Shown: positions 1-64,000, counted from the stretch's first letter. The stretch is 64,000 nt of DNA from an uncultured Planctomycetales bacterium (GCA_964489065.1 CAZAXH010000001.1:85106-149105); one strand, 5' to 3'. The notes: generated by a model from the sequence alone, not told the origin. Numbers and translations are program-made.

Positions 1-334
1 TCTATATTCACCGTTTCCTCATCGATGTCCGCGAACACCGGCTTCCCTCCGCAGTACACGACGCAGTTCGCCGAAGCCAGAAACGTCACCGGGGACGTGA
101 TGACTTCATCTCCGGAGCCGATCCCCGCGGCCAGGCAGGCCGTGTGAAGCGCCGCCGTGCCGTTGGATACGGCCACGGCGTATTTCGCTCCGGTGTAGCG
201 GCACAGGGCCTCTTCAAACTCCCTGATCTTCGGGCCCTGCGACAGCCAGTCCGACCGGAGCACATCCGTCACCGCTTTGATATCGTCTTTCGTGATGGTT
301 TGCCGGCCGTACGAAATATTTTTTTTATGGGTCT
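1..334 (-). CDS. DegT/DnrJ/EryC1/StrS-family sugar aminotransferase (PseC-like), N-terminal part; gene runs off the 5' edge of the window
   Basis: The reverse complement of 1-334 translates to MDRKTHKKNISYGRQTITKDDIKAVTDVLRSDWLSQGPKIREFEEALCRYTGAKYAVAVSNGTAALH. This carries the GRQ...GP...FE...NGT.AL signature of PLP-dependent DegT-family aminotransferases. The ATG lies at 332-334. The gene is adjacent to a PseB-like gene. Confidence 0.65.
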
Positions 335-346
335 TCCTATCCATTG

Positions 347-1792
347 TTACTTTTTAATAAACTCCTTGAGCTTTTTGAAAACACCCCACTCCGTCACGGC
401 GCGGTAAATCCGCATCATCCGGTAGGAGCAATGCAGGCGGGCGACAAAGCACCGGGCCAGCAGTTTCCAGCGCGGGCGGTGTCCTTTATAAACGTCATAA
501 TCAAACCAGACGAAATACTGCATCAGTTTCCTCCGGGACAGGCCTTTCAAATTCAGGACAGGACGGGAACGCTCCCGCTCGACATCAAGATGCGCCGGCA
601 AAAGGCCCATGTCCCGGCACATCCGATGAATTTCGGTGCCGGGATACGGGAAAAAAATCGAGTGGGAAGGCCACATATCCGGCTGACAGGCGCGGTTAAC
701 CGCGATCGTTTCCCGGATGTCCTCCTCGGTTTCCGTGGGCAAGCCGATCATATTTAAAAAATGCACTTTAAGGCCGTTCTCCCGGGCGAGAGACGCGGTG
801 CGGATAATGTCCTCGTTGGAATAATGCCGTTTCATAATCTGCCTGCGGACACGCTCGCTTCCCGACTCCACCCCCACGTTAATGAACGTAAAGCCGCTTC
901 CCCGCATGGCGGCGAACAAAGGACCGAAATCCGTGTTGGGGGTCACCCGGATATTGACTCCGAATTCCAACGGGGCCGTCCTGCGGCTGTTAAAGACCGC
1001 CAACGCGCGGCACAACTCCAGGGCCCAGGGGATATTCACGTTGAAGGTCTCAACCTCGAAATATACTTCCCGAACGGCGGCCTGCCGCGCCGTGATTTCC
1101 TCAAGCTCGGCTACAACATTCCCGGCGGAACGGCAGCGCACGTACGCGCCCGTCGCGAGCGTCTTTAAAGCGTGATTGGAACAGTACGTGCACTGAAACG
1201 GGCACCCGCGCCCCAACAGGACGGACGGCCGGCTGTTCAGGTCCAGGGTCCAGGGCCGCCACATCTCCCGGTCCGGGAACGGGAGTTCATCGATATTCTC
1301 CCAGAACGGCCGCAAACGGTTCCTGACCACCCGTCCGTTGTGCTTCACCCACAGGTTCTCAATATTTTCGGGCGAACGGCCCCCCTCCAGGCACTCGACC
1401 AGATCCAGAGTCGGAAATTCCCCCTCGCCGAGACAAACCGCGTCCAAATCCGTCTCCAGCCCGTCCTCGGGGTTCAGCGATAGGTGGCAGCCGCCCCCCA
1501 GGAAAAAAATCCCGGGGAATTCCGCTTTTATCTTTTTTATCCAACGGGCGATAAAAGGGAACTCGCTCGTGACCGAGGAGAAGCACAGGACCGCCGGATT
1601 AAAATCGTTTATAAAAGCGCGGACAGCCTCCATCCGCGTATCTTTCGTCACCACGAACAAGGACGTGCGATGCCCGTGTTTCTTCAACAGCGCCGAGATA
1701 TAGGAAATCCCGAAATTCATTTCTTCCTGATATTGAAGCGGCTTTTCAGGAGAAAACACATTTTGCGAAGAAAAGACAAACGCGATATTCAT
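347..1792 (-). CDS. B12-binding domain radical SAM protein (class B radical SAM)
   Basis: 481 aa. N-terminal Rossmann-like B12-binding region, CxxxCxxC motif (GRGCPFQCTYCSNH), TIM-barrel-length radical SAM core. Embedded in a sugar-modification cluster. Confidence 0.75.
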   Translation of the reverse strand: MNIAFVFSSQNVFSPEKPLQYQEEMNFGISYISALLKKHGHRTSLFVVTKDTRMEAVRAFINDFNPAVLCFSSVTSEFPFIARWIKKIKAEFPGIFFLGGGCHLSLNPEDGLETDLDAVCLGEGEFPTLDLVECLEGGRSPENIENLWVKHNGRVVRNRLRPFWENIDELPFPDREMWRPWTLDLNSRPSVLLGRGCPFQCTYCSNHALKTLATGAYVRCRSAGNVVAELEEITARQAAVREVYFEVETFNVNIPWALELCRALAVFNSRRTAPLEFGVNIRVTPNTDFGPLFAAMRGSGFTFINVGVESGSERVRRQIMKRHYSNEDIIRTASLARENGLKVHFLNMIGLPTETEEDIRETIAVNRACQPDMWPSHSIFFPYPGTEIHRMCRDMGLLPAHLDVERERSRPVLNLKGLSRRKLMQYFVWFDYDVYKGHRPRWKLLARCFVARLHCSYRMMRIYRAVTEWGVFKKLKEFIKK

Positions 1793-1807
1793 AACGCTCC
1801 GGCCGGA

Positions 1808-2797
1808 TTAAAGTCCGGCGATGACCTGCTTCAGTTGTTCGACCGTAAGCCATTGCTGGTTCGTGTCGCTGGTGTAGGAGAACCCTTCCGGGACGGACGA
1901 CAATTTATCATAATGACGGTGCACCGCTTTCGTGTCGTAAAACTGCGGCAGAATGACATAGTTATCCCCGTCGATTTTCGTGTTCCGGGATTCATCCCCG
2001 GAAATCAATGTCTCATGGACTTTTTCCCCCGGGCGGATGCCGACGATTTTAAATGTGCACTCCGGCTCGATCGCCCGGGCCAGATCAACGATCTTCATGG
2101 AAGGGACCCGCGGGATAAACACCTCTCCCCCTTCGGACGTTTCCAGCGCCTTAATCACGAGCTGGACACCCTGCTCCAGCGTGATCCAGAAGCGGGTCAT
2201 CCGTTCGTCGGTGAGCGGGAACTCCCGGCATTCTTTGCTTTTCAGATTCAGGAACAGCGGAATCACGCTCCCCCGCGACCCCATCACGTTCCCGTAACGG
2301 ACCGCGGCAAACTTGACCCTCCCGCCGGCGAAAGCGTTGGCGGCGATAAAGATTTTCTCCGCGACAAGTTTGGTCGCTCCGTAAAGGTTGACCGGGTTCA
2401 CGGCCTTGTCGGTGGAGAGGGCGATCACCTTTTTGACCCCGGCGTCAATCGCCGCGTTGACGATATTGTCGGCGCCGATGACGTTGGTCTTGACCGCTTC
2501 CGTCGGATTATATTCCAGCGCCGGCACCTGCTTAAGCGCGGCGGCATGAACCACGTAATCGACCCCTTCGAAAGCCCGGTAAAGCCGGTCGCGGTCGCGG
2601 ATATCCCCCAGGAAATACCGGATCGGATATTTCCTGTCAGGGAAAACCCGGGACATTTCAAACTGTTTGTACTCGTCCCGGCTGAAAATAATAAGTTTCT
2701 TCAGCTGATATTTATTCAACAGGGTTTCCGTGAACTTTTTCCCGAAAGACCCTGTCCCGCCGGTCACCAGCACCACTTTCTGATTCAGCATGAGCAC
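1808..2797 (-). CDS. pseB: UDP-N-acetylglucosamine 4,6-dehydratase (inverting), PseB/FlaA1-type
   Basis: 329 aa. VVLVTGGTGSFGKKF N-terminus, YGATK catalytic motif, and RFWITL...GGEVF(I)P..PS(M)K...L segments that are collinear with Helicobacter PseB. Confidence 0.8.
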   Translation of the reverse strand: MLMLNQKVVLVTGGTGSFGKKFTETLLNKYQLKKLIIFSRDEYKQFEMSRVFPDRKYPIRYFLGDIRDRDRLYRAFEGVDYVVHAAALKQVPALEYNPTEAVKTNVIGADNIVNAAIDAGVKKVIALSTDKAVNPVNLYGATKLVAEKIFIAANAFAGGRVKFAAVRYGNVMGSRGSVIPLFLNLKSKECREFPLTDERMTRFWITLEQGVQLVIKALETSEGGEVFIPRVPSMKIVDLARAIEPECTFKIVGIRPGEKVHETLISGDESRNTKIDGDNYVILPQFYDTKAVHRHYDKLSSVPEGFSYTSDTNQQWLTVEQLKQVIAGL

Positions 2798-2817
2798 TCC
2801 TTCATAAAATAAACGCG

Positions 2818-3801
2818 TTATCCGTTAAAAGATTTCCGTTTAAGCGCCCGGTACTCCGCGATCGTCCGCTCCACACCCTCAGCAAGCGAGATGCGAGGCG
2901 TGAAGCCCAGAGCTTTCATCCGGCTTACGTCCATACATTTCCGGGCCATACCGTCAGGTTTGCCCGCATCCCATGCCAACCGGCCCCGGAACCCGGCTTT
3001 ATCAGCGATCAATTCCGCCAGAGAACGGATCGTCACCTCCGCTCCGCTTCCCACATTAATAAATTCCGGGGAATCATAATACTCCAGCATGAACAGGATC
3101 GCGGCCGCCGCATCATCCACATGCAAGAACTCCCTCAAAGGGCGGCCTGTCCCCCAGAGGGGAACCTCGTCCCGGCCTTCATCCACCGCATCAACCGTCT
3201 TTTTCACCAAAGCGGAAAGGACATGCGACCGTTGCAGGTCAAAACAATCGTTCGTCCCGTAAAGATTACACGGCATCAGACTGATTCCGGGAAACCCGTA
3301 TTGCCGATTATAATATTCCACCATTTTCAACCCCGCGATCTTAGCCAGGGCATACCCTTCATTGGTCGGTTCCAGAGCTCCGGTCAATAAATATTCTTCT
3401 TTCATGGGCTGCGGGCACTCCCGGGGAAAAATGCAGGAGCTGCCCAGGAAACAAAATTTTTTGACGCCATGCACATACGCCTGATGGATGATATTGTTCT
3501 GGATCACCAAATTTTCATAAAGGAATTCCGCCTTGTGCTCATTATTCGCCTTAATGCCTCCCACCCGCGCCGCGGCGTCGACCACGATATCGGGCTTCTC
3601 CAGGCTGAAAAATTTTTTAACCGCTTCGGTATCCGTCAAATCCAGTTCGACCCGGGACCTTAATACAAAATTCGTAAACCCCCGGGCTTTCAACTGCCGC
3701 ACCACGGCAGAACCGACCATGCCATTATGCCCGGCTACAAAAATTTTATGGTCTAGCCGTATTTCAAACACCTTTTTCACAAAACACCTCGTTTCTAACA
3801 A
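2818..3801 (-). CDS. fcl: GDP-L-fucose synthase (GDP-4-keto-6-deoxy-D-mannose 3,5-epimerase/4-reductase)
   Basis: 327 aa. KIFVAGHNGMVGSAVVRQL N-terminus and typical Fcl length and SDR motifs. The ORF-track start is TTG at 3801, so the true start is uncertain. Confidence 0.8.
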   Translation of the reverse strand: MLETRCFVKKVFEIRLDHKIFVAGHNGMVGSAVVRQLKARGFTNFVLRSRVELDLTDTEAVKKFFSLEKPDIVVDAAARVGGIKANNEHKAEFLYENLVIQNNIIHQAYVHGVKKFCFLGSSCIFPRECPQPMKEEYLLTGALEPTNEGYALAKIAGLKMVEYYNRQYGFPGISLMPCNLYGTNDCFDLQRSHVLSALVKKTVDAVDEGRDEVPLWGTGRPLREFLHVDDAAAAILFMLEYYDSPEFINVGSGAEVTIRSLAELIADKAGFRGRLAWDAGKPDGMARKCMDVSRMKALGFTPRISLAEGVERTIAEYRALKRKSFNG

Positions 3802-3849
3802 TCAAAGGACCCATTCGCATTTCTAGTTTACACTCCCTTAGGTCGTGTA
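3800..3849 (+). repeat. Intergenic repeat family, copy A1 (truncated: AATCAAAGG leader fused directly to the 3' hairpin module)
   Basis: aatcaaaggacccATTCGCATTTCTAGTTTACACTCCCTTAGGTCGTGTA. The imperfect palindrome GTTTACAC-N11-GTGTAAAC is shared with copies at 3881-3960, 36861-37030 and 38901-39075. Confidence 0.8.
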
Positions 3850-3880
3850 TTAAAAACCCGCATCCTTCAGCTCGTTCGCA

Positions 3881-3960
3881 TGGCTCACTCGCCTCAGGAT
3901 CAATTCGCATTTCTAGTTTACACTCCCTTAGGTCGTGTAAACTAAATGCTCATTGAATAA
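3881..3960 (+). repeat. Intergenic repeat family, copy A2 (middle plus 3' modules); overlaps the 3' end of the 3942..4511 CDS
   Basis: tggctcactcgcctcaggatcaattcgcatttctagtttacactcccttaggtcgtgtaaactaaatgctcattgaataa. Near-identical to the 3' halves of copies B and C. Confidence 0.8.
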
Positions 3961-4511
3961 CTTTCCCGGGCCAGGGTTTCGACCAGATCGACTTTTTTAC
4001 CGGGGGTCCATCCCGGCGGATCCGTTTGCGGCGGGCAAATAAAAAGCACCCCGTCTTTCAGCCCGTCCTGCTCCTCGGGAAGAAACCGGAACCGGCACCC
4101 CAGGAATTCCTCTTCTTTAAAAACCGCCTCCACGAGCCAGGCCACCTCTTCATCCCCGCAGGCCCAAAAATTTCTTTCCCCTCCGCGGTAAAAGCCACGC
4201 ACGATATCCCGGATCGTCTGCTTAAAACGCTTGATAGACTGAATCGTTTGCAACGTGTAATCCCGGGATTGTTCCAGTCGCTCGGACACCCCTTTAGGCG
4301 TCAGCGTATATTCAACTTTTCTTTTAGTAACCTGGCGGATATGAATATACCCCTGCTCCATCAGGCGGCGCAGAAGCATATTGGTGGCACCCAGAGAAAT
4401 GTTTAAATGACGAGAAAAGTCACGCTGGCTGGCGGCGCTTTCCGATCCGATGATATTGATGAGTTCGGCTTCTTTTGTGTTCAGGGTATCTTTGATCACA
4501 GGGGCTCCCAT
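3942..4511 (-). CDS. Winged-helix (MarR-like) transcriptional regulator
   Basis: 189 aa. N-terminal region SQRDFSRHLNISLGATNMLLRRLMEQGYIHIRQV resembles a MarR/PadR-type wHTH. The last six codons lie inside repeat copy A2. Confidence 0.45.
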   Translation of the reverse strand: MGAPVIKDTLNTKEAELINIIGSESAASQRDFSRHLNISLGATNMLLRRLMEQGYIHIRQVTKRKVEYTLTPKGVSERLEQSRDYTLQTIQSIKRFKQTIRDIVRGFYRGGERNFWACGDEEVAWLVEAVFKEEEFLGCRFRFLPEEQDGLKDGVLFICPPQTDPPGWTPGKKVDLVETLARESYSMSI

Positions 4512-4634
4512 TCATGCGTGTTCAAGACCTGAACATATTATTAATAATATTACTTATTGTCAAGGGGTATTCTTGTTATGTTCCCCTTACTTTCAAATAT
4601 TATTCCAAAATTTTAAAGCATTGGGATATAACAA

Positions 4635-6041
4635 CTAACGGAATTTTATCTTTTTCATGGCAAAAAAACACATCTTAAAAAGCAGCAACCCGTGACGGAA
4701 GCGCTGGATCTGGGTCGTGCCGTATGTCCTGTCCCGGTAACGGATCGGCAACTCCAGGACTTTGAGATTCAATTTGACCGCGCCGAAAATAAGGTCAAAA
4801 TCGCCGAAAGGATCAAACGGGCCGAAATAAGCCCGGTTAGCGGCCAGTTCCTCATAATCACGCTTAAACAGCACTTTGGTCCCGCACAGGGTGTCTTTGA
4901 AACGCTGGCCTAAAAGCCAGCTGAAAAAAATCCCGAAGAATTTATTCGCCAGAAGATTCAGAAAGCGCATAGCCTGCTTTTCCATGGGATAAACCAACCG
5001 GCAGCCGTTTATGAATTCTCCCCGGTTATGCCGGATCGCATCATAAAACTTAGGCATATCCTCGGGAGGAACGGTTAAATCCGCATCCAGGATCATCAGG
5101 ATCTCCCCGGAAGCCCGGCTGAACCCCATCCGCACGGCATCCCCTTTCCCTTTTCCCGTCTGCTTAAAAAGTTTTATGTCTTTCTCCGGATATTTCTGCA
5201 TGACCCGTTCCACTTCCTCATACGTCCCGTCCCGGGATCCGCCTTCGACGAAAATAAACTCCTGATGCCGGCCGAAAGCCGGGGTGCGCAGGATTGCCTG
5301 TTCAATGTTCCCTTTCTCGTTCCGGCAGGGGACCAAAATTGTCACGGAAAAATCCCGTTCAAACTCAAAAAGCGGGCGGGCGATCACAATGTGGTTTAAG
5401 GTAAGCGCGTTAAAAACCGGCAAGGGCGCGATGAAACGGTTGATAAGATAACTCAACCCCCAGATAGGGACGGGGAACAGAATCGCCCGTTCCGTCTTAA
5501 CCGGTTCATATCCCGTCAGTGTCAGAAAGTTACACAGATCATGATACGTCAGCCAGTTCTGAATTTTCTGCCGGATCTTCAACCCGGCTTTCTCCCCGAA
5601 TTTAAGAATATACTGCCAGAGATAACTGTAATACTCGATGATAATCCGCGTATGCGCATGGCAGAACGGCCGGAGGCCGTTCAGAAACACCTGGATATCA
5701 TCCAGTTCCCCCAGCACCCCGGACAGGATGATGAAATCAAATTTATCCTGGCAGGAAAAATCTTTCAGGGCGCAGGCTTCGAACTTAAGATGCGGGTATT
5801 TCCGGGCCGCGAACTCCACGGAGCGCGCACTGATATCGATCCCCACGCCTACGGATGGTTTCAGTTCGTTTAACAGGTCGCCGGTCGAGCAGCCGACCTC
5901 CAGAATTTTCTTCCCGGGCGGGATCAGGTATCGGTATTGCTTATAAAGCAGTTCATAGTAATACCGGTTTTTCCTCCGGAAGCGGTCGCGCTGCTCAGCC
6001 AGATTGTCATAATGCTCGGCGATCGAATTAAGGGCGGTCAT
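4635..6041 (-). CDS. Bifunctional class I SAM-dependent methyltransferase / family-2 glycosyltransferase fusion
   Basis: N-terminal half has VGCSTGDL (methyltransferase motif I). C-terminal half has the GT2 features ILVPCRNEK and DADLT. The ORF track starts at 6125, but the ATG at 6039-6041 forms an ATGA overlap with the stop of the upstream epimerase gene, so 6041 is the preferred start. Confidence 0.65.
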
Positions 6042-7114
6042 GCGTGGTCTCCTTGTTTCCAGCGGTCCTGGTTCAATTCCCATATTTGAGAGAAGGTTGT
6101 CCGAAGATTGAATTTCTGTTCCCATTGCGGATAGTGCGCGGTGAACTTTTTCAAACTGCTGATATACCAGATGTGATCCCCCGGCCGGTTTTCGTCTTTA
6201 TAGTCCCAGTGAAGCGCCCGGCCGCAGATGTCTTCACACAACCGGATCGCCTCTAGGATGGAACAGCTGCTGGCCCGACCTCCCCCTATGTTGTAAACTT
6301 CCCCCGGCCGCGGGGCCTGATAAAAACAATAAAACGCGTGGACCAGGTCAAAACTGTGAATATTATCCCGCACCTGTTTCCCTTTATAACCCAACACGGT
6401 ATACGGCGTGCCGGTCATGCAGCATTTCATCAAATACGACAAAAACCCGTGCAGGGCCGCTCCGGAATGCCGGGGGCCGGTCAGGCATCCTCCCCGGAAA
6501 CACCCGGTCTTGAGCCCGAAATACCGGCCGTATTCCTGGACCAAAATATCGGCCGCCAGCTTGGACGCCCCGAATAACGAGTGTTGGCTCTGGTCGATGC
6601 TCATGGTTTCATCAATCCCATCGAACAAAGGGTGCTGTTCCTCGAGGTCCCAGCGGGTTTCCCGCTCTTTCAAAGGGAGACGGTTAGGGGTATCGCCATA
6701 AACCTTATTGGTGCTGGTAAAAATGAATACCGCTCCCGGGCAATGCCGGCGGGTCATTTCCAGCAGGTTCAAAGTTCCATTGGCGTTCACCGTAAAATCA
6801 GTCACCGGCTCCCGGGCCGCCCAATCATGGGAAGGCTGGGCCGCGGTATGAATCACGAGTTTGATGTCCCGCCCGTATTGTGCAAAAAGCGCTTCCAAGG
6901 CGTCGATGTCCCGGATATCGGCAGCCCTGTGGTCATATCCGGGGATCTTTTCCCGAAGGGCTGCGGCGTTCCAGCGCGTTGACGCCTCTTCTCCGAAAAA
7001 AAACCGCCTCATATCATTATCAATCCCGACCGGCTTAAACCCCCGGGAGCCAAAAAATTCCACCGCTTCCGACCCGACCAACCCCGCGGATCCGGTTATC
7101 AGGACGACATCCAT
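6038..7114 (-). CDS. NAD-dependent epimerase/dehydratase (SDR family, CDP/UDP-sugar epimerase-like)
   Basis: 358 aa. [19 protein letters not shown] Rossmann N-terminus and YGASK-type catalytic motif ([11 protein letters not shown]). Confidence 0.7.
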
Positions 7115-7126
7115 CTCTTCTTCTCC

Positions 7127-7963
7127 TTAAACGCCCTTCTGATTTTCAGGCTTCTTTTCCACCTCGATATAATAAAACATGCTCAGCCACGGGCTCAAAG
7201 GCGACAGCAACCACTCCAGCCCTTTGACCAGAAAATACCCCCAGGTAGGCAACAACTGCCGGAAGGACACCCCTCCGCTCAGCAAATAAGCCAAAGGCCC
7301 GAACGGACGGAAACTTTTCAAAGCCAGCCGCCGGTACCGCTGGCTAAAAACTTCCTGGTCCCGCCGGAAAACGATCCATGGCAGGGCCCCGTTGCCGCAC
7401 GACAAAGCGCCATCGCCCTCCACGCCCCAGCCCGAGGAAGGGTCAAACGTCTCGTGGTGAAAATTCTGGTAGACCCATCGGCCCCAGCAGGAATTCGCCG
7501 GTTCGATCATAACGATTTTCCCCCCGGGACGCAAACACCGGTCCATCTCGCTAAAAAAAGCGTGCGTGTCTTTAACATGATGAAAAACATTCAACATCAC
7601 AAAGGCACTGACCGACCCGTTCTTAAACGGGCTCTGATCGACGCGGAAACACACATCCACATGAGGCAGGAACAGGATGTCCGAAGTGATGACCTCCGGC
7701 AGAACGTCCTTGAGCAGTCCTCCCCCGCTGCCCAACTCCACAATCGCGCCCGGAGGAACGGCCTGTAAGCCGTTGGCTAATCTGCGGTAAAAATCCAGGT
7801 AAAGCTTTTTCAAGAACGGCTTTTTCCGGATGATATCCCGGTGAATCAGCGTGGATTGGGGATCATCCAAATCGCAGATCAAAGCCGCTTCCGGAAGTTT
7901 TAAGAAATCCAGGAATTTCATCATACCTTTAAATATCAGGATGCCTCCCGACATCCTGGACAA
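7127..7963 (-). CDS. Class I SAM-dependent methyltransferase
   Basis: 278 aa. VELGSGGGLL (motif I) and PGGKIVMIEP (motif post-II). Confidence 0.6.
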   Translation of the reverse strand: MSRMSGGILIFKGMMKFLDFLKLPEAALICDLDDPQSTLIHRDIIRKKPFLKKLYLDFYRRLANGLQAVPPGAIVELGSGGGLLKDVLPEVITSDILFLPHVDVCFRVDQSPFKNGSVSAFVMLNVFHHVKDTHAFFSEMDRCLRPGGKIVMIEPANSCWGRWVYQNFHHETFDPSSGWGVEGDGALSCGNGALPWIVFRRDQEVFSQRYRRLALKSFRPFGPLAYLLSGGVSFRQLLPTWGYFLVKGLEWLLSPLSPWLSMFYYIEVEKKPENQKGV

Positions 7964-8184
7964 TAACGTTTTCGCCGCCCCTTCTGGTTTTGCATCCCGT
8001 CAGGATGTTTTCATTGTATTACAAAACGGCTCTCCGCAGAAACGGTATTTTATCATTCTCCAAAAAACCTGGAAAAGATTTTAGGAAGATTCCTCCCACC
8101 ATGTTAAAATAATTCCCGTTCCCATACCGGGGGGATCCCGCGCCAGCAATATCATAAACATATAAAAAGGACAGACTGCGACCC

Positions 8185-9057
8185 ATGAAAAAACTAACCG
8201 ACATTTTCGCGCGTAAAGAGCGCACTTTTTCTTTTGAACTTTTTCCGGCCAAGACCGAAAAAGGTCATCAAAATTTGCTGGCCACCATAGCCGAACTCGT
8301 CACCCTTGAACCGGATTATATCTCCTGCACATACGGGGCCGGCGGAGGAAGCCGGGAGCGGACCTTTGATGTCGTCCAGCATATTCAGGATACGTATCAC
8401 GTGCCGGGAGTGGCCCATTTAACCTGCGTCTGCCACACCCGGGACGATATCAAGTCCATCCTGGACCACATCCGACAGAGAGACATTTGTAACGTACTCG
8501 CGTTAAGGGGCGACCCGCCGAAGGATAATCCGGACTGGCGGCCGGGGCCAGACAACTTTCAATATTCCAGCGAACTCTGCGCGTTTATCCGCCGGCATCA
8601 TGGCGACTTCTTCGCTGTCGGCGTCGCCGGCTTCCCGGAGGGACACATTATCTGCCCGGATCGGGACAAAGACGCCCATTACCTTAAAACAAAAATCGAT
8701 AACGGCGCCGATTTTGTCACCACCCAATTATTCTTCAACAATCAGGATTATTTCGATTACGTGCAAAGGTTACGGAATCTGGGAGTCAAAGCAAGAGTTA
8801 TTCCGGGAATACTCCCGGTCACGAATTACGACAACTTAATCCGTTTCTGCCAAAACTGCGGGACAACCGTGCCGCAGGAGGTTCACGACATTTTCCTCCC
8901 CATCAAGGATGACCCGGACCGCTGTCTGGAAGAAGGAATAAATTTCGCGGTCAGGCAATGCCGGGACCTGCTGGATCGCGGCGCGCCGGGCCTGCACTTT
9001 TACGCCCTGAACAAGCTCCATCCCGTGGACACCATCCTTAACGCGGTTCGCGGATAA
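8185..9057 (+). CDS. metF: 5,10-methylenetetrahydrofolate reductase
   Basis: 290 aa. SFELFPAKT...YISCTYGAGGGSRERT...HLTCV...LALRGDPP are hallmarks of MetF. Confidence 0.85.
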   Translation: MKKLTDIFARKERTFSFELFPAKTEKGHQNLLATIAELVTLEPDYISCTYGAGGGSRERTFDVVQHIQDTYHVPGVAHLTCVCHTRDDIKSILDHIRQRDICNVLALRGDPPKDNPDWRPGPDNFQYSSELCAFIRRHHGDFFAVGVAGFPEGHIICPDRDKDAHYLKTKIDNGADFVTTQLFFNNQDYFDYVQRLRNLGVKARVIPGILPVTNYDNLIRFCQNCGTTVPQEVHDIFLPIKDDPDRCLEEGINFAVRQCRDLLDRGAPGLHFYALNKLHPVDTILNAVRG

Positions 9058-9060
9058 ATA

Positions 9061-10038
9061 TCAGCGGGACATATCCGCCGGCCAATCCTCTTCCCGGGCG
9101 CCCAGCTCGTCAATATATTTTCGCAGGGAATTCTTCATTCTCTGCGTTATCTTATATCCATCGACTTTTTTCAGTATCTCATCCCGGCTGTGCCCTTTTT
9201 TATAAAGATTTTTCAGCACACCTTCAAAGACCGCTTTGAATCCGTAACGCCCGATCCCTTTTGAAATCACAACCAGGACACCCAGCACTCCCAGGCCACC
9301 GATCACCCCCCAGGGGCCTCCGAGCAGGGCCAAGCCTTCGACAACCGCGGCCGCCCCGACCACGCCGGTTATTTCCACAGCCAGCACCAGCACCAGCGCC
9401 GGGATACCCAATTGAGAAATCCTGGCAATCAACTCGTCATATTTCCAATTATCTCCATCTCGGACCGCCTCTTTTATGTTCCCGGGAACACGGCCGACGG
9501 CGTAAGCCCCGATCACAGCCGTATCCTTCACCTTTTCCGAGCCCCCACGCATCCCGTTCACCAGCTTATCCTTCACGGTGTTCCCGGCCCGCAAAGGCGC
9601 ATTCACAAAAGCTTTGGTCCCGTCCAGGGCGGACCGGCCCAGTTTTTTCCAGAAACCAAACGCCTCATTCATGCGGATGACATACAGCTTCAAAAGAAAC
9701 CGCAGAAGAAACACAGTCAAAACATAGGATAAAAAGGCGTTAATAAATAGCGCCGTGTTTGTCGTCAAAGACTGCGACTGCGGATACACCGCGGTAATTT
9801 TTCCGGAAAGGGTCGTGAAATAATCAAAAACAATCCAGAACAGGAATACCGAATACGCCAGAGACGCTTTAACAAGAAAAATCCTGGCTCTGTTTTTTTT
9901 CTTCCTGACGCCCGGCGTTTTCTGGTCTTCTCTGACGATATGATTGTACCGGACGCGGACGGCTTCCAGAAGAAGCACGGTAACGACAAAATATAAGATT
10001 GTTTCTTTATTCCTCCTGATCCCAGCAAAAAACATCAT
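9061..10038 (-). CDS. Hypothetical polytopic membrane protein
   Basis: 325 aa. Several hydrophobic helices and a Gly-rich hydrophobic segment (GLALLGGPWGVIGGLGVLGVLVV). No recognisable catalytic motif. Confidence 0.35.
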   Translation of the reverse strand: MMFFAGIRRNKETILYFVVTVLLLEAVRVRYNHIVREDQKTPGVRKKKNRARIFLVKASLAYSVFLFWIVFDYFTTLSGKITAVYPQSQSLTTNTALFINAFLSYVLTVFLLRFLLKLYVIRMNEAFGFWKKLGRSALDGTKAFVNAPLRAGNTVKDKLVNGMRGGSEKVKDTAVIGAYAVGRVPGNIKEAVRDGDNWKYDELIARISQLGIPALVLVLAVEITGVVGAAAVVEGLALLGGPWGVIGGLGVLGVLVVISKGIGRYGFKAVFEGVLKNLYKKGHSRDEILKKVDGYKITQRMKNSLRKYIDELGAREEDWPADMSR

Positions 10039-10112
10039 TCCCCCCTCGTGTTCGAAAAAGCCGTCCTTACCTTAAGACAAAAAATATTCGTCGCTTCCAT
10101 GATAAATAATTT

Positions 10113-11669
10113 CTAAAATAAACTCATCTGGTCATCCTGCGGCGTTCGTCTTTTATTTTTCAAAGCGGCCTGTTCATACTCGGCCAGACTGGTTTCGAAA
10201 TCCTTCAAAAAAGGGGACGCCCGGGGATGGAATGTCTGCCCGAACAACAAACGCTTTCTGGCGCGTAAAAGATATAACCGCTCGCGGGCCCTGGTCATAC
10301 CCACATAAAACAACCGGCGTTCTTCCCGGCTCTCGGCCTGAAGCCCGACCAGATTCAGCGGCAGCAGATTCTCCTCACACCCCACGATAAAAACAACGGG
10401 GAATTCCAGCCCTTTGGCGGCATGAAGCGTCATCAAAGACACACGTTCGGCGGTAACGCCTAACTCTTCGTACCGGGAAGGGCACACCGCTTCCGGCCCG
10501 TCTTCATCATTCTTATTCTCTCCGACGACATGGTACGGAATCCCCATGCGGTCAAAAGCCTGTTTCAGAAGTCTCGACTGTGTTTTAAGCCGGTAGAGAA
10601 CCGCGATATCGCCGAAACTCCGTTCCGCACCGCTTTCCGTAGCGACCCGGCCGGAATCCTGCGAAAACATGCTCGTGCCTCCGACGAGTTTCTCGATCTG
10701 GTGCACGACATATTCCGCCTCCGCTTTATCGGTTGCCGCCTCGAAAACCGTTAACTTCCCTTCCAGGTATAACTGCGCGGTCAAGACCGGGACAGCCCCG
10801 TCCGAATCCCGGGCCATCACCTGCCCCGAAGCCGCCAGGATTGTCTGCCCGGACCGGTAATTATCGCACAGCGTCACCCGGCGGGCGCCGGGGAAATCAT
10901 CCGAGAAACTCTGAAAAAAACGCTTATTCGCCCCCCGGAAACCGTAGATCGCCTGGTTGGGGTCCCCGATCGCGGTAATGCCCCCCTTCTCCCCCACCCA
11001 AAGTTTTAAAAAGGCGTGCTGGACAGGATTAATGTCCTGATATTCGTCCACAAAAACTTCCGGGACCTCCGACTGCAGGCCGGACAGGACAGCCGGATGC
11101 GCCCTTAAAAAATAAACCGTCTCGCATAACAGGTCATCAAAATCCAGCAACCCCCTTTCCCTCATGTGAGCATTGTAAAACATGACATCCTCGGGGACCG
11201 GACCGGAAAAAATCGTGGCCTTCCAACGGGAAACCGCCTCCAGCCTTTCCCGGAGCTGTTTATCGGTATCCCCCGGCCAAAGCGCGCGTCCGGCCTCCAG
11301 GGCCTGAACCGGGTCCGCGCATCGGAACCCGTCCGGGAGACCGCTCAAGGGCCCGGCGTCTTTCAGGATATTCAGGCAGACGGCGTGAAAAGTTCCCGTG
11401 ACCAGCCGGGGGAGAATGGTTTCGGCTTCGTCCGAACGCGCGATACGCGTTTTTATTTCTTCCGCGGCTTTTTGGGTAAACGTGATCGCACAGAATTTGT
11501 TCTTGGGGCCAGCGCGCCGTAAGCGGTACATCAGCCGGTGCGTCAGAGTGTGAGTTTTTCCGGTGCCCGGTCCGGCCACGATCAACAGGCGGGCCCCGGG
11601 TTCGGTTATCGCAGCCCATTGAGCGGAATTCACGGAATCTGGACGATCATAGTCCGTCATACAGGTCAC
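10113..11669 (-). CDS. UvrD/Rep-family superfamily-1 DNA helicase, minimal (518 aa)
   Basis: Walker A (AGPGTGKTHTL), DEYQD motif II (VDEYQDINPVQ), motif VI (GMTRARERLYL). Lacks the long C-terminal extension of canonical UvrD/PcrA. Start overlaps the upstream gene by 4 nt. Confidence 0.8.
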   Translation of the reverse strand: MTCMTDYDRPDSVNSAQWAAITEPGARLLIVAGPGTGKTHTLTHRLMYRLRRAGPKNKFCAITFTQKAAEEIKTRIARSDEAETILPRLVTGTFHAVCLNILKDAGPLSGLPDGFRCADPVQALEAGRALWPGDTDKQLRERLEAVSRWKATIFSGPVPEDVMFYNAHMRERGLLDFDDLLCETVYFLRAHPAVLSGLQSEVPEVFVDEYQDINPVQHAFLKLWVGEKGGITAIGDPNQAIYGFRGANKRFFQSFSDDFPGARRVTLCDNYRSGQTILAASGQVMARDSDGAVPVLTAQLYLEGKLTVFEAATDKAEAEYVVHQIEKLVGGTSMFSQDSGRVATESGAERSFGDIAVLYRLKTQSRLLKQAFDRMGIPYHVVGENKNDEDGPEAVCPSRYEELGVTAERVSLMTLHAAKGLEFPVVFIVGCEENLLPLNLVGLQAESREERRLFYVGMTRARERLYLLRARKRLLFGQTFHPRASPFLKDFETSLAEYEQAALKNKRRTPQDDQMSLF

Positions 11670-12961
11670 CTGAACAGGGTCATCTGATGATCAACCGTGT
11701 CTCTTTCATCATCGGAAAATATTTGCACTGTCCCGTACTCTCCGTCGTAACCGGCCGCGATCCGAACCTTCCCCTCCCGCACCCGGCGGATACCTTCCGC
11801 GATAAGCGTGCCGCTGACTTTTTGAATATCCGAAACCGGGATGTCCCGCAGGATCGCCATTTCATTGCCGAGTTTAGAAAGCATGTCCAGATATGCGGCC
11901 TGTACGGCCTTCGAGTTCACGCCCATAGACCGGGCTTCCGCGACCACTTCCGGGAGAGGAATCAAGCTGACGAAATCACGGGCATTGGGGGACCGGCGTC
12001 CTTCCGGATGATCGGCCAGTTCTTCCACGCGGGCCATGACCCCGACGGTCACCGGCTTGCCGCACACGGGGCACACCCCCTGATTCTCTCTGGTCTCCCG
12101 GGGATGCATCCGCGTATGGCATTGCCGATGCCCGTCAAAATGATACTTCCCTTCTTCCGGGAAGAATTCGACCGTGCCGACTAACCCGTCATGAGAAGGG
12201 TCCTGCAGGGCTTTATAAATTCCCGGATAAGAAAAAAAATCGGATTGAAAGACCGTGCTTTCCCGGCCCAATTTAGCCGGAGAATGCGCATCCGAGGACG
12301 ACACCATAACATACGGGTCCAACTGACTTAAACGCCAGTTCATCGGCGGGTCGGAAGAAAGACCGGTTTCGACGGCAAAGATATACCCGGAAAGATCGGC
12401 AAAACAATCTTCCAGGCGGTCAAACCCGCCTTTGGACCCCAGCGCCGAAAACCACGGCGTCCAGATATGCGCCGGAACCAAAAAGCTGGCCGGGTCAGAC
12501 CCCAAGACGATTTCCAGGAGATCCCGGGAATCCAGCCCTAAAATAGGCCGTCCGTCCGAACGGATATTGCCGATAGCGTCTAATTGTTTCTGAATCTTTT
12601 CCGCGACACTCAAATTGGGAGCGAAGACCACATTATGGACCTTGCGGACTTTATCCATCCGTTTATAGATATTCGAAATCTCCGTCGAAAGCATAAACCG
12701 CACTTCGCCCTGACAGGCCGCCGGCACACGGGATAACATCGGCCGGGCGATATCCCGGCGCAACGCATAAAAACCCTCTTCAGCGGGAACCAGTTTGTCC
12801 TGCAGCTCTTTGGCCCATCCCGGGTGCACGAAGTCGCCGGTGCTGACCACCTGAATCCCCTTCATCTGGGCCCAGACATATAAATGCTCCAAATTCAGCT
12901 CTTTGCTGGTTGCCCGGGAATAATGGGAATGAATATGTAAATCCGCGTAAAAAGGCATCAT
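11666..12961 (-). CDS. PHP-domain endonuclease with C-terminal zinc finger, EndoQ-like
   Basis: 431 aa. N-terminal ADLHIHSHYSRATS, then GTGDFVHPGW, GRPILGLD, PAHIWTPW, SSSDAHSPAKLGRE, GKYHFDGHRQCH...CPVCGKP and SKAV follow the order and spacing of the archaeal Endonuclease Q motifs as recalled from memory. Confidence 0.65.
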   Translation of the reverse strand: MMPFYADLHIHSHYSRATSKELNLEHLYVWAQMKGIQVVSTGDFVHPGWAKELQDKLVPAEEGFYALRRDIARPMLSRVPAACQGEVRFMLSTEISNIYKRMDKVRKVHNVVFAPNLSVAEKIQKQLDAIGNIRSDGRPILGLDSRDLLEIVLGSDPASFLVPAHIWTPWFSALGSKGGFDRLEDCFADLSGYIFAVETGLSSDPPMNWRLSQLDPYVMVSSSDAHSPAKLGRESTVFQSDFFSYPGIYKALQDPSHDGLVGTVEFFPEEGKYHFDGHRQCHTRMHPRETRENQGVCPVCGKPVTVGVMARVEELADHPEGRRSPNARDFVSLIPLPEVVAEARSMGVNSKAVQAAYLDMLSKLGNEMAILRDIPVSDIQKVSGTLIAEGIRRVREGKVRIAAGYDGEYGTVQIFSDDERDTVDHQMTLFR

Positions 12962-13205
12962 GTCCTTATTTATAGAACCCCGCGCATGACCACGGGCCTT
13001 ATTAACAATTCGCTTCGCAAAATGACCTGACCTCTTAACATAGGCGCGAACATTCCCGGGACGAAAGACCTTAGTAACCTCTCTCCTTCCCGGGCGCGCC
13101 CGGGGTCTTCTGCAAAGACGGATAAAAACCCCGGCCCCTCCCCGACCTCCCCCGAGGAATTGAGCCCATTATACAGAAAAACCGGCCCGACCGCAATCCT
13201 CCTTC

Positions 13206-15035
13206 TTAAACAACATTTGTCTCCCCCGCCCGGCTAGCCTGCCGCGCTATACGGCTGGAGAAAAACAACAGCAACGGCGGGGTCGCGTGGACGAAAAGGC
13301 GGGGGAAAACCTCGGGAGGAATTTCAGACAAACTTTCAAGAGGCGTGCCCATATGAGCCACCCAGACAAAAATCACCATGCCGGCCGACACCAGGCCCAG
13401 AAAAACTTCGGGTTCGGTCCATCGGAGCTTTTTCCGAAAAACAAAAACATAAAAACCCGCCAGCAGGGAATAGACGGGCATATTATTCGAGCAAAAATTC
13501 TTAGCGTTAATCTTTAAAAGCTGCAGAATCTTACCGGCCGACACCCCTTCTTTTAAATGTGTTAATGCCGAAGAATCCCCTCCGCGGCAGGATACCCAGT
13601 GCATCCAGCTTAACGGCAACCCGATAGATAAAAAGACAGCCCCTATCCAGGCCCCGGCCCGTTCAGACATCAACATCTTTCTGAAAAGCAGAACCATCGC
13701 CGCGCCCAGGATACCCGTGGCCACCATTCCTTCCAGTTTGCTTAAATTCAACCCCGTCAGCAAGATCAACGCCAGCCATAAATATCTTTTCTGATCCTTG
13801 GCATTCATCCACGCCAAAACAACGGTTAAAGCACCTGCCCAGAACGCCAGAAAAAGGTTTTCCGCGTTGGCAAAGGTGAAATGCACATACCACCACGGCT
13901 TGGTGAAATCATGACAAACGGAAACAAGGTAAAACAATAAAACGGAATAACGCCACGCCGGTTTCAAGCCCAAAAGCTGCAGAGCTTTCAAAACCTGGAT
14001 GACAAACACAAGAAAACACAGGGCCGACGTCCATTTCGCCAGTTCATCGTACATGCCGTCCAGCAGGGCGAACTGGGAAGCGATATTCAGGGGCCACAGC
14101 AGCGGGTAAGAGTTTAAATGCGTATATTCAAAATTCAAATGTTGATAATAATATAGCGTTTTCGATTTTAATATCCAGTGCGACATCCCGTCCCAGTCAA
14201 AGACCCCCGTTGAAACGGTGATCATAAAAACTCCCGCCGCAGCCGCAGCAACAAGACCGCCCAGGACCGGCGTGGCGAATCCGGCTGTCCGGCCTGGTCC
14301 GGTTGAAACCAGGCGGGTCTCTCCTTCTTTAAAGAAGACCAGCCGGCGCGACAGCCAGACTAAAAGAATCCCGAGCAGGGCCCATGTCCCCGAAACAACA
14401 CTGCGGGAAAGCGGAACCCCGAACAGCATCAGGATCCAGATTACGGCGGTGGGGAGCATAAAACCCAGGAGATAAGACGTGGCATAATACCAGAGGCGCC
14501 CCCACTCTTTGACCGCAACTCCCAGCGCCCGCAGCATAAAAACGCCGGTCAAAATATTGTAACCCGAAAAGAGAAGCACGGCGATGAGGACAACCGGCAA
14601 GGATGGTGAGGGGGACACCGCGGGAATCAAAGCCCCGGCCATCCAGGGCCGGGTATACAAAGAAACCGTGTCCGTGAGCGGGATTTCAATCCACTCCGCC
14701 GGTTCCCCGGGGGGGCGGTTCCTACCGTCTAAATGGAAATCGGAAACATCAACGATACGGTGCGGGAAAAGGAAATACCGCCAGATAACATAGGAAAACC
14801 CCTTACTTCTAAAAGACGTGCTCGCATCCGCTCCCTGCGGAAGGATGGCCCTCGCCTTCAGCGCCGCTCTGACGGACGGCTGTTGGCGGCGCAAATGTTC
14901 ATAATTAAAACCGCTCTGCGCAAATATCTTCGTGGATATATAAGTTTTCCTTGCGAGGAACCAGCCGCCAGCAAGAGTCACACAAAAGACGGGAAGGATC
15001 AAACACCACAAGAACAATGGAACCCAAAATTTCAT
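13206..15035 (-). CDS. Large polytopic integral membrane protein (12+ predicted helices), function unknown; possibly a GT-C-like or polymerase-like surface-glycan enzyme
   Basis: 609 aa, very hydrophobic throughout. No soluble domain signature recognised. Confidence 0.4.
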   Translation of the reverse strand: MKFWVPLFLWCLILPVFCVTLAGGWFLARKTYISTKIFAQSGFNYEHLRRQQPSVRAALKARAILPQGADASTSFRSKGFSYVIWRYFLFPHRIVDVSDFHLDGRNRPPGEPAEWIEIPLTDTVSLYTRPWMAGALIPAVSPSPSLPVVLIAVLLFSGYNILTGVFMLRALGVAVKEWGRLWYYATSYLLGFMLPTAVIWILMLFGVPLSRSVVSGTWALLGILLVWLSRRLVFFKEGETRLVSTGPGRTAGFATPVLGGLVAAAAAGVFMITVSTGVFDWDGMSHWILKSKTLYYYQHLNFEYTHLNSYPLLWPLNIASQFALLDGMYDELAKWTSALCFLVFVIQVLKALQLLGLKPAWRYSVLLFYLVSVCHDFTKPWWYVHFTFANAENLFLAFWAGALTVVLAWMNAKDQKRYLWLALILLTGLNLSKLEGMVATGILGAAMVLLFRKMLMSERAGAWIGAVFLSIGLPLSWMHWVSCRGGDSSALTHLKEGVSAGKILQLLKINAKNFCSNNMPVYSLLAGFYVFVFRKKLRWTEPEVFLGLVSAGMVIFVWVAHMGTPLESLSEIPPEVFPRLFVHATPPLLLFFSSRIARQASRAGETNVV

Positions 15036-15108
15036 TCCACCCCATTAAATCCGGACATAAAGAAATTAAACGTCCGGTTTCAATTTAAGAAAATCTGCAA
15101 AAATCACA

Positions 15109-15804
15109 CTACCCCGATACGGGCAGGAGCGTAAACCCCGACTGTCCGGCTTTAATTAAATAATATTCCGCCAAAATAAAAAGGACCAGCGCGCACAATT
15201 GTTTGATGCGATTGAGCCAAGGCCCAGATTTCGGCAATTGACTTAACAGCCCGCTGAACGTTCCCACCAGAATGAGCGAGGCGCCCACGCCGTAAGAAAA
15301 AACAAAAAGCAGGCTGATCGCATGGACAAGGTTTTGTTTGGAAGCCACGTAAAGCAGGACCGTCCCCAGGACCGGGGCCGTACAGGGGCCGACGATCAGG
15401 CCGCTAATCCCCCCCAGCAGAAAGACTGACCAGAGGTTCCTGGGCTTGAGACCGGCGGGCCGGTTAAACGCCAGGCCCGGAAGAGGAATAACATCCAGCA
15501 TGACCAGCGCGAAGATCAGCAGAAGATTCCCCACAATCCAAAACACAAGCGGAGAATTCTGAATCTGGCCGAAAACTTTCCTGGTTAAAGCCGCCACGAC
15601 CGCCAGGCCACAATAAATCACGGCCATTCCGAGGACATACACCAGCGAGATCACAAAGCCCATAAGCTTGCTGCCCCGGGTATTCACCCCGGCGATGATG
15701 CTCGCCACCACCGGAAGCGCCGGGTAAACGCACGGGGTGAAACTGACGGCCACCCCCGCCCCGAACACCAAGAAATAATCAAACACGTTCCCTTGCAGTT
15801 GCAT
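15109..15804 (-). CDS. ccdA: Cytochrome c-type biogenesis / thiol-disulfide transporter CcdA (DsbD transmembrane domain family)
   Basis: 231 aa. TPCVYPALPVVASIIAG with conserved Cys in TM1, second conserved Cys (GPCTAPVLG), six TM helices. Confidence 0.7.
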   Translation of the reverse strand: MQLQGNVFDYFLVFGAGVAVSFTPCVYPALPVVASIIAGVNTRGSKLMGFVISLVYVLGMAVIYCGLAVVAALTRKVFGQIQNSPLVFWIVGNLLLIFALVMLDVIPLPGLAFNRPAGLKPRNLWSVFLLGGISGLIVGPCTAPVLGTVLLYVASKQNLVHAISLLFVFSYGVGASLILVGTFSGLLSQLPKSGPWLNRIKQLCALVLFILAEYYLIKAGQSGFTLLPVSG

Positions 15805-15866
15805 GGCTTTACGTCATACCCCGCGGCACGCCCGGCCCCCTGCGGCCCGGCTTCCCAACGAGGGTT

Positions 15867-16682
15867 TTATTCCGATTTAAACGGAAATTTAATAACATTC
15901 GTGATCGTATCCGTCGTGCCTTTAATAATCTTGCCGGTTGTGTCCACAACCCCCTGAGTCAGGCCGCCGGCAGCATCAACGGTTCCGGAAACCGCAGATT
16001 TTAACCCGTTGATATTCAAATCCGGCAAATTGGCAAACGGAGTCTTTGTCAGGGTTTTAAAAACGATAATCTGCACCAGCCGGTTAGGGTCATCAATATT
16101 CTCAATTCTTTCATCCAGCCCGATCTTTGTTTCCGTCACCGCCGGATCCCCGCCTTTAGAATAATCTTTATACACCACCTTATCCACTTTCAGCTGCAAA
16201 ACGTCGATCCGCATCTCCGGCATGTCTTTCTTCCCGGGGGCCGGAGCCGTTTCCTGCGCCGGTTTCTCTCCGGTCTTCTGCTGCAAAGCTTTCAGATGGT
16301 CAAGATTCATTTTGCTGTCGGCATTCTTCACCAGGACAAACTCTTTCAGATAAAAGCGGACCTCTCTGACATGAATTTTTTTCTTCATCAAGGCCGGGAC
16401 ATCCAGGTTGACATACACTTCCGGGATATCCACCATGATTTTTTCCGGGAAGCCCTCCGGATTGTAAAGCTGCATCCCCTGAACGTGGACATAAGATTTC
16501 GTGAAACTGATATCCATACTCGCGATCTTCATCGGCAGGCCGGTCACGAGTTTGACACCCTGCTCAATCCCGGTTTTAATGACAATATTCTTCGCCACGA
16601 TCACGCCTATGACCAGCGCAACCAGTACAAACGCGATGAACTTAATCAGCTTTTTCATGAGTCGTTCCCTCCCAGGAAACAC
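15867..16682 (-). CDS. Hypothetical exported/membrane-anchored protein (N-terminal TM anchor)
   Basis: 271 aa. MKKLIKFIAFVLVALVIGVIVA anchor. Located between ccdA and the Mla operon. No catalytic motif. Confidence 0.4.
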   Translation of the reverse strand: MFPGRERLMKKLIKFIAFVLVALVIGVIVAKNIVIKTGIEQGVKLVTGLPMKIASMDISFTKSYVHVQGMQLYNPEGFPEKIMVDIPEVYVNLDVPALMKKKIHVREVRFYLKEFVLVKNADSKMNLDHLKALQQKTGEKPAQETAPAPGKKDMPEMRIDVLQLKVDKVVYKDYSKGGDPAVTETKIGLDERIENIDDPNRLVQIIVFKTLTKTPFANLPDLNINGLKSAVSGTVDAAGGLTQGVVDTTGKIIKGTTDTITNVIKFPFKSE

Positions 16683-16693
16683 ATCCGTCTACA

Positions 16694-16918
16694 TTATCCC
16701 TTTATTTCTTTTTTATAATACTTTAAACACTTTCGGCACAGGCCGTCTTGCTCCACCCATTCCGGGTGTTTCTTTTTGATCACATCGACAATATGCTTCT
16801 CCGTATGATCAATATACTGACGCAGATCCTCACTAACGGGTTTCCCGCATACCAGACAAATATATTCCATGGGCCGCTCTCCTCCCGGAATACCCTTAGG
16901 GAACGCTTCCCCGGACAT
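16694..16918 (-). CDS. Small zinc-ribbon protein
   Basis: 74 aa. Two CxxC pairs (CLVCGKP ... CRKCLKYY). Confidence 0.4.
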   Translation of the reverse strand: MSGEAFPKGIPGGERPMEYICLVCGKPVSEDLRQYIDHTEKHIVDVIKKKHPEWVEQDGLCRKCLKYYKKEIKG

Positions 16919-17623
16919 TTATTTCTTCGGCTTATACAGCAGCTTCCAGGGGTTGCTCTTAAGGTCGAAACTTAATTCTTCCAAATTTTTCGTCGTGCTG
17001 TTCGCATGCCCTATTATCTCGTCCACAAGATGCTGGTTCACCGCGAACCGCTCATGGATATTATCCGATAGAGAATGCACGTTCTTCATGGTCGCTCGCA
17101 TATCCGCGAGGACATCGTCGATCGCCTGAGCGTTCACTTTCAGCCGCTCATTGAGGTTGGAGGATATCCCTTCGATATTAGCGGCGATGCGTTCGCCCTT
17201 TTGAAGTATTTTTTCAAAACTGGCCTGCTCGGTCCCCGCAATCGCCTCCCCGGGGGCAAGGGACTCGCCGCTGATCTCGTCGGTCATAACCAGCCCGATA
17301 TACTTTTCCCCCATAAATCCCAGATTCTTCACGTGGGCTTCAACCCCTTTAAGAATTTTTATGTCCTGTTTAATCCACAGGGTCAACTCCACTTTCGGGG
17401 CCGGGCCGTAAACGATACGGATGTCCTTGACGCGACCGATCTCCAGGCCGTTAAGCGTTACCGGCGAGTTTAACTCGATGCCGTCCACGTTAACAAAATG
17501 AACTTTGATATCATAGCCCCGCTCTTTAAAATGGAAGTCTCCGGCCCTAACGGTTAATACAGCCAGAAAACATAAAACGATGGCGATCAAAATACCGACT
17601 CTGGTTTCATTATTGATCCTCAT
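16919..17623 (-). CDS. mlaD: Outer-membrane lipid asymmetry maintenance protein MlaD (MCE domain)
   Basis: 234 aa. N-terminal TM anchor plus MCE domain (VNVDGIELNSPVTLNGLEIGRVKDI). Directly downstream of mlaF and mlaE. Confidence 0.8.
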   Translation of the reverse strand: MRINNETRVGILIAIVLCFLAVLTVRAGDFHFKERGYDIKVHFVNVDGIELNSPVTLNGLEIGRVKDIRIVYGPAPKVELTLWIKQDIKILKGVEAHVKNLGFMGEKYIGLVMTDEISGESLAPGEAIAGTEQASFEKILQKGERIAANIEGISSNLNERLKVNAQAIDDVLADMRATMKNVHSLSDNIHERFAVNQHLVDEIIGHANSTTKNLEELSFDLKSNPWKLLYKPKK

Positions 17624-17665
17624 AGGCTTCTCCCTCTTGGCAGTTTTCTGTCCTCCGGTCCCCGT

Positions 17666-18517
17666 TTACGGTCCGCTGACAGGCGCCTCGTACCCGTTCT
17701 CCATGATATTAATGGGCCCCTCAATTTCGCCTTTAATAAACTGCTGGACGATCGCATTCCCGGAATTCTTGATTTCTTTCGGCGTCCCCACCTCCAGAAC
17801 CCGTCCCTGGTACAACATGGCCACGCGATTCGCAATGCGGAAAACACTTTCCATGTTGTGCGTGACAACCACGGACGTGAGCAACAGTTTCTTGTTTAAA
17901 TCCAGGATGAGCTTATCGACCACGGCGCACACAATCGGGTCCAGCCCCGCCGTGGGCTCATCATAAAAAACCACTTCCGGGTCCATCGCGATCGCCCTAG
18001 CCAGGCCGACGCGTTTCTTCATGCCACCCGAAAGCATGCTCGGCATTAAATGCTCATACCCCTGCAATCCAACCAAACTTAATTTCATCTTAACAATAAT
18101 GCTTATAATCTGGGGGTCCAGCTTCGTGTGTTCCCTCAAAGGCAGGCTGACATTCTCTTCCACCGTCATATAATCAAGCAGGGCCGCGGACTGGAAACTC
18201 ATCCCGAAGCGCCGCTTAATCCGTTCCTTTTCTTCCTCGGTCATTAAGGTCAGATCTTTCCCCTGGAAAAGTACCTGCCCCGCATCCGGTTTAATAGCTC
18301 CGGTCATATGTCTCAAGAGCGTGCTCTTCCCGCATCCGGATCCCCCCATGATAACAAAGGTTTCTCCCTGATAAACATCAAGGTTAATGCCGTCCAACAC
18401 CGTCCTGCCGTCAAAGGTTTTGACCAGATTTTTCACCGATATGGCCACCGGCCGATCTGCCATAAATCCCCCTTGCCCTCCCGGAAAATATTTTCGTGCC
18501 GCACCGGATAAGCCCAC
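17666..18517 (-). CDS. mlaF: Phospholipid ABC transporter ATP-binding protein MlaF
   Basis: Walker A GGSGCGKST, ABC signature LSGGMKKRVGLARA, Walker B VVFYDEPTAGLD. Confidence 0.85.
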   Translation of the reverse strand: MGLSGAARKYFPGGQGGFMADRPVAISVKNLVKTFDGRTVLDGINLDVYQGETFVIMGGSGCGKSTLLRHMTGAIKPDAGQVLFQGKDLTLMTEEEKERIKRRFGMSFQSAALLDYMTVEENVSLPLREHTKLDPQIISIIVKMKLSLVGLQGYEHLMPSMLSGGMKKRVGLARAIAMDPEVVFYDEPTAGLDPIVCAVVDKLILDLNKKLLLTSVVVTHNMESVFRIANRVAMLYQGRVLEVGTPKEIKNSGNAIVQQFIKGEIEGPINIMENGYEAPVSGP

Positions 18518-18520
18518 GCC

Positions 18521-19318
18521 TCACATGTTGTGAAAATAATAAATACCCGTGACGACACAATCCGCCACAATAATAAGAATAAAACTCGTCACAACGCTGA
18601 TCGTGGTATGCTTCCCGACCCCCACCGCCCCGCCCCGGGTCTTCAAGCCCTGATAAGCTCCCACCAGGACAATAATAATCGCGAACACAAACGATTTCGA
18701 CAGGCCGGTGTAAATATCCTTGAGCATCAAATACTTAAACGTGGTCTGAATATACAGATGTTGGTTAATCCCCAGGTTATGCACGCCGATCACATAGCCG
18801 CCCAAGATCCCGGAAACATCCCCCAGAACCGTTAAACAAGGCAACATCACGAAAAGGGAAAGCAGCTTAGGGGCGATCAGAAATCGGACCGGGTTGATAG
18901 CCATGGTTTCCAGGGCTTCGATCTGCTCATTCACCTGCATGGAACCGATTTCAGCGGTAATCGCCGCCCCGATACGGCCGGCCACGACAAGAGCAGTCAA
19001 CACCGGGCCTAGTTCCCGGCAGATTGAAACCGATGTCAGGCTTGCGACATAGATCGTGCCGCCCAATTTCGAGAGCTGATAAGCCGATTGCATCGCCAGG
19101 ACAACCCCGGTAAAAAACATAACAAAAAAGACAATCAGTATGGACTGGATGCCCATAAAAACCATCTGCTCAAAGACCGCCTGATGTTTGAGCGGTTTGT
19201 CCCTGAATGGACCGAAGAGGATCCAAAAAAATGTCTGCAGGCTCAGGTGCATGAATTCTGAGAACACCCTGATGCCGTAAACAACCGGGCTTCCTATTTT
19301 TTCAAAAAACTTTATCAT
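18521..19318 (-). CDS. mlaE: Phospholipid ABC transporter permease MlaE
   Basis: 265 aa. Five TM helices and MlaE-typical FVREMGPVLTALVVAGR-like segment (CRELGPVLTALVVAGRIGAAITAEIGSMQVNEQIEALE). Confidence 0.85.
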   Translation of the reverse strand: MIKFFEKIGSPVVYGIRVFSEFMHLSLQTFFWILFGPFRDKPLKHQAVFEQMVFMGIQSILIVFFVMFFTGVVLAMQSAYQLSKLGGTIYVASLTSVSICRELGPVLTALVVAGRIGAAITAEIGSMQVNEQIEALETMAINPVRFLIAPKLLSLFVMLPCLTVLGDVSGILGGYVIGVHNLGINQHLYIQTTFKYLMLKDIYTGLSKSFVFAIIIVLVGAYQGLKTRGGAVGVGKHTTISVVTSFILIIVADCVVTGIYYFHNM

Positions 19319-19377
19319 ATCTTTAGTATTTTACTTCGGCGCAAAGTATATCTCTCAAAGACGCCGGACCATAACCG

Positions 19378-19767
19378 CTATCCTGCCATAGTTAAAAGTT
19401 CCCGGACCTTCTCAAGAAACAACTTTGTATCTATCGGTTTGGGTAAATAGGCGTTCGCACCGACTTCCTTCCCAATGACAAAATCTTCTTCGGAAGCCCG
19501 TGAAGTCAAAAGAATAACCGGAATTCTCATGGCAATCTCTTGCGATTTCAGGAGGCGGCATATATTAAAACCGTTAATGATCGGCATCATCACGTCTAAA
19601 ACCACGAGATCCGGCGGGGTTTTGAGCGCCATCTCCAACCCCCGGGCCGCGTCATTCGTGGAAAGAACATTATACCCCTGGGCGCCCAAAAGCGTTTCCA
19701 CAAGCTTTAAAACACCCTGATCGTCATCGATAATCAGGATTCGCCCTTTTTTCGTTGCCGTATTCAT
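19378..19767 (-). CDS. Stand-alone response regulator receiver domain (CheY-like)
   Basis: 129 aa. ILIIDDD...DLVVLDVMMP...LTS...K receiver motifs. No output domain. Confidence 0.8.
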   Translation of the reverse strand: MNTATKKGRILIIDDDQGVLKLVETLLGAQGYNVLSTNDAARGLEMALKTPPDLVVLDVMMPIINGFNICRLLKSQEIAMRIPVILLTSRASEEDFVIGKEVGANAYLPKPIDTKLFLEKVRELLTMAG

Positions 19768-19937
19768 CGCAAAATAATTTTACCTATTTCTATAAATGAA
19801 AACAAGGGAATTGATCGAAATGTTGCCTCGGGGTGATGCCAAACAAGCGACCCCGGCGAAGGGCATGACAACATAGGCAAAACAGCCGTGCCAGGGCCTG
19901 GTCTTCCCCAAGAACGGCTTCCACAAGGAATTCGGCA

Positions 19938-22900
19938 TCATCCGGCCGCATCATAACCCAAGACCGGGCTCAACCACTTTTCCAGATCAGGAACCGGCAT
20001 CCCTTTTCTTCGGGCAAGGTCTTGCACCTGATCAAGGGCTATTTTCCCCAACCAGAAATATTTTGCCGCCGGATGGGAAAAATAAAATCCGCAAACGGAG
20101 GACGCGGGGATCATGGCGAAATTCTCGGTGAGACGGATCCCGGTGGTTTGTTCCACGTTCAACAGGCCGAACAACAACGGTTTCTCGGTATGGTCCGGGC
20201 ACGCAGGATAACCGGGAGCCGGGCGGATGCCCTGATAACGACACTGGAACAGCTCCTCGTTCGTCAGGTTTTCATCGGGAGCATACCCCCAATACTTTGT
20301 CCTGACCAGTTCATGCATACGCTCGGCAAAGGCTTCCGCCAGACGGTCGGACAAGGCCTTCACCAGAATACCGCGGTAGGAATCATGGTCCTTTTCATAC
20401 TTTTCCGCGAGTTCGGCCGTGCCAAACCCCGTGCTCACCGCGAATCCGCCGAGATAATCGGGGCGGCCCGTTGACCGGGGAGCGATAAAATCCGCAAGCG
20501 CGTAATACGGGCGCCCGTCATACTTCACGGCCTGTTGCCGCAAAGAATGGAAAGCAGTTAAAACATCCTTACGGCTTTCGTCCTCGTAAACTTCGATATC
20601 ATCCCCGACGCTGTTTGCGGGAAAGAAGCCCACCACCGCCCGGGCCTTCAGCAACTTCTGTCGCACGATCTCATCCAGCAACTGCTGCGCGTCCGCATAA
20701 AGCTTACGGGCTTCTCCCCCCTGCTGGGGGTCATCCAAGATTTTGGGAAAATGCCCTTTTAATTCCCAGGCCATAAAAAAGGGCGACCAGTCAATCTTCT
20801 CCCGGATTTCAGAAAGGTCAAAATGGTCAAAAACGCGGGTGCCCAAAAATTCCGGCGGCGTAAGCAGCGCCTGGGACCAATCCGTCTTAAGCCCTTTGCC
20901 CCGGGCTTCCGCCAGAGTCAAAAATTTCGTCTCGCTCCGGCGCCTGTCGAACTCTTCCCGGGCCGCCTGCTGTTCCGCCTGAATCTGTCCCGTAACCACT
21001 GTTTTCTGTTCCCCATCCAAGAGCTGACGGCTCAACTGCGCGCACCGGGACGCGTCTTTAATATGAACCACAAGCCCTTTATAGCAGGGGGCGATTTTTA
21101 CGGCCGTGTGCTGCAAAGAGGTCGTCGCCCCGCCGATTAAAATCGGGATCGTTAACCCGGCCTTGTCCATGTCCCGGGCAACATAGACCATCTCCTCCAG
21201 CGACGGCGTGATCAGCCCGCTCAACCCCACCATGTCGGCTTTTTCCCGTATCGCCGCCTCGACGATTTTTTCGGAAGGGACCATAACTCCTAAATCCACA
21301 ACCTCAAAATGGTTGCAGGCCAGGACCACGCTCACGATGTTCTTCCCGATATCGTGCACGTCGCCCTTCACGGTCGCCAGCAGAATTTTCCCTGCCCCGC
21401 GAGAAGACTTCCCGCTCTTTTCTTTTTCAATAAATGGCCTCAAATACGCCACGGCTTTCTTCATCACCCGGGCGCTTTTAACGACCTGGGGCAAAAACAT
21501 TTTCCCGGCACCGAACAAATCCCCGACGGTATTCATTCCTTTCATAAGCGGGCCTTCAATGACATCCAGAGGCCGCGGCGTTCTCTGGCGCACCTCCTCG
21601 GCGTCTTCCTCAATGTGTTCCACAAACCCCTTCACCAAGGCATGCGCGAGCCGATCTTCGGCCGGAAGACGCCGCCATTCCTGGTCGGCCGGCGCGGCCC
21701 TCCGCCCCTGCGTTTTGATCTGTTCGGCAAACACGACAAGACGTTCCGTCGCGTCCGGCCTTTTGTTCAAAAGAACGTCCTCAACGTGCCTCAAGAGATC
21801 TTGGGGGATTTCATCGTAAACAGCGATCATCCCCGCGTTGACAATCCCCATGTCCATCCCAGCCTGAATCGCGTGATATAAAAATGCCGCGTGCATCGCC
21901 TCCCGGACCACATTATTCCCCCGGAAAGAAAACGAAACATTACTCACCCCCCCGGAGACCCGGCAATGCGGCAAAGTGTTTTTAATCACACGCGTCGCTT
22001 CGATAAAATCCACGGCATAATTATTATGTTCTTCAATACCCGTCGCCACGGCAAAAACATTGGGGTCAAAAATAATGTCCTGGGGCCGAAATCCGACCTC
22101 CTCGGTCAGTATACGGTAAGCCCTCGTGCAGACATCCACTTTCCGGGCCTTCGAATCCGCCTGCCCTCGTTCGTCAAAAGCCATCACAACCACAGCTGCG
22201 CCCAACTTCTTCAACTCCGCGGCCTGTCGCTTAAAAACCTCTTCTCCTTCCTTCAGGGAAATGGAATTGACAATGGCCTTGCCCTGCACGCATTTCAGAC
22301 CCGCTTCAATCACGGGCCAGCGGGACGAATCGATCATAACGGGAACCCGGGCGATATCCGGTTCACTGGCAATAAGATTCAGGAATTTCACCATGGCTTT
22401 CCGGGAATCCAGCATCGCGTCATCCATATTCACGTCAACAATCTGGGCACCGGCCTCCACCTGCTGGCGGGCTACTGACAGGGCCTCTTCATACTGCTCG
22501 TTTTTAATCAAATCCGCGAATTTTTTGGAACCCGCGACATTGGTCCGTTCCCCGATATTAATAAAATTAGAGTCAGGCCGGATAACCAAGGCCTCCAATC
22601 CGCTCAAGCAGGTCCTCGCCGGAATATCAGGAAGGGCGCGCGGTCTAAACCCGGACACGGCGCGGCGGATCTCCCGGATATATTCCGGCGTGGTCCCGCA
22701 GCAACCACCGACGATATTGACATGCCCTTCCCGAGCGAAATCTGCGATCAGCCGAGCCATTTCCGACGGACTCTGGTCAAACCCGCCAAATCCGTCCGGC
22801 AGGCCCGCGTTAGGGTAACAACTGATATAACATGGCGCCAAACGGGACAACTCCGCAATATACGGCCGCAGCTTGTCCGCCCCCAGAGAGCAATTGAGCC

Positions 22901-23636
22901 CCACGGACAACGGGCCGGCATGCATCACGGAAATCCAAAACGCCTCCAGGGTCTGCCCGGAAAACATCCGGCCACTCGCGTCGGCAATCGTGCCGGAAAT
23001 CATAACCGGAATCCGGCGGCCGGCCCTTTCAAAGGCCCCCTCAATCGCGTAAAGGGCCGCTTTACAATTTAACGTGTCAAAAATCGTTTCAATCAAAAGG
23101 AAGTCCACTCCGCCATCCATAAGCCCGCGGACCTGCTCGGCGTACGCCGCGACCAGTTGGTCAAACGTGACCGCCCGGGAGCCAGGGTCATTCACATCCG
23201 TGGACATGGAAGCGGTCCGGTTCGTCGGGCCGATCGCCCCGGCCACAAAACGGGGCTGACTGGGATTTTGCCGCGTCATAGCCTCAGCGGCCCTGCGGGC
23301 AATCCTGGCGGACGCGATGTTAAATTCATACGCCTTCCCCTGCAATTGATAATCGGCCAGGCTGATCGCGTTGGCGCCGAAAGTATTCGTCTCAATGATA
23401 TCCGCTCCGGCGTCAAGATACGCACGGTGGATTTCTTCAATAATCTGCGGCTGGGTCAGCGAAAGGACATCCCCATTCCGTTTTAAATCCACAGGATGAT
23501 CCGCAAATATATCACCCCGCACCGCCTTCTCATCCAAATTATATTCCTGCACCATGGTGCCCATGGCCCCGTCTAGAATAAGAATCCTTTCTGCGAGGAG
23601 CTTAATAATCGGATGGGATAAACCGGCTGGCCGCAT
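19938..23636 (-). CDS. metH: Cobalamin-dependent methionine synthase
   Basis: 1232 aa. Hcy-binding, pterin-binding, B12-binding ([10 protein letters not shown]) and AdoMet-activation modules in canonical order. Confidence 0.95.
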
Positions 23637-23912
23637 AGACTCTCCCTGATGGATTTTATTTTAAAAATTAATCATGAAACAAAAAAACGCGCGTCTTAAG
23701 AAAGACGGCCTCTCTTATTTCTTTTATATCTTAAATCTATTATAGTCGGGAAAATTATAGTAAATATTTCCGGAAAATACCACTGCTTTCTGTGTTAAGC
23801 CACCAGAACGCACTGGGAAGTAGAATCATTTTCTCCTGGCTGAAAAGAATGACAACAGGTTTAGGTTATACCTCCGGGGAACAAGTTCATCTGACAGAAT
23901 TTACTCCTGGGC

Positions 23913-23956
23913 AGAAAAAATGAAAAGCCTACTCCTAGGCAAGAAATAGGCTTTTC
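23913..23956 (-). terminator. Rho-independent terminator-like hairpin (minus strand)
   Basis: On the minus strand: GAAAAGCCTA-loop-TAGGCTTTTC followed by ATTTTTTCT. Lies about 280 nt upstream of the metH start. Confidence 0.45.
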
Positions 23957-24211
23957 ATCATTTATTCGGCAGCCGGGCTTTCCTGTTAGGATCCTTGGCT
24001 TTGCGTCCCCGCCTTACAACGGGTTTGCTTTTTCGCTAAATGAACGTTTAGTAGACCGCTTTATGCGATCAACCCTTTCTTAGTTAAATATAATATATAA
24101 TGTTATTATTTGCAAACAAAATGCCATTAAATTAACTATTTAACAACAAACGGGTTACATACAAATTCGCCAAACGGCAAACCAAAAAGCAAAAAATCTC
24201 CCAAAACGACC

Positions 24212-24240
24212 TTGTCAAAAATTATTTCATCCCGTATAAT
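24212..24240 (+). promoter_or_regulatory. Sigma-70-type promoter candidate for the cinA-domain gene
   Basis: TTGTCA (24212-24217), 17-nt spacer, TATAAT (24235-24240). The ATG at 24248 falls 7-8 nt downstream, implying a leaderless mRNA. Confidence 0.4.
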
Positions 24241-24247
24241 AACTTTC

Positions 24248-24715
24248 ATGTTATTAGAAGAAAAGGTTGCTCTCCAGTTGTTATCCCGGGGGAAAAACCT
24301 AGCGGTCGCCGAATCATGCTCCGGCGGCTTACTAGGGCATCGTTTGACCAACATCCCGGGAAGTTCCCAATTCCTGATCGCCGACCTTGTTTGCTACAGC
24401 AATGACGCAAAAATGGTTCTTTTAAAAATTCCAGAGGAAACGCTGGTTTCCTGCGGAGCCGTTTCTGAAGCCGTGGCAGAGTTAATGGCCAGAAACGTGC
24501 GCGCCTTCTTTAAGGCCGACTATGGCATCGGTATAACCGGCATTGCTGGCCCGTCCGGAGGCACCAGGACAAAACCTGTCGGCTTAACGTTTATCGCCAT
24601 TGCCACCGAAGCCGAAGCCCTCTGCCTTAAATGCCATTTCCCGGGAAACCGGGCTAAAATCAAAAAAGCCGCCACAACAACGGCTTTAAACATGTTACTG
24701 GAATTTATAGGTTGA
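24248..24715 (+). CDS. CinA C-terminal domain protein (PncC-type nicotinamide-nucleotide amidohydrolase family)
   Basis: LAVAESCSGGLLGHRLTNIPGSS...GVS..AV..MA...GITGIAGPSGG is the CinA-C signature. The start is placed at the ATG at 24248 rather than the TTG at 24212, which coincides with the -35 box. Confidence 0.7.
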   Translation: MLLEEKVALQLLSRGKNLAVAESCSGGLLGHRLTNIPGSSQFLIADLVCYSNDAKMVLLKIPEETLVSCGAVSEAVAELMARNVRAFFKADYGIGITGIAGPSGGTRTKPVGLTFIAIATEAEALCLKCHFPGNRAKIKKAATTTALNMLLEFIG

Positions 24716-24748
24716 ACACTCGTTTACAGCTCTTTCCACCACCGCCCC

Positions 24749-25324
24749 ATGCCTGAGTCTGATACAATCCGGACTTTTATCGCCGTGGAACTCAACAAAC
24801 CCGTCCAAGACGAGTTGCAAAAAATCCAGGAACAGTTGAAGACCTGTCACCCGGATGTAAAATGGGTAAAACCGGCCAACATTCATCTGACTCTAAAATT
24901 CCTCGGTGAGGCGCCGATCGCTAAAATTGAAATGATCAAAGATCAGCTGCCCTCCTGGGTGGCCGGCATCAGTCCGTTTAGCATAACCCTCGATACACTG
25001 GGAGCTTTCCCCCATATCAGGCAACCCCGTGTGATCTGGGCCGGAATTCAGGAGGAGCCATCCAGCCCCCTGTTCCTCCTCACCGGGACGATTGAAAAAG
25101 AGACTCGCCGTCTCGGATTTGCAAAAGAAAAGAAAGCCTTCACCGCCCATATCACGATAGGCCGGGTCCGGTCAGCCAAAAACATCAAACCGCTGGCCAA
25201 AATACTGGCTCAATGTAAAGTCCCGGCTAACCTCACCCAGCCGGTCCAATCCATTTCCCTGTTAAAAAGCACCCTCACCCCCCAGGGCCCGATATACGAC
25301 ATCTTATCCACCGTCAGCCTATAA
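24749..25324 (+). CDS. thpR: RNA 2',3'-cyclic phosphodiesterase (2H family, ThpR/LigT)
   Basis: 191 aa. Two H-x-T-x motifs (HLTLKF and HITIGR). Confidence 0.8.
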   Translation: MPESDTIRTFIAVELNKPVQDELQKIQEQLKTCHPDVKWVKPANIHLTLKFLGEAPIAKIEMIKDQLPSWVAGISPFSITLDTLGAFPHIRQPRVIWAGIQEEPSSPLFLLTGTIEKETRRLGFAKEKKAFTAHITIGRVRSAKNIKPLAKILAQCKVPANLTQPVQSISLLKSTLTPQGPIYDILSTVSL

Positions 25325-25426
25325 GCTCGATTCACGATTCTTTTATCCCTCTTCGAGGGCAAAAAAATCACAACCATAGCCTGATGACAAAACATCGTCC
25401 TCTTTAAAATTTACTTACGTTATTCT

Positions 25427-25894
25427 TTAAAACTGAATTCCCGTCAGGCGGATCGCGACATGCATAACGAGATTCGTGTAGACTCCCGCGACAATATCAT
25501 CCAGCATAATTCCTGTGCCGCCGTGGCGGCTTTCAAATTTATTGGCCGGATAAATCTTAAACATGTCAAACGCCCGAAAGAGGAAAAAAGCGGTCCACAT
25601 AACCCTGGGGACCGGGGGAAGGAGAAAAAAAGAAATCAGAACTCCAGACACTTCATCGATGACAACACACCCGGGATCTTTTCGCCCAGTCATCTTCTCC
25701 ATGACGCCTCCGGAGAAAAACCCCCAGGCCGTAACAGCCCCAAGGCTAGCCAGATACAGGGGCACATGCCCCTGCAGAAGCCAATAAAAAAGAACAGCCA
25801 CGGCACTGGTGAACGTGCCCGGGGCGACCGGGAAATACCCGCAATAAAAAAAAGTAGCGCCTATCTTATGAAACCATTCTAGCTGTTTATTCAT
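25427..25894 (-). CDS. pgpA: Phosphatidylglycerophosphatase A
   Basis: 155 aa. VIDEVSG motif and PgpA-type membrane topology. Confidence 0.7.
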   Translation of the reverse strand: MNKQLEWFHKIGATFFYCGYFPVAPGTFTSAVAVLFYWLLQGHVPLYLASLGAVTAWGFFSGGVMEKMTGRKDPGCVVIDEVSGVLISFFLLPPVPRVMWTAFFLFRAFDMFKIYPANKFESRHGGTGIMLDDIVAGVYTNLVMHVAIRLTGIQF

Positions 25895-25915
25895 GGGGCA
25901 AAAATCCGGGGGATA

Positions 25916-26503
25916 TTAAGTATTTGCGAGGCAGACCCGGTTATTGAAAAGATAAATGATCCCGGAATAAAGGGTGGCAATCACCGTCATGATCAAAAGC
26001 ACGTCAATACTGATCTGCCAAAACTGAAGAAAGAACTGTCCCCCAAACATTTCCCGGGCACGAAAGATGTGGAGGTCTTGCAGCACCAGAGACAAAAGGA
26101 TGACCCAAATTGAAGACATTTGTAAAACAGTTTTAATTTTCCCGGCCCGCTCGGCTGCCAGAATTTTCCCTAAAAGCATGGCCGTGAGCCGGAAGCCCGT
26201 CAACAGGATTTCCCTTAACGCGATCAGATAAAAAATCCAGCTGGCGACAATATGCATCCGCATGAAAATGTAAAACGCCGACAGGATTAAAAATTTGTCC
26301 GCGATAGGATCCATAATCTTGCCGAAATTGCTGACCTGGTTGTGTTTCTTGGCAAAATAGCCGTCATAATAGTCCGTCACAGATGCTAAAACGAAAAAGA
26401 ATCCGGCCAGGCAGACCGAAAACACATCCCCCTGTTTAATAAAAAAAATAAATCCCAGGGTTAAAAAAATACGGGATAACGTTAATAAATTAGGCACGTT
26501 CAT
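25916..26503 (-). CDS. pgsA: CDP-diacylglycerol--glycerol-3-phosphate 3-phosphatidyltransferase
   Basis: 195 aa. CDP-alcohol phosphatidyltransferase motif DYYDGYFAKK...G...DPIADK. Confidence 0.8.
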   Translation of the reverse strand: MNVPNLLTLSRIFLTLGFIFFIKQGDVFSVCLAGFFFVLASVTDYYDGYFAKKHNQVSNFGKIMDPIADKFLILSAFYIFMRMHIVASWIFYLIALREILLTGFRLTAMLLGKILAAERAGKIKTVLQMSSIWVILLSLVLQDLHIFRAREMFGGQFFLQFWQISIDVLLIMTVIATLYSGIIYLFNNRVCLANT

Positions 26504-27885
26504 ACAAGCTCTCCAACCAGGTCATATTCCAAAGCATCTGTGATTTTAACTTGGACAAAAGTTCCGGCAGGGATATCCTTGTCGGAACGAACGAAAACTG
26601 AACCATCCACTTCCGGGGCGTCATATTCCGTACGGGCAATATACACATTTTCCTCCGGTTTTTGTTTTTCGTCAACCAAAACCCTAAAAATTCCTCCCAC
26701 GCTATCCTGTAAGGCCTTTTGAGAAATTTTCTGCTGGCATCGCATCAGGGCATCATAACGCCGGCGTTTAACAGAATCCGGGACAGGGGCCGGAAAGTGA
26801 AATGCCGGGGTCCCTTCTTCCGGAGAAAATATAAACGCCCCGGCCCGGTCAAAATGCACCTCTTGAAGGAAATCCAGCAATTCCTGGAATTCCGCTTCTG
26901 TTTCCCCGGGGAAGCCAACAATAAAACTCGAACGCAAACGCACCCCCGGGATACGATTCCGTATTCTAGCCAGCAAATCTCTCGTCTGGGAGGAAGAAAG
27001 GCCTCTATTCATTCTATCCAGAATACGGTCATTAATGTGTTGCAGCGGGATATCGATATATTTGCATATCTTCCCTTCCTCCGCCACCACGCTAATCAAC
27101 TCATCCGTTACATGCGCCGGATACGTGTACAGTAACCTGATCCACTCGATGCTCCGGCTCACCCGGCAAATCTCCCGTAACAAAGCCGGAAGCTCTTTGC
27201 TCGCATAAAGATCCATCCCATAAGCCGTAATGTCCTGCCCGATGATATTCAGTTCCTTCACGCCCCGCCGGTCAAGACGGGCCACATCTTCCAAAATCGC
27301 CTCCCTTTTCCTGGACTGTATCCGTCCTTTAATCAAGGGAATCGCGCAAAAACTGCAATGATTATAACAGCCTTCACAAATTTTAAGATAAGCGAAATGG
27401 GCCGGCGTTAAATAGACTTGCTCCGGGACGAACTGCGTTTCAAACGGATGAACGCCGGCCAGGCCGTCAATCTCCGTAAACTCAGCCGCCAACTCCTTGC
27501 TGTAGCGCTGCGACAAACAGCCTATGACAAACAGCTTTTCGATCTTCCCCCGACGTTTTAAGTCCACCAGGTCCACAATCGTATCCACGGATTCCTGTTT
27601 GGCATCCTCAATAAACCCGCAGGTGTTCAGGATAACGGTCGTCGCCTGGTCGGGCTCCACAATACGGCATTCCGCCCGCTTTAACCGCCCCAAGATTTCC
27701 TGGGCATCCACTAAATTACGCACGCACCCCAAATTAATAAGGCCGACTTTCTCTCCGGGCTTAAAATGCAGCAACAGGGAACCCCAATCCTGCACCGGAA
27801 TCGATTTTTTGTTTTTCTCTAATGTCATTCTATTGGATCCGGGGATCCTTCTGCCGGCCTTATACCAATGTTTCCCAAAATTCAT
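26500..27885 (-). CDS. rimO: Ribosomal protein S12 methylthiotransferase RimO (MiaB-family MTTase)
   Basis: 461 aa. N-terminal MTTase domain (NTCGFIEDAKQES), radical SAM CEGCYNHCSFCAIP, C-terminal TRAM domain. 4-nt overlap with pgsA. Confidence 0.75.
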   Translation of the reverse strand: MNFGKHWYKAGRRIPGSNRMTLEKNKKSIPVQDWGSLLLHFKPGEKVGLINLGCVRNLVDAQEILGRLKRAECRIVEPDQATTVILNTCGFIEDAKQESVDTIVDLVDLKRRGKIEKLFVIGCLSQRYSKELAAEFTEIDGLAGVHPFETQFVPEQVYLTPAHFAYLKICEGCYNHCSFCAIPLIKGRIQSRKREAILEDVARLDRRGVKELNIIGQDITAYGMDLYASKELPALLREICRVSRSIEWIRLLYTYPAHVTDELISVVAEEGKICKYIDIPLQHINDRILDRMNRGLSSSQTRDLLARIRNRIPGVRLRSSFIVGFPGETEAEFQELLDFLQEVHFDRAGAFIFSPEEGTPAFHFPAPVPDSVKRRRYDALMRCQQKISQKALQDSVGGIFRVLVDEKQKPEENVYIARTEYDAPEVDGSVFVRSDKDIPAGTFVQVKITDALEYDLVGELV

Positions 27886-27920
27886 AACGGAGATAACTAT
27901 CTGGTTGGAATCTCGAAGGG

Positions 27921-28805
27921 TTACTGCTTGACTGAAAATCCGTCCTTGGTAATAACCACCCGCCGGGCGGAGCGATCATTGCGGCCCAGTTCTCCCAGGA
28001 CTTTCCCATTGACTTCGTATTCAAGAGAATGGATATTTTTTCCAGACAGCTCGATAGACTGCTCAGCCTCCCACGTTTCAGTCGCTCCGCTGTTTAAGAT
28101 GGACTGAAAAACCAGGCTCCCATCGACTTTAACCTGTAACCAGCCGCTCTTCTTCGCCTTAACCGTCAAACGCACTTCTTTTGCCTGTTTCGCCGGAGGA
28201 GACGGAGAGGGTTCCTCTTCCTTCAGAGGAGCTTCATCCCGGGGAGTGGCTACCGGCGCAAGGGAGCCCGATTTCTTTTCCTCGGGTTTCTTCTCCTCCT
28301 TGGCCGGGTCCTTTTTGTCCGTTGCCTCAGGGACAACAGCAAGAACAGCGGCGGGGCCCCCGGCCATTTTGTTCTGCCGATGAGCCTGGATACAGCCGGC
28401 TATCCTCAGGATCAAAAAGACGGAAAACACAACAGCCAGGCCTTTCAGCAAAAGCTGCTGATTCTCCTTGGTCAGGTATTTCTGAAAATCAAAACGGGCC
28501 AAAACATCCGCAGGGGAAGTCCCCGGGGTTTCTTCCTTAACTCGCTCAAACGGCTTTCCCTTTCCGGTCGCCGGATCTAAAACCTGATTAGCGTCCACCC
28601 CGAGATACTGGGCATACATCTTAACAAACCCCTTAATATAAAAAGGAGAGAGCGTTCGAACCGTATACCCTTCTTCAATGGCCTTAAGGACATCCATCGG
28701 GATCTTCGTTGATTCATGAACCGTCGATAACGACAGCCCCTGAGCTTCTCTGGCTTCCTTAAGAACTTCTCCTCGAGGGCGTTGATATTGCCTGACGTCA
28801 GTCAT
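27921..28805 (-). CDS. rodZ: RodZ-like cytoskeleton protein (N-terminal XRE-type HTH, TM segment, Pro/Glu/Lys-rich linker, C-terminal DUF4115-like domain)
   Basis: 294 aa. LGEVLKEAREAQGLSLSTVHESTKI HTH, then a hydrophobic segment (LAVVFSVFLILRIAG) and a low-complexity KPEEKK linker. Confidence 0.55.
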   Translation of the reverse strand: MTDVRQYQRPRGEVLKEAREAQGLSLSTVHESTKIPMDVLKAIEEGYTVRTLSPFYIKGFVKMYAQYLGVDANQVLDPATGKGKPFERVKEETPGTSPADVLARFDFQKYLTKENQQLLLKGLAVVFSVFLILRIAGCIQAHRQNKMAGGPAAVLAVVPEATDKKDPAKEEKKPEEKKSGSLAPVATPRDEAPLKEEEPSPSPPAKQAKEVRLTVKAKKSGWLQVKVDGSLVFQSILNSGATETWEAEQSIELSGKNIHSLEYEVNGKVLGELGRNDRSARRVVITKDGFSVKQ

Positions 28806-31054
28806 TAAGCCTCACTCCCGTTTTTGTTCATGTGTTCCATCAGCCATTCTTCACGATCCACCAAAATATCCCGGGGCTTACTGCCGCAATAGGGTCCGAC
28901 AAGCCCGTTCTGTTCCATCATGTCAATAAGGCGGGCCGCGCGGGTGTACCCCAGCCTCATCCGCCGTTGCAGTATTGAAACCGAAGCCTGATTGGTTTCG
29001 ATCACCAGCCGGACCGCTTCCTCATAAAGCTCGTCTTTGTTTTCCCCGTCCGCGTCTCCTCCGGATTTCTGTGACGTCAAAATCGTATCGTCATAAGTCG
29101 GGCTCTGCTGATTTTTAATAAAGTTAATTACGTTATGCACCTCTTCATCCGTCACAAAACTGCATTGACCGCGTGTCGGCTTGGCGTCTCCCGGCTTCAT
29201 AAAAAGCATATCTCCTTTTCCTAACAGAGTCTCCGCCCCATTCATATCCAACACCGTACGGGAATCGACCTTAGAAGCGACCTTAAAAGAAATCCTGGCC
29301 GGGAAGTTCGCCTTAATCACCCCGGTAATAACATCAACCGAGGGCCGCTGGGTCGCCAGGATCAGATGGATGCCCACGGCCCGCGACAACTGGGCCAAAC
29401 GGGTGATGGCGCTCTCTACGGTCTTGGCCGACACCTGCATCAAGTCCGCCAGCTCGTCGATGATAATGATAATATACGGGAGATTCAATCCCCGCGCATG
29501 GTAAGCTTTGATATTCCTCACCCCTGCCTTGGACAACATCTGATAACGGTTTTCCATCTCCCCGACCACCCAATTTAACGCAGCAGACACTTTTTTATGG
29601 TCCGTCACCGCCGGACACAGCATATGAGGGATATCATTGTACTGCGTCAACTCAACCATTTTCGGGTCAACCATGAGAAACTTCACCTCATCGGGCGTTG
29701 CGTTAAATAATACGGACATGATCAGGCTGTTGACACAAACGGTTTTTCCGGCTCCGGTGGTCCCTGCGATCAAAAGATGCGGCATATCCCCCAGATCCGC
29801 TACAATAGGGTGGCCTGAAATGTCCTTTCCGATCGCGAGCATTAATTTCGATTTTGATTTCTGAAAATTGCTCCCTTGTAAAACTTCTTTAAGAAAAACG
29901 GCCGCTGTCGAGCTGTTCGGGACCTCTATGCCCACTCTGTTCTTGCCGGGGATAGGAGCCACGATGCGAACAGCCGCCGCCCGCATGGCTAAGGCGATAT
30001 CGTCCGATAACGTGGTGATCCTCTGAATTTTCACCCCGGGAGCGGGCTCCAGCTCATACCGGGTGATCACCGGGCCCCGTTCAATATCCGCCACCCGGGC
30101 GCTGACATTAAAATCATTCAAGGTGTTCTCCAGGGTCCTGGCCCCCTCTTCCAAATCGCTCTGCAGCCGGGTTGTCGAAATCTGCGGGGGGGAAGATAAT
30201 AAATCGAGACTCGGGACAGCATAGTCGCCCACAACGTTAGGATGGGATGAGCCGCCCGTGTCCTCGGGTTCCTTGGTCTTGGTAATATGTATCCGGGGCT
30301 TGCTCGGGGCGGTTGACGCCGTTAAAGATTCCGGAGATTCTTCTCCGTCTTCTTCATACTCTTCTTCTCCCGGATCTTCTGCCGCCGGGGATTTTAGGGA
30401 AGGACCTTTCTTGGACTTCTCGTTATAGGCAGGGATGGCTTTGAACCGTGGTTGAGGTTTGGTGAGTTTTTGGGCTTTTCTTTTTTCCGCCCATTCAAGC
30501 ATTCCGTCCCGGGAACACAATAAAACAGACCGCAAGCTATCCATCAATTTAAAAAGCAACGGCGAAACAAGAAATTCTCCTGTCAGGACAAGCGTCATCG
30601 CTCCCAAAGTGAGTAAAATGATGTACGCGCCGGTCGGGCTTAAATACCGGACCAAATAGTCCGACGTCACAAAACCGATGATCCCGCCCCGTTCAAACCG
30701 CGAAACGCTCATCCCGTCCCCGGTCATAGACAAAAGGGCGCTTATAACGCAAAAAAGGACAAAGGCGATAAACACCTTCGAGAAAGTAAAATCCAGATCC
30801 TGCTGGGAAAACTTGTTCCAACTCCAGAAAAAGAGGAAAAGAATCAGGCAATAAGCGCTGTAACCAAAAGCGAAAAGAAGTGCTCCGGCCGCATAGGCCC
30901 CCACCACGCCAACTAAATTTTTTACAGGAACATACGGCTGAGAATTATACCAAGGCAAATCATCCGGGATAAAAGAAATGAGGCTGGCCAGAAGAATTAA
31001 TCCTATGGCAAGAACAATGATCCCCTGGATTTCATTGAAAAGTTCCTTTTTCAT
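28805..31054 (-). CDS. ftsK: DNA translocase FtsK
   Basis: 749 aa. N-terminal TM helices, Pro/Glu-rich linker, motor domain with Walker A (GTTGAGKT) and C-terminal gamma winged-helix (ILQRRMRLGYTRAARLID). Confidence 0.9.
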   Translation of the reverse strand: MKKELFNEIQGIIVLAIGLILLASLISFIPDDLPWYNSQPYVPVKNLVGVVGAYAAGALLFAFGYSAYCLILFLFFWSWNKFSQQDLDFTFSKVFIAFVLFCVISALLSMTGDGMSVSRFERGGIIGFVTSDYLVRYLSPTGAYIILLTLGAMTLVLTGEFLVSPLLFKLMDSLRSVLLCSRDGMLEWAEKRKAQKLTKPQPRFKAIPAYNEKSKKGPSLKSPAAEDPGEEEYEEDGEESPESLTASTAPSKPRIHITKTKEPEDTGGSSHPNVVGDYAVPSLDLLSSPPQISTTRLQSDLEEGARTLENTLNDFNVSARVADIERGPVITRYELEPAPGVKIQRITTLSDDIALAMRAAAVRIVAPIPGKNRVGIEVPNSSTAAVFLKEVLQGSNFQKSKSKLMLAIGKDISGHPIVADLGDMPHLLIAGTTGAGKTVCVNSLIMSVLFNATPDEVKFLMVDPKMVELTQYNDIPHMLCPAVTDHKKVSAALNWVVGEMENRYQMLSKAGVRNIKAYHARGLNLPYIIIIIDELADLMQVSAKTVESAITRLAQLSRAVGIHLILATQRPSVDVITGVIKANFPARISFKVASKVDSRTVLDMNGAETLLGKGDMLFMKPGDAKPTRGQCSFVTDEEVHNVINFIKNQQSPTYDDTILTSQKSGGDADGENKDELYEEAVRLVIETNQASVSILQRRMRLGYTRAARLIDMMEQNGLVGPYCGSKPRDILVDREEWLMEHMNKNGSEA

Positions 31055-31317
31055 AAGGAATTAATCATTATTGAAACTGGGTTCTCATTAAGAATTAAGG
31101 TATGGGTTCGGTCCGAAAGCGGCACCCTGACGGCCCCCTAAGGGATACAACGATGAAACCTCTCGAAAAAAACAATGATGATGAAGAAACCAGGACCAAA
31201 TTACATCAAAACAATTAAACGGGAGATCATATCGCTGAAAGACCTCCCAAGGATCTCATTCTTTATTTTCTACCGAATCATAAAAATTGCAAACTATTTC
31301 TAATATTTATGCCAGTA

Positions 31318-33429
31318 TTATTCTTCGGCTTCCGCCTGCTTCTTGCTAAGATTAATCCGCTTCAATTTGTCAATTTCAATCAGCTTCACTTTAAAACGGT
31401 CGCCTTCGTGCACAACGCTGGTGCAGTCCTTCACATAACTGGTGGACAACTCTGACACATGCACCAATCCTTCTTTCCCGGGCAGAAATTCCACGAAGGC
31501 CCCGAAATTCATCACACGTTTTACCGTCCCCATATAAATTTTCCCGATTTCGGGTTCTTCGACCAGCCCCTTGACGATAGCCAGCGCCTTTTCCGCGGCA
31601 GCACGGTCTGTGGAAGCGATGAGCACCTTGCCGTCATCTTCAATGTCAATCGAAGTCACGCCAGAATCTTCCATGATCTTCTTTATAACTTTCCCTCCCG
31701 GCCCGATCACTTCTCCGATTTTATCCGTCGGAATCTGACAAGACAGGATTCTGGGGGCATATTCTGAAAGCTCTTCCCTCGGAGAGGCGATAGCGGCATG
31801 CATTTTATCAAGAATAAGCAACCGCGCTTCCCTGGCTTGCTCCAGGGCCTTTGAAAGGAGTTCCAAGCTGACATTCTTAATTTTTAAATCCAGCTGAATA
31901 GCCGTTACCCCTTTCCGGGTTCCCGCCACTTTAAAATCCATGTCCCCGAAATGATCTTCCAGTCCCATAATATCGGTTAAAAGGATGGCCTTATCATCAT
32001 ACGTAATCAACCCAATGGATATCCCGGCCACCGTATCTTTGATCGGCACACCGGCATCCATCAAGGACAAACAGCCGGAACAGACCGAGGCCATGCTGGA
32101 TGACCCGTTGGACTCCAGGATTTCAGACACAACCCGTATCGTGTAAGGAAACTCCTCTTTAGAGGGCAAGACAGGGACAAGCGCTCTGGCAGACAGGGCC
32201 CCATGCCCGATCTCCCTCCGCCCCGGCCCTCGCATTGGCTTGGTCTCCCCAACGCTAAAAGACGGAAAATTATAATGAAGCATAAAATTTTTATACGTGG
32301 TTTCTTCCAAAGATTCAATGAGCTGTTCATCCCGTTTCGTCCCCAAGGTGACAATGGCCAGACTCTGCGTCTGCCCGCGGGTAAAGAGGCTGGCCCCGTG
32401 CGTGCGCGGCAAGACATTCACCTCACAGGATATGGGGCGTATTTCCTTCAACCCCCGGCCGTCGGCACGGCGGCCTTCTTCAATAATCAGGCGACGCACC
32501 TCCTCGTATTCAATCTGGTCAAAAATCCGGCGTAGCAGGGCCTCTGAAATAACCTCATCCTCGTTCTGTTTAAATGTTTCAAAGACCGACATGTCCCGCA
32601 CCAATCCTTCAAACAGCTCATGCAGGGCTTCTTCCCGCTCACTTTTTTCGCCGATCTTATAGATCTCCGCCAAACGGTCTTTACACAGTCCCCTGATTTT
32701 TTCGACCAAGGCCGGATGGGGTAACCGGACCTCAACATTTATTTTGGGTTTGCCGATTTGTCGCTGCAACTCACTTTGTATCGCCGCAATGGGGAGCAAG
32801 GCCTCATAACCGAATCTAAGGGCATTCAGTATCTTCTCTTCCGGGACAGCTTTCGCATCCCCCTCAATCATGGTGAGCCCTTTCTCGTGACCGACTAAAA
32901 TAAAGTCCAGCTCGCTCTCGTCTCTCTGTTGGTAGGTCGGGTTTAAAACAAACTCTCCGTCAACACAACCAACCCGTACCGCACCCAAAGGAAACTCAAA
33001 AGGAATATCCGAGACTAAAAGGGCCGCGGACGCTCCAACCAAAGCCAAAATATCCGGGTCATATTCCCCATCACTACTCAAAACAGAGGCGACAATCTGC
33101 ACATCATTATATAATCCATCCGGGAATAACGGCCGTATAGGCCGGTCAATCACCCTGGCGGTCAGAATCTCTTTTTCCGTTGGGCGGCCTTCTCTTTTAA
33201 AAAAGCCTCCGGGAATACGGCCTGCGGAATACGTTTTTTCCTGATATTCCACCATAAGCGGGAAAAAATCAACCCCTTCTTTAGGCTTTCTTGCCATACA
33301 AGCAGTCACTAAAACGACATTACCCCCATAGGTGACCGTAACCGCCCCGTTCGCTTGCTTAGCGAGCCGGCCACTTTCAATAATTAGATTCTGGGCACCG
33401 AAAGGAATTTCAATTCGTCCTAACGTCAT
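31318..33429 (-). CDS. pnp: Polyribonucleotide nucleotidyltransferase (PNPase)
   Basis: 703 aa. Two RNase PH domains, KH and S1 domains. rpsO lies immediately upstream. Confidence 0.95.
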   Translation of the reverse strand: MTLGRIEIPFGAQNLIIESGRLAKQANGAVTVTYGGNVVLVTACMARKPKEGVDFFPLMVEYQEKTYSAGRIPGGFFKREGRPTEKEILTARVIDRPIRPLFPDGLYNDVQIVASVLSSDGEYDPDILALVGASAALLVSDIPFEFPLGAVRVGCVDGEFVLNPTYQQRDESELDFILVGHEKGLTMIEGDAKAVPEEKILNALRFGYEALLPIAAIQSELQRQIGKPKINVEVRLPHPALVEKIRGLCKDRLAEIYKIGEKSEREEALHELFEGLVRDMSVFETFKQNEDEVISEALLRRIFDQIEYEEVRRLIIEEGRRADGRGLKEIRPISCEVNVLPRTHGASLFTRGQTQSLAIVTLGTKRDEQLIESLEETTYKNFMLHYNFPSFSVGETKPMRGPGRREIGHGALSARALVPVLPSKEEFPYTIRVVSEILESNGSSSMASVCSGCLSLMDAGVPIKDTVAGISIGLITYDDKAILLTDIMGLEDHFGDMDFKVAGTRKGVTAIQLDLKIKNVSLELLSKALEQAREARLLILDKMHAAIASPREELSEYAPRILSCQIPTDKIGEVIGPGGKVIKKIMEDSGVTSIDIEDDGKVLIASTDRAAAEKALAIVKGLVEEPEIGKIYMGTVKRVMNFGAFVEFLPGKEGLVHVSELSTSYVKDCTSVVHEGDRFKVKLIEIDKLKRINLSKKQAEAEE

Positions 33430-33438
33430 GAATTAACC

Positions 33439-33708
33439 TCATTTACGTAAATCAAGTTTTTTAATGGTTTCTTCGTATCTCTGGGGATTCTTACTTTTCA
33501 GGTAGGATAAAAGACGCCGCCTTTTACCAATCATCATAAGCAACCCGCGCCGGGAATGGAAATCCTTGCGATGGACCTTTAAATGTTCCGAGAGATAATT
33601 AATTTTTTCAGTCAACAAAGCCACCTGGACCTCTGCCGATCCCGTATCTTTGGCATGAATTCTGAAATTATCGATCACTTCACTTTTTCTTTCCTTAAGT
33701 AACACCAA
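33439..33708 (-). CDS. rpsO: 30S ribosomal protein S15
   Basis: 89 aa. HAKDTGS...[14 protein letters not shown] is the classic S15 sequence. Confidence 0.95.
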
Positions 33709-33826
33709 TTTTCCTTCTCCTCCTTAAACAGTTAATATTTTCAATATTTATAAACGTGGGGTATTATACACTCTGCCTTCTCAATAGTCAAGCTTCATAA
33801 ATCCACGCCCAAGGAAGCACTCCCGA

Positions 33827-34210
33827 TCAATTTTGAGCCGGTGCCTCGCCAGGCGGAAGCGCCTTAGGCCGTGCGGGCTTACGGGCGGGGCGCTTTCTGG
33901 GGGTTTTTAAATTCTGCTGCAACTGCCCCAAATTTTTCTCCAGTTTATGATATTCCACAATTAATTTTTTCATTTTCGGGGAATGGGGGCCGGGGAATTT
34001 AGCCTTCATATATTCCTTCCCCAACAGATGAAACAGGTGTTCCTGTTTTAACTTCAGCGCCGCTGAATCTATATGGATCTTCCCCACTCGGGAAAACTTG
34101 ACAACCTCCTCCTCACCACGTTTGGCGATCTTTAATGCCTCCTCACTGACCCGCTTCAATTCCTTTTTAATCTTAGGCCATTCTTTTTTAAAATCATATT
34201 GCTCTTCCAT
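33827..34210 (-). CDS. Hypothetical coiled-coil protein with basic Pro-rich tail
   Basis: 127 aa, Lys/Glu-rich. No motif recognised. Confidence 0.3.
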   Translation of the reverse strand: MEEQYDFKKEWPKIKKELKRVSEEALKIAKRGEEEVVKFSRVGKIHIDSAALKLKQEHLFHLLGKEYMKAKFPGPHSPKMKKLIVEYHKLEKNLGQLQQNLKTPRKRPARKPARPKALPPGEAPAQN

Positions 34211-34361
34211 CTCCCTCCCCTCCTTTTATGCAAATCTGATATTGACTTCATGTTACATAATCTGGAGAATTAACGTATTCAATGTGCCATATTTTGCATT
34301 AAATATCAAGAACTATTATCTTCCTATTGAAGATTTTAATTTTTTTAGCTATACTAAAACC

Positions 34362-34589
34362 ATGAAAGGTTTTATTTTTGCATTAGTCGGAGTGGCCTGG
34401 ATGTTAGTCCTCTATTTCGGATGGATGACCTTTGTCGGGCGGACTTATTCCGGCGCCCCGGAAACCAACTCCACCGAAACACTAAAACAAAAAAGATACA
34501 CCACGCGGCAGGCGGAAGACATCAAAAAAAAGCAGCGCCTCCTGCTGCAAGAACGAGAACAACGCATGCGAGATATTCAACGTCGATAA
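34362..34589 (+). CDS. Small membrane protein (single TM), hypothetical
   Basis: The ATG at 34362 is preceded by a TATACT box and gives MKGFIFALVGVAWMLVLYFGW... with a basic C-terminus. The upstream part of the 34098 ORF overlaps the opposite-strand gene and is discounted. Confidence 0.3.
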   Translation: MKGFIFALVGVAWMLVLYFGWMTFVGRTYSGAPETNSTETLKQKRYTTRQAEDIKKKQRLLLQEREQRMRDIQRR

Positions 34590-34605
34590 CCTCAGGCTAA
34601 CATTC

Positions 34606-34869
34606 ATGAAAAGCAAAAAGATAACCCCACGTAATGTTTGGTGGCTTCTTTTTTTTGCCCTTTGGCTGGGCAGCTTAGCCGGGTGCGAAAAGACTTCCCC
34701 GTCTTCAGAAGAAACCCCGGCCTCCGGAGCCGCGCTTGAAAATCTTTTTGCCGGATCAGGGGACATGGAAAAAACGCAAGAAGCCAGAAAATTGCAGCAG
34801 GAAAAAATGCTCCAACAGCAAAAAGAACTACAAAAAAAACGTCTCGATTCCTACGACCCCCACCGTTAA
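34606..34869 (+). CDS. Small lipoprotein (lipobox LAGC)
   Basis: 87 aa. Signal peptide WWLLFFALWLGSLAGC followed by a low-complexity Gln/Lys-rich mature region. Confidence 0.4.
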   Translation: MKSKKITPRNVWWLLFFALWLGSLAGCEKTSPSSEETPASGAALENLFAGSGDMEKTQEARKLQQEKMLQQQKELQKKRLDSYDPHR

Positions 34870-34956
34870 AGACCTCAGCCCCTGCCTTCAGGATTTCCGC
34901 CAGAAGATATTTCTGAAAAATTATGACCGCAAAGACGACACATCGGGAAGCTTTCT

Positions 34957-36780
34957 CTATAACCGTAAAAGGCCGGGATAAAGCAACGAATGGGCCTGGT
35001 TCCCAAATGCAGGTTCACCAGATATCCCCTGCACTTGCCCCAACGCCCGGAGAAAACGCCGCTCATTGAGTACGCGTAACGGGACAAGGCCGTCTTTTTG
35101 CAGGAACAGGACATCCGTATCTGGGACACGCCGGGCTTTAGACATAAAAAGAAAGCCCTGTTTAATACTGGCGGGGAAGGAAGCGACAATCATCTGGGCT
35201 TGTTTTAATTTATCCGCGTCCGGCAAACAACTGGTCTCAGACGGATTACAGGCGGGATCGAAAAAGTACTGCCGGCCGAATAAAACAGCGCCCACCGCTT
35301 CAATGGCCTTCGGGTTATCCGGTTCCAAATCAATGGCATAAGGTACTAATGTTTTAAAACCCGAAGCAAAAAGCGTATGACGCAACACAGGCCAGGAAAT
35401 TTTTGATAAAGGCCCGCTCTTCTCCGAAGACAAAAAGGCCGAGGAAGCCATAACCGCGTACCCCTCGGGCGCTATATGGGCGGCGACCAGCCGGAAAAAC
35501 TCCCAGGTATAATACTGCCCCGTAGCGAAATCAACGGCGTTGGGATAGTGGACATAAACAGCGTCAAATTCATCTTTGTTGTTTTTCAGAAAGCTGAAGG
35601 CCTCCTGAAAGACGAGTTGAATCCTGGGATCCTGTAACGCCCCGGCCATAATGCTGTAACTCATCACCGGCTCCCCCTCCAGCAAGGCCATCACGGATTC
35701 ATCAATTCCAGCCACGGTGATCTTCTCTATTCCGGTATATTTCACGATATCTTTCAATAAAAAAAGCCCTGTGTCCCCCAACACTAAAACCCGCCGAGGC
35801 ACATTCCCTCTGAGGGAAACCGGGATATGAACAAAATATTCCTGGAAAAATTCATCCCACTGGGAATTCATGATTAACTGCTGATTCCAAAAAAACAGAT
35901 ACCCCCAGGGATAAGCAGGATCTTCCAAATATTTCTTACTATAAGATGTCAGCAACCAAATATCCAGGGGATTAGGAGAAAATGGAACAATATCAACATA
36001 CCCATTATGCACTGGATGACGGATAACATCAGGCCAGGATTCTTTAACCCGCAAAATATCGGGCAAGCGATGGACAGGTTCAACGAAATATGTCTTTTTC
36101 AAAAAATACTGTCCCACAAGGGACACCCGGATCATCACGATAACAATAAAAACCGTCAACGCGCTCGCGACTATAATGTGCCTCTTCTGGTTTACAGCTT
36201 GATTTCCCAACAGCAGAATCAAAACCCACATGACAGCCAGCAGGGATAACCCCAAACCCAGCCCCAGCAGCGCCAAGTCTCTATGGACCCAAGGCAACAG
36301 CGTGGCCAATAAACCCGCCGCGCCATATCCTAAAAACTGTAATCTCATCTGCCAGACCATGGAAGCCTTAGGATATTCTGTTTCCCGGGACCAGCACATA
36401 AATTCAGCAAGCAGCCTTCCAGACAACCAGCTGATCATAAAAATCAGCCCGGCTAATCCCACGATAAAAACACCCCGGCCTCCCAGCCCGCCAAACTGAT
36501 CTGAAAAATATAAGCTTACAAAATAAAAAATATAAAGTACTGGGATGGCGGCGGCCACAATAGCGCTAAAAAAAAGCCCGGGCATAATAACAGCGAACCG
36601 GCCCTCGGACGGTCGCCGCAGCCCTTTCCAAAACCCGATGGCATGCATGCCAAGATAGGCCCCGACAACCAGGCTAAACCAGAACACCTCGTTGTGAAAA
36701 AATAAACTCAAAATTTGAGCCATGAATAATACGACACAAAAACTGCAGGCAGAAAGGATAAAAATAATTAGCGGCATCAT
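34957..36780 (-). CDS. Fusion of polytopic membrane domain with C-terminal spermidine-synthase-like (class I MTase fold) domain
   Basis: 607 aa. N-terminal half has about 8 TM helices. C-terminal RVLVLGDTGLFLLKDIVKYTGIEKITVAGIDESV resembles the spermidine/spermine synthase VLIIGGGDGG...VE.D motif. Confidence 0.5.
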   Translation of the reverse strand: MMPLIIFILSACSFCVVLFMAQILSLFFHNEVFWFSLVVGAYLGMHAIGFWKGLRRPSEGRFAVIMPGLFFSAIVAAAIPVLYIFYFVSLYFSDQFGGLGGRGVFIVGLAGLIFMISWLSGRLLAEFMCWSRETEYPKASMVWQMRLQFLGYGAAGLLATLLPWVHRDLALLGLGLGLSLLAVMWVLILLLGNQAVNQKRHIIVASALTVFIVIVMIRVSLVGQYFLKKTYFVEPVHRLPDILRVKESWPDVIRHPVHNGYVDIVPFSPNPLDIWLLTSYSKKYLEDPAYPWGYLFFWNQQLIMNSQWDEFFQEYFVHIPVSLRGNVPRRVLVLGDTGLFLLKDIVKYTGIEKITVAGIDESVMALLEGEPVMSYSIMAGALQDPRIQLVFQEAFSFLKNNKDEFDAVYVHYPNAVDFATGQYYTWEFFRLVAAHIAPEGYAVMASSAFLSSEKSGPLSKISWPVLRHTLFASGFKTLVPYAIDLEPDNPKAIEAVGAVLFGRQYFFDPACNPSETSCLPDADKLKQAQMIVASFPASIKQGFLFMSKARRVPDTDVLFLQKDGLVPLRVLNERRFLRALGQVQGISGEPAFGNQAHSLLYPGLLRL

Positions 36781-36860
36781 AAATAATCAGCCTCCCGAAA
36801 AATGGCCAAAATTGCAGGAAACCGGATGTCTCTTCCCGGGAATATCTGTGGCCTGTTATA

Positions 36861-37030
36861 AATCAAAGGCATGAACCCCGCAGAACAAGCTCTGGACTCC
36901 ATTAACCGCAGTAAGCCGCGAGGAATTCTCTTGATTAAACCAATATTCTTCGACTCACTCGCTCAGGATCAATTCGCATTTCTCATTTACACTCCCTTGG
37001 GTCGTGTAAACTCAATGCTCATGGAATAAA
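36861..37030 (+). repeat. Intergenic repeat family, copy B (full length: 5' module, middle module, 3' hairpin module)
   Basis: AAATCAAAGGcatgaaCCCCgcagaacaagctCTGGACTCcATTAACCGCagtaagccgcgagg...cgactcactcgct...aattcgcatttctcatttacactcccttgggtcgtgtaaactcaatgctcatggaataaa. Confidence 0.85.
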
Positions 37031-37143
37031 AAATTCCCCGGCCCGGGTAGTATTTTAATATATCCCCCGCGTTTTGCAAGAAAAGATACTGCCGAAATTC
37101 ATTTCCAAAAAGGCCGACAGACATAACGGCAGAAGGTTCCACG

Positions 37144-38493
37144 CTATGGGGTCGGGGTTGGAGTTGGGGTCGGCGTCCGGGTTGGCGTCGGCGTCGGAGT
37201 GTTGGTTGGAGTCGGCGTCACTGTCGGTGTTGGCGTCACCGTTGGTGTTGGCGTCACTGTCGGCGTCGGCGTGTTGGTTGGAGTCGGCGTCGGAGTCGGC
37301 GTATTAGTCGGCGTCGGCGTCGGGGTTGGAGTCGGCGTCGGAGTCCGGGTCGGGGTCGGCGTCGGAGTCGGGGTACAGCTAGGAACTGTACAGGGAATTG
37401 TCGAAGGCGGTTGGGTTGTAGAATTGCAATAGGAGTTCGCAACAGTTGAGCCGCCCATGTCCTCACACCAAACCGGCCGGACACACGTTCCTCCGTTGGG
37501 AACACTCGGAGTTCCGCAGGTGCCAGTACAGGGGCCGCACGCACCGAAATCCCACGAACACCACCCGCAATCGGCATAACAGGCGTCACAATCTTCGGTC
37601 GCGGGGTAATTACATGTCCCGTCTCCGCATAATGAACCGCAGTCCCAGGAGCAGTTAACACTCGTTTCACCCGCGCAGGAATCACAAACAAAATTACCGC
37701 ATACCGCCGTACAGTCCGACGTACAGGCCACAGTCCCTCCCCCGCCGCAATATGACTCCAAACTCGTCGTGCAAACCAAATCCCCGCAACAGGGCTGGCA
37801 CGCCACGCAGGATAAACAGGCCCCGGGAGCCGTACAATCAAAGGAGGGATGACCGCAAACAATCGGGCAGTCAGCCGCGCAACTCAAAGGATCCTCGTTG
37901 CAGATCCCGTCCCCGCAACATGGCGAACACGCCGCGCAAATGCCGCATTGCCCGGCACAATTAAAGCCCGGCTCCCCGCAAACCGGAGTTCCGCAATCCG
38001 TTGGGCAGGAAAGATACGTCTCCCCGCCGCTGCATGCCCCGTCCCCGCAGCACGGCTGACAGGCCGCGCAACCGGCACAATTTGCCGGCAGGTCACAATT
38101 AAACGTCGGATCCCCGCATTCCGGAGGGCAGTCGGCCGGACAGTTGGTCTTATCTTCCACATAAAGCGGGGGAATATTAACATTATCACAGCTCCCGTTT
38201 CCACAGCACGGCGAACAGGCCGGACAATTCGTGCATCCTTCAACATCAAAACTAAGTCTAACCTGCCAACAATATACCAAATCCGGGCAGGTCAAGGATA
38301 CAAAACAATTATCGGCGGTACATATTTCTGCAGTTTCGGCATTAATTTGATTAAGGGACTGCTTAAAACTTCCCATAACTGCGCCGCGGAAAGGGCCGAA
38401 AGGCCCGATAAAAGACAGGATAGCGACAACCACAACTGCGACAAGCAGTAAATATTCGATAATTTGTTGTGCCGTCTTATTGATGAGTCGCAT
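37144..38493 (-). CDS. Chimeric Flp/class-III-signal-peptide-like pilin: N-terminal pilin-type hydrophobic segment, five or six Cys-rich repeats (CxxCxPCCGDGxC ... CPxDC) and a C-terminal (Thr-Pro)n tail
   Basis: 449 aa. N-terminus [28 protein letters not shown]. Repeats [56 protein letters not shown]. Tail is about 80 residues of [16 protein letters not shown]... Confidence 0.55.
37150..37380. repeat. Hexanucleotide-periodic tandem repeat (GGCGTC/GGAGTC units) encoding the (TP)n tail
   Basis: 230 bp of near-perfect 6- and 12-bp periodicity (ggggtcggcgtcggagtc...). Confidence 0.8.
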
Positions 38494-38626
38494 ATTTTAA
38501 AAATTTTTTTAAAAATAACGAAAACCAGAAGCAGTATATCATATTTCTCCAGAAACCAGAAAATATTCTTCTAAAACAGAGTCTTGGCAAGACAACATAA
38601 AAGGATTTCATCCACAGGAAAGGGAT

Positions 38627-38845
38627 TTAGGGGTTAAGAAGCGTCAACGTGCCGGCAGCATCACCCCAAACCATCCCAGCAACATCCACCATCCCCTGTA
38701 CCGGAGCATTAAGAGACCGTTCATACCCGGTTCGGAACTCACCGCCCGGGCTCATAAATACAAAAATGACAACCACAACGATTGTAAATAATAGTAAGAA
38801 TTCAATCGTGTGTTGCCCTGAGTGATTATGAATCATTTTTAACAT
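38627..38845 (-). CDS. Flp-family type IVb pilin (class III signal peptide)
   Basis: 72 aa. MLKMIHNHSGQHTIEFLLLFTIVVVVIFV matches the Flp prepilin G/xxxxEF(Y) processing motif followed by a hydrophobic helix. Confidence 0.6.
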   Translation of the reverse strand: MLKMIHNHSGQHTIEFLLLFTIVVVVIFVFMSPGGEFRTGYERSLNAPVQGMVDVAGMVWGDAAGTLTLLNP

Positions 38846-38900
38846 TTTCCTCGCCTCACGGTATAGTATATCATATTTTAAATAAAAATAAAGAATTCAG

Positions 38901-39075
38901 AAATCAAAGATATAAACCCCAGAGCGCAAGTCTGGACTCAATTAACCGCAGCAAGCTGCGGGGTATTAAACCACCATCCTTCGATTCGTTCTCGTGGCTC
39001 ACTCGCCAGAGGAACAATTCGCATTTCTAATTTACACTCCCTTGGGTCGTGCAAACTAAATGCTCATTGAATAAA
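38901..39075 (+). repeat. Intergenic repeat family, copy C (full length)
   Basis: AAATCAAAGAtataaaCCCCagagcgcaagtCTGGACTCAATTAACCGCagcaagctgcgggg...gtggctcactcgcc...aattcgcatttctaatttacactcccttgggtcgtgcaaactaaatgctcattgaataaa. Sits 55 nt upstream of the Flp pilin start. Confidence 0.85.
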
Positions 39076-39150
39076 ATCCAGAATTATAACACTTTTAATA
39101 CTAAATGGTTAGAAAATCTACCCAAAAACAAAACATAAAGTCAACCACGA

Positions 39151-39585
39151 TCAGTTATGCTCCCGGGCGCTTAAGATACGGCTTATCATCTCTTGCTCAT
39201 AAGCTTTCTCAATTTTTACAAGTTCCCCGCTCCCCAAGAAAGATCGGACGGCCTTTTTCACCGCCTCCAATCTTTTACGAAGATACCAATAATCCGCCTT
39301 GAGATCCCCCTTGCGGCCTTCTTCATACTTATCCGCATAAGCGCTCTTTTTCTTATGCTCCATATATTGCTGAAAGGCAACAATTTTAACATGAAATTTC
39401 TTGCCCTGGGTGGTATCTTTGAGCTCTGGAGCTTTGTGGAACTCTTTCAGCAAAAAGTCATCCACATCCAATTGGGTAAACTTACGGTCTATCCGTTCCA
39501 AATCTTCTTTGGTCGTCTTATAACACCAGATGAGATAACGTCGGTATAAATTTCTTTCTTCCGGAGTCATCTTTCTCTTTCGCAT
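39151..39585 (-). CDS. Hypothetical charged soluble protein
   Basis: 144 aa, Lys/Glu/Arg-rich. No motif recognised. Confidence 0.35.
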   Translation of the reverse strand: MRKRKMTPEERNLYRRYLIWCYKTTKEDLERIDRKFTQLDVDDFLLKEFHKAPELKDTTQGKKFHVKIVAFQQYMEHKKKSAYADKYEEGRKGDLKADYWYLRKRLEAVKKAVRSFLGSGELVKIEKAYEQEMISRILSAREHN

Positions 39586-39622
39586 AAATCAAACCTCCTT
39601 TAACACCCGTCTTTGAGCCGGG

Positions 39623-41770
39623 TTAAAACACGGGCGTCATAATACGGCTCATTGTTCGATGAACAATAAAAGTCCCTCCATTTTGAAAAACGACCTCCCC
39701 CAAGGCACGCAACTGATCAGAACGCAGCGCCGGATAGGCTTCGCGTTCCTTGTCGCCCACAAAAATATAATCCACCATATATTTCTCAAACATCCTGGCA
39801 GACAATAAGGAAAAAGGTTCTTCATACATGCTCTTCACTTCCTCTATGCGGGGAGCCGGAATATCATACGACCCCCTCCACAGCCATTCATGCACCGGCC
39901 ATCCGACCACAGTGGGAAGCCCCGTGAACGCGGAAACCCGGCTGAAGTCGGAATAACTCGTCCCCACGGCCTCCAATATGACCGGTTGTCCGAAGACTTG
40001 GGCATTCAGCCATAATATAGCGGCGTAATCTTCCGGATATTTTTCTTTCAACCAATGGAGTCCGTTAAGCCCTTTAAAATTTTTAAATCCATACCGGTCC
40101 CGGTAACCAAAATAAGGATAGATCAAAAGCAGGCATAGGATCACGGAAATCCCGGTCGTTACGGCCGCCTGAATCCCTTCCCGAACCCTGTTGGCGGGGA
40201 TAAAATCTTTGAGCCAGATAAAACCCGACACCCAGCCCGTCGCGACTCCCATAAAAATAAAGCCCTCCAGGGTAAATTTAAACATCGTGTTCGCCCGGGG
40301 GTGTTCGGGATAAATATCCTTCACATAAATCACTTCCGGGATAATAATTAAAACCCAGGCCGCTATAATAAGCGTCAGGAGAAAGCCAAGGACACCCTGC
40401 TTTTTTCTCCGCACGGCACTGGCCACGCCCAAAAGAGCCCGATTCTGATGATCCGCGACCAAAAACGCGATCACGCTGAGAGCCCCTAACCCGCCCCATA
40501 CAACCAGCAAACGCCAGAAATCCGAACTCTCCTCCACCCATCTGACCCCACTGGATATTGAACGAAAATGTATCCACCAAAAGGACGAAACCCCGGCCGC
40601 CGCCGTCCCAATAAGCAGGATAGACGCGCACACATGCCCGAAACGGGACGGATAGAACATAACCAAAGTCATGCCGCATAAAAACAACAAAAGCGCGTAC
40701 ACTCCCCCGGACCAGGCGCTCGTCATAAAACAAACTCCCAACATCATGCCCGCCATCAAGGCCCTGGCATAAATTTTGCCCACCCGCTCGGAAACGAGAA
40801 CCGCATGATACCACAAAAAAACACATAACAGCAAACTGATCACCAAAGGAAAATTCCAGACATGGGCGTGCAGGTCACCAACGATTAATGAATAAGCCGG
40901 AAATTCATGGATAGTTTGCGGTATAAACCGGGTGGCGTCCGGGTACCAATAACCTTTCCAGCCGTGATTTTTGATTCCGTACCAAATCGTATGCGTGTTC
41001 CCGGCAAAGGCAACCAAAGAAACCGACACCAGGCCACCCCATAGCAACGGTTTTCTTGTGGCCTCCGTCTCAGTGCTTTTACAGATCAGATTCAAGACCA
41101 GACTGAACGTTTCCGCCATAAAAAGACCCATAATAAGCCCCAGCAGTAAATTATAACTATACGGCAACTCCAGGGACCAGTACCTGGTCATAACAGCACC
41201 CAGGAAATGGCCGAACGTATAATAATTCATAGTCTCCCCGGCAAACCACATATCCAAGACAGGGAAGGTCGGCGCACGCAGATAAGATGCGATAAGACCG
41301 ACATCCATGAATTTCTCCAAATCATTAATATCCGGCCCAAAACACCGGGCGACACCGAGAAATAAAAATCCGAAGGTGAATATAATCTCTTCCGCCACCA
41401 GCCATTTCCAACGCTCCTGCAAGAACAGGACGATTTCATCTTTGTTAAAATGAAAAACCCCCATGCTTACCACTGCAACACAGAAGAAGACACCAAGCAA
41501 TCCTCCCTGATTGTTGACGGGAAAACCCCAATGGGCCAACACCCATACCGGCATGGCCAACACCAGCCATATCAGCAGCCGGCCGAAAGCCCAGCCTGCG
41601 TCATAAAGCGTATTGCGGAGCCGGACAATCAGGACCGGCATCGCGAAAAGCTGCAGAAGCGACGTCATGAACCACGCTAAAATAATCAAACCAATATCTT
41701 TCATGCTTCTATGGCCCTTCCCTCTCCAACGGCCGCGCAGCCGCCCGCCCTGTATTCCTTCCCGGAGCAA
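39623..41770 (-). CDS. Large polytopic membrane protein (15+ TM helices), putative GT-C-fold glycosyltransferase
   Basis: 715 aa. Highly hydrophobic N-terminal two-thirds with a soluble C-terminal approximately 150 aa. Located in a cluster with DPM1-like GT2 and other GT-C-like genes. Confidence 0.5.
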   Translation of the reverse strand: MLREGIQGGRLRGRWRGKGHRSMKDIGLIILAWFMTSLLQLFAMPVLIVRLRNTLYDAGWAFGRLLIWLVLAMPVWVLAHWGFPVNNQGGLLGVFFCVAVVSMGVFHFNKDEIVLFLQERWKWLVAEEIIFTFGFLFLGVARCFGPDINDLEKFMDVGLIASYLRAPTFPVLDMWFAGETMNYYTFGHFLGAVMTRYWSLELPYSYNLLLGLIMGLFMAETFSLVLNLICKSTETEATRKPLLWGGLVSVSLVAFAGNTHTIWYGIKNHGWKGYWYPDATRFIPQTIHEFPAYSLIVGDLHAHVWNFPLVISLLLCVFLWYHAVLVSERVGKIYARALMAGMMLGVCFMTSAWSGGVYALLLFLCGMTLVMFYPSRFGHVCASILLIGTAAAGVSSFWWIHFRSISSGVRWVEESSDFWRLLVVWGGLGALSVIAFLVADHQNRALLGVASAVRRKKQGVLGFLLTLIIAAWVLIIIPEVIYVKDIYPEHPRANTMFKFTLEGFIFMGVATGWVSGFIWLKDFIPANRVREGIQAAVTTGISVILCLLLIYPYFGYRDRYGFKNFKGLNGLHWLKEKYPEDYAAILWLNAQVFGQPVILEAVGTSYSDFSRVSAFTGLPTVVGWPVHEWLWRGSYDIPAPRIEEVKSMYEEPFSLLSARMFEKYMVDYIFVGDKEREAYPALRSDQLRALGEVVFQNGGTFIVHRTMSRIMTPVF

Positions 41771-41897
41771 GACAGCCCCCGGAATTATCGTATTTGCTTT
41801 TTTATTCAGGTTTCTCTTGTGTTATAATAAAACACGAATTCACCGAACGAAACAAAAATATCCTTTTTTCTTCCCATTCAGTACCCATAAGGGCCTT

Positions 41898-42938
41898 ATG
41901 AATATCCTTATTACCGGAGCTTCAGGTTTTCTGGGAACGTACTGTTCCCAGGCGCTGCGTCAAGATAACCACAAACTAACACTCGTTGATATCGCGCCTC
42001 CGGAAAGCGAACGGCAAACACCAAGCTGCCGGTTTGAGAATGTCGACATACGCCGGGAACTCGCCATCGCCCCCCTCATCCGGGAGGCCGACATCGTCAT
42101 CCACGCGGCCGCGGCCTTACCGCTCTGGAAACGCGGCGATATTTTTTCAACGAATGTGGACGGCACGCGAAACATTTTAACGGCGGCCCGAGCGCACGGG
42201 GTCCGAAGGGTGGTCTATATCTCATCCACCGCCGTGTACGGGATTCCGAAAAGGCATCCGATCCTGGAGGATGATCGGCTCATGGGTGTGGGCCCATACG
42301 GTGAGTCTAAAATTCTGGCCGAAAAGCTGTGCCTTGACTTTATGAAAAAGGGGCTGAATGTCACCATCCTGCGGCCCAAAACGTTTCTGGGGACCGGCCG
42401 GCTGGGAGTTTTTGAAATCCTGTTTGACTGGGTTCATGACGGGAAAAAAATCCCGGTCATCGGCAGCGGACAGAATCGTTACCAGCTGCTCGCCGTTGAC
42501 GACCTTGTGGAGGTGATCTCCCTTTGCGTGCAGAACTCTTCCGAGGAATACAACGGCGTGTTTAACGTGGCGGCGGAAGCATTTGGAACCGTCCGGGAAG
42601 ACCTAGAGGCGCTCTTTGATTTCGCTCAATCCGGGTCACGGCTGCTGCCGACGCCCGCGCCTTTGGTCAAAAGCGCCCTGCGTTTCTTTGAAATGCTCCG
42701 CCTCTCCCCTCTTTATCAATGGGTGTATGACACGGCGGACAAGGATTCCTTCGTTTCCATCGACAAGCTAAAAAAGACGTTTCACTGGTCTCCCCGTTTT
42801 TCCAACGCTCAAATCCTGATCAAGACCTACGCGTGGTATCTTAAAAACTATTCCCTCATTAAAAGCAGGCAGGCCGGGATCACCCATACCGCGGCGTGGA
42901 AACAGGGGCTGCTGGGGCTGGTCAAAAAATTCATGTGA
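41898..42938 (+). CDS. NAD-dependent epimerase/dehydratase (SDR family)
   Basis: The ATG at 41898 gives MNILITGASGFLGTYCSQAL (GxxGxxG Rossmann) and a YGESK catalytic motif. The upstream part of the 41613 ORF is non-homologous. Confidence 0.7.
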   Translation: MNILITGASGFLGTYCSQALRQDNHKLTLVDIAPPESERQTPSCRFENVDIRRELAIAPLIREADIVIHAAAALPLWKRGDIFSTNVDGTRNILTAARAHGVRRVVYISSTAVYGIPKRHPILEDDRLMGVGPYGESKILAEKLCLDFMKKGLNVTILRPKTFLGTGRLGVFEILFDWVHDGKKIPVIGSGQNRYQLLAVDDLVEVISLCVQNSSEEYNGVFNVAAEAFGTVREDLEALFDFAQSGSRLLPTPAPLVKSALRFFEMLRLSPLYQWVYDTADKDSFVSIDKLKKTFHWSPRFSNAQILIKTYAWYLKNYSLIKSRQAGITHTAAWKQGLLGLVKKFM

Positions 42939-42971
42939 TTCGAGGGCTCACCCGGGGGCTGCTCCTGTCTT

Positions 42972-44708
42972 TTAAAAATCTTTCGTGGCGACTGGCTCGC
43001 CCGGGGCGACATCCCGCAACAAATCCCCGTCCAAGATAGACGTTCCCTCCCCTTGTTTCCTGAAAATATAAACCCGCGGGTGATCGTAAACGGAAAAGGA
43101 CTCATCCGCCCCGTCGTCCGGGATAAAGAAGCGCCGGCCGCCCAACGTTATCCCGGGATAAGAAACAAATTCCGCCACTTTATAAAAACCGAGCTCCCCC
43201 GAAAAAAGTTTGCGGTAATATTCCCCGGTGCGGGGATAACACTGCCGATAAACCCCGCAATCCGTGAGCCGTGATAGGGGGACAAAAAGCTTTTGAGAGG
43301 CAATAATGATATAATCCGCTTCCGCCAATCTTTGCGCGATTCCTTCCCATTTCCTGGCGTCATCCGGCTGATCGTAAAGCGGTAATTCCACAAAATGATA
43401 TTTTTCCACACCAAATAACGGCAGACGCTCATCCCAATGCTCCACCGCCAAAGTCGTCCCGGTCGGGATATGACGGTTAATCCAGCGCGAGGCCTCAACA
43501 CGGGTCAGCGGACGGCGGTAAATATCCATAAAAAAACCAACCCGCAAAACCAGGGCCCCGTACACAACAATTAAACAAATCCGCTGAATGCGTTTTGTTT
43601 TCATCACCCCTAAAACCCACTCCAGGCCCAGGGCGGCCATAACAGCGCCGAAGGGATACAAAGGCAACATGTAACGCATGAACTTCACCGCCGTGTGGCC
43701 CACAACGGCAAAATAATAAAGGTTCAGCAAAACATACACTACAATCAGCAGGCTGGGCGCCGCCCCCTTTCGAAACCGGGCCGGCCAATGCCCGATAAAA
43801 ACGGCTAATCCGCACAGCATAAAAAACGACAATACCGGCCCCATCCCCCACACAAACATGTTTTCCAAATAATAAGAATACGCCTTTGTGCCGACATATT
43901 GCAGGGTATAAGGGAAAACATACGGATCCCGGCTCATCCGCAACTGCAGCATCGTATCCTGCAGAAACCTTGAAAAATGCACATACGCGTACGGCATCAG
44001 GACCATGTGGCCAACCCCAAGGGTCAGGAGAAAAACAAGGCCGTATTTCAAAGGCCGGCCGGTGGGTTTCATGAAAACCCAGCGTGCCGGGCTCACTTGC
44101 CAGGCCAAAAGAAAAAAGATCACCGGGAGAAAAATAGCCGGCGTTATTTTCGTGGCCAGCAAAGCGGCCGTGGTCAAACCCAGGCCGGCCGCCCGGAGCG
44201 CCGAAGCCCTTTGCAAATAATTTAAAAGGAAAATAAAAAGAAGCGTCATGAAAAAATTCACCAGGTTGTCAACAACATAAAAATTACTGTTCTGAATGGG
44301 GAAAAAACTCAGCGCATAGAACGCTGCCGCGGCCAGCGCCAGGCGGGGACGTTGAAACACGCCTCCGGCCAGGCGGTAAACGAGGTAGACAACAAGGGTG
44401 TCCAGCAGGGACGCCAAAACCCGTCCCACGAAAAGCATCCCGTCATAATTCGCCCAGTCCGTGTGAAACAGCGCGTCACTCCATTGCGCCACAGCCCTCA
44501 AAAGATAAACAGGGAATGACCCATAATTGAAAAAGTCCGGGTCCAAATGGCGGAACAGATGGACCCGGCAGGCAACCAGCATCAGCATCCGTTCATCCGG
44601 GTGTTGCTGATAACCGTAATCCCAATTCACGCCGTAAAAACGGAAGCCCGCGGCGGTCAGAAGGATCATGATCAAAAAAAGGGTTGTTGGAAACGGCCGT
44701 GTTCTCAT
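42972..44708 (-). CDS. GT-C-fold glycosyltransferase, family 39/83-like (PMT/ArnT-type, lipid-phosphate-sugar dependent)
   Basis: 578 aa. N-terminus RFYGVNWDYGYQQHPDER is a DE-type motif in the first periplasmic loop, typical of PMT/ArnT enzymes. About 12 TM helices plus a C-terminal soluble domain. Confidence 0.55.
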   Translation of the reverse strand: MRTRPFPTTLFLIMILLTAAGFRFYGVNWDYGYQQHPDERMLMLVACRVHLFRHLDPDFFNYGSFPVYLLRAVAQWSDALFHTDWANYDGMLFVGRVLASLLDTLVVYLVYRLAGGVFQRPRLALAAAAFYALSFFPIQNSNFYVVDNLVNFFMTLLFIFLLNYLQRASALRAAGLGLTTAALLATKITPAIFLPVIFFLLAWQVSPARWVFMKPTGRPLKYGLVFLLTLGVGHMVLMPYAYVHFSRFLQDTMLQLRMSRDPYVFPYTLQYVGTKAYSYYLENMFVWGMGPVLSFFMLCGLAVFIGHWPARFRKGAAPSLLIVVYVLLNLYYFAVVGHTAVKFMRYMLPLYPFGAVMAALGLEWVLGVMKTKRIQRICLIVVYGALVLRVGFFMDIYRRPLTRVEASRWINRHIPTGTTLAVEHWDERLPLFGVEKYHFVELPLYDQPDDARKWEGIAQRLAEADYIIIASQKLFVPLSRLTDCGVYRQCYPRTGEYYRKLFSGELGFYKVAEFVSYPGITLGGRRFFIPDDGADESFSVYDHPRVYIFRKQGEGTSILDGDLLRDVAPGEPVATKDF

Positions 44709-44721
44709 GATAATCCTTATA

Positions 44722-46386
44722 CTAAAGGGCCTGGCCGGCGCATTCTTCCCCGACCGAATAAATCCGGTACCCTTCCTGATGGCTGAACACCGGTTCCCAG
44801 GTTTTCAAAACCGAGCTCTCGCGGATATCGGTATCGGGCCAGGCGCCGCGGCCCGGCTCCACCACGATATAATCAATTTTCTCCTGCTTCAAAACCCTGC
44901 AAGCCGACACGGTGTCGGTTGTTGGGAGAAACACCGGCTCGATAGTCCGCAGTCTTTCATAAGCCGGTAGCCCGGCGGACCAAGGGAAATAAACATAACC
45001 GATATAGATCCGCCGTCCCAATAAAGACGGCGGGCAGTACATCCCGGCCGTGCACAGGTACACCGCATCCGCCAGCGTGTTATCTTTAAGCCAAACCGCG
45101 GTCGGAGAGCGGCGATAATCCCTCAATTCTCCTTGATGATCGTTCAATATCGGGAACACATCCACGACCCCAGAAAAGGTCAACGCGAAAAGAAGAAGCA
45201 GGACGGCCGCCTTGGCCCAACGGGATCCCGACAAACACGACGCAAGGAAGCCCGCCACCGCGACCTGAATGGAGATCATAAAGAAATTAACCAGCTTATG
45301 ATTGTTGAACATGTCCGGAGAAAACCGCCAGAGATTGCTGACGGCAAAAAAAACCAACGCCACTCCCATCCAAATTTTCACTGTTTTTTTTCCCCACACA
45401 AAAACCGCCGGGATCATCACCGAGTAAAGCCCTAGGTTATAAAACCAATATCTCCCCCATTCCAAAAAATTTTTTGGCTGCTGAACAAAGCCCGGGCAGT
45501 ACACAATCTCCGGCGGCGACCCAGCGCGGATATACCACAAAGCCGGGACAGCGCACACAAACAGTAAAAAATAATAAAACCCCAGGGGACGAATCAGGGC
45601 CGGCGAGAAAATAAACCAAAGAATGACATACGTCAAAACAATCGGGATAATCACATGATGCAACAAAGGGGACAAGGCCGCCACCAGGACAATCGCGATC
45701 CTATAGCGGCGGGAAAGCAGCCTTCCTTCCCCAACGTATTTGAGCAGCGGCCACAAGCAGGCTAAAGCGAAAGCATAACTCAGCGCCAGATGCCTTTGAT
45801 TGGTATAAATATTCAGCGTCCAGAAAATACTGACAAGCCCATTCCAGGGACCGAAGCTGGAAAAATGCTGGGCGGTGGCAATATCTTTCCAGGAACCCCA
45901 ATGCAGAGGATGCTTCTGGAAAAAAAACAAAAAGGATAAAGAGCCGTTCAGCAAAAACAGCCCCACGGTGATAAGCCCCGCTGACCGCCTGGCGAACATC
46001 AATCTCCCCAGCCTGTAAAGAAGCCATAATAAAAACGTCAAGCCCGCGGCGCTCAGCAAATTTAAAGCCGCCGCAATATTCATCCCTGCCTTTTCCAGCA
46101 GTCCCACCCAGGAATAAAAAAGAAAATGGTAACGGATAGGTTCCCCAGCAAAAAGCGGGTGCTCGAGCGAGTAATTATCCCCGAGGGAGAAAGACCGAAT
46201 CAACGGGATATGCGCCCCGAAATCACTCCACAATTTTTCCCTGATCAAAAAAGTGTCATTCCGGTACTGAAAGGTATGCTGCATAAGAAACCAGCTCAGC
46301 GCGAAAAAAACCAGCAGCAAGGCGGCATCAAGAATCTTAGTCCCGGAAAGGGTGTTTAGAGGAAATATAGGGCTTCGGAATTTCAT
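44722..46386 (-). CDS. Polytopic membrane protein, GT-C-like (second paralogous-architecture enzyme)
   Basis: 554 aa. Same hydrophobic-core plus C-terminal soluble-domain architecture as the 42972 gene. No explicit DE motif identified. Confidence 0.45.
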   Translation of the reverse strand: MKFRSPIFPLNTLSGTKILDAALLLVFFALSWFLMQHTFQYRNDTFLIREKLWSDFGAHIPLIRSFSLGDNYSLEHPLFAGEPIRYHFLFYSWVGLLEKAGMNIAAALNLLSAAGLTFLLWLLYRLGRLMFARRSAGLITVGLFLLNGSLSFLFFFQKHPLHWGSWKDIATAQHFSSFGPWNGLVSIFWTLNIYTNQRHLALSYAFALACLWPLLKYVGEGRLLSRRYRIAIVLVAALSPLLHHVIIPIVLTYVILWFIFSPALIRPLGFYYFLLFVCAVPALWYIRAGSPPEIVYCPGFVQQPKNFLEWGRYWFYNLGLYSVMIPAVFVWGKKTVKIWMGVALVFFAVSNLWRFSPDMFNNHKLVNFFMISIQVAVAGFLASCLSGSRWAKAAVLLLLFALTFSGVVDVFPILNDHQGELRDYRRSPTAVWLKDNTLADAVYLCTAGMYCPPSLLGRRIYIGYVYFPWSAGLPAYERLRTIEPVFLPTTDTVSACRVLKQEKIDYIVVEPGRGAWPDTDIRESSVLKTWEPVFSHQEGYRIYSVGEECAGQAL

Positions 46387-46443
46387 AGCGATAGGACGGC
46401 CCTTCTTACCCGCCGTCTGAAAACCACCTCAACATGGTCCCGT

Positions 46444-47742
46444 TCAAGCGAAATAACGCTGCATAAAAGCGGAGACAGAACTTAAAATCCCGTCCATATT
46501 CAAATAATCCCAATGTCCGCTGCGGCCGACAAGATACAGCCCGAGACGCTCTAAGTGACGGGTCACTCTGTCTTTAACCGGGGCCGCGTCAACCGTGGGG
46601 ATAGGATAAGTGTAGGCCACGCGCTTCATCTCCGTGAGCGCGACATCCTCCCGCTTTGGAAGGATCCCCAGGCGGAGCAGATCCTCAACCACTCTTTCGC
46701 GCAAGGTTTCCGGCGACAAACCATCCTTCCCGTTTTTATCGGTAATTTCGGCGACAAGAGCCGGGGGGAAAGAAGGGCTGAAATTGTGCATCATGGTGAT
46801 CCGGAAAAAAATTTCCGTTTCCTTAAAAAAAGCCCAATGGCAGTCATTTAAAAGGGAGAACGCCGCCCCTGTCTTAAGTCCAACCATGACGAAATATGTG
46901 TCGTTCCATTTTAACTGCGGATAATAAGACTCCACGCCTTTGACGCTGATCATTTTCAACAGGTCCACCAAAGGAAGCGTGGAAATCACGGTATCCGCCT
47001 GTTCTTCGACGCCGTCCGAAGTGATAATCCGCCACCCGGAGGAATCCCGTCTGAGCTCCTTCACCTCCTTATAAAGATCAATCCGCGGCTCCAGACCCCG
47101 AGCCGTGTGGTCCATGAGCGCCTGAATCCCGTTCCGGGGATAAATAAATTTCCACTGATAAATTCGGCCGATCACTTCTTTTCCCAAAACGGCCAACAAA
47201 AAATTTTTTAATGACGCCGGATGAATCTTGGCGTTCACCAAGTCCATGGAAATCTGCTGAAGTTCGCAGTTCCATATCTTGCGGTTATACGGCGTCATAA
47301 AATGCTTGGCGATACCGAATCCCAAACCGTGATCGATCCAATCCTGCAAATCCTTGAATTCCGTCTGGGCCCGAAGCTTCGCCAACAGATACCCGCAAAT
47401 ACATTCCATCCGGTCCCGGGAGGGCAGACCCTTGATCCCCTCTTCAAAGGGATAATTGATCAGATAGCGGCGGGACATCCGGCCGGTATGATAAATAGAA
47501 ACACGCCGCTCCGCCGGGACATAATCCAACGGAAGGGCGTGCAGATATTCGGTCATCCCCGGGTCACGGCTATAAAGCGCGTGAACGCCGAAATCCCACC
47601 GATACTCACCGCTTATATTGGTTCTGGCCAAACCGCCGATCTGCCCCTCTTTTTCGAGGATTTTAAAATCGCGGCCTTTTAAGGCAAGCTGCCTTCCGCA
47701 TTCCAATCCGGCTAATCCGGCGCCCAGGATGACTGTCTTCAT
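46444..47742 (-). CDS. FAD-dependent oxidoreductase (amine-oxidase / UDP-galactopyranose-mutase-like Rossmann flavoprotein)
   Basis: 432 aa. N-terminal VILGAGLAGLECGRQLALKGRDFKILEKEGQIGG dinucleotide-binding motif. Confidence 0.6.
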   Translation of the reverse strand: MKTVILGAGLAGLECGRQLALKGRDFKILEKEGQIGGLARTNISGEYRWDFGVHALYSRDPGMTEYLHALPLDYVPAERRVSIYHTGRMSRRYLINYPFEEGIKGLPSRDRMECICGYLLAKLRAQTEFKDLQDWIDHGLGFGIAKHFMTPYNRKIWNCELQQISMDLVNAKIHPASLKNFLLAVLGKEVIGRIYQWKFIYPRNGIQALMDHTARGLEPRIDLYKEVKELRRDSSGWRIITSDGVEEQADTVISTLPLVDLLKMISVKGVESYYPQLKWNDTYFVMVGLKTGAAFSLLNDCHWAFFKETEIFFRITMMHNFSPSFPPALVAEITDKNGKDGLSPETLRERVVEDLLRLGILPKREDVALTEMKRVAYTYPIPTVDAAPVKDRVTRHLERLGLYLVGRSGHWDYLNMDGILSSVSAFMQRYFA

Positions 47743-48465
47743 CTAAGCAATCCTCCTGTAATATTCCCGCTTAAGTTTGAAAAGCCCCCCCAAAAGGCCC
47801 CAGACAATCCCCGGGAGGCGTGCCGGGCGGAAAATAGATGTTCCTCCAACCGGGCGGGGGTAATGACGGACAGGGATTTCCCTGACTTTATAACCGGACA
47901 AATGCGCCCTCAGGATAAATTCTGACATAACGCAATATTTCATATATTTCAACCGGGGGAGAACCCGTTCGATGACATCCCGCCGGATAAGCTTAAACCC
48001 GGAATCAATGTCTTTCATCCAAAGCCCGAACAGCGCCCCTATCAAATAGTTATACGTGAACGACAAAACCCTCCGATGGACGGGATCTTTCCGGGGCGTT
48101 TTGCACCCGCTTATAATATCACATGCGGAAACCCCGTTCAGCAATTTATGAATATCCTCGGGGTCATGCTGGCCGTCCGAATCGCTGAACAGCACCCACG
48201 GAGTACGGGCCAAAGACAAGGCGTCTTTAAACGCCCGCGTATATCCCTTCCTCTCGGGGGAACTGACAAGCGTAAACGGAATTTCCTTTTGCAGTTGAAG
48301 AAGGATATCCTTTGTGCCGTCGTCACTCCCGTCTTCCACGATCAGGAAGGTGACCGGAACCCCGCAGTGCATCACCGCGGCATAAAAATCCCGGACAACC
48401 TTTTCAATAATCCGGGATTCATTATAAACGGGCATGATCAAAGTCAGGGGTTCATCCATCATCAC
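47743..48465 (-). CDS. Family-2 glycosyltransferase, polyprenol-phosphate sugar synthase type (DPM1/ArnC-like)
   Basis: 240 aa. LIMPVYNES...IVEDGSDDGT...DSDGQHDP motifs. Confidence 0.75.
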   Translation of the reverse strand: MMMDEPLTLIMPVYNESRIIEKVVRDFYAAVMHCGVPVTFLIVEDGSDDGTKDILLQLQKEIPFTLVSSPERKGYTRAFKDALSLARTPWVLFSDSDGQHDPEDIHKLLNGVSACDIISGCKTPRKDPVHRRVLSFTYNYLIGALFGLWMKDIDSGFKLIRRDVIERVLPRLKYMKYCVMSEFILRAHLSGYKVREIPVRHYPRPVGGTSIFRPARLPGIVWGLLGGLFKLKREYYRRIA

Positions 48466-48498
48466 AAGTCTCGCGGTGTTTCAACCGGCAACATCATT

Positions 48499-49755
48499 TT
48501 ATCGTCCAGGCGCAGCGCCATACTCCCAGTCTAAATACGGCACAATAAACCGCGCCAGGGCCTCTCCGATAAACGTATAGCCTTCCGGTTTATAATGACA
48601 GTGGTCGTACAACATGTCCTGCCCATCCCGCGCGTATTTATCCCTTAACGCCGGAAGCAGGTCCAGATAAGGAAGCCGGCGCTTTCGCATTTCCGTGACA
48701 AATCGCTGCTGGGGTTCATTTCTTAATATTTGCGACGTAATTTGCGGCCTGACCGGAAAAAACACGAAAGCCAATTTAAAATCGGCGTCACGGCTCACCG
48801 TCCTCATCATATCAACGATCGGCAACATTTTCTGCCAGGCCCCCTCATCCCAGGCGTAGCCCCAATCCTGGAACGCGTTATGAATCTCCCAGTTAAACCC
48901 TTCTTCCGTATCCCACTCATGAGTTGCTTTCATGGGATGCGTTCCGGCGAAACGCTCTCTGGCCGCTTTGCGGTCATCGGGGAGCTGTTGTTCCCACTGA
49001 TATTCCTTATATAAAGCCCGCAACTTATCGATCTTGACCAGCACCAGTCTGGCCAAACGGCTGAACGTCAGCCATTCCGGAAGCCGGACAACTTTAAGCA
49101 AAGGGGATTCATGCGCATCATTAAGATACAGCCCCACCAGCACGATATCCGGTTTAACCGAAAGACCTGTTTCCATCAGCAGGGCAAACTCATTCTGCAG
49201 ATCAACGGCCCCGATCCCCGCGTTAATCACTTCCAGGCGGCGGCCGGGGAACATCCGCCGCAAGGCCTGCTCCATCACCGCCGGATAGGTCTGATCCTGC
49301 GAAACAAAATCCCCGAATGTGATGCTGTCTCCCAGGACAAGGATGCGGAGTTCCCCCGGCTGTTTGGGGCCAATGTCCCGGTGCCGGAAGCCCAGCGAAT
49401 TCGTCCGGATTTCGATGTCGGTCTGGGATAAAGCGTGATGACGCACCAGACCATGGGCATTTTTCTTCAAACGGGTCCCGGTATGCGAATACAAAAAAAA
49501 TCCCCCGGGGAGTTTCTCGCTGACAATCGTGCCGTCGTCACGGACACTGAAATCACCGTATTCCGTAAAATCGTTTTCGCCGGGTTTATTTAAATTTTCA
49601 ATGACTAGGCTCGGCGGCACCTTTACAAAAAGGCGGACACTCGCCTCCAAAATGGCCAATGTCGCCAGCACGCTTAAAACCACAAGCCCCCCAAGAACAT
49701 ACCATTGATCCCGTTTCCCGCCCACCCTCTCTCCGGATTCCTTATCCAGAATCAT
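48499..49755 (-). CDS. Membrane-anchored SGNH/GDSL-family hydrolase (putative glycan O-acyl esterase or acyltransferase)
   Basis: 418 aa. N-terminal TM plus ILVLGDSITFGD (SGNH block I). Confidence 0.55.
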   Translation of the reverse strand: MILDKESGERVGGKRDQWYVLGGLVVLSVLATLAILEASVRLFVKVPPSLVIENLNKPGENDFTEYGDFSVRDDGTIVSEKLPGGFFLYSHTGTRLKKNAHGLVRHHALSQTDIEIRTNSLGFRHRDIGPKQPGELRILVLGDSITFGDFVSQDQTYPAVMEQALRRMFPGRRLEVINAGIGAVDLQNEFALLMETGLSVKPDIVLVGLYLNDAHESPLLKVVRLPEWLTFSRLARLVLVKIDKLRALYKEYQWEQQLPDDRKAARERFAGTHPMKATHEWDTEEGFNWEIHNAFQDWGYAWDEGAWQKMLPIVDMMRTVSRDADFKLAFVFFPVRPQITSQILRNEPQQRFVTEMRKRRLPYLDLLPALRDKYARDGQDMLYDHCHYKPEGYTFIGEALARFIVPYLDWEYGAAPGR

Positions 49756-50464
49756 ACCCCGCCTCCCTGACTTCCCTGCCGATATAATTCACCTTGTACC
49801 ACCACATAAAAATCAGGTCAACAATGGTAGAGACAAAATATAAACGCGTCAAAGAAAATTTAGAGCGGCCATAGGGCCGGAGCCGGTGATGAACCGGCAT
49901 GACTTTATAAGAATATCCCGCAAGTTTAAAAAGGACCGGTATAAAACGGTGCACGCCCCGCATGGGCAGCAGGCTCTGAAGGGCCTGACGTTTCATCACT
50001 TTGAGGCCACATCCCGTGTCGCGCACATCATCACCCAAAACAAGCTTCCGGAAAAAGAAAGCAATGCGAGAAATGATAATTTTACTCCGGGGATCGCACC
50101 TCTTTTCCCGGGAACCAAAGACCGCGTCAACGCGCTCCAGTTCCGGCAGCATCGTGACAGCATCGCGGAAATCATTCTGCCCGTCCCCATCCATCATCAC
50201 GATGACCTCCCCCCGGGCAAAAGCCAATCCGGCAAAAAGCGCGGCGTCTTTTCCCCGGTTTCTGGAAAACGATAAAATTTTAAGGGAACTTAATGTTTGC
50301 GCATAACGGGTGAGTGCCTCTCTCGTCCCGTCCCGGCTGCCGTCATCCACAGCGATAATTTCACAGTCAAACGCCTTGTCCTGAACAACAGACTGAACTT
50401 CATCCAGGACGCAGGCCACATTATCCTGTTCATCATAAAACGGGATAATCAGCGATATTTTCAT
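49742..50464 (-). CDS. Family-2 glycosyltransferase, polyprenol-phosphate sugar synthase type (second copy)
   Basis: 240 aa. SLIIPFYDEQDN...IAVDDGSRDGT...DGDGQNDF motifs. 14-nt overlap with the upstream gene. Confidence 0.75.
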   Translation of the reverse strand: MKISLIIPFYDEQDNVACVLDEVQSVVQDKAFDCEIIAVDDGSRDGTREALTRYAQTLSSLKILSFSRNRGKDAALFAGLAFARGEVIVMMDGDGQNDFRDAVTMLPELERVDAVFGSREKRCDPRSKIIISRIAFFFRKLVLGDDVRDTGCGLKVMKRQALQSLLPMRGVHRFIPVLFKLAGYSYKVMPVHHRLRPYGRSKFSLTRLYFVSTIVDLIFMWWYKVNYIGREVREAGYDSG

Positions 50465-50545
50465 AACATATCCCTTTTAAACCTTTTTATAAAAAAAATC
50501 TGAACAGCCAACTGTGTCGCCCCCGGGAAAGTAAACATTTAAAAA

Positions 50546-51445
50546 TTAAAAATAAATAACGGCCGCGCAGACAATAAGCCAAAGCAAAACCGTTAATTTC
50601 AGGACATGGTCTTTCCAGAGTATCCGGACAGGATCTCCGCCCAGCAAACGCATATCCACCAGATAAATATAGCGGAAAATCCCGTAATAGGCCAAAGGAA
50701 CCGTGTAAATCAGGGCATGGGTATGGAATTTCGCGACCGTTTCCTTATCCATGACATACAACGCGTAACTCATAATTAAAGATGAAGCGATGATGGAGAT
50801 CATCCGGTCAATATAATACCGTGTATAGACATCTCCCCCCCCGTTATTTTGAGGCCCGAAATCAAGGTCATATTTACGCTTATTAAACCCGATAAACAAC
50901 GCCAACAGGACAGAACATATCAGGATCCAGCTGGATAAACTGACTTCGCTGACAATTCCACCGGCGGCGATCCGAAGGTAATAAAAAACGCCTATACAAA
51001 ACACATCAATAATAACGATTCGTTTAAGATATCGGGAATAAATCAGATTCAGGGAAAAATAAACCAGCAGTATTCCCGCGGCCCGGAGGTTTAAAAAATA
51101 CGCGCAGGACAATGAAACCGCTGAAAGGGCCAGGATCATAATGACGGCCTGACGGCCCGTCATTAAACCGGCGGCTAAAGGCCGGGTGCATTTATCCGGG
51201 TGCTTCTTGTCTTCCTCCAGGTCATACAGGTCATTGAACAGATACACCGCGCTGGAAGCTAGGGCAAAGGCAACACTCATGCCTAAAGTTTTTAGAAATG
51301 CCTGGGGCTCAAAAAGTTTACTTCCGAAAATAAGCGGCAAAAATATAAAAGCGCTTTTCACCCACTGATGCGGGCGAAGCGCTTTGAAAACAATTTGAGC
51401 CGAAAGTGTGAATTCCGGTTTAAGAGACAACTGTATTCTCATCAA
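50546..51445 (-). CDS. UbiA-family prenyltransferase, decaprenyl-phosphate phosphoribosyltransferase-like
   Basis: 299 aa. ALRPHQWVKSAFIFLPLIFG start and NDLYDLEEDKKHP Asp-rich motif, 8-9 TM helices. Confidence 0.65.
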   Translation of the reverse strand: MMRIQLSLKPEFTLSAQIVFKALRPHQWVKSAFIFLPLIFGSKLFEPQAFLKTLGMSVAFALASSAVYLFNDLYDLEEDKKHPDKCTRPLAAGLMTGRQAVIMILALSAVSLSCAYFLNLRAAGILLVYFSLNLIYSRYLKRIVIIDVFCIGVFYYLRIAAGGIVSEVSLSSWILICSVLLALFIGFNKRKYDLDFGPQNNGGGDVYTRYYIDRMISIIASSLIMSYALYVMDKETVAKFHTHALIYTVPLAYYGIFRYIYLVDMRLLGGDPVRILWKDHVLKLTVLLWLIVCAAVIYF

Positions 51446-51633
51446 ATTTTTCCTTAAATAACTATCGGCATACGGCTAACCCAGGGCAAAGGATGCAATC
51501 TTTCAATATGACTCCCGAATTTAAGAACCTGATCACAACACCTTACGCTCTAGAACATTACAAAATGAATTATAACAAAAAGACATCTCCTGTCAATTGG
51601 CTCAACCCTGGGATTCACGGTTTATAAAAAACA

Positions 51634-52374
51634 TCAACGCACCATTGTCTTATAAATAACATCGCCTTCTTTAACGCAATGGTCAACTTTTAATCCGACT
51701 AACTGTCCTTTCTTAACAGATTTAACATCCAGGCTCTCAACCTGAAGCGAGTTCACTTTCTGTTTCAATTCCGTTCCTCTGCCCTTAATAATAATATTGT
51801 CCCCCAGGAATAAGGCGGCCCCGTCAATCTTCACCACGCAGACCATTATCTTGTTAAAATAATGGGTTATATTCCCCACCCTCACCATCTTTGTCTGGCC
51901 ATTCCCAAGATTTCTCCCCACCGCATTCTTCCCAGATCCCCTGGTATTTTCGCATCCCGGCTGGCCTGATCGCACGCCGGCCTGCTTCCCTTTATTAATC
52001 CCCCCAGAGGAGCGGACACTCCCGGCGGGCCTTCGTTTAGCCACCCTATTCCCGGTCCGTTTCTCCAGAGCCCTTGCGACAACGCAGGCTGGTTTCTGGG
52101 TTTTAGAAAATTCTTTTCGCGCCGCCCCGGAAGCAACACCCACGGTCTTAACAGGCCGGGGTGCCCGAAGTTTTAAGCCCGTTCTTTTCTTTTTCTGCAC
52201 CGGCCTGGAAGATGTCCGGCGGAGAGGGGCTTGGGGGCGGGAAGATGCCTTCCGGACGGGAGGCCTTCTTCCCGGAACCTTTTTTCGGGAAGAAGGTTTT
52301 ATGATTTTCTCAAAGAATGAAAGGATATTGTCGAATAGAAACCCCATAATATAAAAAAAGGCACATATTGACAA
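51634..52374 (-). CDS. Hypothetical protein; highly basic, disordered N-terminal region with an approximately 84-aa beta-rich C-terminal domain (possibly a stand-alone small protein starting at 51888)
   Basis: The N-terminal 160 aa are Arg/Lys/Pro/Ser-rich. The C-terminus MVRVGNITHYFNKIMVCVVKIDGAALFLGDNIIIKGRG...GDVIYK resembles translation-factor domain-II-like barrels. Confidence 0.3.
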   Translation of the reverse strand: MSICAFFYIMGFLFDNILSFFEKIIKPSSRKKVPGRRPPVRKASSRPQAPLRRTSSRPVQKKKRTGLKLRAPRPVKTVGVASGAARKEFSKTQKPACVVARALEKRTGNRVAKRRPAGSVRSSGGINKGKQAGVRSGQPGCENTRGSGKNAVGRNLGNGQTKMVRVGNITHYFNKIMVCVVKIDGAALFLGDNIIIKGRGTELKQKVNSLQVESLDVKSVKKGQLVGLKVDHCVKEGDVIYKTMVR

Positions 52375-52413
52375 AACGAGAAGAGAAGAGCAACACCGGG
52401 GACCCAGAAAAAT

Positions 52414-52740
52414 CTATAATGTTATTTTCTCTGCAATACTGGCAATCAGCGGCAAGTTAAAAATCTTCCCCCGCAAGGCGGCAACGATACCAGAAAAGGA
52501 GATCAGCCCGAGGCAAAAAAATCCGATCCTCAAAACGGCAGGGAATATTATACTCAAAATAAACACCGCCACTTCACCGATAAATATAACCAAGCCCTGT
52601 TTCGCATGAGACAGGACAAACTCATTGTCTTTTTTGAATATAAGCGGAATGATACAAAAAATGGATAAATAGGCCAACAATGCGAAAACCTTACCCTCTA
52701 CAATCTGGTCATCTCCGGCGTCAGTCGTCTTCTTAGGCAT
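52414..52740 (-). CDS. DUF4870-family small membrane protein
   Basis: 108 aa. LLAYLSIFCIIPLIF...HAKQGL signature. Confidence 0.5.
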   Translation of the reverse strand: MPKKTTDAGDDQIVEGKVFALLAYLSIFCIIPLIFKKDNEFVLSHAKQGLVIFIGEVAVFILSIIFPAVLRIGFFCLGLISFSGIVAALRGKIFNLPLIASIAEKITL

Positions 52741-53911
52741 TCAAGGGGACCTCCAGGAGCGAATTGATGTCCCCAAAAGAATTCCGTTCCTGGCGGGGGT
52801 TGGCCGGATCCTCTTTCCACCGGCCATCCACAATAAACTGATATTTATACATTCCCGGCTGCAGAGGAACCTTAACGACCCAGCGGTCTCCTTCCAAGCG
52901 CATCCGGCAATTCTCATCCAAAGACCAATCATTGAAACTCCCCGTCACATAAACCGAACGGGCATCCGGCGCGGACAGAGTAAATGTCATGGGACACATT
53001 TCATTCACATGGGCCTTAATGGCATCCTGCATCCTTTCGGACAGCGCCTGGGAGAATTCTTCCGCCGGTTGTTCAGGAGCAACCCGAGGAGCTTGTTCCG
53101 TTTTGGCTGACTGCGACTCCGCAACGGCCGGCTCCGGCCGGGCCTCGGCTTTCGGCTCCTCAACGGCGATGATCTCCTTAGCCAAGCTAAAATAATCTTT
53201 AGCCCCCCGGCAATATTTGTCATAAACCGTCACGGTTTGCCCCATGACAGCGGATTCCTTCAGTTTAACATTAATATGCACGATGGTATCAAACAGGACA
53301 TCTTGGAATTTTTCCCGGATCGTGGACATCATCGAGAAAGAGTGGCGCAGACGGGAATCAAACATCGTAATTAATATTTTATAGCCGACCTGATGATTCA
53401 GGCGGTCCCGAATCAAATGGATAATATCCAGCAGATGATCCACCCCCTGCATCGAGAACCGGCTGGTTTCAACCGGGATAATGACCTCATCCGAGGCCCG
53501 GATGGAGTTGACGGTCAGGATACCCAAACTCGGAGGGCAGTCAATAATAATATAATCATAATCATTTTTAATCTCATTGATAATTTCGAGGATCTTCGTT
53601 TCGCGGCCGATCTCGTCGGCGAGTTCCTGTTCAAGAGTTCCGACGAGGATGCTGGACGGTACGATATCAAAATTCGCATCAACCTTTTTAATAATATTAC
53701 GGATTTTCAGTTTGCGGGGCGTTAATTTCGATATCACGTTATAAAGGCTGTCCTGATCCTCAAAATTCAATCCTAAGGAAGCGTGGGACTGCGGGTCCAA
53801 GTCAATCAGAAGAGTCCTCTTGCCATTATGGCTTAACGCCGAGGAAAGGTTAATCGCCGTTGTGGTTTTGCCACACCCTCCTTTTTGATTCGCGACAGAT
53901 ATAATTCTCAT
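52733..53911 (-). CDS. ParA/MinD-family P-loop ATPase fused to a C-terminal AMPK-beta-type glycogen-binding domain (CBM48-like)
   Basis: 392 aa. Deviant Walker A MRIISVANQKGGCGKTTTAINL. Pro/Ala/Glu-rich linker. C-terminus VYVTGSFNDWSLDE...GMYKYQFIVDGRWKEDPANP...GDINSLLEV matches the VYLSGSFNNWS...YKFFVDGQW..DP glycogen-binding domain consensus. Confidence 0.75.
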   Translation of the reverse strand: MRIISVANQKGGCGKTTTAINLSSALSHNGKRTLLIDLDPQSHASLGLNFEDQDSLYNVISKLTPRKLKIRNIIKKVDANFDIVPSSILVGTLEQELADEIGRETKILEIINEIKNDYDYIIIDCPPSLGILTVNSIRASDEVIIPVETSRFSMQGVDHLLDIIHLIRDRLNHQVGYKILITMFDSRLRHSFSMMSTIREKFQDVLFDTIVHINVKLKESAVMGQTVTVYDKYCRGAKDYFSLAKEIIAVEEPKAEARPEPAVAESQSAKTEQAPRVAPEQPAEEFSQALSERMQDAIKAHVNEMCPMTFTLSAPDARSVYVTGSFNDWSLDENCRMRLEGDRWVVKVPLQPGMYKYQFIVDGRWKEDPANPRQERNSFGDINSLLEVPLNA

Positions 53912-53929
53912 TTTACACCAGCCTCCTTT

Positions 53930-54514
53930 TTAGCTAGAAAAGCAAATTTCATCTATAAGAATAATTCCTCTTTGTTTTTCGGCGTTCCATGATTCGAGGA
54001 TGAAAGACACCTCGGTGATGCCCGTCCAGTCAGTGATCTGGTTGAAATCATCAAACGGGACGGCAACGCGTTTCCAGTCCAACTTTATTCCATCGATAAA
54101 AACGGACGAAGACTCATTAAGACGGTTGCGGATTTCCACCCGGACGATGCCGGGGTAGCCATCCTCCAAACCGCGCACCGCGAATTGCAAAGAGCGGTAT
54201 TTCCCGGCGTTAATCTGAGGCGTCGTCAAGGAAAACGTTTTAACGGGCGGATAGGGATACGTCAAATCATAGTTGATCCGCAACGGCCCCTTATTCAAAG
54301 AATAGATAACCTTATTATCAAAAAAATCTTTTTTATGCGCGAGGAAGGCGGTGAACCCGTAAAAAGCGCTTGCGAAAATAACCAAGGTAATGACAATATT
54401 AATTAACAACCAAGCATTAAATTGCTTCTTTTTTTCTTTCTCATGCTTGCTTTTTTTCCCTATATAAACCTGCGCCAGATGGTCATAAATCTCATCTCTG
54501 GTCATTGGAAACAC
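53930..54514 (-). CDS. Hypothetical single-pass membrane protein with extracytoplasmic domain (first gene of the ParA-fusion operon)
   Basis: 194 aa. Lys-rich N-terminus and TM helix LLINIVITLVIFASAFYGF. Confidence 0.4.
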   Translation of the reverse strand: MFPMTRDEIYDHLAQVYIGKKSKHEKEKKKQFNAWLLINIVITLVIFASAFYGFTAFLAHKKDFFDNKVIYSLNKGPLRINYDLTYPYPPVKTFSLTTPQINAGKYRSLQFAVRGLEDGYPGIVRVEIRNRLNESSSVFIDGIKLDWKRVAVPFDDFNQITDWTGITEVSFILESWNAEKQRGIILIDEICFSS

Positions 54515-54798
54515 CTCGATTAAAATAATTTAAACCGCGGAGCAGACGCCAACCCACGATGCTTTTTATTGATTTAATTTTATAATAACAAATAAATACT
54601 GTTTTCAAAACACAATTTTACTTTTTTTAAATAAATTAATGTCTTTTTCCCGTCGGGAATAAACGCGGCTTACAACAATCGGCGAAAATCCTCCCTAATA
54701 AAGCCGTTCTTCCCGCCCCGCGCCGGAGAAAAGACAAAAAAAGCCCCCGCTTTTTTAAGCGGGGGCTTGATGTTCAAAACAGAAACGATGCGAGTTAA

Positions 54799-56178
54799 TT
54801 AAAAATTAACAATTGCGTTTAACATCAACTGATAAGCCCGGCGGTCATTCGCGGTCGTAAACGTCGTCCCCGGGAAAAACAGCCCATAGCTGGCGCCGAT
54901 TTTCACATCTTCGGTGTAGTCATAGGCCAAGTCAAGGGTGAGTTCATCTCCCAACTTCTCGTCGGTATCCGTGGCTGTGGTGATTGATGTGCCGTCCGGC
55001 TGAAGAAGAGTCAAACTGGTCAACCCGTTGCCGTCGGTATCCGCTAACGGCTTGTCCAGCCACAGCCCGTTCCATTCGATGCCCGCGGTTAAATCTTCCA
55101 GCGGGACGATGGATCCGCGCACTTTCACAACATGGACATCTGTCTGGCTAAACAGTGTATTGTAGATTTTTCCGTTGGACTGGTCTTCGAACATCGGATC
55201 CCAGGCCTCGTAATCATCGGTCAAATCTGACGGGTCGCTGTCACCGGACACATACGTGTACGCCGTCGTCAAAACCGGGCTCCAGCTCTTGGTGCTCTCA
55301 AACGGAACCATGTAATTGGCGATCAACTGGGCCCCGGCCGCCTTGCGGTCAGCGCTCTGGGCCGTCCCATAATTTTTATTACCGAACTGATAAGCGACTT
55401 CCGCGGACAGAGAAAGGCTATCCATAATATTCGCCGCGAGGTGCACACCCGGCATATAAACGGTATCCGCTTTCACCCCCAAGGCGTCGTCTTTGACACT
55501 CTGGTCAATCTTGGCCCAGAAATAGGGTTCCAGGACCGTCCCGCTATTATCGCCCAATTCCCAGTTGGCGTTCATCCCAAAGAGGTCAATATCATCGTCC
55601 TGGCTTCCAACGCCCAGAAGATTGTTGGAGGCGACTTTGGCAGCCACAATGTCAATCGTCAGCGGGCTGTAATCAAAGATCATCCGAACGGCATCCGCCG
55701 CGTTTCTCTTTGTCATATCGCCGGCTACGCCTCTTAAGCTGCCGGAAAGCTCGTCGCTCATCCCCGCAGAGGAAATAACGAACGCGTTTCCATAAACAAA
55801 ATTCTGCCGCCCGACAACGACCGTTAACGGAGAATACAGCATCTCTCTTAAGGTCACGTAGGCCAAGTTCAGGTCGACGTCATTGTCGCCATAGGTATCT
55901 TCGCCGTCTTCACCCCAAACCCGCTCGTTAATCAGCCCCACCGTGGCGCTGACATTATCCGTCAGGTCAGAATCAATTCTGAGCCGGGTCTGTGTGAGCA
56001 GCATGTTCTGATAAAACTGCTTGTCATTCGTGACGACCCCCTGAGCCCCCAAGTCAAACTGGTCTCTCACCATCCACGTAGAATCGACATCCCCGCTGAC
56101 TTTGATATTCTGGACGCTAGCGGCAGCCGGTAAAGCCATCAAAGCCACGGCAAGCAATGTTAACCCTATTTTTTTCAT
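54799..56178 (-). CDS. Outer-membrane beta-barrel porin (putative)
   Basis: 459 aa. Signal peptide MKKIGLTLLAVALMALPAAAS, alternating amphipathic beta-strand pattern rich in Gly/Asp/Tyr, C-terminal ...AIVNF (terminal Phe). Confidence 0.55.
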   Translation of the reverse strand: MKKIGLTLLAVALMALPAAASVQNIKVSGDVDSTWMVRDQFDLGAQGVVTNDKQFYQNMLLTQTRLRIDSDLTDNVSATVGLINERVWGEDGEDTYGDNDVDLNLAYVTLREMLYSPLTVVVGRQNFVYGNAFVISSAGMSDELSGSLRGVAGDMTKRNAADAVRMIFDYSPLTIDIVAAKVASNNLLGVGSQDDDIDLFGMNANWELGDNSGTVLEPYFWAKIDQSVKDDALGVKADTVYMPGVHLAANIMDSLSLSAEVAYQFGNKNYGTAQSADRKAAGAQLIANYMVPFESTKSWSPVLTTAYTYVSGDSDPSDLTDDYEAWDPMFEDQSNGKIYNTLFSQTDVHVVKVRGSIVPLEDLTAGIEWNGLWLDKPLADTDGNGLTSLTLLQPDGTSITTATDTDEKLGDELTLDLAYDYTEDVKIGASYGLFFPGTTFTTANDRRAYQLMLNAIVNF

Positions 56179-56449
56179 ATTTTAATCTCCTTCTAGTTGC
56201 CGGCGAACCGGCAATTATATAATGAACTAGATATATTATGGTCTAGCTAATAGCTTCATTAGACCAGAGCTTGATGATCCCCGACGATAAAATAAGCATC
56301 CCTCCCTTCCTGTGTCTGATTGGAATCATCACTGGGTTAGGAAATTCAAACGTGAGATATTTTCACACATAGATATAAGAGAGTCAACAACTTTTGAAGA
56401 AATTTTGCAGAAAGGGCAAAGAAACAATTTCTTATTCCCTTTATAAAAG

Positions 56450-56523
56450 TGCGCCTGGGTGGACTCGAACCACCCACGCCGGCCTTAGGAGAGCCGCGCT
56501 CTATCCATCTGAGCTACAGGCGC
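56450..56523 (-). tRNA. tRNA-Arg (anticodon CCT)
   Basis: Reverse complement GCGCCTGTAGCTCAGATGGATAGAGCGCGGCTCTCCTAAGGCCGGCGTGGGTGGTTCGAGTCCACCCAGGCGCA folds as a cloverleaf. 7-bp acceptor stem, GCTC/GAGC D-stem, anticodon loop CTCCTAA, GGTGG-TTCGAGT-CCACC T-arm. CCA is not encoded. Confidence 0.85.
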
Positions 56524-56710
56524 ACGATTTATGACATGGCGCAAGGCCAACCGATAGCGGCACCGCCCCCATTTAATCACTAAACACTTCCACTGTCAAT
56601 GAGATTCACAAAGACATGGCTTAAAGAAACACCCGTTAGCATGAATTCTTTTCCCGAATCAAACGTATAGACCCCTTTCCTCCCAACACAACCGAGACGG
56701 CCTAAATCCA

Positions 56711-58492
56711 TCACAGCGACTGCAAGCGCTCCAGCTCCCGTTTAACACCCTGAACTTCAGGGTGCGCGGTAAAGAACGCCCTATATTCTCTAATAATATT
56801 CTCCCGCAGATTCCCATTGCCGGGGTTAATCTCTTCAGCGTTCCGAAAGGCCGTCAATGCATCTTCAACCCGCCCTCTATCAAAATAAAGTTTCCCCAAA
56901 TAAAAAAAAGCGTTGAAATGCCCTGGTTCTGCTGCAACGGTCTGCTGTAAATATTGCTCAGCCAAACAGACTTGTCCGGAATAATAAAAAATTCTCCCCA
57001 AGCCAAATAACGCAGGGGCATGCCGGGGGCGGAGCTTTAATGCTTTCTGATAATACGTGACAGCCTGAACAACCCGCTGGGCACGAACCGCCGCCCTCCC
57101 CTCCTCTCCCGGGTTGGCCAAGCCCCCTTGATGATTAAACTGCACAGACTTTAAAACCAGGAACAAATCATTTTGCCCGACCAAAGCGTCCGCATACTTA
57201 CTAAGGACCAGTGCCTGAATTAACCCGGGTTGCCCCTCCCAATGCGTTTCCACCTGATGCCGCCACAGAGTTGTTCCGTCTTTCCAGACAACGACCTGTC
57301 TGCGGGTCTGCACCGACAAGAACAAAATCCCGCAGACGACCCCGGTCACAAGCAGGCCCTGATAAATCTTTTTTCCCCGGCTCAATTGGTACCCGAAGGA
57401 AATCACCCCAGCCGTCCAACAGCAAAATCCCAGGCTGGGTAAATACATAAACCGGTCAGCCACGACATGAGAATCAGCCCCGTAATCAAATCGGAAAAGA
57501 AAGAAAGCCGATGCCACATACCAAAAGAAAGCCAACAAAAACAGCCGGGACCGGCGCAACACAACCAACGCGGCAACCAGCAAAACAAAGAACAGCGCCC
57601 CCGAAAAAAGGGATGCGTTATGGATTGTCACCGGAAATGGGGGAGCATAGAAGACCACAAAAAAATCCGGATAAAAAAATTTCTTTAGATGAAACGTCAG
57701 GCACCAAATCCAGGTCAGCCAAGACTCCGGGAACGATACCGGGGCGCGCCGCATATGCAAGGCATACGTCACCCACACGATCGGGAACAACACGGCGCCG
57801 CATATAAATTTCTCCAGCCAGGCATACACAGTGAATCTTCTTTCAAAATACCAATCAAGGAGCAATAAAATAAACGGCAAACTTAACGCCATCGGCTTGG
57901 ACAAAACGCTTAAAAAGCCGCCAACAAGCGCTAACGCCCACCAAATCCGGGCGCGGGGATGCACGCCGCGCTCTCCGCCTAAGGAAGGCCGGATCAACCC
58001 CGCCCGGGACAGATACGTCACATAGCAACAAACCGCCACAAGATAAAACATGGAATATAACACATCTTTACGTTCCGTCACCCAAGCGACCGACTCGACA
58101 TGCATCGGATGCACGCCAAAAATCAACCCCGCCAGCAGCCCGGCGGCCAGGGACAAGCCAAAGGCCCGGGCGAGCCAAACAACCAGAGCCACGTTCATAA
58201 GATGCAACAAGAGATTATGCCGATGAAACACAAAAGGATGAAATCCCCACCGGGCATGCTCCCAGGCGAAGGAAAGAAGTGATAAAGGAATATAGGTCTT
58301 ATTGACGGTCGTCGAAAACATTAACCGCACATGCGGCGCGTCCAAAGAACGTATAAACGGATTCTGCAGAAGATGCACATCATCGTCATAATTAACAAAT
58401 CCGTTTTGCAGGGTTGGGGCCAACGCCCAGGCGACCCAGAAAAGGACCAGGCAAAAACAAAGGGCATTTTTCTTGTTGAATGCTGGCACCAT
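56711..58492 (-). CDS. TMTC/PMT-2-like membrane protein with C-terminal TPR repeats (putative O-glycosyl/mannosyltransferase)
   Basis: 593 aa. N-terminus FVNYDDDVHLLQNPFIRS (DE-type loop motif), about 10 TM helices, C-terminal TPR-like AYYQKALKL...GLGRIFYYSGQ...AFFYLGKLYF repeats. Confidence 0.55.
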   Translation of the reverse strand: MVPAFNKKNALCFCLVLFWVAWALAPTLQNGFVNYDDDVHLLQNPFIRSLDAPHVRLMFSTTVNKTYIPLSLLSFAWEHARWGFHPFVFHRHNLLLHLMNVALVVWLARAFGLSLAAGLLAGLIFGVHPMHVESVAWVTERKDVLYSMFYLVAVCCYVTYLSRAGLIRPSLGGERGVHPRARIWWALALVGGFLSVLSKPMALSLPFILLLLDWYFERRFTVYAWLEKFICGAVLFPIVWVTYALHMRRAPVSFPESWLTWIWCLTFHLKKFFYPDFFVVFYAPPFPVTIHNASLFSGALFFVLLVAALVVLRRSRLFLLAFFWYVASAFFLFRFDYGADSHVVADRFMYLPSLGFCCWTAGVISFGYQLSRGKKIYQGLLVTGVVCGILFLSVQTRRQVVVWKDGTTLWRHQVETHWEGQPGLIQALVLSKYADALVGQNDLFLVLKSVQFNHQGGLANPGEEGRAAVRAQRVVQAVTYYQKALKLRPRHAPALFGLGRIFYYSGQVCLAEQYLQQTVAAEPGHFNAFFYLGKLYFDRGRVEDALTAFRNAEEINPGNGNLRENIIREYRAFFTAHPEVQGVKRELERLQSL

Positions 58493-58579
58493 ACCAGAAA
58501 GAATGAGGGCTTAAACAAAGACACGGGCCCGAAAGCCCGGGGGGAACACGCCGGGCATCGTCTCCGGCATGAAAAAGAA

Positions 58580-59119
58580 TTAAAATGTAATCACAGAGTA
58601 AACGGGAAATCCTTTTAATTTCCGGCGGCCTTTCAGAAATTCCAGTTCAACCAGAAACGCCATCCCAACGATCCGGGCTTTAAATCCTTTGACCAGTTTA
58701 GCGACGGCCTGGACCGTCCCCCCCGTCGCCAGAAGGTCGTCAACAATCAAAACACGGGCGTCTTTCTTCAGCCCATCCACATGCATCTCCAACGTGTCCG
58801 TGCCGTATTCCAGGGAATATGTCACGCTTTTCGTTCTATACGGCAATTTGCCTTTCTTGCGCACGGGGACAAAAGCCGCTCCCAGTTTATAGGCCAGCAC
58901 CGACCCAAAAATAAACCCCCGGGACTCAATCGCGACCACCGCGTCAATTTCTTTGTCCTTGTATTCTTTGGCGAGGATGTCCATAGATTGCTTAAACGCA
59001 CGGGGATCCTGTAATAAGGTAGTGATATCTTTAAATAGGATTCCCGGTTTCGGGAAGTCCGGAACATCCCGTATGGTGGCGGCGAGCCTCTGGGACAGCG
59101 TGTTTGTCGTATTCATCAT
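58580..59119 (-). CDS. apt: Adenine phosphoribosyltransferase
   Basis: 179 aa. PDFPKPGILFKDIT and the PRPP-binding motif VLIVDDLLATGGT. Confidence 0.9.
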   Translation of the reverse strand: MMNTTNTLSQRLAATIRDVPDFPKPGILFKDITTLLQDPRAFKQSMDILAKEYKDKEIDAVVAIESRGFIFGSVLAYKLGAAFVPVRKKGKLPYRTKSVTYSLEYGTDTLEMHVDGLKKDARVLIVDDLLATGGTVQAVAKLVKGFKARIVGMAFLVELEFLKGRRKLKGFPVYSVITF

Positions 59120-59143
59120 TCTCCCTCTCCAGATAAATGGATA

Positions 59144-59220
59144 AAATCAAAAGTATGAACCCCAAGCAAGCCCTGGACTCAATTAACCGCAACAAGCCGC
59201 GGGGTATGAAACCAACGCCG
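59144..59220 (+). repeat. Intergenic repeat family, copy D (5' module only), 25-35 nt upstream of the apt start codon
   Basis: AAATCAAAAGtatgaaCCCCaagcaagcCCTGGACTCAATTAACCGCaacaagccgcgggg. Matches the 5' modules of copies B and C. Confidence 0.8.
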
Positions 59221-59224
59221 AGCG

Positions 59225-60103
59225 TCAAGATGCCGGTTCCCCGGCGTCCTGGCAGGCCTTGGCGGCCGACTTTCTTTTTATAAGCCGGGTCGGCAGTGTC
59301 ATTTTCACCGGCAATTGCGCTTTACCACAACTCACCAGGAACAACTGCTCGACGCCCAGCCGTCCCATTTCCACAAGAGGCTGAAAGACCGTGGTGAGCG
59401 GGACGGAACTCACCGAAGCCAGAGGGCTGTCATCAAACCCAACTACAGAAATGTCTTCCGGAACCCGCAGGTTCAATTGCCGGGCGACATGGATCGCCTC
59501 CAGCGCCATAACGTCAGACGCCGCGAAAATAGCCGTCGGCCGTTCTTTCAATTTAAGCAGTTTCCGGGCGGCCTCCCGCGCCGGAGTGCGGAGAAAATCT
59601 CCGTGCGTAATAAAATGTTTCGGGACAGAAACATTTTCAGCAGACAGGGCGTCTTCAAACCCCTGAAGCCGCTTCTCTCCGGCTTGGGTTGTCTGATCAC
59701 CGGCGATGGTCGCGATGCGGGTGTGCCCCAGCCCCCGCAGGTATTTCACAATCTCAAATGAAGCCTTGTAATTATCAACCGCAATACAGTTGATCGGTTC
59801 CTGCAGGGCGTTGTTCAGCACAAAGGTCGGGATCCCCCGGCAAATCGTTTTCTTGACGACATGGACGTCATTATCAATATCCGCGAAAATAACACCCTCA
59901 ATATAGTTGCGGTCCAGCAAAATCGAATCCAGCCATCCCCGGTGATCATAGCGGTCCGTGATATGAATCAGGACATCAATCTTCAACCGGCTGGCCGCGA
60001 GGCTGACGCCTTTAATGATCTCGCCGGCGTAAAAGGAATGAAAGAAATCCTCAAAACTCGGAATTGTCAGCACAAAAGTGTTTTTAATTTTTTTAGCTTT
60101 CAT
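59225..60103 (-). CDS. LacI/periplasmic-binding-protein-fold sugar-binding domain protein apparently lacking an N-terminal HTH
   Basis: Starting at the internal ATG (60103) avoids a 140-nt overlap with the sigma-factor gene. LacI-type ligand-binding fold segments (RIATIAGD..., AIFAASDVMALEAI, VVGFDDSPLA). No HTH-LacI motif upstream in frame. Confidence 0.45.
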   Translation of the reverse strand: MKAKKIKNTFVLTIPSFEDFFHSFYAGEIIKGVSLAASRLKIDVLIHITDRYDHRGWLDSILLDRNYIEGVIFADIDNDVHVVKKTICRGIPTFVLNNALQEPINCIAVDNYKASFEIVKYLRGLGHTRIATIAGDQTTQAGEKRLQGFEDALSAENVSVPKHFITHGDFLRTPAREAARKLLKLKERPTAIFAASDVMALEAIHVARQLNLRVPEDISVVGFDDSPLASVSSVPLTTVFQPLVEMGRLGVEQLFLVSCGKAQLPVKMTLPTRLIKRKSAAKACQDAGEPAS

Positions 60104-60914
60104 CCCGGCCCGCTTCCTGTTGCTTAATAAGCAATTGAATTTTTTTAATAGTGGCCGCCTCGATTTGCCGCACCCGTTCCCGGGAGACGCCCATTTTCTT
60201 GGCAATTTCAGCCAAAGTAAAAGTCTTGCCATCCTCCAGGCCGTAGCGCATCATCAAAATCTTTTTCTCCCGGTCGCTCAGCAGGCTCAGGTAGCTCTGC
60301 GCCCGCTCCCGGTTAAAGAAAACCTCCAACTGCTCATCCGGGCTTACCGAGCTCTGATCCTCAATAAGATCTTTCACCTGGCTGTCTCCGTCACTGCCGA
60401 TAGGCGCATCAAGGCTGGACATTTTGGCAATCGCCCGTTCCAACTCCCGGACTTTCTCAACCGTGATTTGGAGCTTCCGGGCAACCTCGCTGATGCGGGG
60501 CTTCCTCCTTAATTTATGCGTCAGGGCCTCCACCGCCTTTTTGTATTTCAGTATTTCTTCGTTCATGTAAACCGGAACCCGGATCATTTTGCCCTGGTCA
60601 ATGATCGCGCGGGATATCCCCTGTTTGATCCACCAGGCGGAATAGGTGGAAAACCGGAACCCCTTTTCCGGGTCGAATTTCTCGATACTCTTCATCAACC
60701 CGATATTCCCTTCCTCTATTAAATCGCTTAAAGGAACGCCTAAATTCATATACCGTTTGGCAATACTGATGACCAGCCTCAGGTTCGAGCGGATCATTCT
60801 GTTTCGGGCTTCCTGATCGCCGTCTTTGGCTTTCCGGGCCAGATCAACTTCTTCTTGGGGAGTCAATAAAGGAATTTTACGGACATCTTTGAGGTAGGCC
60901 TTAATGGGATCCAT
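60093..60914 (-). CDS. Sigma-70 family RNA polymerase sigma factor (compact, regions 2-4)
   Basis: 273 aa. Region 2 DLIEEGNIGLMKSIEKFDPEKGFRFSTYSAWWIKQ and region 4 TLAEIAKKMGVSRERVRQIEAATIKKI. Confidence 0.8.
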   Translation of the reverse strand: MDPIKAYLKDVRKIPLLTPQEEVDLARKAKDGDQEARNRMIRSNLRLVISIAKRYMNLGVPLSDLIEEGNIGLMKSIEKFDPEKGFRFSTYSAWWIKQGISRAIIDQGKMIRVPVYMNEEILKYKKAVEALTHKLRRKPRISEVARKLQITVEKVRELERAIAKMSSLDAPIGSDGDSQVKDLIEDQSSVSPDEQLEVFFNRERAQSYLSLLSDREKKILMMRYGLEDGKTFTLAEIAKKMGVSRERVRQIEAATIKKIQLLIKQQEAGRDES

Positions 60915-61034
60915 GAAGCTCCTTTAATTACAATAATAATTTGTTGCAAAAAAACATTATCATTTAAGAAAGGACAGATAGGAGCGGGACCAAAACTCTC
61001 CCGCTCCTATCTGCTTTTCCTCACTTATATGATA

Positions 61035-63824
61035 TTAACGTGTTGTCTTTTTCTTGGCAACTTTTTTCTGAGCTTTCTTAGCGGGCTTTTTGCATTTACA
61101 CTCTCCGCATAAGGCCGCCTGCGCCGCCGCCAGCCTGGCAATAGGGACGCGGAACGGAGAACAACTCACGTAATTCATTCCGACCTTCTGGCAGAACGCG
61201 ATGGATTTCGGGTCGCCGCCATGTTCGCCACAGATACCAATCTTCAACTCCGGCCGAACCGACCGCCCCCGCTCCACACCGGTGGCGATAAGCTGCCCAA
61301 CCCCTTCTTCATCGATACTGCTAAACGGATCTTCCGGCAGGATGTCTGTTTCCAGGTAATCCGGCAGAAAACCGCCCACATCATCCCGGGAAAACCCGAA
61401 ACTCATCTGGGTCAGGTCGTTGGTCCCAAAAGAGAAGAATTCCGCAATTCCCGCGATCTTATCCGCGGTCAGGGCGGCCCGGGGGATTTCGATCATCGTT
61501 CCGAACATATATTTGACCTGCTTCATATTATACTTTTCGCAGACCTCCGCATGCACCCTCTGGACAATTTCTTTCTGGCTCTCAAGTTCCTTCACCGAAC
61601 ACACCACCGGCACCATGATTTCCGGAAAAACTTTCTTCCCTTCCTTGGCGCATTCCACGGACGCTTCGAGAATGGCCCGGATCTGCATCTCGGAAACCTC
61701 CGGATACGTGATCCCCAGACGGACACCACGGTGCCCCATCATAGGGTTGGATTCCCGCAAACCCGAAGCCCGTTTTTCCAGATCCTCCAGGGAAACGCCG
61801 AGGCTTTCCGCAAGTTGCTTAAAAGCTTCTTCATTATGCGGAACGAATTCGTGCAAAGGAGGATCCAGCAACCGGATCGTGACCGGGTACCCGTCCATCG
61901 CCGAGAGTGTCCCCTTAATGTCTTTCTTCATATAAGGGAACAGTTCATCCAAGGCTTTCCGGCGCTCTTCGACATCTTTAGATACGATCATTTTTCTGAG
62001 CTTAAACAACGGCTGCTCGGAATTCTGCCCATAAAACATATGTTCCGTCCGAAAGAGGCCGATTCCTTCCGCCCCAAAAGCGCGCGCCTTAGCCGCGTCA
62101 TCCGGAGTGTCAGCGTTAGTACGGATCTTCAAGGTGCGGATTTGATCGCAGACCTTAAGGAAATCATTTAACAGCTGATTTTCCGCGGCGGCGTCGATCA
62201 TCGGCAGTTGGCCTTCATAAACCTTGCCTTTGGTTCCATTGAGGGTGATCCAATCCCCTTCCCGCAGCGTCCTGGACCCGATTTTCATGAGTTTATTGCC
62301 AATATCCGTTTCGATTTCAGAACAGCCGACGATACAGCATTTTCCCCAGCCGCGCGCGACAAGAGCGGCGTGAGAAGTCATCCCGCCCCGTGCCGTCAGA
62401 ATGGCTTCTGCGGCCCGCATCCCTTCAACGTCCTCCGGATTGGTCTCTTCCCGGACAAGGATCACGCGTTTGCCGTTTTTGCGCCAGGCGACCGCGTCCT
62501 CGGCGGTAAAAACAATCTGCCCGGCCGCCCCGCCCGGGCCAGCCGGAAGGCCGGACCCCAGCAAGACCGCTGTTTTTTCTTTAGCCGGATCAATGATCGG
62601 GTGCAGCAGTTCATCCAGTTGGGCAGGGGTAACCCGGCTCACAGCCTCCTGCGGCCCTATCAGTTTTTCTTTAAGCATTTCCGTCGCCATCTTTAACGCA
62701 GCCGGACCGTTCCTTTTCCCCACCCGGCACTGCAGCATGTACAGGACTCCCCCTTCAATCGTGAATTCGATGTCCTGCATATCATGATAATGCTTTTCCA
62801 GCCGGTTACGGATATCCACCAGCTGTTTGTAAATATCCGGTGACCGCTGCTCAAGCGTTTCCAGATTCTTGTTATATTCGCTCTGGGAATACGTGTTGAT
62901 CGGGGCCGGAGTCCGGATGCCCGCCACGACGTCCTCCCCCTGGGCGTTGACGAGGAACTCCCCGTAAAAATTATTGTCCCCGTTGCCCGGGTTACGGGTG
63001 AAGGCGACCCCGGTCGCGGAGTCATCCCCCATGTTCCCGAACGCCATGCTCTGGACATTAACCGCCGTGCCCCATTCATGCGGGATCCCCTCGATAATAC
63101 GGTAGGAGATAGCCCGTTTCCCGTTCCACGAGGCGAAAACAGCGCCGATGCCGCCCCATAACTGATCCATGGCGTTCTCCGGGAATTCTTTCCCCAGGAC
63201 TTCCTTAATTTTGACTTTATAATCCGCGCAAATTTTCTTCAGAACTTCAGCGGTCAGGTCGGAATCATTCTTGATCCCCTGTTCTTTTTTATAGCGGTCC
63301 AAAATCTGCTCCAACTGGCGGCGGATGCCCTTGCCTTCCTCCGGCTCTATTCCGGCGGCCTTTTCCATAACCACGTCCGCGTACATGGTTAACAAACGGC
63401 GGTACGCGTCGTAAACAAAACGTTCATTCTTGGTTTTCGCGACCAGCCCCGGGATGGTTTTAGGCGTGAGCCCGACGTTAAGAACCGTTTCCATCATCCC
63501 CGGCATCGATTTCCTGGCGCCGGAACGGACAGACACCAAAAGCGGGTTCTTGGGGTCCCCGAATTTCTTGCCGGTCAGCTTTTCGACTTTCTGAAGAGCC
63601 GCGACGACCTCGGCTTTAAGTTCAGGCGGGTATTTTTTCTTGTTCGCGTAATAATACGTGCAGACTTCCGTAGTAATTGTGAACCCCGGCGGAACCGGAA
63701 GACGCAGGTCTTTGTGCCCGGCCATTTCCGCCAGGTTCGCCCCTTTACCACCCAAGAGGTTTTTCATTTCCGCTTTTCCGTCCGCTTTCCCTCCTCCGAA
63801 GGAATAGACATACTTTTTAGCCAT
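61035..63824 (-). CDS. ppdK: Pyruvate, phosphate dikinase
   Basis: 929 aa. N-terminal MAKKYVYSFGGGKADGKAEMKNLLGGKGANLAEM, catalytic His region (GGMTSHAALVARGWG), C-terminal PEP-utilizing TIM barrel. Confidence 0.95.
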   Translation of the reverse strand: MAKKYVYSFGGGKADGKAEMKNLLGGKGANLAEMAGHKDLRLPVPPGFTITTEVCTYYYANKKKYPPELKAEVVAALQKVEKLTGKKFGDPKNPLLVSVRSGARKSMPGMMETVLNVGLTPKTIPGLVAKTKNERFVYDAYRRLLTMYADVVMEKAAGIEPEEGKGIRRQLEQILDRYKKEQGIKNDSDLTAEVLKKICADYKVKIKEVLGKEFPENAMDQLWGGIGAVFASWNGKRAISYRIIEGIPHEWGTAVNVQSMAFGNMGDDSATGVAFTRNPGNGDNNFYGEFLVNAQGEDVVAGIRTPAPINTYSQSEYNKNLETLEQRSPDIYKQLVDIRNRLEKHYHDMQDIEFTIEGGVLYMLQCRVGKRNGPAALKMATEMLKEKLIGPQEAVSRVTPAQLDELLHPIIDPAKEKTAVLLGSGLPAGPGGAAGQIVFTAEDAVAWRKNGKRVILVREETNPEDVEGMRAAEAILTARGGMTSHAALVARGWGKCCIVGCSEIETDIGNKLMKIGSRTLREGDWITLNGTKGKVYEGQLPMIDAAAENQLLNDFLKVCDQIRTLKIRTNADTPDDAAKARAFGAEGIGLFRTEHMFYGQNSEQPLFKLRKMIVSKDVEERRKALDELFPYMKKDIKGTLSAMDGYPVTIRLLDPPLHEFVPHNEEAFKQLAESLGVSLEDLEKRASGLRESNPMMGHRGVRLGITYPEVSEMQIRAILEASVECAKEGKKVFPEIMVPVVCSVKELESQKEIVQRVHAEVCEKYNMKQVKYMFGTMIEIPRAALTADKIAGIAEFFSFGTNDLTQMSFGFSRDDVGGFLPDYLETDILPEDPFSSIDEEGVGQLIATGVERGRSVRPELKIGICGEHGGDPKSIAFCQKVGMNYVSCSPFRVPIARLAAAQAALCGECKCKKPAKKAQKKVAKKKTTR

Positions 63825-63873
63825 CGCTCATCAACCTTTCTTTTATAAGGGTTATACAGTTTTCAAAAGAATG

Positions 63874-64000
63874 TTACGCATTGAAATGACACAACAAATA
63901 CTCCCTCAGCCGGTCAACCGGCACCCGGTCCTGGGTCATCGTGTCACGGGAACGGACCGTCACCTGCCGATCCTCCAGCGACTGGACATCCACCGTGACG
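63874..64000 (-). CDS. C-terminal fragment of a class IIa aminoacyl-tRNA synthetase anticodon-binding domain (GlyRS/ProRS-like); gene begins beyond the window
   Basis: The reverse complement translates to ...VTVDVQSLEDRQVTVRSRDTMTQDRVPVDRLREYLLCHFNA*. The R.RDTM.Q.RV....L..YL pattern is typical of the C-terminus of these synthetases. Confidence 0.4.
   Translation of the reverse strand, partial: VTVDVQSLEDRQVTVRSRDTMTQDRVPVDRLREYLLCHFNA

Follow-up and report, generated by a model that had tools for sequence, protein, structure and literature searches.

A widespread ParA-type ATPase with a fused AMPK-beta-type CBM48 module as a candidate positioner of cytoplasmic glycogen

The 64-kb window, by which we mean the whole stretch of DNA that was analysed, encodes a 392-aa protein made up of three parts: a ParA/MinD ATPase, an acidic linker and a C-terminal CBM48 module of the AMPK-beta type, as identified with Pfam (Table 1). 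The C-terminal motifs quoted in the initial annotation, together with its ORF coordinates and the common strand of its three ORFs, were recovered from the window sequence. The linker is indeed Pro/Ala/Glu-rich as described there, but comprises about 52 rather than 60 residues; it is unconserved in a 120-member alignment, and fusion family members have linkers of anywhere between about 5 and 300 aa. Sequence analysis of the window protein revealed neither a signal peptide nor a transmembrane (TM) segment, which leaves cytoplasmic glycogen as the only plausible alpha-glucan ligand, and no amphipathic membrane-targeting helix was seen. A database search recovered P0001, which is 100% identical, together with 119 full-length relatives, and PF16561 is present in every one of them. 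An assembly chimera was ruled out by this identical protein and by more than 100 full-length relatives on independent contigs, and both domains lie in one ORF in 82 of the 89 loci that were fetched, indicating that the fusion is genuine and conserved. The window is also rich in polysaccharide genes.

Table 1. Features of the fusion gene and its neighbours, in window coordinates.
Feature	Position	Strand	Basis or description
Basic-tail beta-barrel protein	51634..52374	-	K/R-rich disordered N-terminus, conserved 78-aa EF-Tu-domain-2-like beta-barrel
108-aa polytopic membrane protein, weakly DUF4870 / MamF_MmsF-like	52414..52740	-	Hydrophobic segments, synteny
ParA-CBM48 fusion gene, 392 aa	52733..53911, stop codon included	-	ORF and Pfam AAA_31, AMPK1_CBM, CBM_48
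AMPK-beta-type CBM48 glycogen-binding module, residues 303-392	52736..53005	-	PF16561, AF2 model, Foldseek
Acidic Pro/Ala/Glu-rich linker, residues 251-302 (52 aa)	53006..53161	-	pI 4.7
ParA/MinD-type ATPase domain, residues 1-250	53162..53911	-	AAA_31, ParA/Soj structure matches
Walker A KGGCGKTT, residues 10-17	53861..53884	-	Sequence motif
191-aa bitopic membrane protein	53930..54505	-	Cytoplasmic N-terminal peptide, one TM segment, extracytoplasmic CBM11-like beta-sandwich
Intrinsic terminator, after porin gene	54741..54768	-	12-bp stem, 8 GC pairs, then T-run
Alginate_exp-type outer-membrane porin	54799..56178	-	Pfam Alginate_exp 2.7e-13

The ATPase domain matched the Pfam families AAA_31 (2.4e-55; 187.7 bits against a cut-off of 27, residues 1-175) and CbiA (1.1e-17; 64.6 bits against 25.4). 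Alongside this profile match it displays the other hallmarks of the ParA/MinD superfamily, a deviant Walker A with the signature Lys and the Walker A' and Walker B aspartates, and an alignment of 70 distant relatives (32-50% identical to P0126, the first aligned sequence) shows no variation at K10, K15, D37, D39 or D125. The ParA/MinD-type assignment made at the outset is therefore borne out, with the catalytic residues intact. Its best solved relatives are ParA/Soj proteins of the chromosomal type (8ray_B, 7.6e-49; Thermus thermophilus Soj, 3.4e-38; HpSoj, 8e-36), and it scored below the cut-off of the NF041546 ParA_partition model (116.4 bits against 180) and far below those of the RepA, SopA and MinD models. 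The signature KGGCGKT/DPQxH occurs in 116 of 130 fusion representatives, and a canonical-looking ParA (KGGVGKT/DPQGN, 41% identity) ranks last among the best 150 representatives listed; judged by these motifs, the fusion ATPases appear to form a clade distinct from canonical Soj. A phmmer search with a Spo0J probe, run without a positive control, matched no parB in the 64-kb window or in the 6-10 kb around the gene in 89 loci, and the neighbouring genes carry annotations other than ParB. Together with the distinct clade signature, this result favours an orphan ParA, outside ParABS. Two of the four DNA-contact lysines of HpSoj are kept (the K230 and K247 equivalents), as is the Arg equivalent to Soj R189; the K199 and K227 equivalents are both non-basic, the latter being Ile. 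With residue proxies as mixed as these, ATP-dependent dimerisation and binding to nucleoid or membrane are putative properties of the fusion.

At its C-terminus the protein matched AMPK1_CBM (PF16561) at 2.9e-15 (56.7 bits against a cut-off of 26.8, residues 307-388) and CBM_48 (PF02922) at 2.4e-5 (25.0 bits against 22.4) in Pfam, and the orthologs at loci L065 (53 bits) and L064 also exceeded the PF16561 gathering score. As profile predictions, the AAA_31 and PF16561 assignments lie above curated thresholds and far beyond chance. A phmmer search of PDB sequences aligned the module with 1z0n (9e-10), and in Foldseek its AF2 model (pLDDT 90.3) returned AMPK beta CBMs as the top 39 matches, with rmsd values of 1.2-1.6 Å, followed by SNF1 beta and SEX4; the best matches were 1z0m, 1z0n, 4yee and 4yef, with target-normalised TM scores of 0.8-0.9 against isolated CBM chains, and it is on the glycogen-binding modules of AMPK beta1 and beta2 that the model superposes this closely. 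A generic beta-sandwich was ruled out by the profile, PDB sequence and fold searches. The AMPK-beta/CBM48 identity proposed in the initial annotation thus stands after the Pfam check, in agreement with the fold and, largely, with the binding-site residues.

The sugar-contact positions, in AMPK beta1 numbering, are W100, K126, W133, L146 and N150. The window module keeps W100, W133 and N150 but has Gln at 126 and Phe at 146, and position 124 is a Lys. Among 130 fusion representatives, W100 is present in all 130, K or R at 126 in 122, W133 in 126, G147 in 125 and N or D at 150 in 120, a pattern suggesting that the ligand-contact positions are under selection across the family. The Q126 variant is a minority form (6/130) found in the window's subfamily, where W100, W133, N150, G147, Phe146 and the Lys two residues before Q126 are each at least 95% conserved. 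Polekhina and co-workers reportedly found in 2003 that K126Q abolishes glycogen binding in AMPK beta1. Binding of glycogen by the window module is predicted from its sequence and modelled fold.

The gene order in Omnitrophota is CBM11-like bitopic membrane protein, fusion, MamF/MmsF-like membrane protein and basic-tail beta-barrel protein. The co-oriented trio originally described as a three-gene operon is present, but the operon probably comprises four genes, with the terminator (read as 54768..54741) as its predicted upstream boundary. The porin beyond this terminator, syntenic with the fusion in Omnitrophota (16 loci; 13 matches in the neighbourhood census), would accordingly be read from a separate transcription unit. 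The membrane-protein neighbours are limited to Omnitrophota, and quite different partners occur in other phyla.

Directly upstream of the fusion and co-oriented with it in 19 loci lies the gene for the 191-aa protein, whose single TM segment had been recognised from the start; its first codon was moved from GTG 54514, which falls inside its Shine-Dalgarno sequence GAGGTG, to ATG 54505, and almost all of its 479 homologs are 191 aa long. The family of 479 proteins has no Pfam domain and shares an invariant 17-residue cytoplasmic peptide at the N-terminus. In the AF2 model (pLDDT 84.8 overall, above 90 in the sandwich), Foldseek detected likeness to CBM11 (1v0a, 1.2e-8; 6r3m, 1.9e-8) and then to CBM28, CBM30, CBM8 and CBM4, whereas the Pfam CBM_11 profile, whose cut-off is 27 bits, gave a weak match of 18.5 bits (0.0022); the likeness to CBM11 is thus one of fold. 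A role as cognate adaptor, as had been suggested, narrows accordingly: the CBM11-like domain is placed outside the cytoplasm, and only the 17-residue N-terminal peptide could touch the ATPase.

Downstream, the fusion gene overlaps that of the 108-aa protein by 8 nt (ATGCCTAA, 52733..52740), exactly as first noted. This protein is present in 14 loci and conserved at 40-67% identity in syntenic ones. Its description as a membrane protein stands; the DUF4870 label is a weak one, as the profile cut-off is 25 bits and the window protein reaches 14.8 and the L002 ortholog 19.7, and precomputed PF09685 (MamF_MmsF) matches exist for the orthologs at L001 (weak), L002, L005 and L006. No other mam-like genes that would suggest a magnetosome link were seen, and the MamF/MmsF profile match is weak. 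The basic-tail beta-barrel gene, probably the fourth of the operon and found in 18 loci, likely starts at ATG 52347. Its product has an N-terminus of pI 12 and charge +34 and a C-terminal beta-barrel domain 55-63% identical in five loci, with a GTP_EFTU_D2 match of 7e-5 on the ortholog at L037.

The survey of ParA-GBD fusions called for in the initial annotation found the same domain architecture in 120 of the 120 closest database relatives and in 130 of the best 150 cluster representatives at 50% identity, and at least 592 GTDB species stretches from at least ten phyla matched the fusion, among them Omnitrophota, Planctomycetota including Ca. Kuenenia, Desulfobacterota, Myxococcota, Gemmatimonadota, Nitrospirota and others. 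By this sequence census the fusion appears to be old and widespread. Far from being rare, it constitutes a very large family that databases already contain but that has neither a name nor a study devoted to it, and many of its members bear the JGI label "chromosome partitioning protein". We found no description of a ParA-CBM48 fusion or of a ParA-glycogen system in the literature, in keeping with the earlier statement that such a protein is undescribed. Members of the clade without the CBM also exist (L060, L070), and these keep the same two downstream partner genes, implying that the core machine does not need glycogen.

The initial annotation called for a look at glycogen genes beside such fusions, and around 80 fusion genes only GH57 recurred, with no enrichment of GT5, GlgC, GT35 or GH13. 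A GH57 enzyme is encoded near the fusion gene in 8 of 82 loci and represents the commonest specific enzyme family among the neighbours. Of the 356 ORFs within 3.5 kb, 7 encode GH57; a further one lies at 3.75 kb in L008, and its product also has a branching-enzyme C-terminal domain. Six loci from related genomes, five labelled Omnitrophota and one Planctomycetales, share the order porin, GH57, membrane protein, fusion. The neighbourhood census gave no glycogen link for roughly 40 Planctomycetota loci. Omnitrophota metagenome-assembled genomes are reported to encode glycogen synthesis (PMC8542988), and a genomic link of the fusion to glycogen is supported by this capacity together with the GH57 neighbours. 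Outside Omnitrophota, a degenerate, Walker-A-less ParA-like protein is encoded directly downstream of the fusion. This protein and a NucS-like protein are two uncharacterised families that travel with the fusion ATPase. The 64-kb window itself contains neither of these partners, nor a GH57 gene.

The best reading of these observations, which we hold tentatively and at slightly less than an even chance, is that the fusion is an orphan ParA by which glycogen in the cytoplasm is tethered or positioned. Somewhat more tentative is the broader proposal that the widespread KGGCGKT branch of ParA serves ATP-driven positioning or partitioning of glycogen granules, with cargo recognised through the fused CBM48 and with partners of an unseen kind; these might, with the same reserve, be the bitopic CBM11-like protein in Omnitrophota and the ParA-like pseudo-ATPase plus the NucS-like protein elsewhere. 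The CBM48, a built-in cargo module on a flexible acidic linker, would bind granules of alpha-1,4/1,6-glucan (glycogen). Upon ATP binding, the ATPase domain would dimerise via its deviant Walker A and dock on a cellular matrix, most likely the nucleoid, which would make for nucleoid-based positioning of glycogen, or possibly the membrane via the neighbouring bitopic protein, and ATP hydrolysis would release it from that matrix. Through repeated cycles, granules would be tethered, spread along the cell, kept apart and inherited by both daughters. The stimulator or localiser of the ATPase is probably co-transcribed in Omnitrophota, either as the N-terminal peptide of the 191-aa protein or as the strongly basic N-terminus of the beta-barrel protein; outside Omnitrophota the degenerate ParA-like protein directly downstream would take its place. 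In a classical Brownian ratchet it is the activator, and not the ATPase itself, that rides on the cargo, so a ParA permanently attached to its cargo could not operate in that way. Speaking against a glycogen positioner are the Gln at K126, the retention of two of four HpSoj lysines, the envelope-protein neighbours with an outward CBM-like domain, the failure of glycogen genes other than GH57 to recur nearby, the roughly 40 Planctomycetota loci without a glycogen link, the CBM-less clade members and the lack of GH57 in the window.

Glycogen could also be a signal rather than a cargo, if the CBM48 reported carbon stores, as a sensor of glycogen or oligosaccharide, and modulated the ParA-type switch. 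Among known CBMs the nearest is the AMPK beta module, which has a regulatory role in AMPK, the linker varies from 5 to 300 aa, and the CBM-less clade members with the same two downstream genes imply a glycogen-independent core function, all of which would suit a sensor. Yet no output machinery is conserved beside the gene across phyla, and the conserved sugar-contact residues fit simple binding equally well; we therefore deem a sensor improbable, and just as improbable an output of it elsewhere, be it in cell division, chromosome organisation or the localisation of another complex. The Gln at the K126 equivalent raises the further prospect that in the window's subfamily the CBM48-like domain is sugar-blind and serves protein-protein interaction; CBM48-like folds are known in structural roles in other proteins, such as the T9SS plug (NF052315, 1.2e-6; 6h3j_C). 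This, too, seems unlikely to us, given that W100, W133, N150 and G147 are kept, that L146 is replaced by Phe, that the same strand carries a Lys two residues earlier and that GH57-adjacent Omnitrophota orthologs pass PF16561 (L065, 53 bits).

Two other accounts place the ATPase at the envelope or on the chromosome. If the 191-aa and MamF/MmsF-like proteins recruited the ATPase to the inner membrane in Omnitrophota, the result would be a glucan-handling site there, which by analogy might anchor glycogen, or the enzymes acting on it, to the membrane or localise a complex for polysaccharide import or export in the manner of BcsQ; we give both the module and these examples of its work a small chance. 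Conservation of the two co-oriented, translationally coupled membrane-protein genes in 14-19 loci, the combination of an invariant cytoplasmic N-terminal peptide and an external CBM11-like domain in the 191-aa protein, the syntenic Alginate_exp porin (13 matches), the weak BcsQ profile match (1.8e-12) and the polysaccharide-rich gene content of the window would all fit such a module. However, the fusion extends far beyond the Omnitrophota branch to which these membrane neighbours are confined, a strong terminator parts the porin from the operon, the fusion itself lacks both a TM segment and an amphipathic membrane-targeting helix, and the linkage may partly reflect simple inheritance, the broader region being syntenic housekeeping DNA. 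That the protein is simply the chromosome-partitioning ParA (Soj) of its organism with an acquired accessory domain, as the JGI name on many members implies, we consider very unlikely. Its closest relatives of known structure are ParA/Soj proteins of the chromosomal type, and in some genomes the gene sits in a housekeeping region near ftsK and rodZ, but no ParB was matched by the uncontrolled Spo0J probe in the window or within 6-10 kb in 89 loci, the clade has its own signature in place of the canonical KGGVGKT/DPQGN, and the family is present in Myxococcota and Planctomycetota, phyla that have ordinary ParABS.

Should the fusion position glycogen, a storage polysaccharide would be added to the cargos that bacteria actively position, alongside DNA, carboxysomes, chemoreceptor arrays and the division machinery. 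The placement of glycogen granules is usually assumed to be passive, and to our knowledge glycogen distribution at bacterial division is essentially unstudied. Direct recognition of the cargo, without an adaptor, would moreover be new among known ParA proteins and would pose a mechanistic question for the Brownian-ratchet model. Hundreds of species from ten or more phyla have a member of this large family, which makes the idea of glycogen positioning directly testable; partner peptides are identifiable from the operons, and one carrier of the fusion, Ca. Kuenenia, grows in enrichment cultures.

Among known systems, the fusion resembles McdA/McdB, PomXYZ, MipZ, ParC and PpfA as a ParA/MinD ATPase away from ParB with a presumably non-DNA cargo, and it shares with McdA/McdB and other orphan positioners the small partner genes in the same operon. 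In those systems cargo binding resides on a separate adaptor, whereas here it is fused to the ATPase, and the proposed cargo differs from that of McdA/McdB in being a polysaccharide granule. Beta-type McdA is not known to have the signature Lys, which the Walker A of the fusion retains; the McdA structures 6non and 6noo matched weakly (3e-14, residues 1-166 only), and no carboxysome genes were found in the 64-kb window or the fusion loci. The best ATPase matches, the Soj/ParA proteins of ParABS (T. thermophilus Soj, HpSoj and 8RAY; 7.6e-49 to 9e-35), have the same catalytic motifs and part of the DNA-binding patch in common with the fusion, which differs from them in KGGCGKT/DPQxH, in the extra linker and CBM48 and in the non-basic K227 and K199 equivalents. 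The fusion CBM shares its fold with the AMPK beta CBM, SNF1 beta and SEX4 (rmsd 1.2-1.6 Å, about 30% identity) and the sugar-contact Trp, Trp and Asn with AMPK beta, but sits on a P-loop ATPase rather than on a kinase scaffold or a phosphatase, and the window's subfamily has Gln in place of K126 and a Lys at -2.

BcsQ of cellulose synthase complexes likewise combines a ParA/MinD ATPase with polysaccharide machinery and membrane partners. However, its match to the fusion (CBP_BcsQ, 1.8e-12; NCBIfam BcsQ, 71.5 bits against a cut-off of 157.85) is far weaker than those of AAA_31 and Soj, no bcs genes occur near the fusion, and the fusion CBM is predicted to be specific for alpha-glucan and not for cellulose. 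PhaM and PhaF are passive DNA- and granule-binding proteins, with no known ATPase, that tether PHB granules to the nucleoid. The outcome proposed for the fusion is alike, a storage granule held on the nucleoid and passed to both daughters, but an ATP-driven switch would make the attachment dynamic.

The 392-aa protein joins an N-terminal ATPase domain (Pfam AAA_31, 2.4e-55, residues 1-175; CbiA, 1.1e-17) through an acidic, unconserved linker (residues 251-302) to a C-terminal AMPK1_CBM domain (PF16561, 2.9e-15, 56.7 bits against a cut-off of 26.8; CBM_48, 25.0 bits against 22.4), and no hydrophobic segment was found in it. The last 99 residues match the glycogen-binding domains of AMPK beta1 and beta2 (1z0n, 9e-10) and, more weakly, the CBM48 of pullulanases, branching enzymes and the starch phosphatases SEX4 and LSF1. 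Residues 296-392 were modelled by AF2 with a pLDDT of 90.3, and the top Foldseek matches of this model in the PDB were AMPK beta CBMs (39 of 39), followed by SNF1 beta and SEX4; superposition on isolated AMPK beta CBM chains gave target-normalised TM-scores of 0.8-0.9 and an rmsd of 1.2-1.6 A at about 30% identity. Profile and fold thus bear out the AMPK-beta/CBM48 assignment of the initial annotation, and the generic beta-sandwich that it had named as the alternative is ruled out.

The survey of such fusions for which the initial annotation had called establishes that the fusion is genuine. All of the best 120 matches among 5.8 billion proteins are full-length and carry PF16561; the organisms named are Candidatus Omnitrophota, and the annotations read only 'AAA family ATPase' or 'chromosome partitioning protein'. 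An exhaustive search of a library of 50%-identity cluster representatives listed 150 matches, comprising 130 with ParA and one C-terminal CBM (linkers of 5-300 aa), 14 with ParA alone, several being fragments, and 6 with CBM repeats. These tandem CBM48-like proteins (P0121, with 1812 aa, P0134, P0191, P0200, P0238 and P0247) carry 5-18 copies of a module closely related to the fusion's own CBM and have no ATPase domain. With a profile built from 70 distant fusions, 120 of 120 matches listed had PF16561, from organisms including Planctomycetota, Sedimentisphaerales, Phycisphaerales and 'PVC group', and one Nitrospirota protein occurs among the fusion cluster members. A GTDB scan (one genome per species, patterns NQKGGCGK and LLIDxDPQGH) confirmed at least 592 stretches as relatives (592 of 600 among the matches listed); the best 80 loci belong to Planctomycetota (including Ca. 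Kuenenia stuttgartiensis), Omnitrophota, Thermodesulfobacteriota/Desulfobacterota, Myxococcota, Gemmatimonadales, Nitrospirota, Rokuibacteriota, Zixiibacteriota, Eisenbacteria, Ca. Auribacter and Spirochaetaceae. ATPase and CBM lie within a single ORF in 82 of the 89 loci fetched. The signature KGGCGKT/DPQxH is present in 116 of the 130 fusion representatives and 76 of the 82 loci, whereas canonical Soj has Val in Walker A and DPQGN; a canonical-looking ParA (KGGVGKT/DPQGN) ranked last of the 150 listed representatives.

For the sugar-binding site we aligned the CBM to AMPK beta1, with W100, K126, W133, L146 and N150 as the sugar contacts (reported by Polekhina et al., 2005). In the window protein the five positions read W, Q, W, F and N, and a Lys precedes the Gln by two residues; conservation of these residues among 120 close family members is 95% or more. 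Among the 130 fusion representatives (50% clustering level, AMPK beta1 numbering), W100 is found in 130, K or R at position 126 in 122, W133 in 126, G147 in 125 and N or D at position 150 in 120. Overall, the family appears to keep the predicted site; the Q126/K124 variant is a minority type (6 of 130), so sugar binding by the window CBM is less certain.

Four tightly spaced genes on the minus strand of the window encode products of 191, 392, 108 and 246 aa (see table). They lie between a terminator 3' of the porin gene and a perfect sigma-70-like promoter, past 51634, that precedes a UbiA gene, and therefore look like a single operon. The initial annotation had proposed three genes; its membrane-protein genes do flank the fusion, and the 8-nt overlap that it reported agrees with the ORF coordinates, but the operon probably has a fourth member. 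Its upstream gene (53930..54514) has to be shortened, since the GTG at 54514 sits within the Shine-Dalgarno sequence GAGGTG of the ATG at 54505 and members of its family consistently have about 191 aa.

Coordinates of the main features (window positions unless a locus is named)
Feature	Position	Strand	Remark
Porin gene	54799..56178	-	5' neighbour of four-gene set
Intrinsic terminator, strong	54768..54741	-	3' of porin gene
191-aa protein gene	53930..54505	-	ATG at 54505
392-aa fusion gene	52733..53911	-	ORF
Walker A KGGCGKT(T)	53861..53884	-	Cys and DPQxH near-invariant in fusion clade
108-aa protein gene	52414..52740	-	ORF, 8-nt overlap with fusion gene
246-aa ORF, basic N-terminus and barrel	51634..52374	-	true start likely 52347
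MetH, full-length B12-dependent methionine synthase	19938..23636	-	Pfam
DUF2298 membrane protein	39623..41770	-	Pfam
Pyruvate phosphate dikinase (PPDK, putative), 929 aa	61035..63824	-	synteny with PPDK gene of related loci
Pseudo-ATPase-like partner	L008:11101-12030, L009:12094-12927	same as fusion	24 further loci
NucS_C-like ORF	L008:12027-12704, L068:7052-7711		downstream; 10 further loci

In the 479-member family of the 191-aa protein no Pfam domain was found, and all named members are Omnitrophota. The first 17 residues of the protein are near-invariant (M1, D4, I6, Y7, H9, L10, A11, V13, Y14, G16, K17); a Lys-rich stretch and a single TM segment come next. The AF2 model (pLDDT 84.8) contains a long helix (residues 3-63) and a beta-sandwich (pLDDT >90) whose best structural neighbours are CBM11 (1v0a, 1.2e-8), CBM28, CBM30, CBM8 and CBM4. 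Seven Lys lie ahead of the TM segment against three behind it, from which the positive-inside rule predicts that the sandwich lies outside the cytoplasm. ParA partners typically offer an N-terminal contact peptide, and the near-invariant peptide is the only part of this protein that could contact the ATPase; we infer such a contact. Any adaptor role of the kind that the initial annotation suggested would fall to this peptide. Equally plausible as a partner is the fourth-gene product, with a disordered N-terminus of variable length (charge about +34, pI 12) and a conserved 78-aa barrel resembling EF-Tu domain 2; its gene closes the operon in 18 Omnitrophota loci, and in L001 the gene call covers the barrel only.

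In Omnitrophota the gene order is kept: porin (16 loci), 191-aa protein (19), fusion, 107-108-aa membrane protein (14) and basic-tail beta-barrel protein (18), embedded in a syntenic housekeeping block running from PPDK, sigma factor and PRTase to S15, PNPase, FtsK and RodZ. The PPDK, sigma-factor and PRTase block of the window is syntenic with related Omnitrophota contigs, which is why we take 61035..63824 as PPDK; it, MetH and the DUF2298 gene are ordinary housekeeping. Genes for cell-envelope glycans abound in regions 347..7963, 47743..51445 and 56711..58492 and encode nucleotide-sugar epimerases and dehydratases, GT2 and methyltransferase fusions, a radical-SAM/B12 enzyme, a UbiA prenyltransferase and a TPR protein; no glycogen enzyme is among them. 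For 47743..50464, the assignments as GT2, SGNH/GDSL-like and amine-oxidase-like were taken from orthologous genes of the related locus L002, where the TPR ortholog is likewise termed a TPR protein and a separate downstream gene has a weak PMT_2 match.

Omnitrophota MAGs reportedly encode glycogen synthesis (PMC8542988). Six loci (L062, L063, L065, L083, L086, L088; L062 is labelled Planctomycetales, the other five Omnitrophota) encode a GH57 enzyme of about 520 aa (Pfam 3e-67) between the porin and 191-aa genes, in the same orientation, and GH57 also occurs close to the fusion in L008 ('PVC group', with a BE_C branching-enzyme domain) and L038 (Thermodesulfobacteriota). In L008 the gene of a DUF4912 protein (13601-14647), some 2.5 kb 3' of the fusion gene, directly precedes the GH57/BE_C gene (~14835-16415). 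An unbiased Pfam census of the 356 ORFs lying no more than 3.5 kb from 80 fusion genes counted 13 Alginate_exp and 7 GH57 hits; every other glycogen enzyme turned up at most once, and there was no glycogen link in Planctomycetota loci; no GH57 was found in the 64-kb window. Glycogen genes beside the fusions, which the initial annotation had proposed to look for, are thus represented by recurrent GH57 only.

Outside Omnitrophota, 26 loci of several phyla encode immediately downstream, on the same strand, a 260-720-aa protein that is weakly ParA/MinD-like (Pfam CbiA, 3.6e-5; 1e-5 between the L008 and L009 copies) and has no Walker A, which suggests a pseudo-ATPase partner. The next ORF (190-240 aa, 12 loci) has a faint match to NucS_C (PD-(D/E)xK-like, E = 0.036) and accompanies the fusion in Myxococcota, Gemmatimonadales, Rokuibacteriota, Auribacter, Nitrospirota and Desulfobacterota. 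Two Nitrospirota clade members, L060 (6001-6903) and L070 (6001-6840), have no CBM yet keep both partner genes, and the CBM therefore seems an add-on, apparently a later addition to an older three-gene ParA-like system; in Desulfobacterota L046, L058 and L076, long acidic tails take its place. In the Sedimentisphaerales locus L007 (4917-9366, minus strand), the fusion gene and a Wza/Wzz-tyrosine-kinase/Wzy exopolysaccharide export cluster are transcribed divergently.

Our preferred reading, which we hold tentatively at a probability just short of even, is that an orphan ParA-like ATPase binds cytoplasmic glycogen through its CBM48: the module would recognise glycogen directly, and cycles of ATP-driven attachment, either to the nucleoid or, through partners, to the membrane, would tether, space and partition the granules. 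Sequence and structure comparisons establish what both domains are and how well they are conserved, how broad the family is and that GH57 is linked to it; that the protein binds glycogen or a matrix and positions granules is our inference. The arginine of the 'DxR' motif is present as R185, the equivalent of B. subtilis Soj R189 (Hester and Lutkenhaus, 2007). The DNA contacts K199, K227, K230 and K247 of H. pylori Soj (PMC6393308) align with F190, I213, K216 and K232, a pattern compatible with nucleoid binding, if no proof of it. This incomplete patch counts against a positioner, as do the Q126 variant of the window's subfamily, the envelope nature of the Omnitrophota partners and the lack of glycogen neighbours in most lineages.

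The Q126 variant would suit a CBM that no longer binds sugar in the window's subfamily, which we consider unlikely. Envelope partners would suit an envelope-associated module, a reading of similarly low probability. The likeness of the CBM to the AMPK beta module would suit a glycogen-sensing regulator, which is just as improbable. Least probable is a chromosomal ParA: the ATPase domain's nearest solved structures are indeed chromosomal ParA/Soj (8ray_B, 7.6e-49; T. thermophilus Soj, 3.4e-38; H. pylori Soj, 8e-36), but the protein falls below the cut-off of each of the NCBIfam equivalogs ParA_partition, RepA, SopA, MinD and BcsQ, and an approximate ParB probe, run without a positive control, found no ParB-like ORF in the window or any locus.

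Full-text literature searches found no description of a ParA-CBM48 or ParA-glycogen protein, and the fusion proteins are already in public databases under generic names only. ParA/MinD positioning ATPases are well known as a kind of system, and McdA, MinD and ParF show only distant similarity to the window ATPase domain; the novelty lies in the fusion of a polysaccharide-binding cargo module and in the sets of partners. Compared with a classical ratchet, a ParA fused to its cargo module would be more of a dynamic tether.
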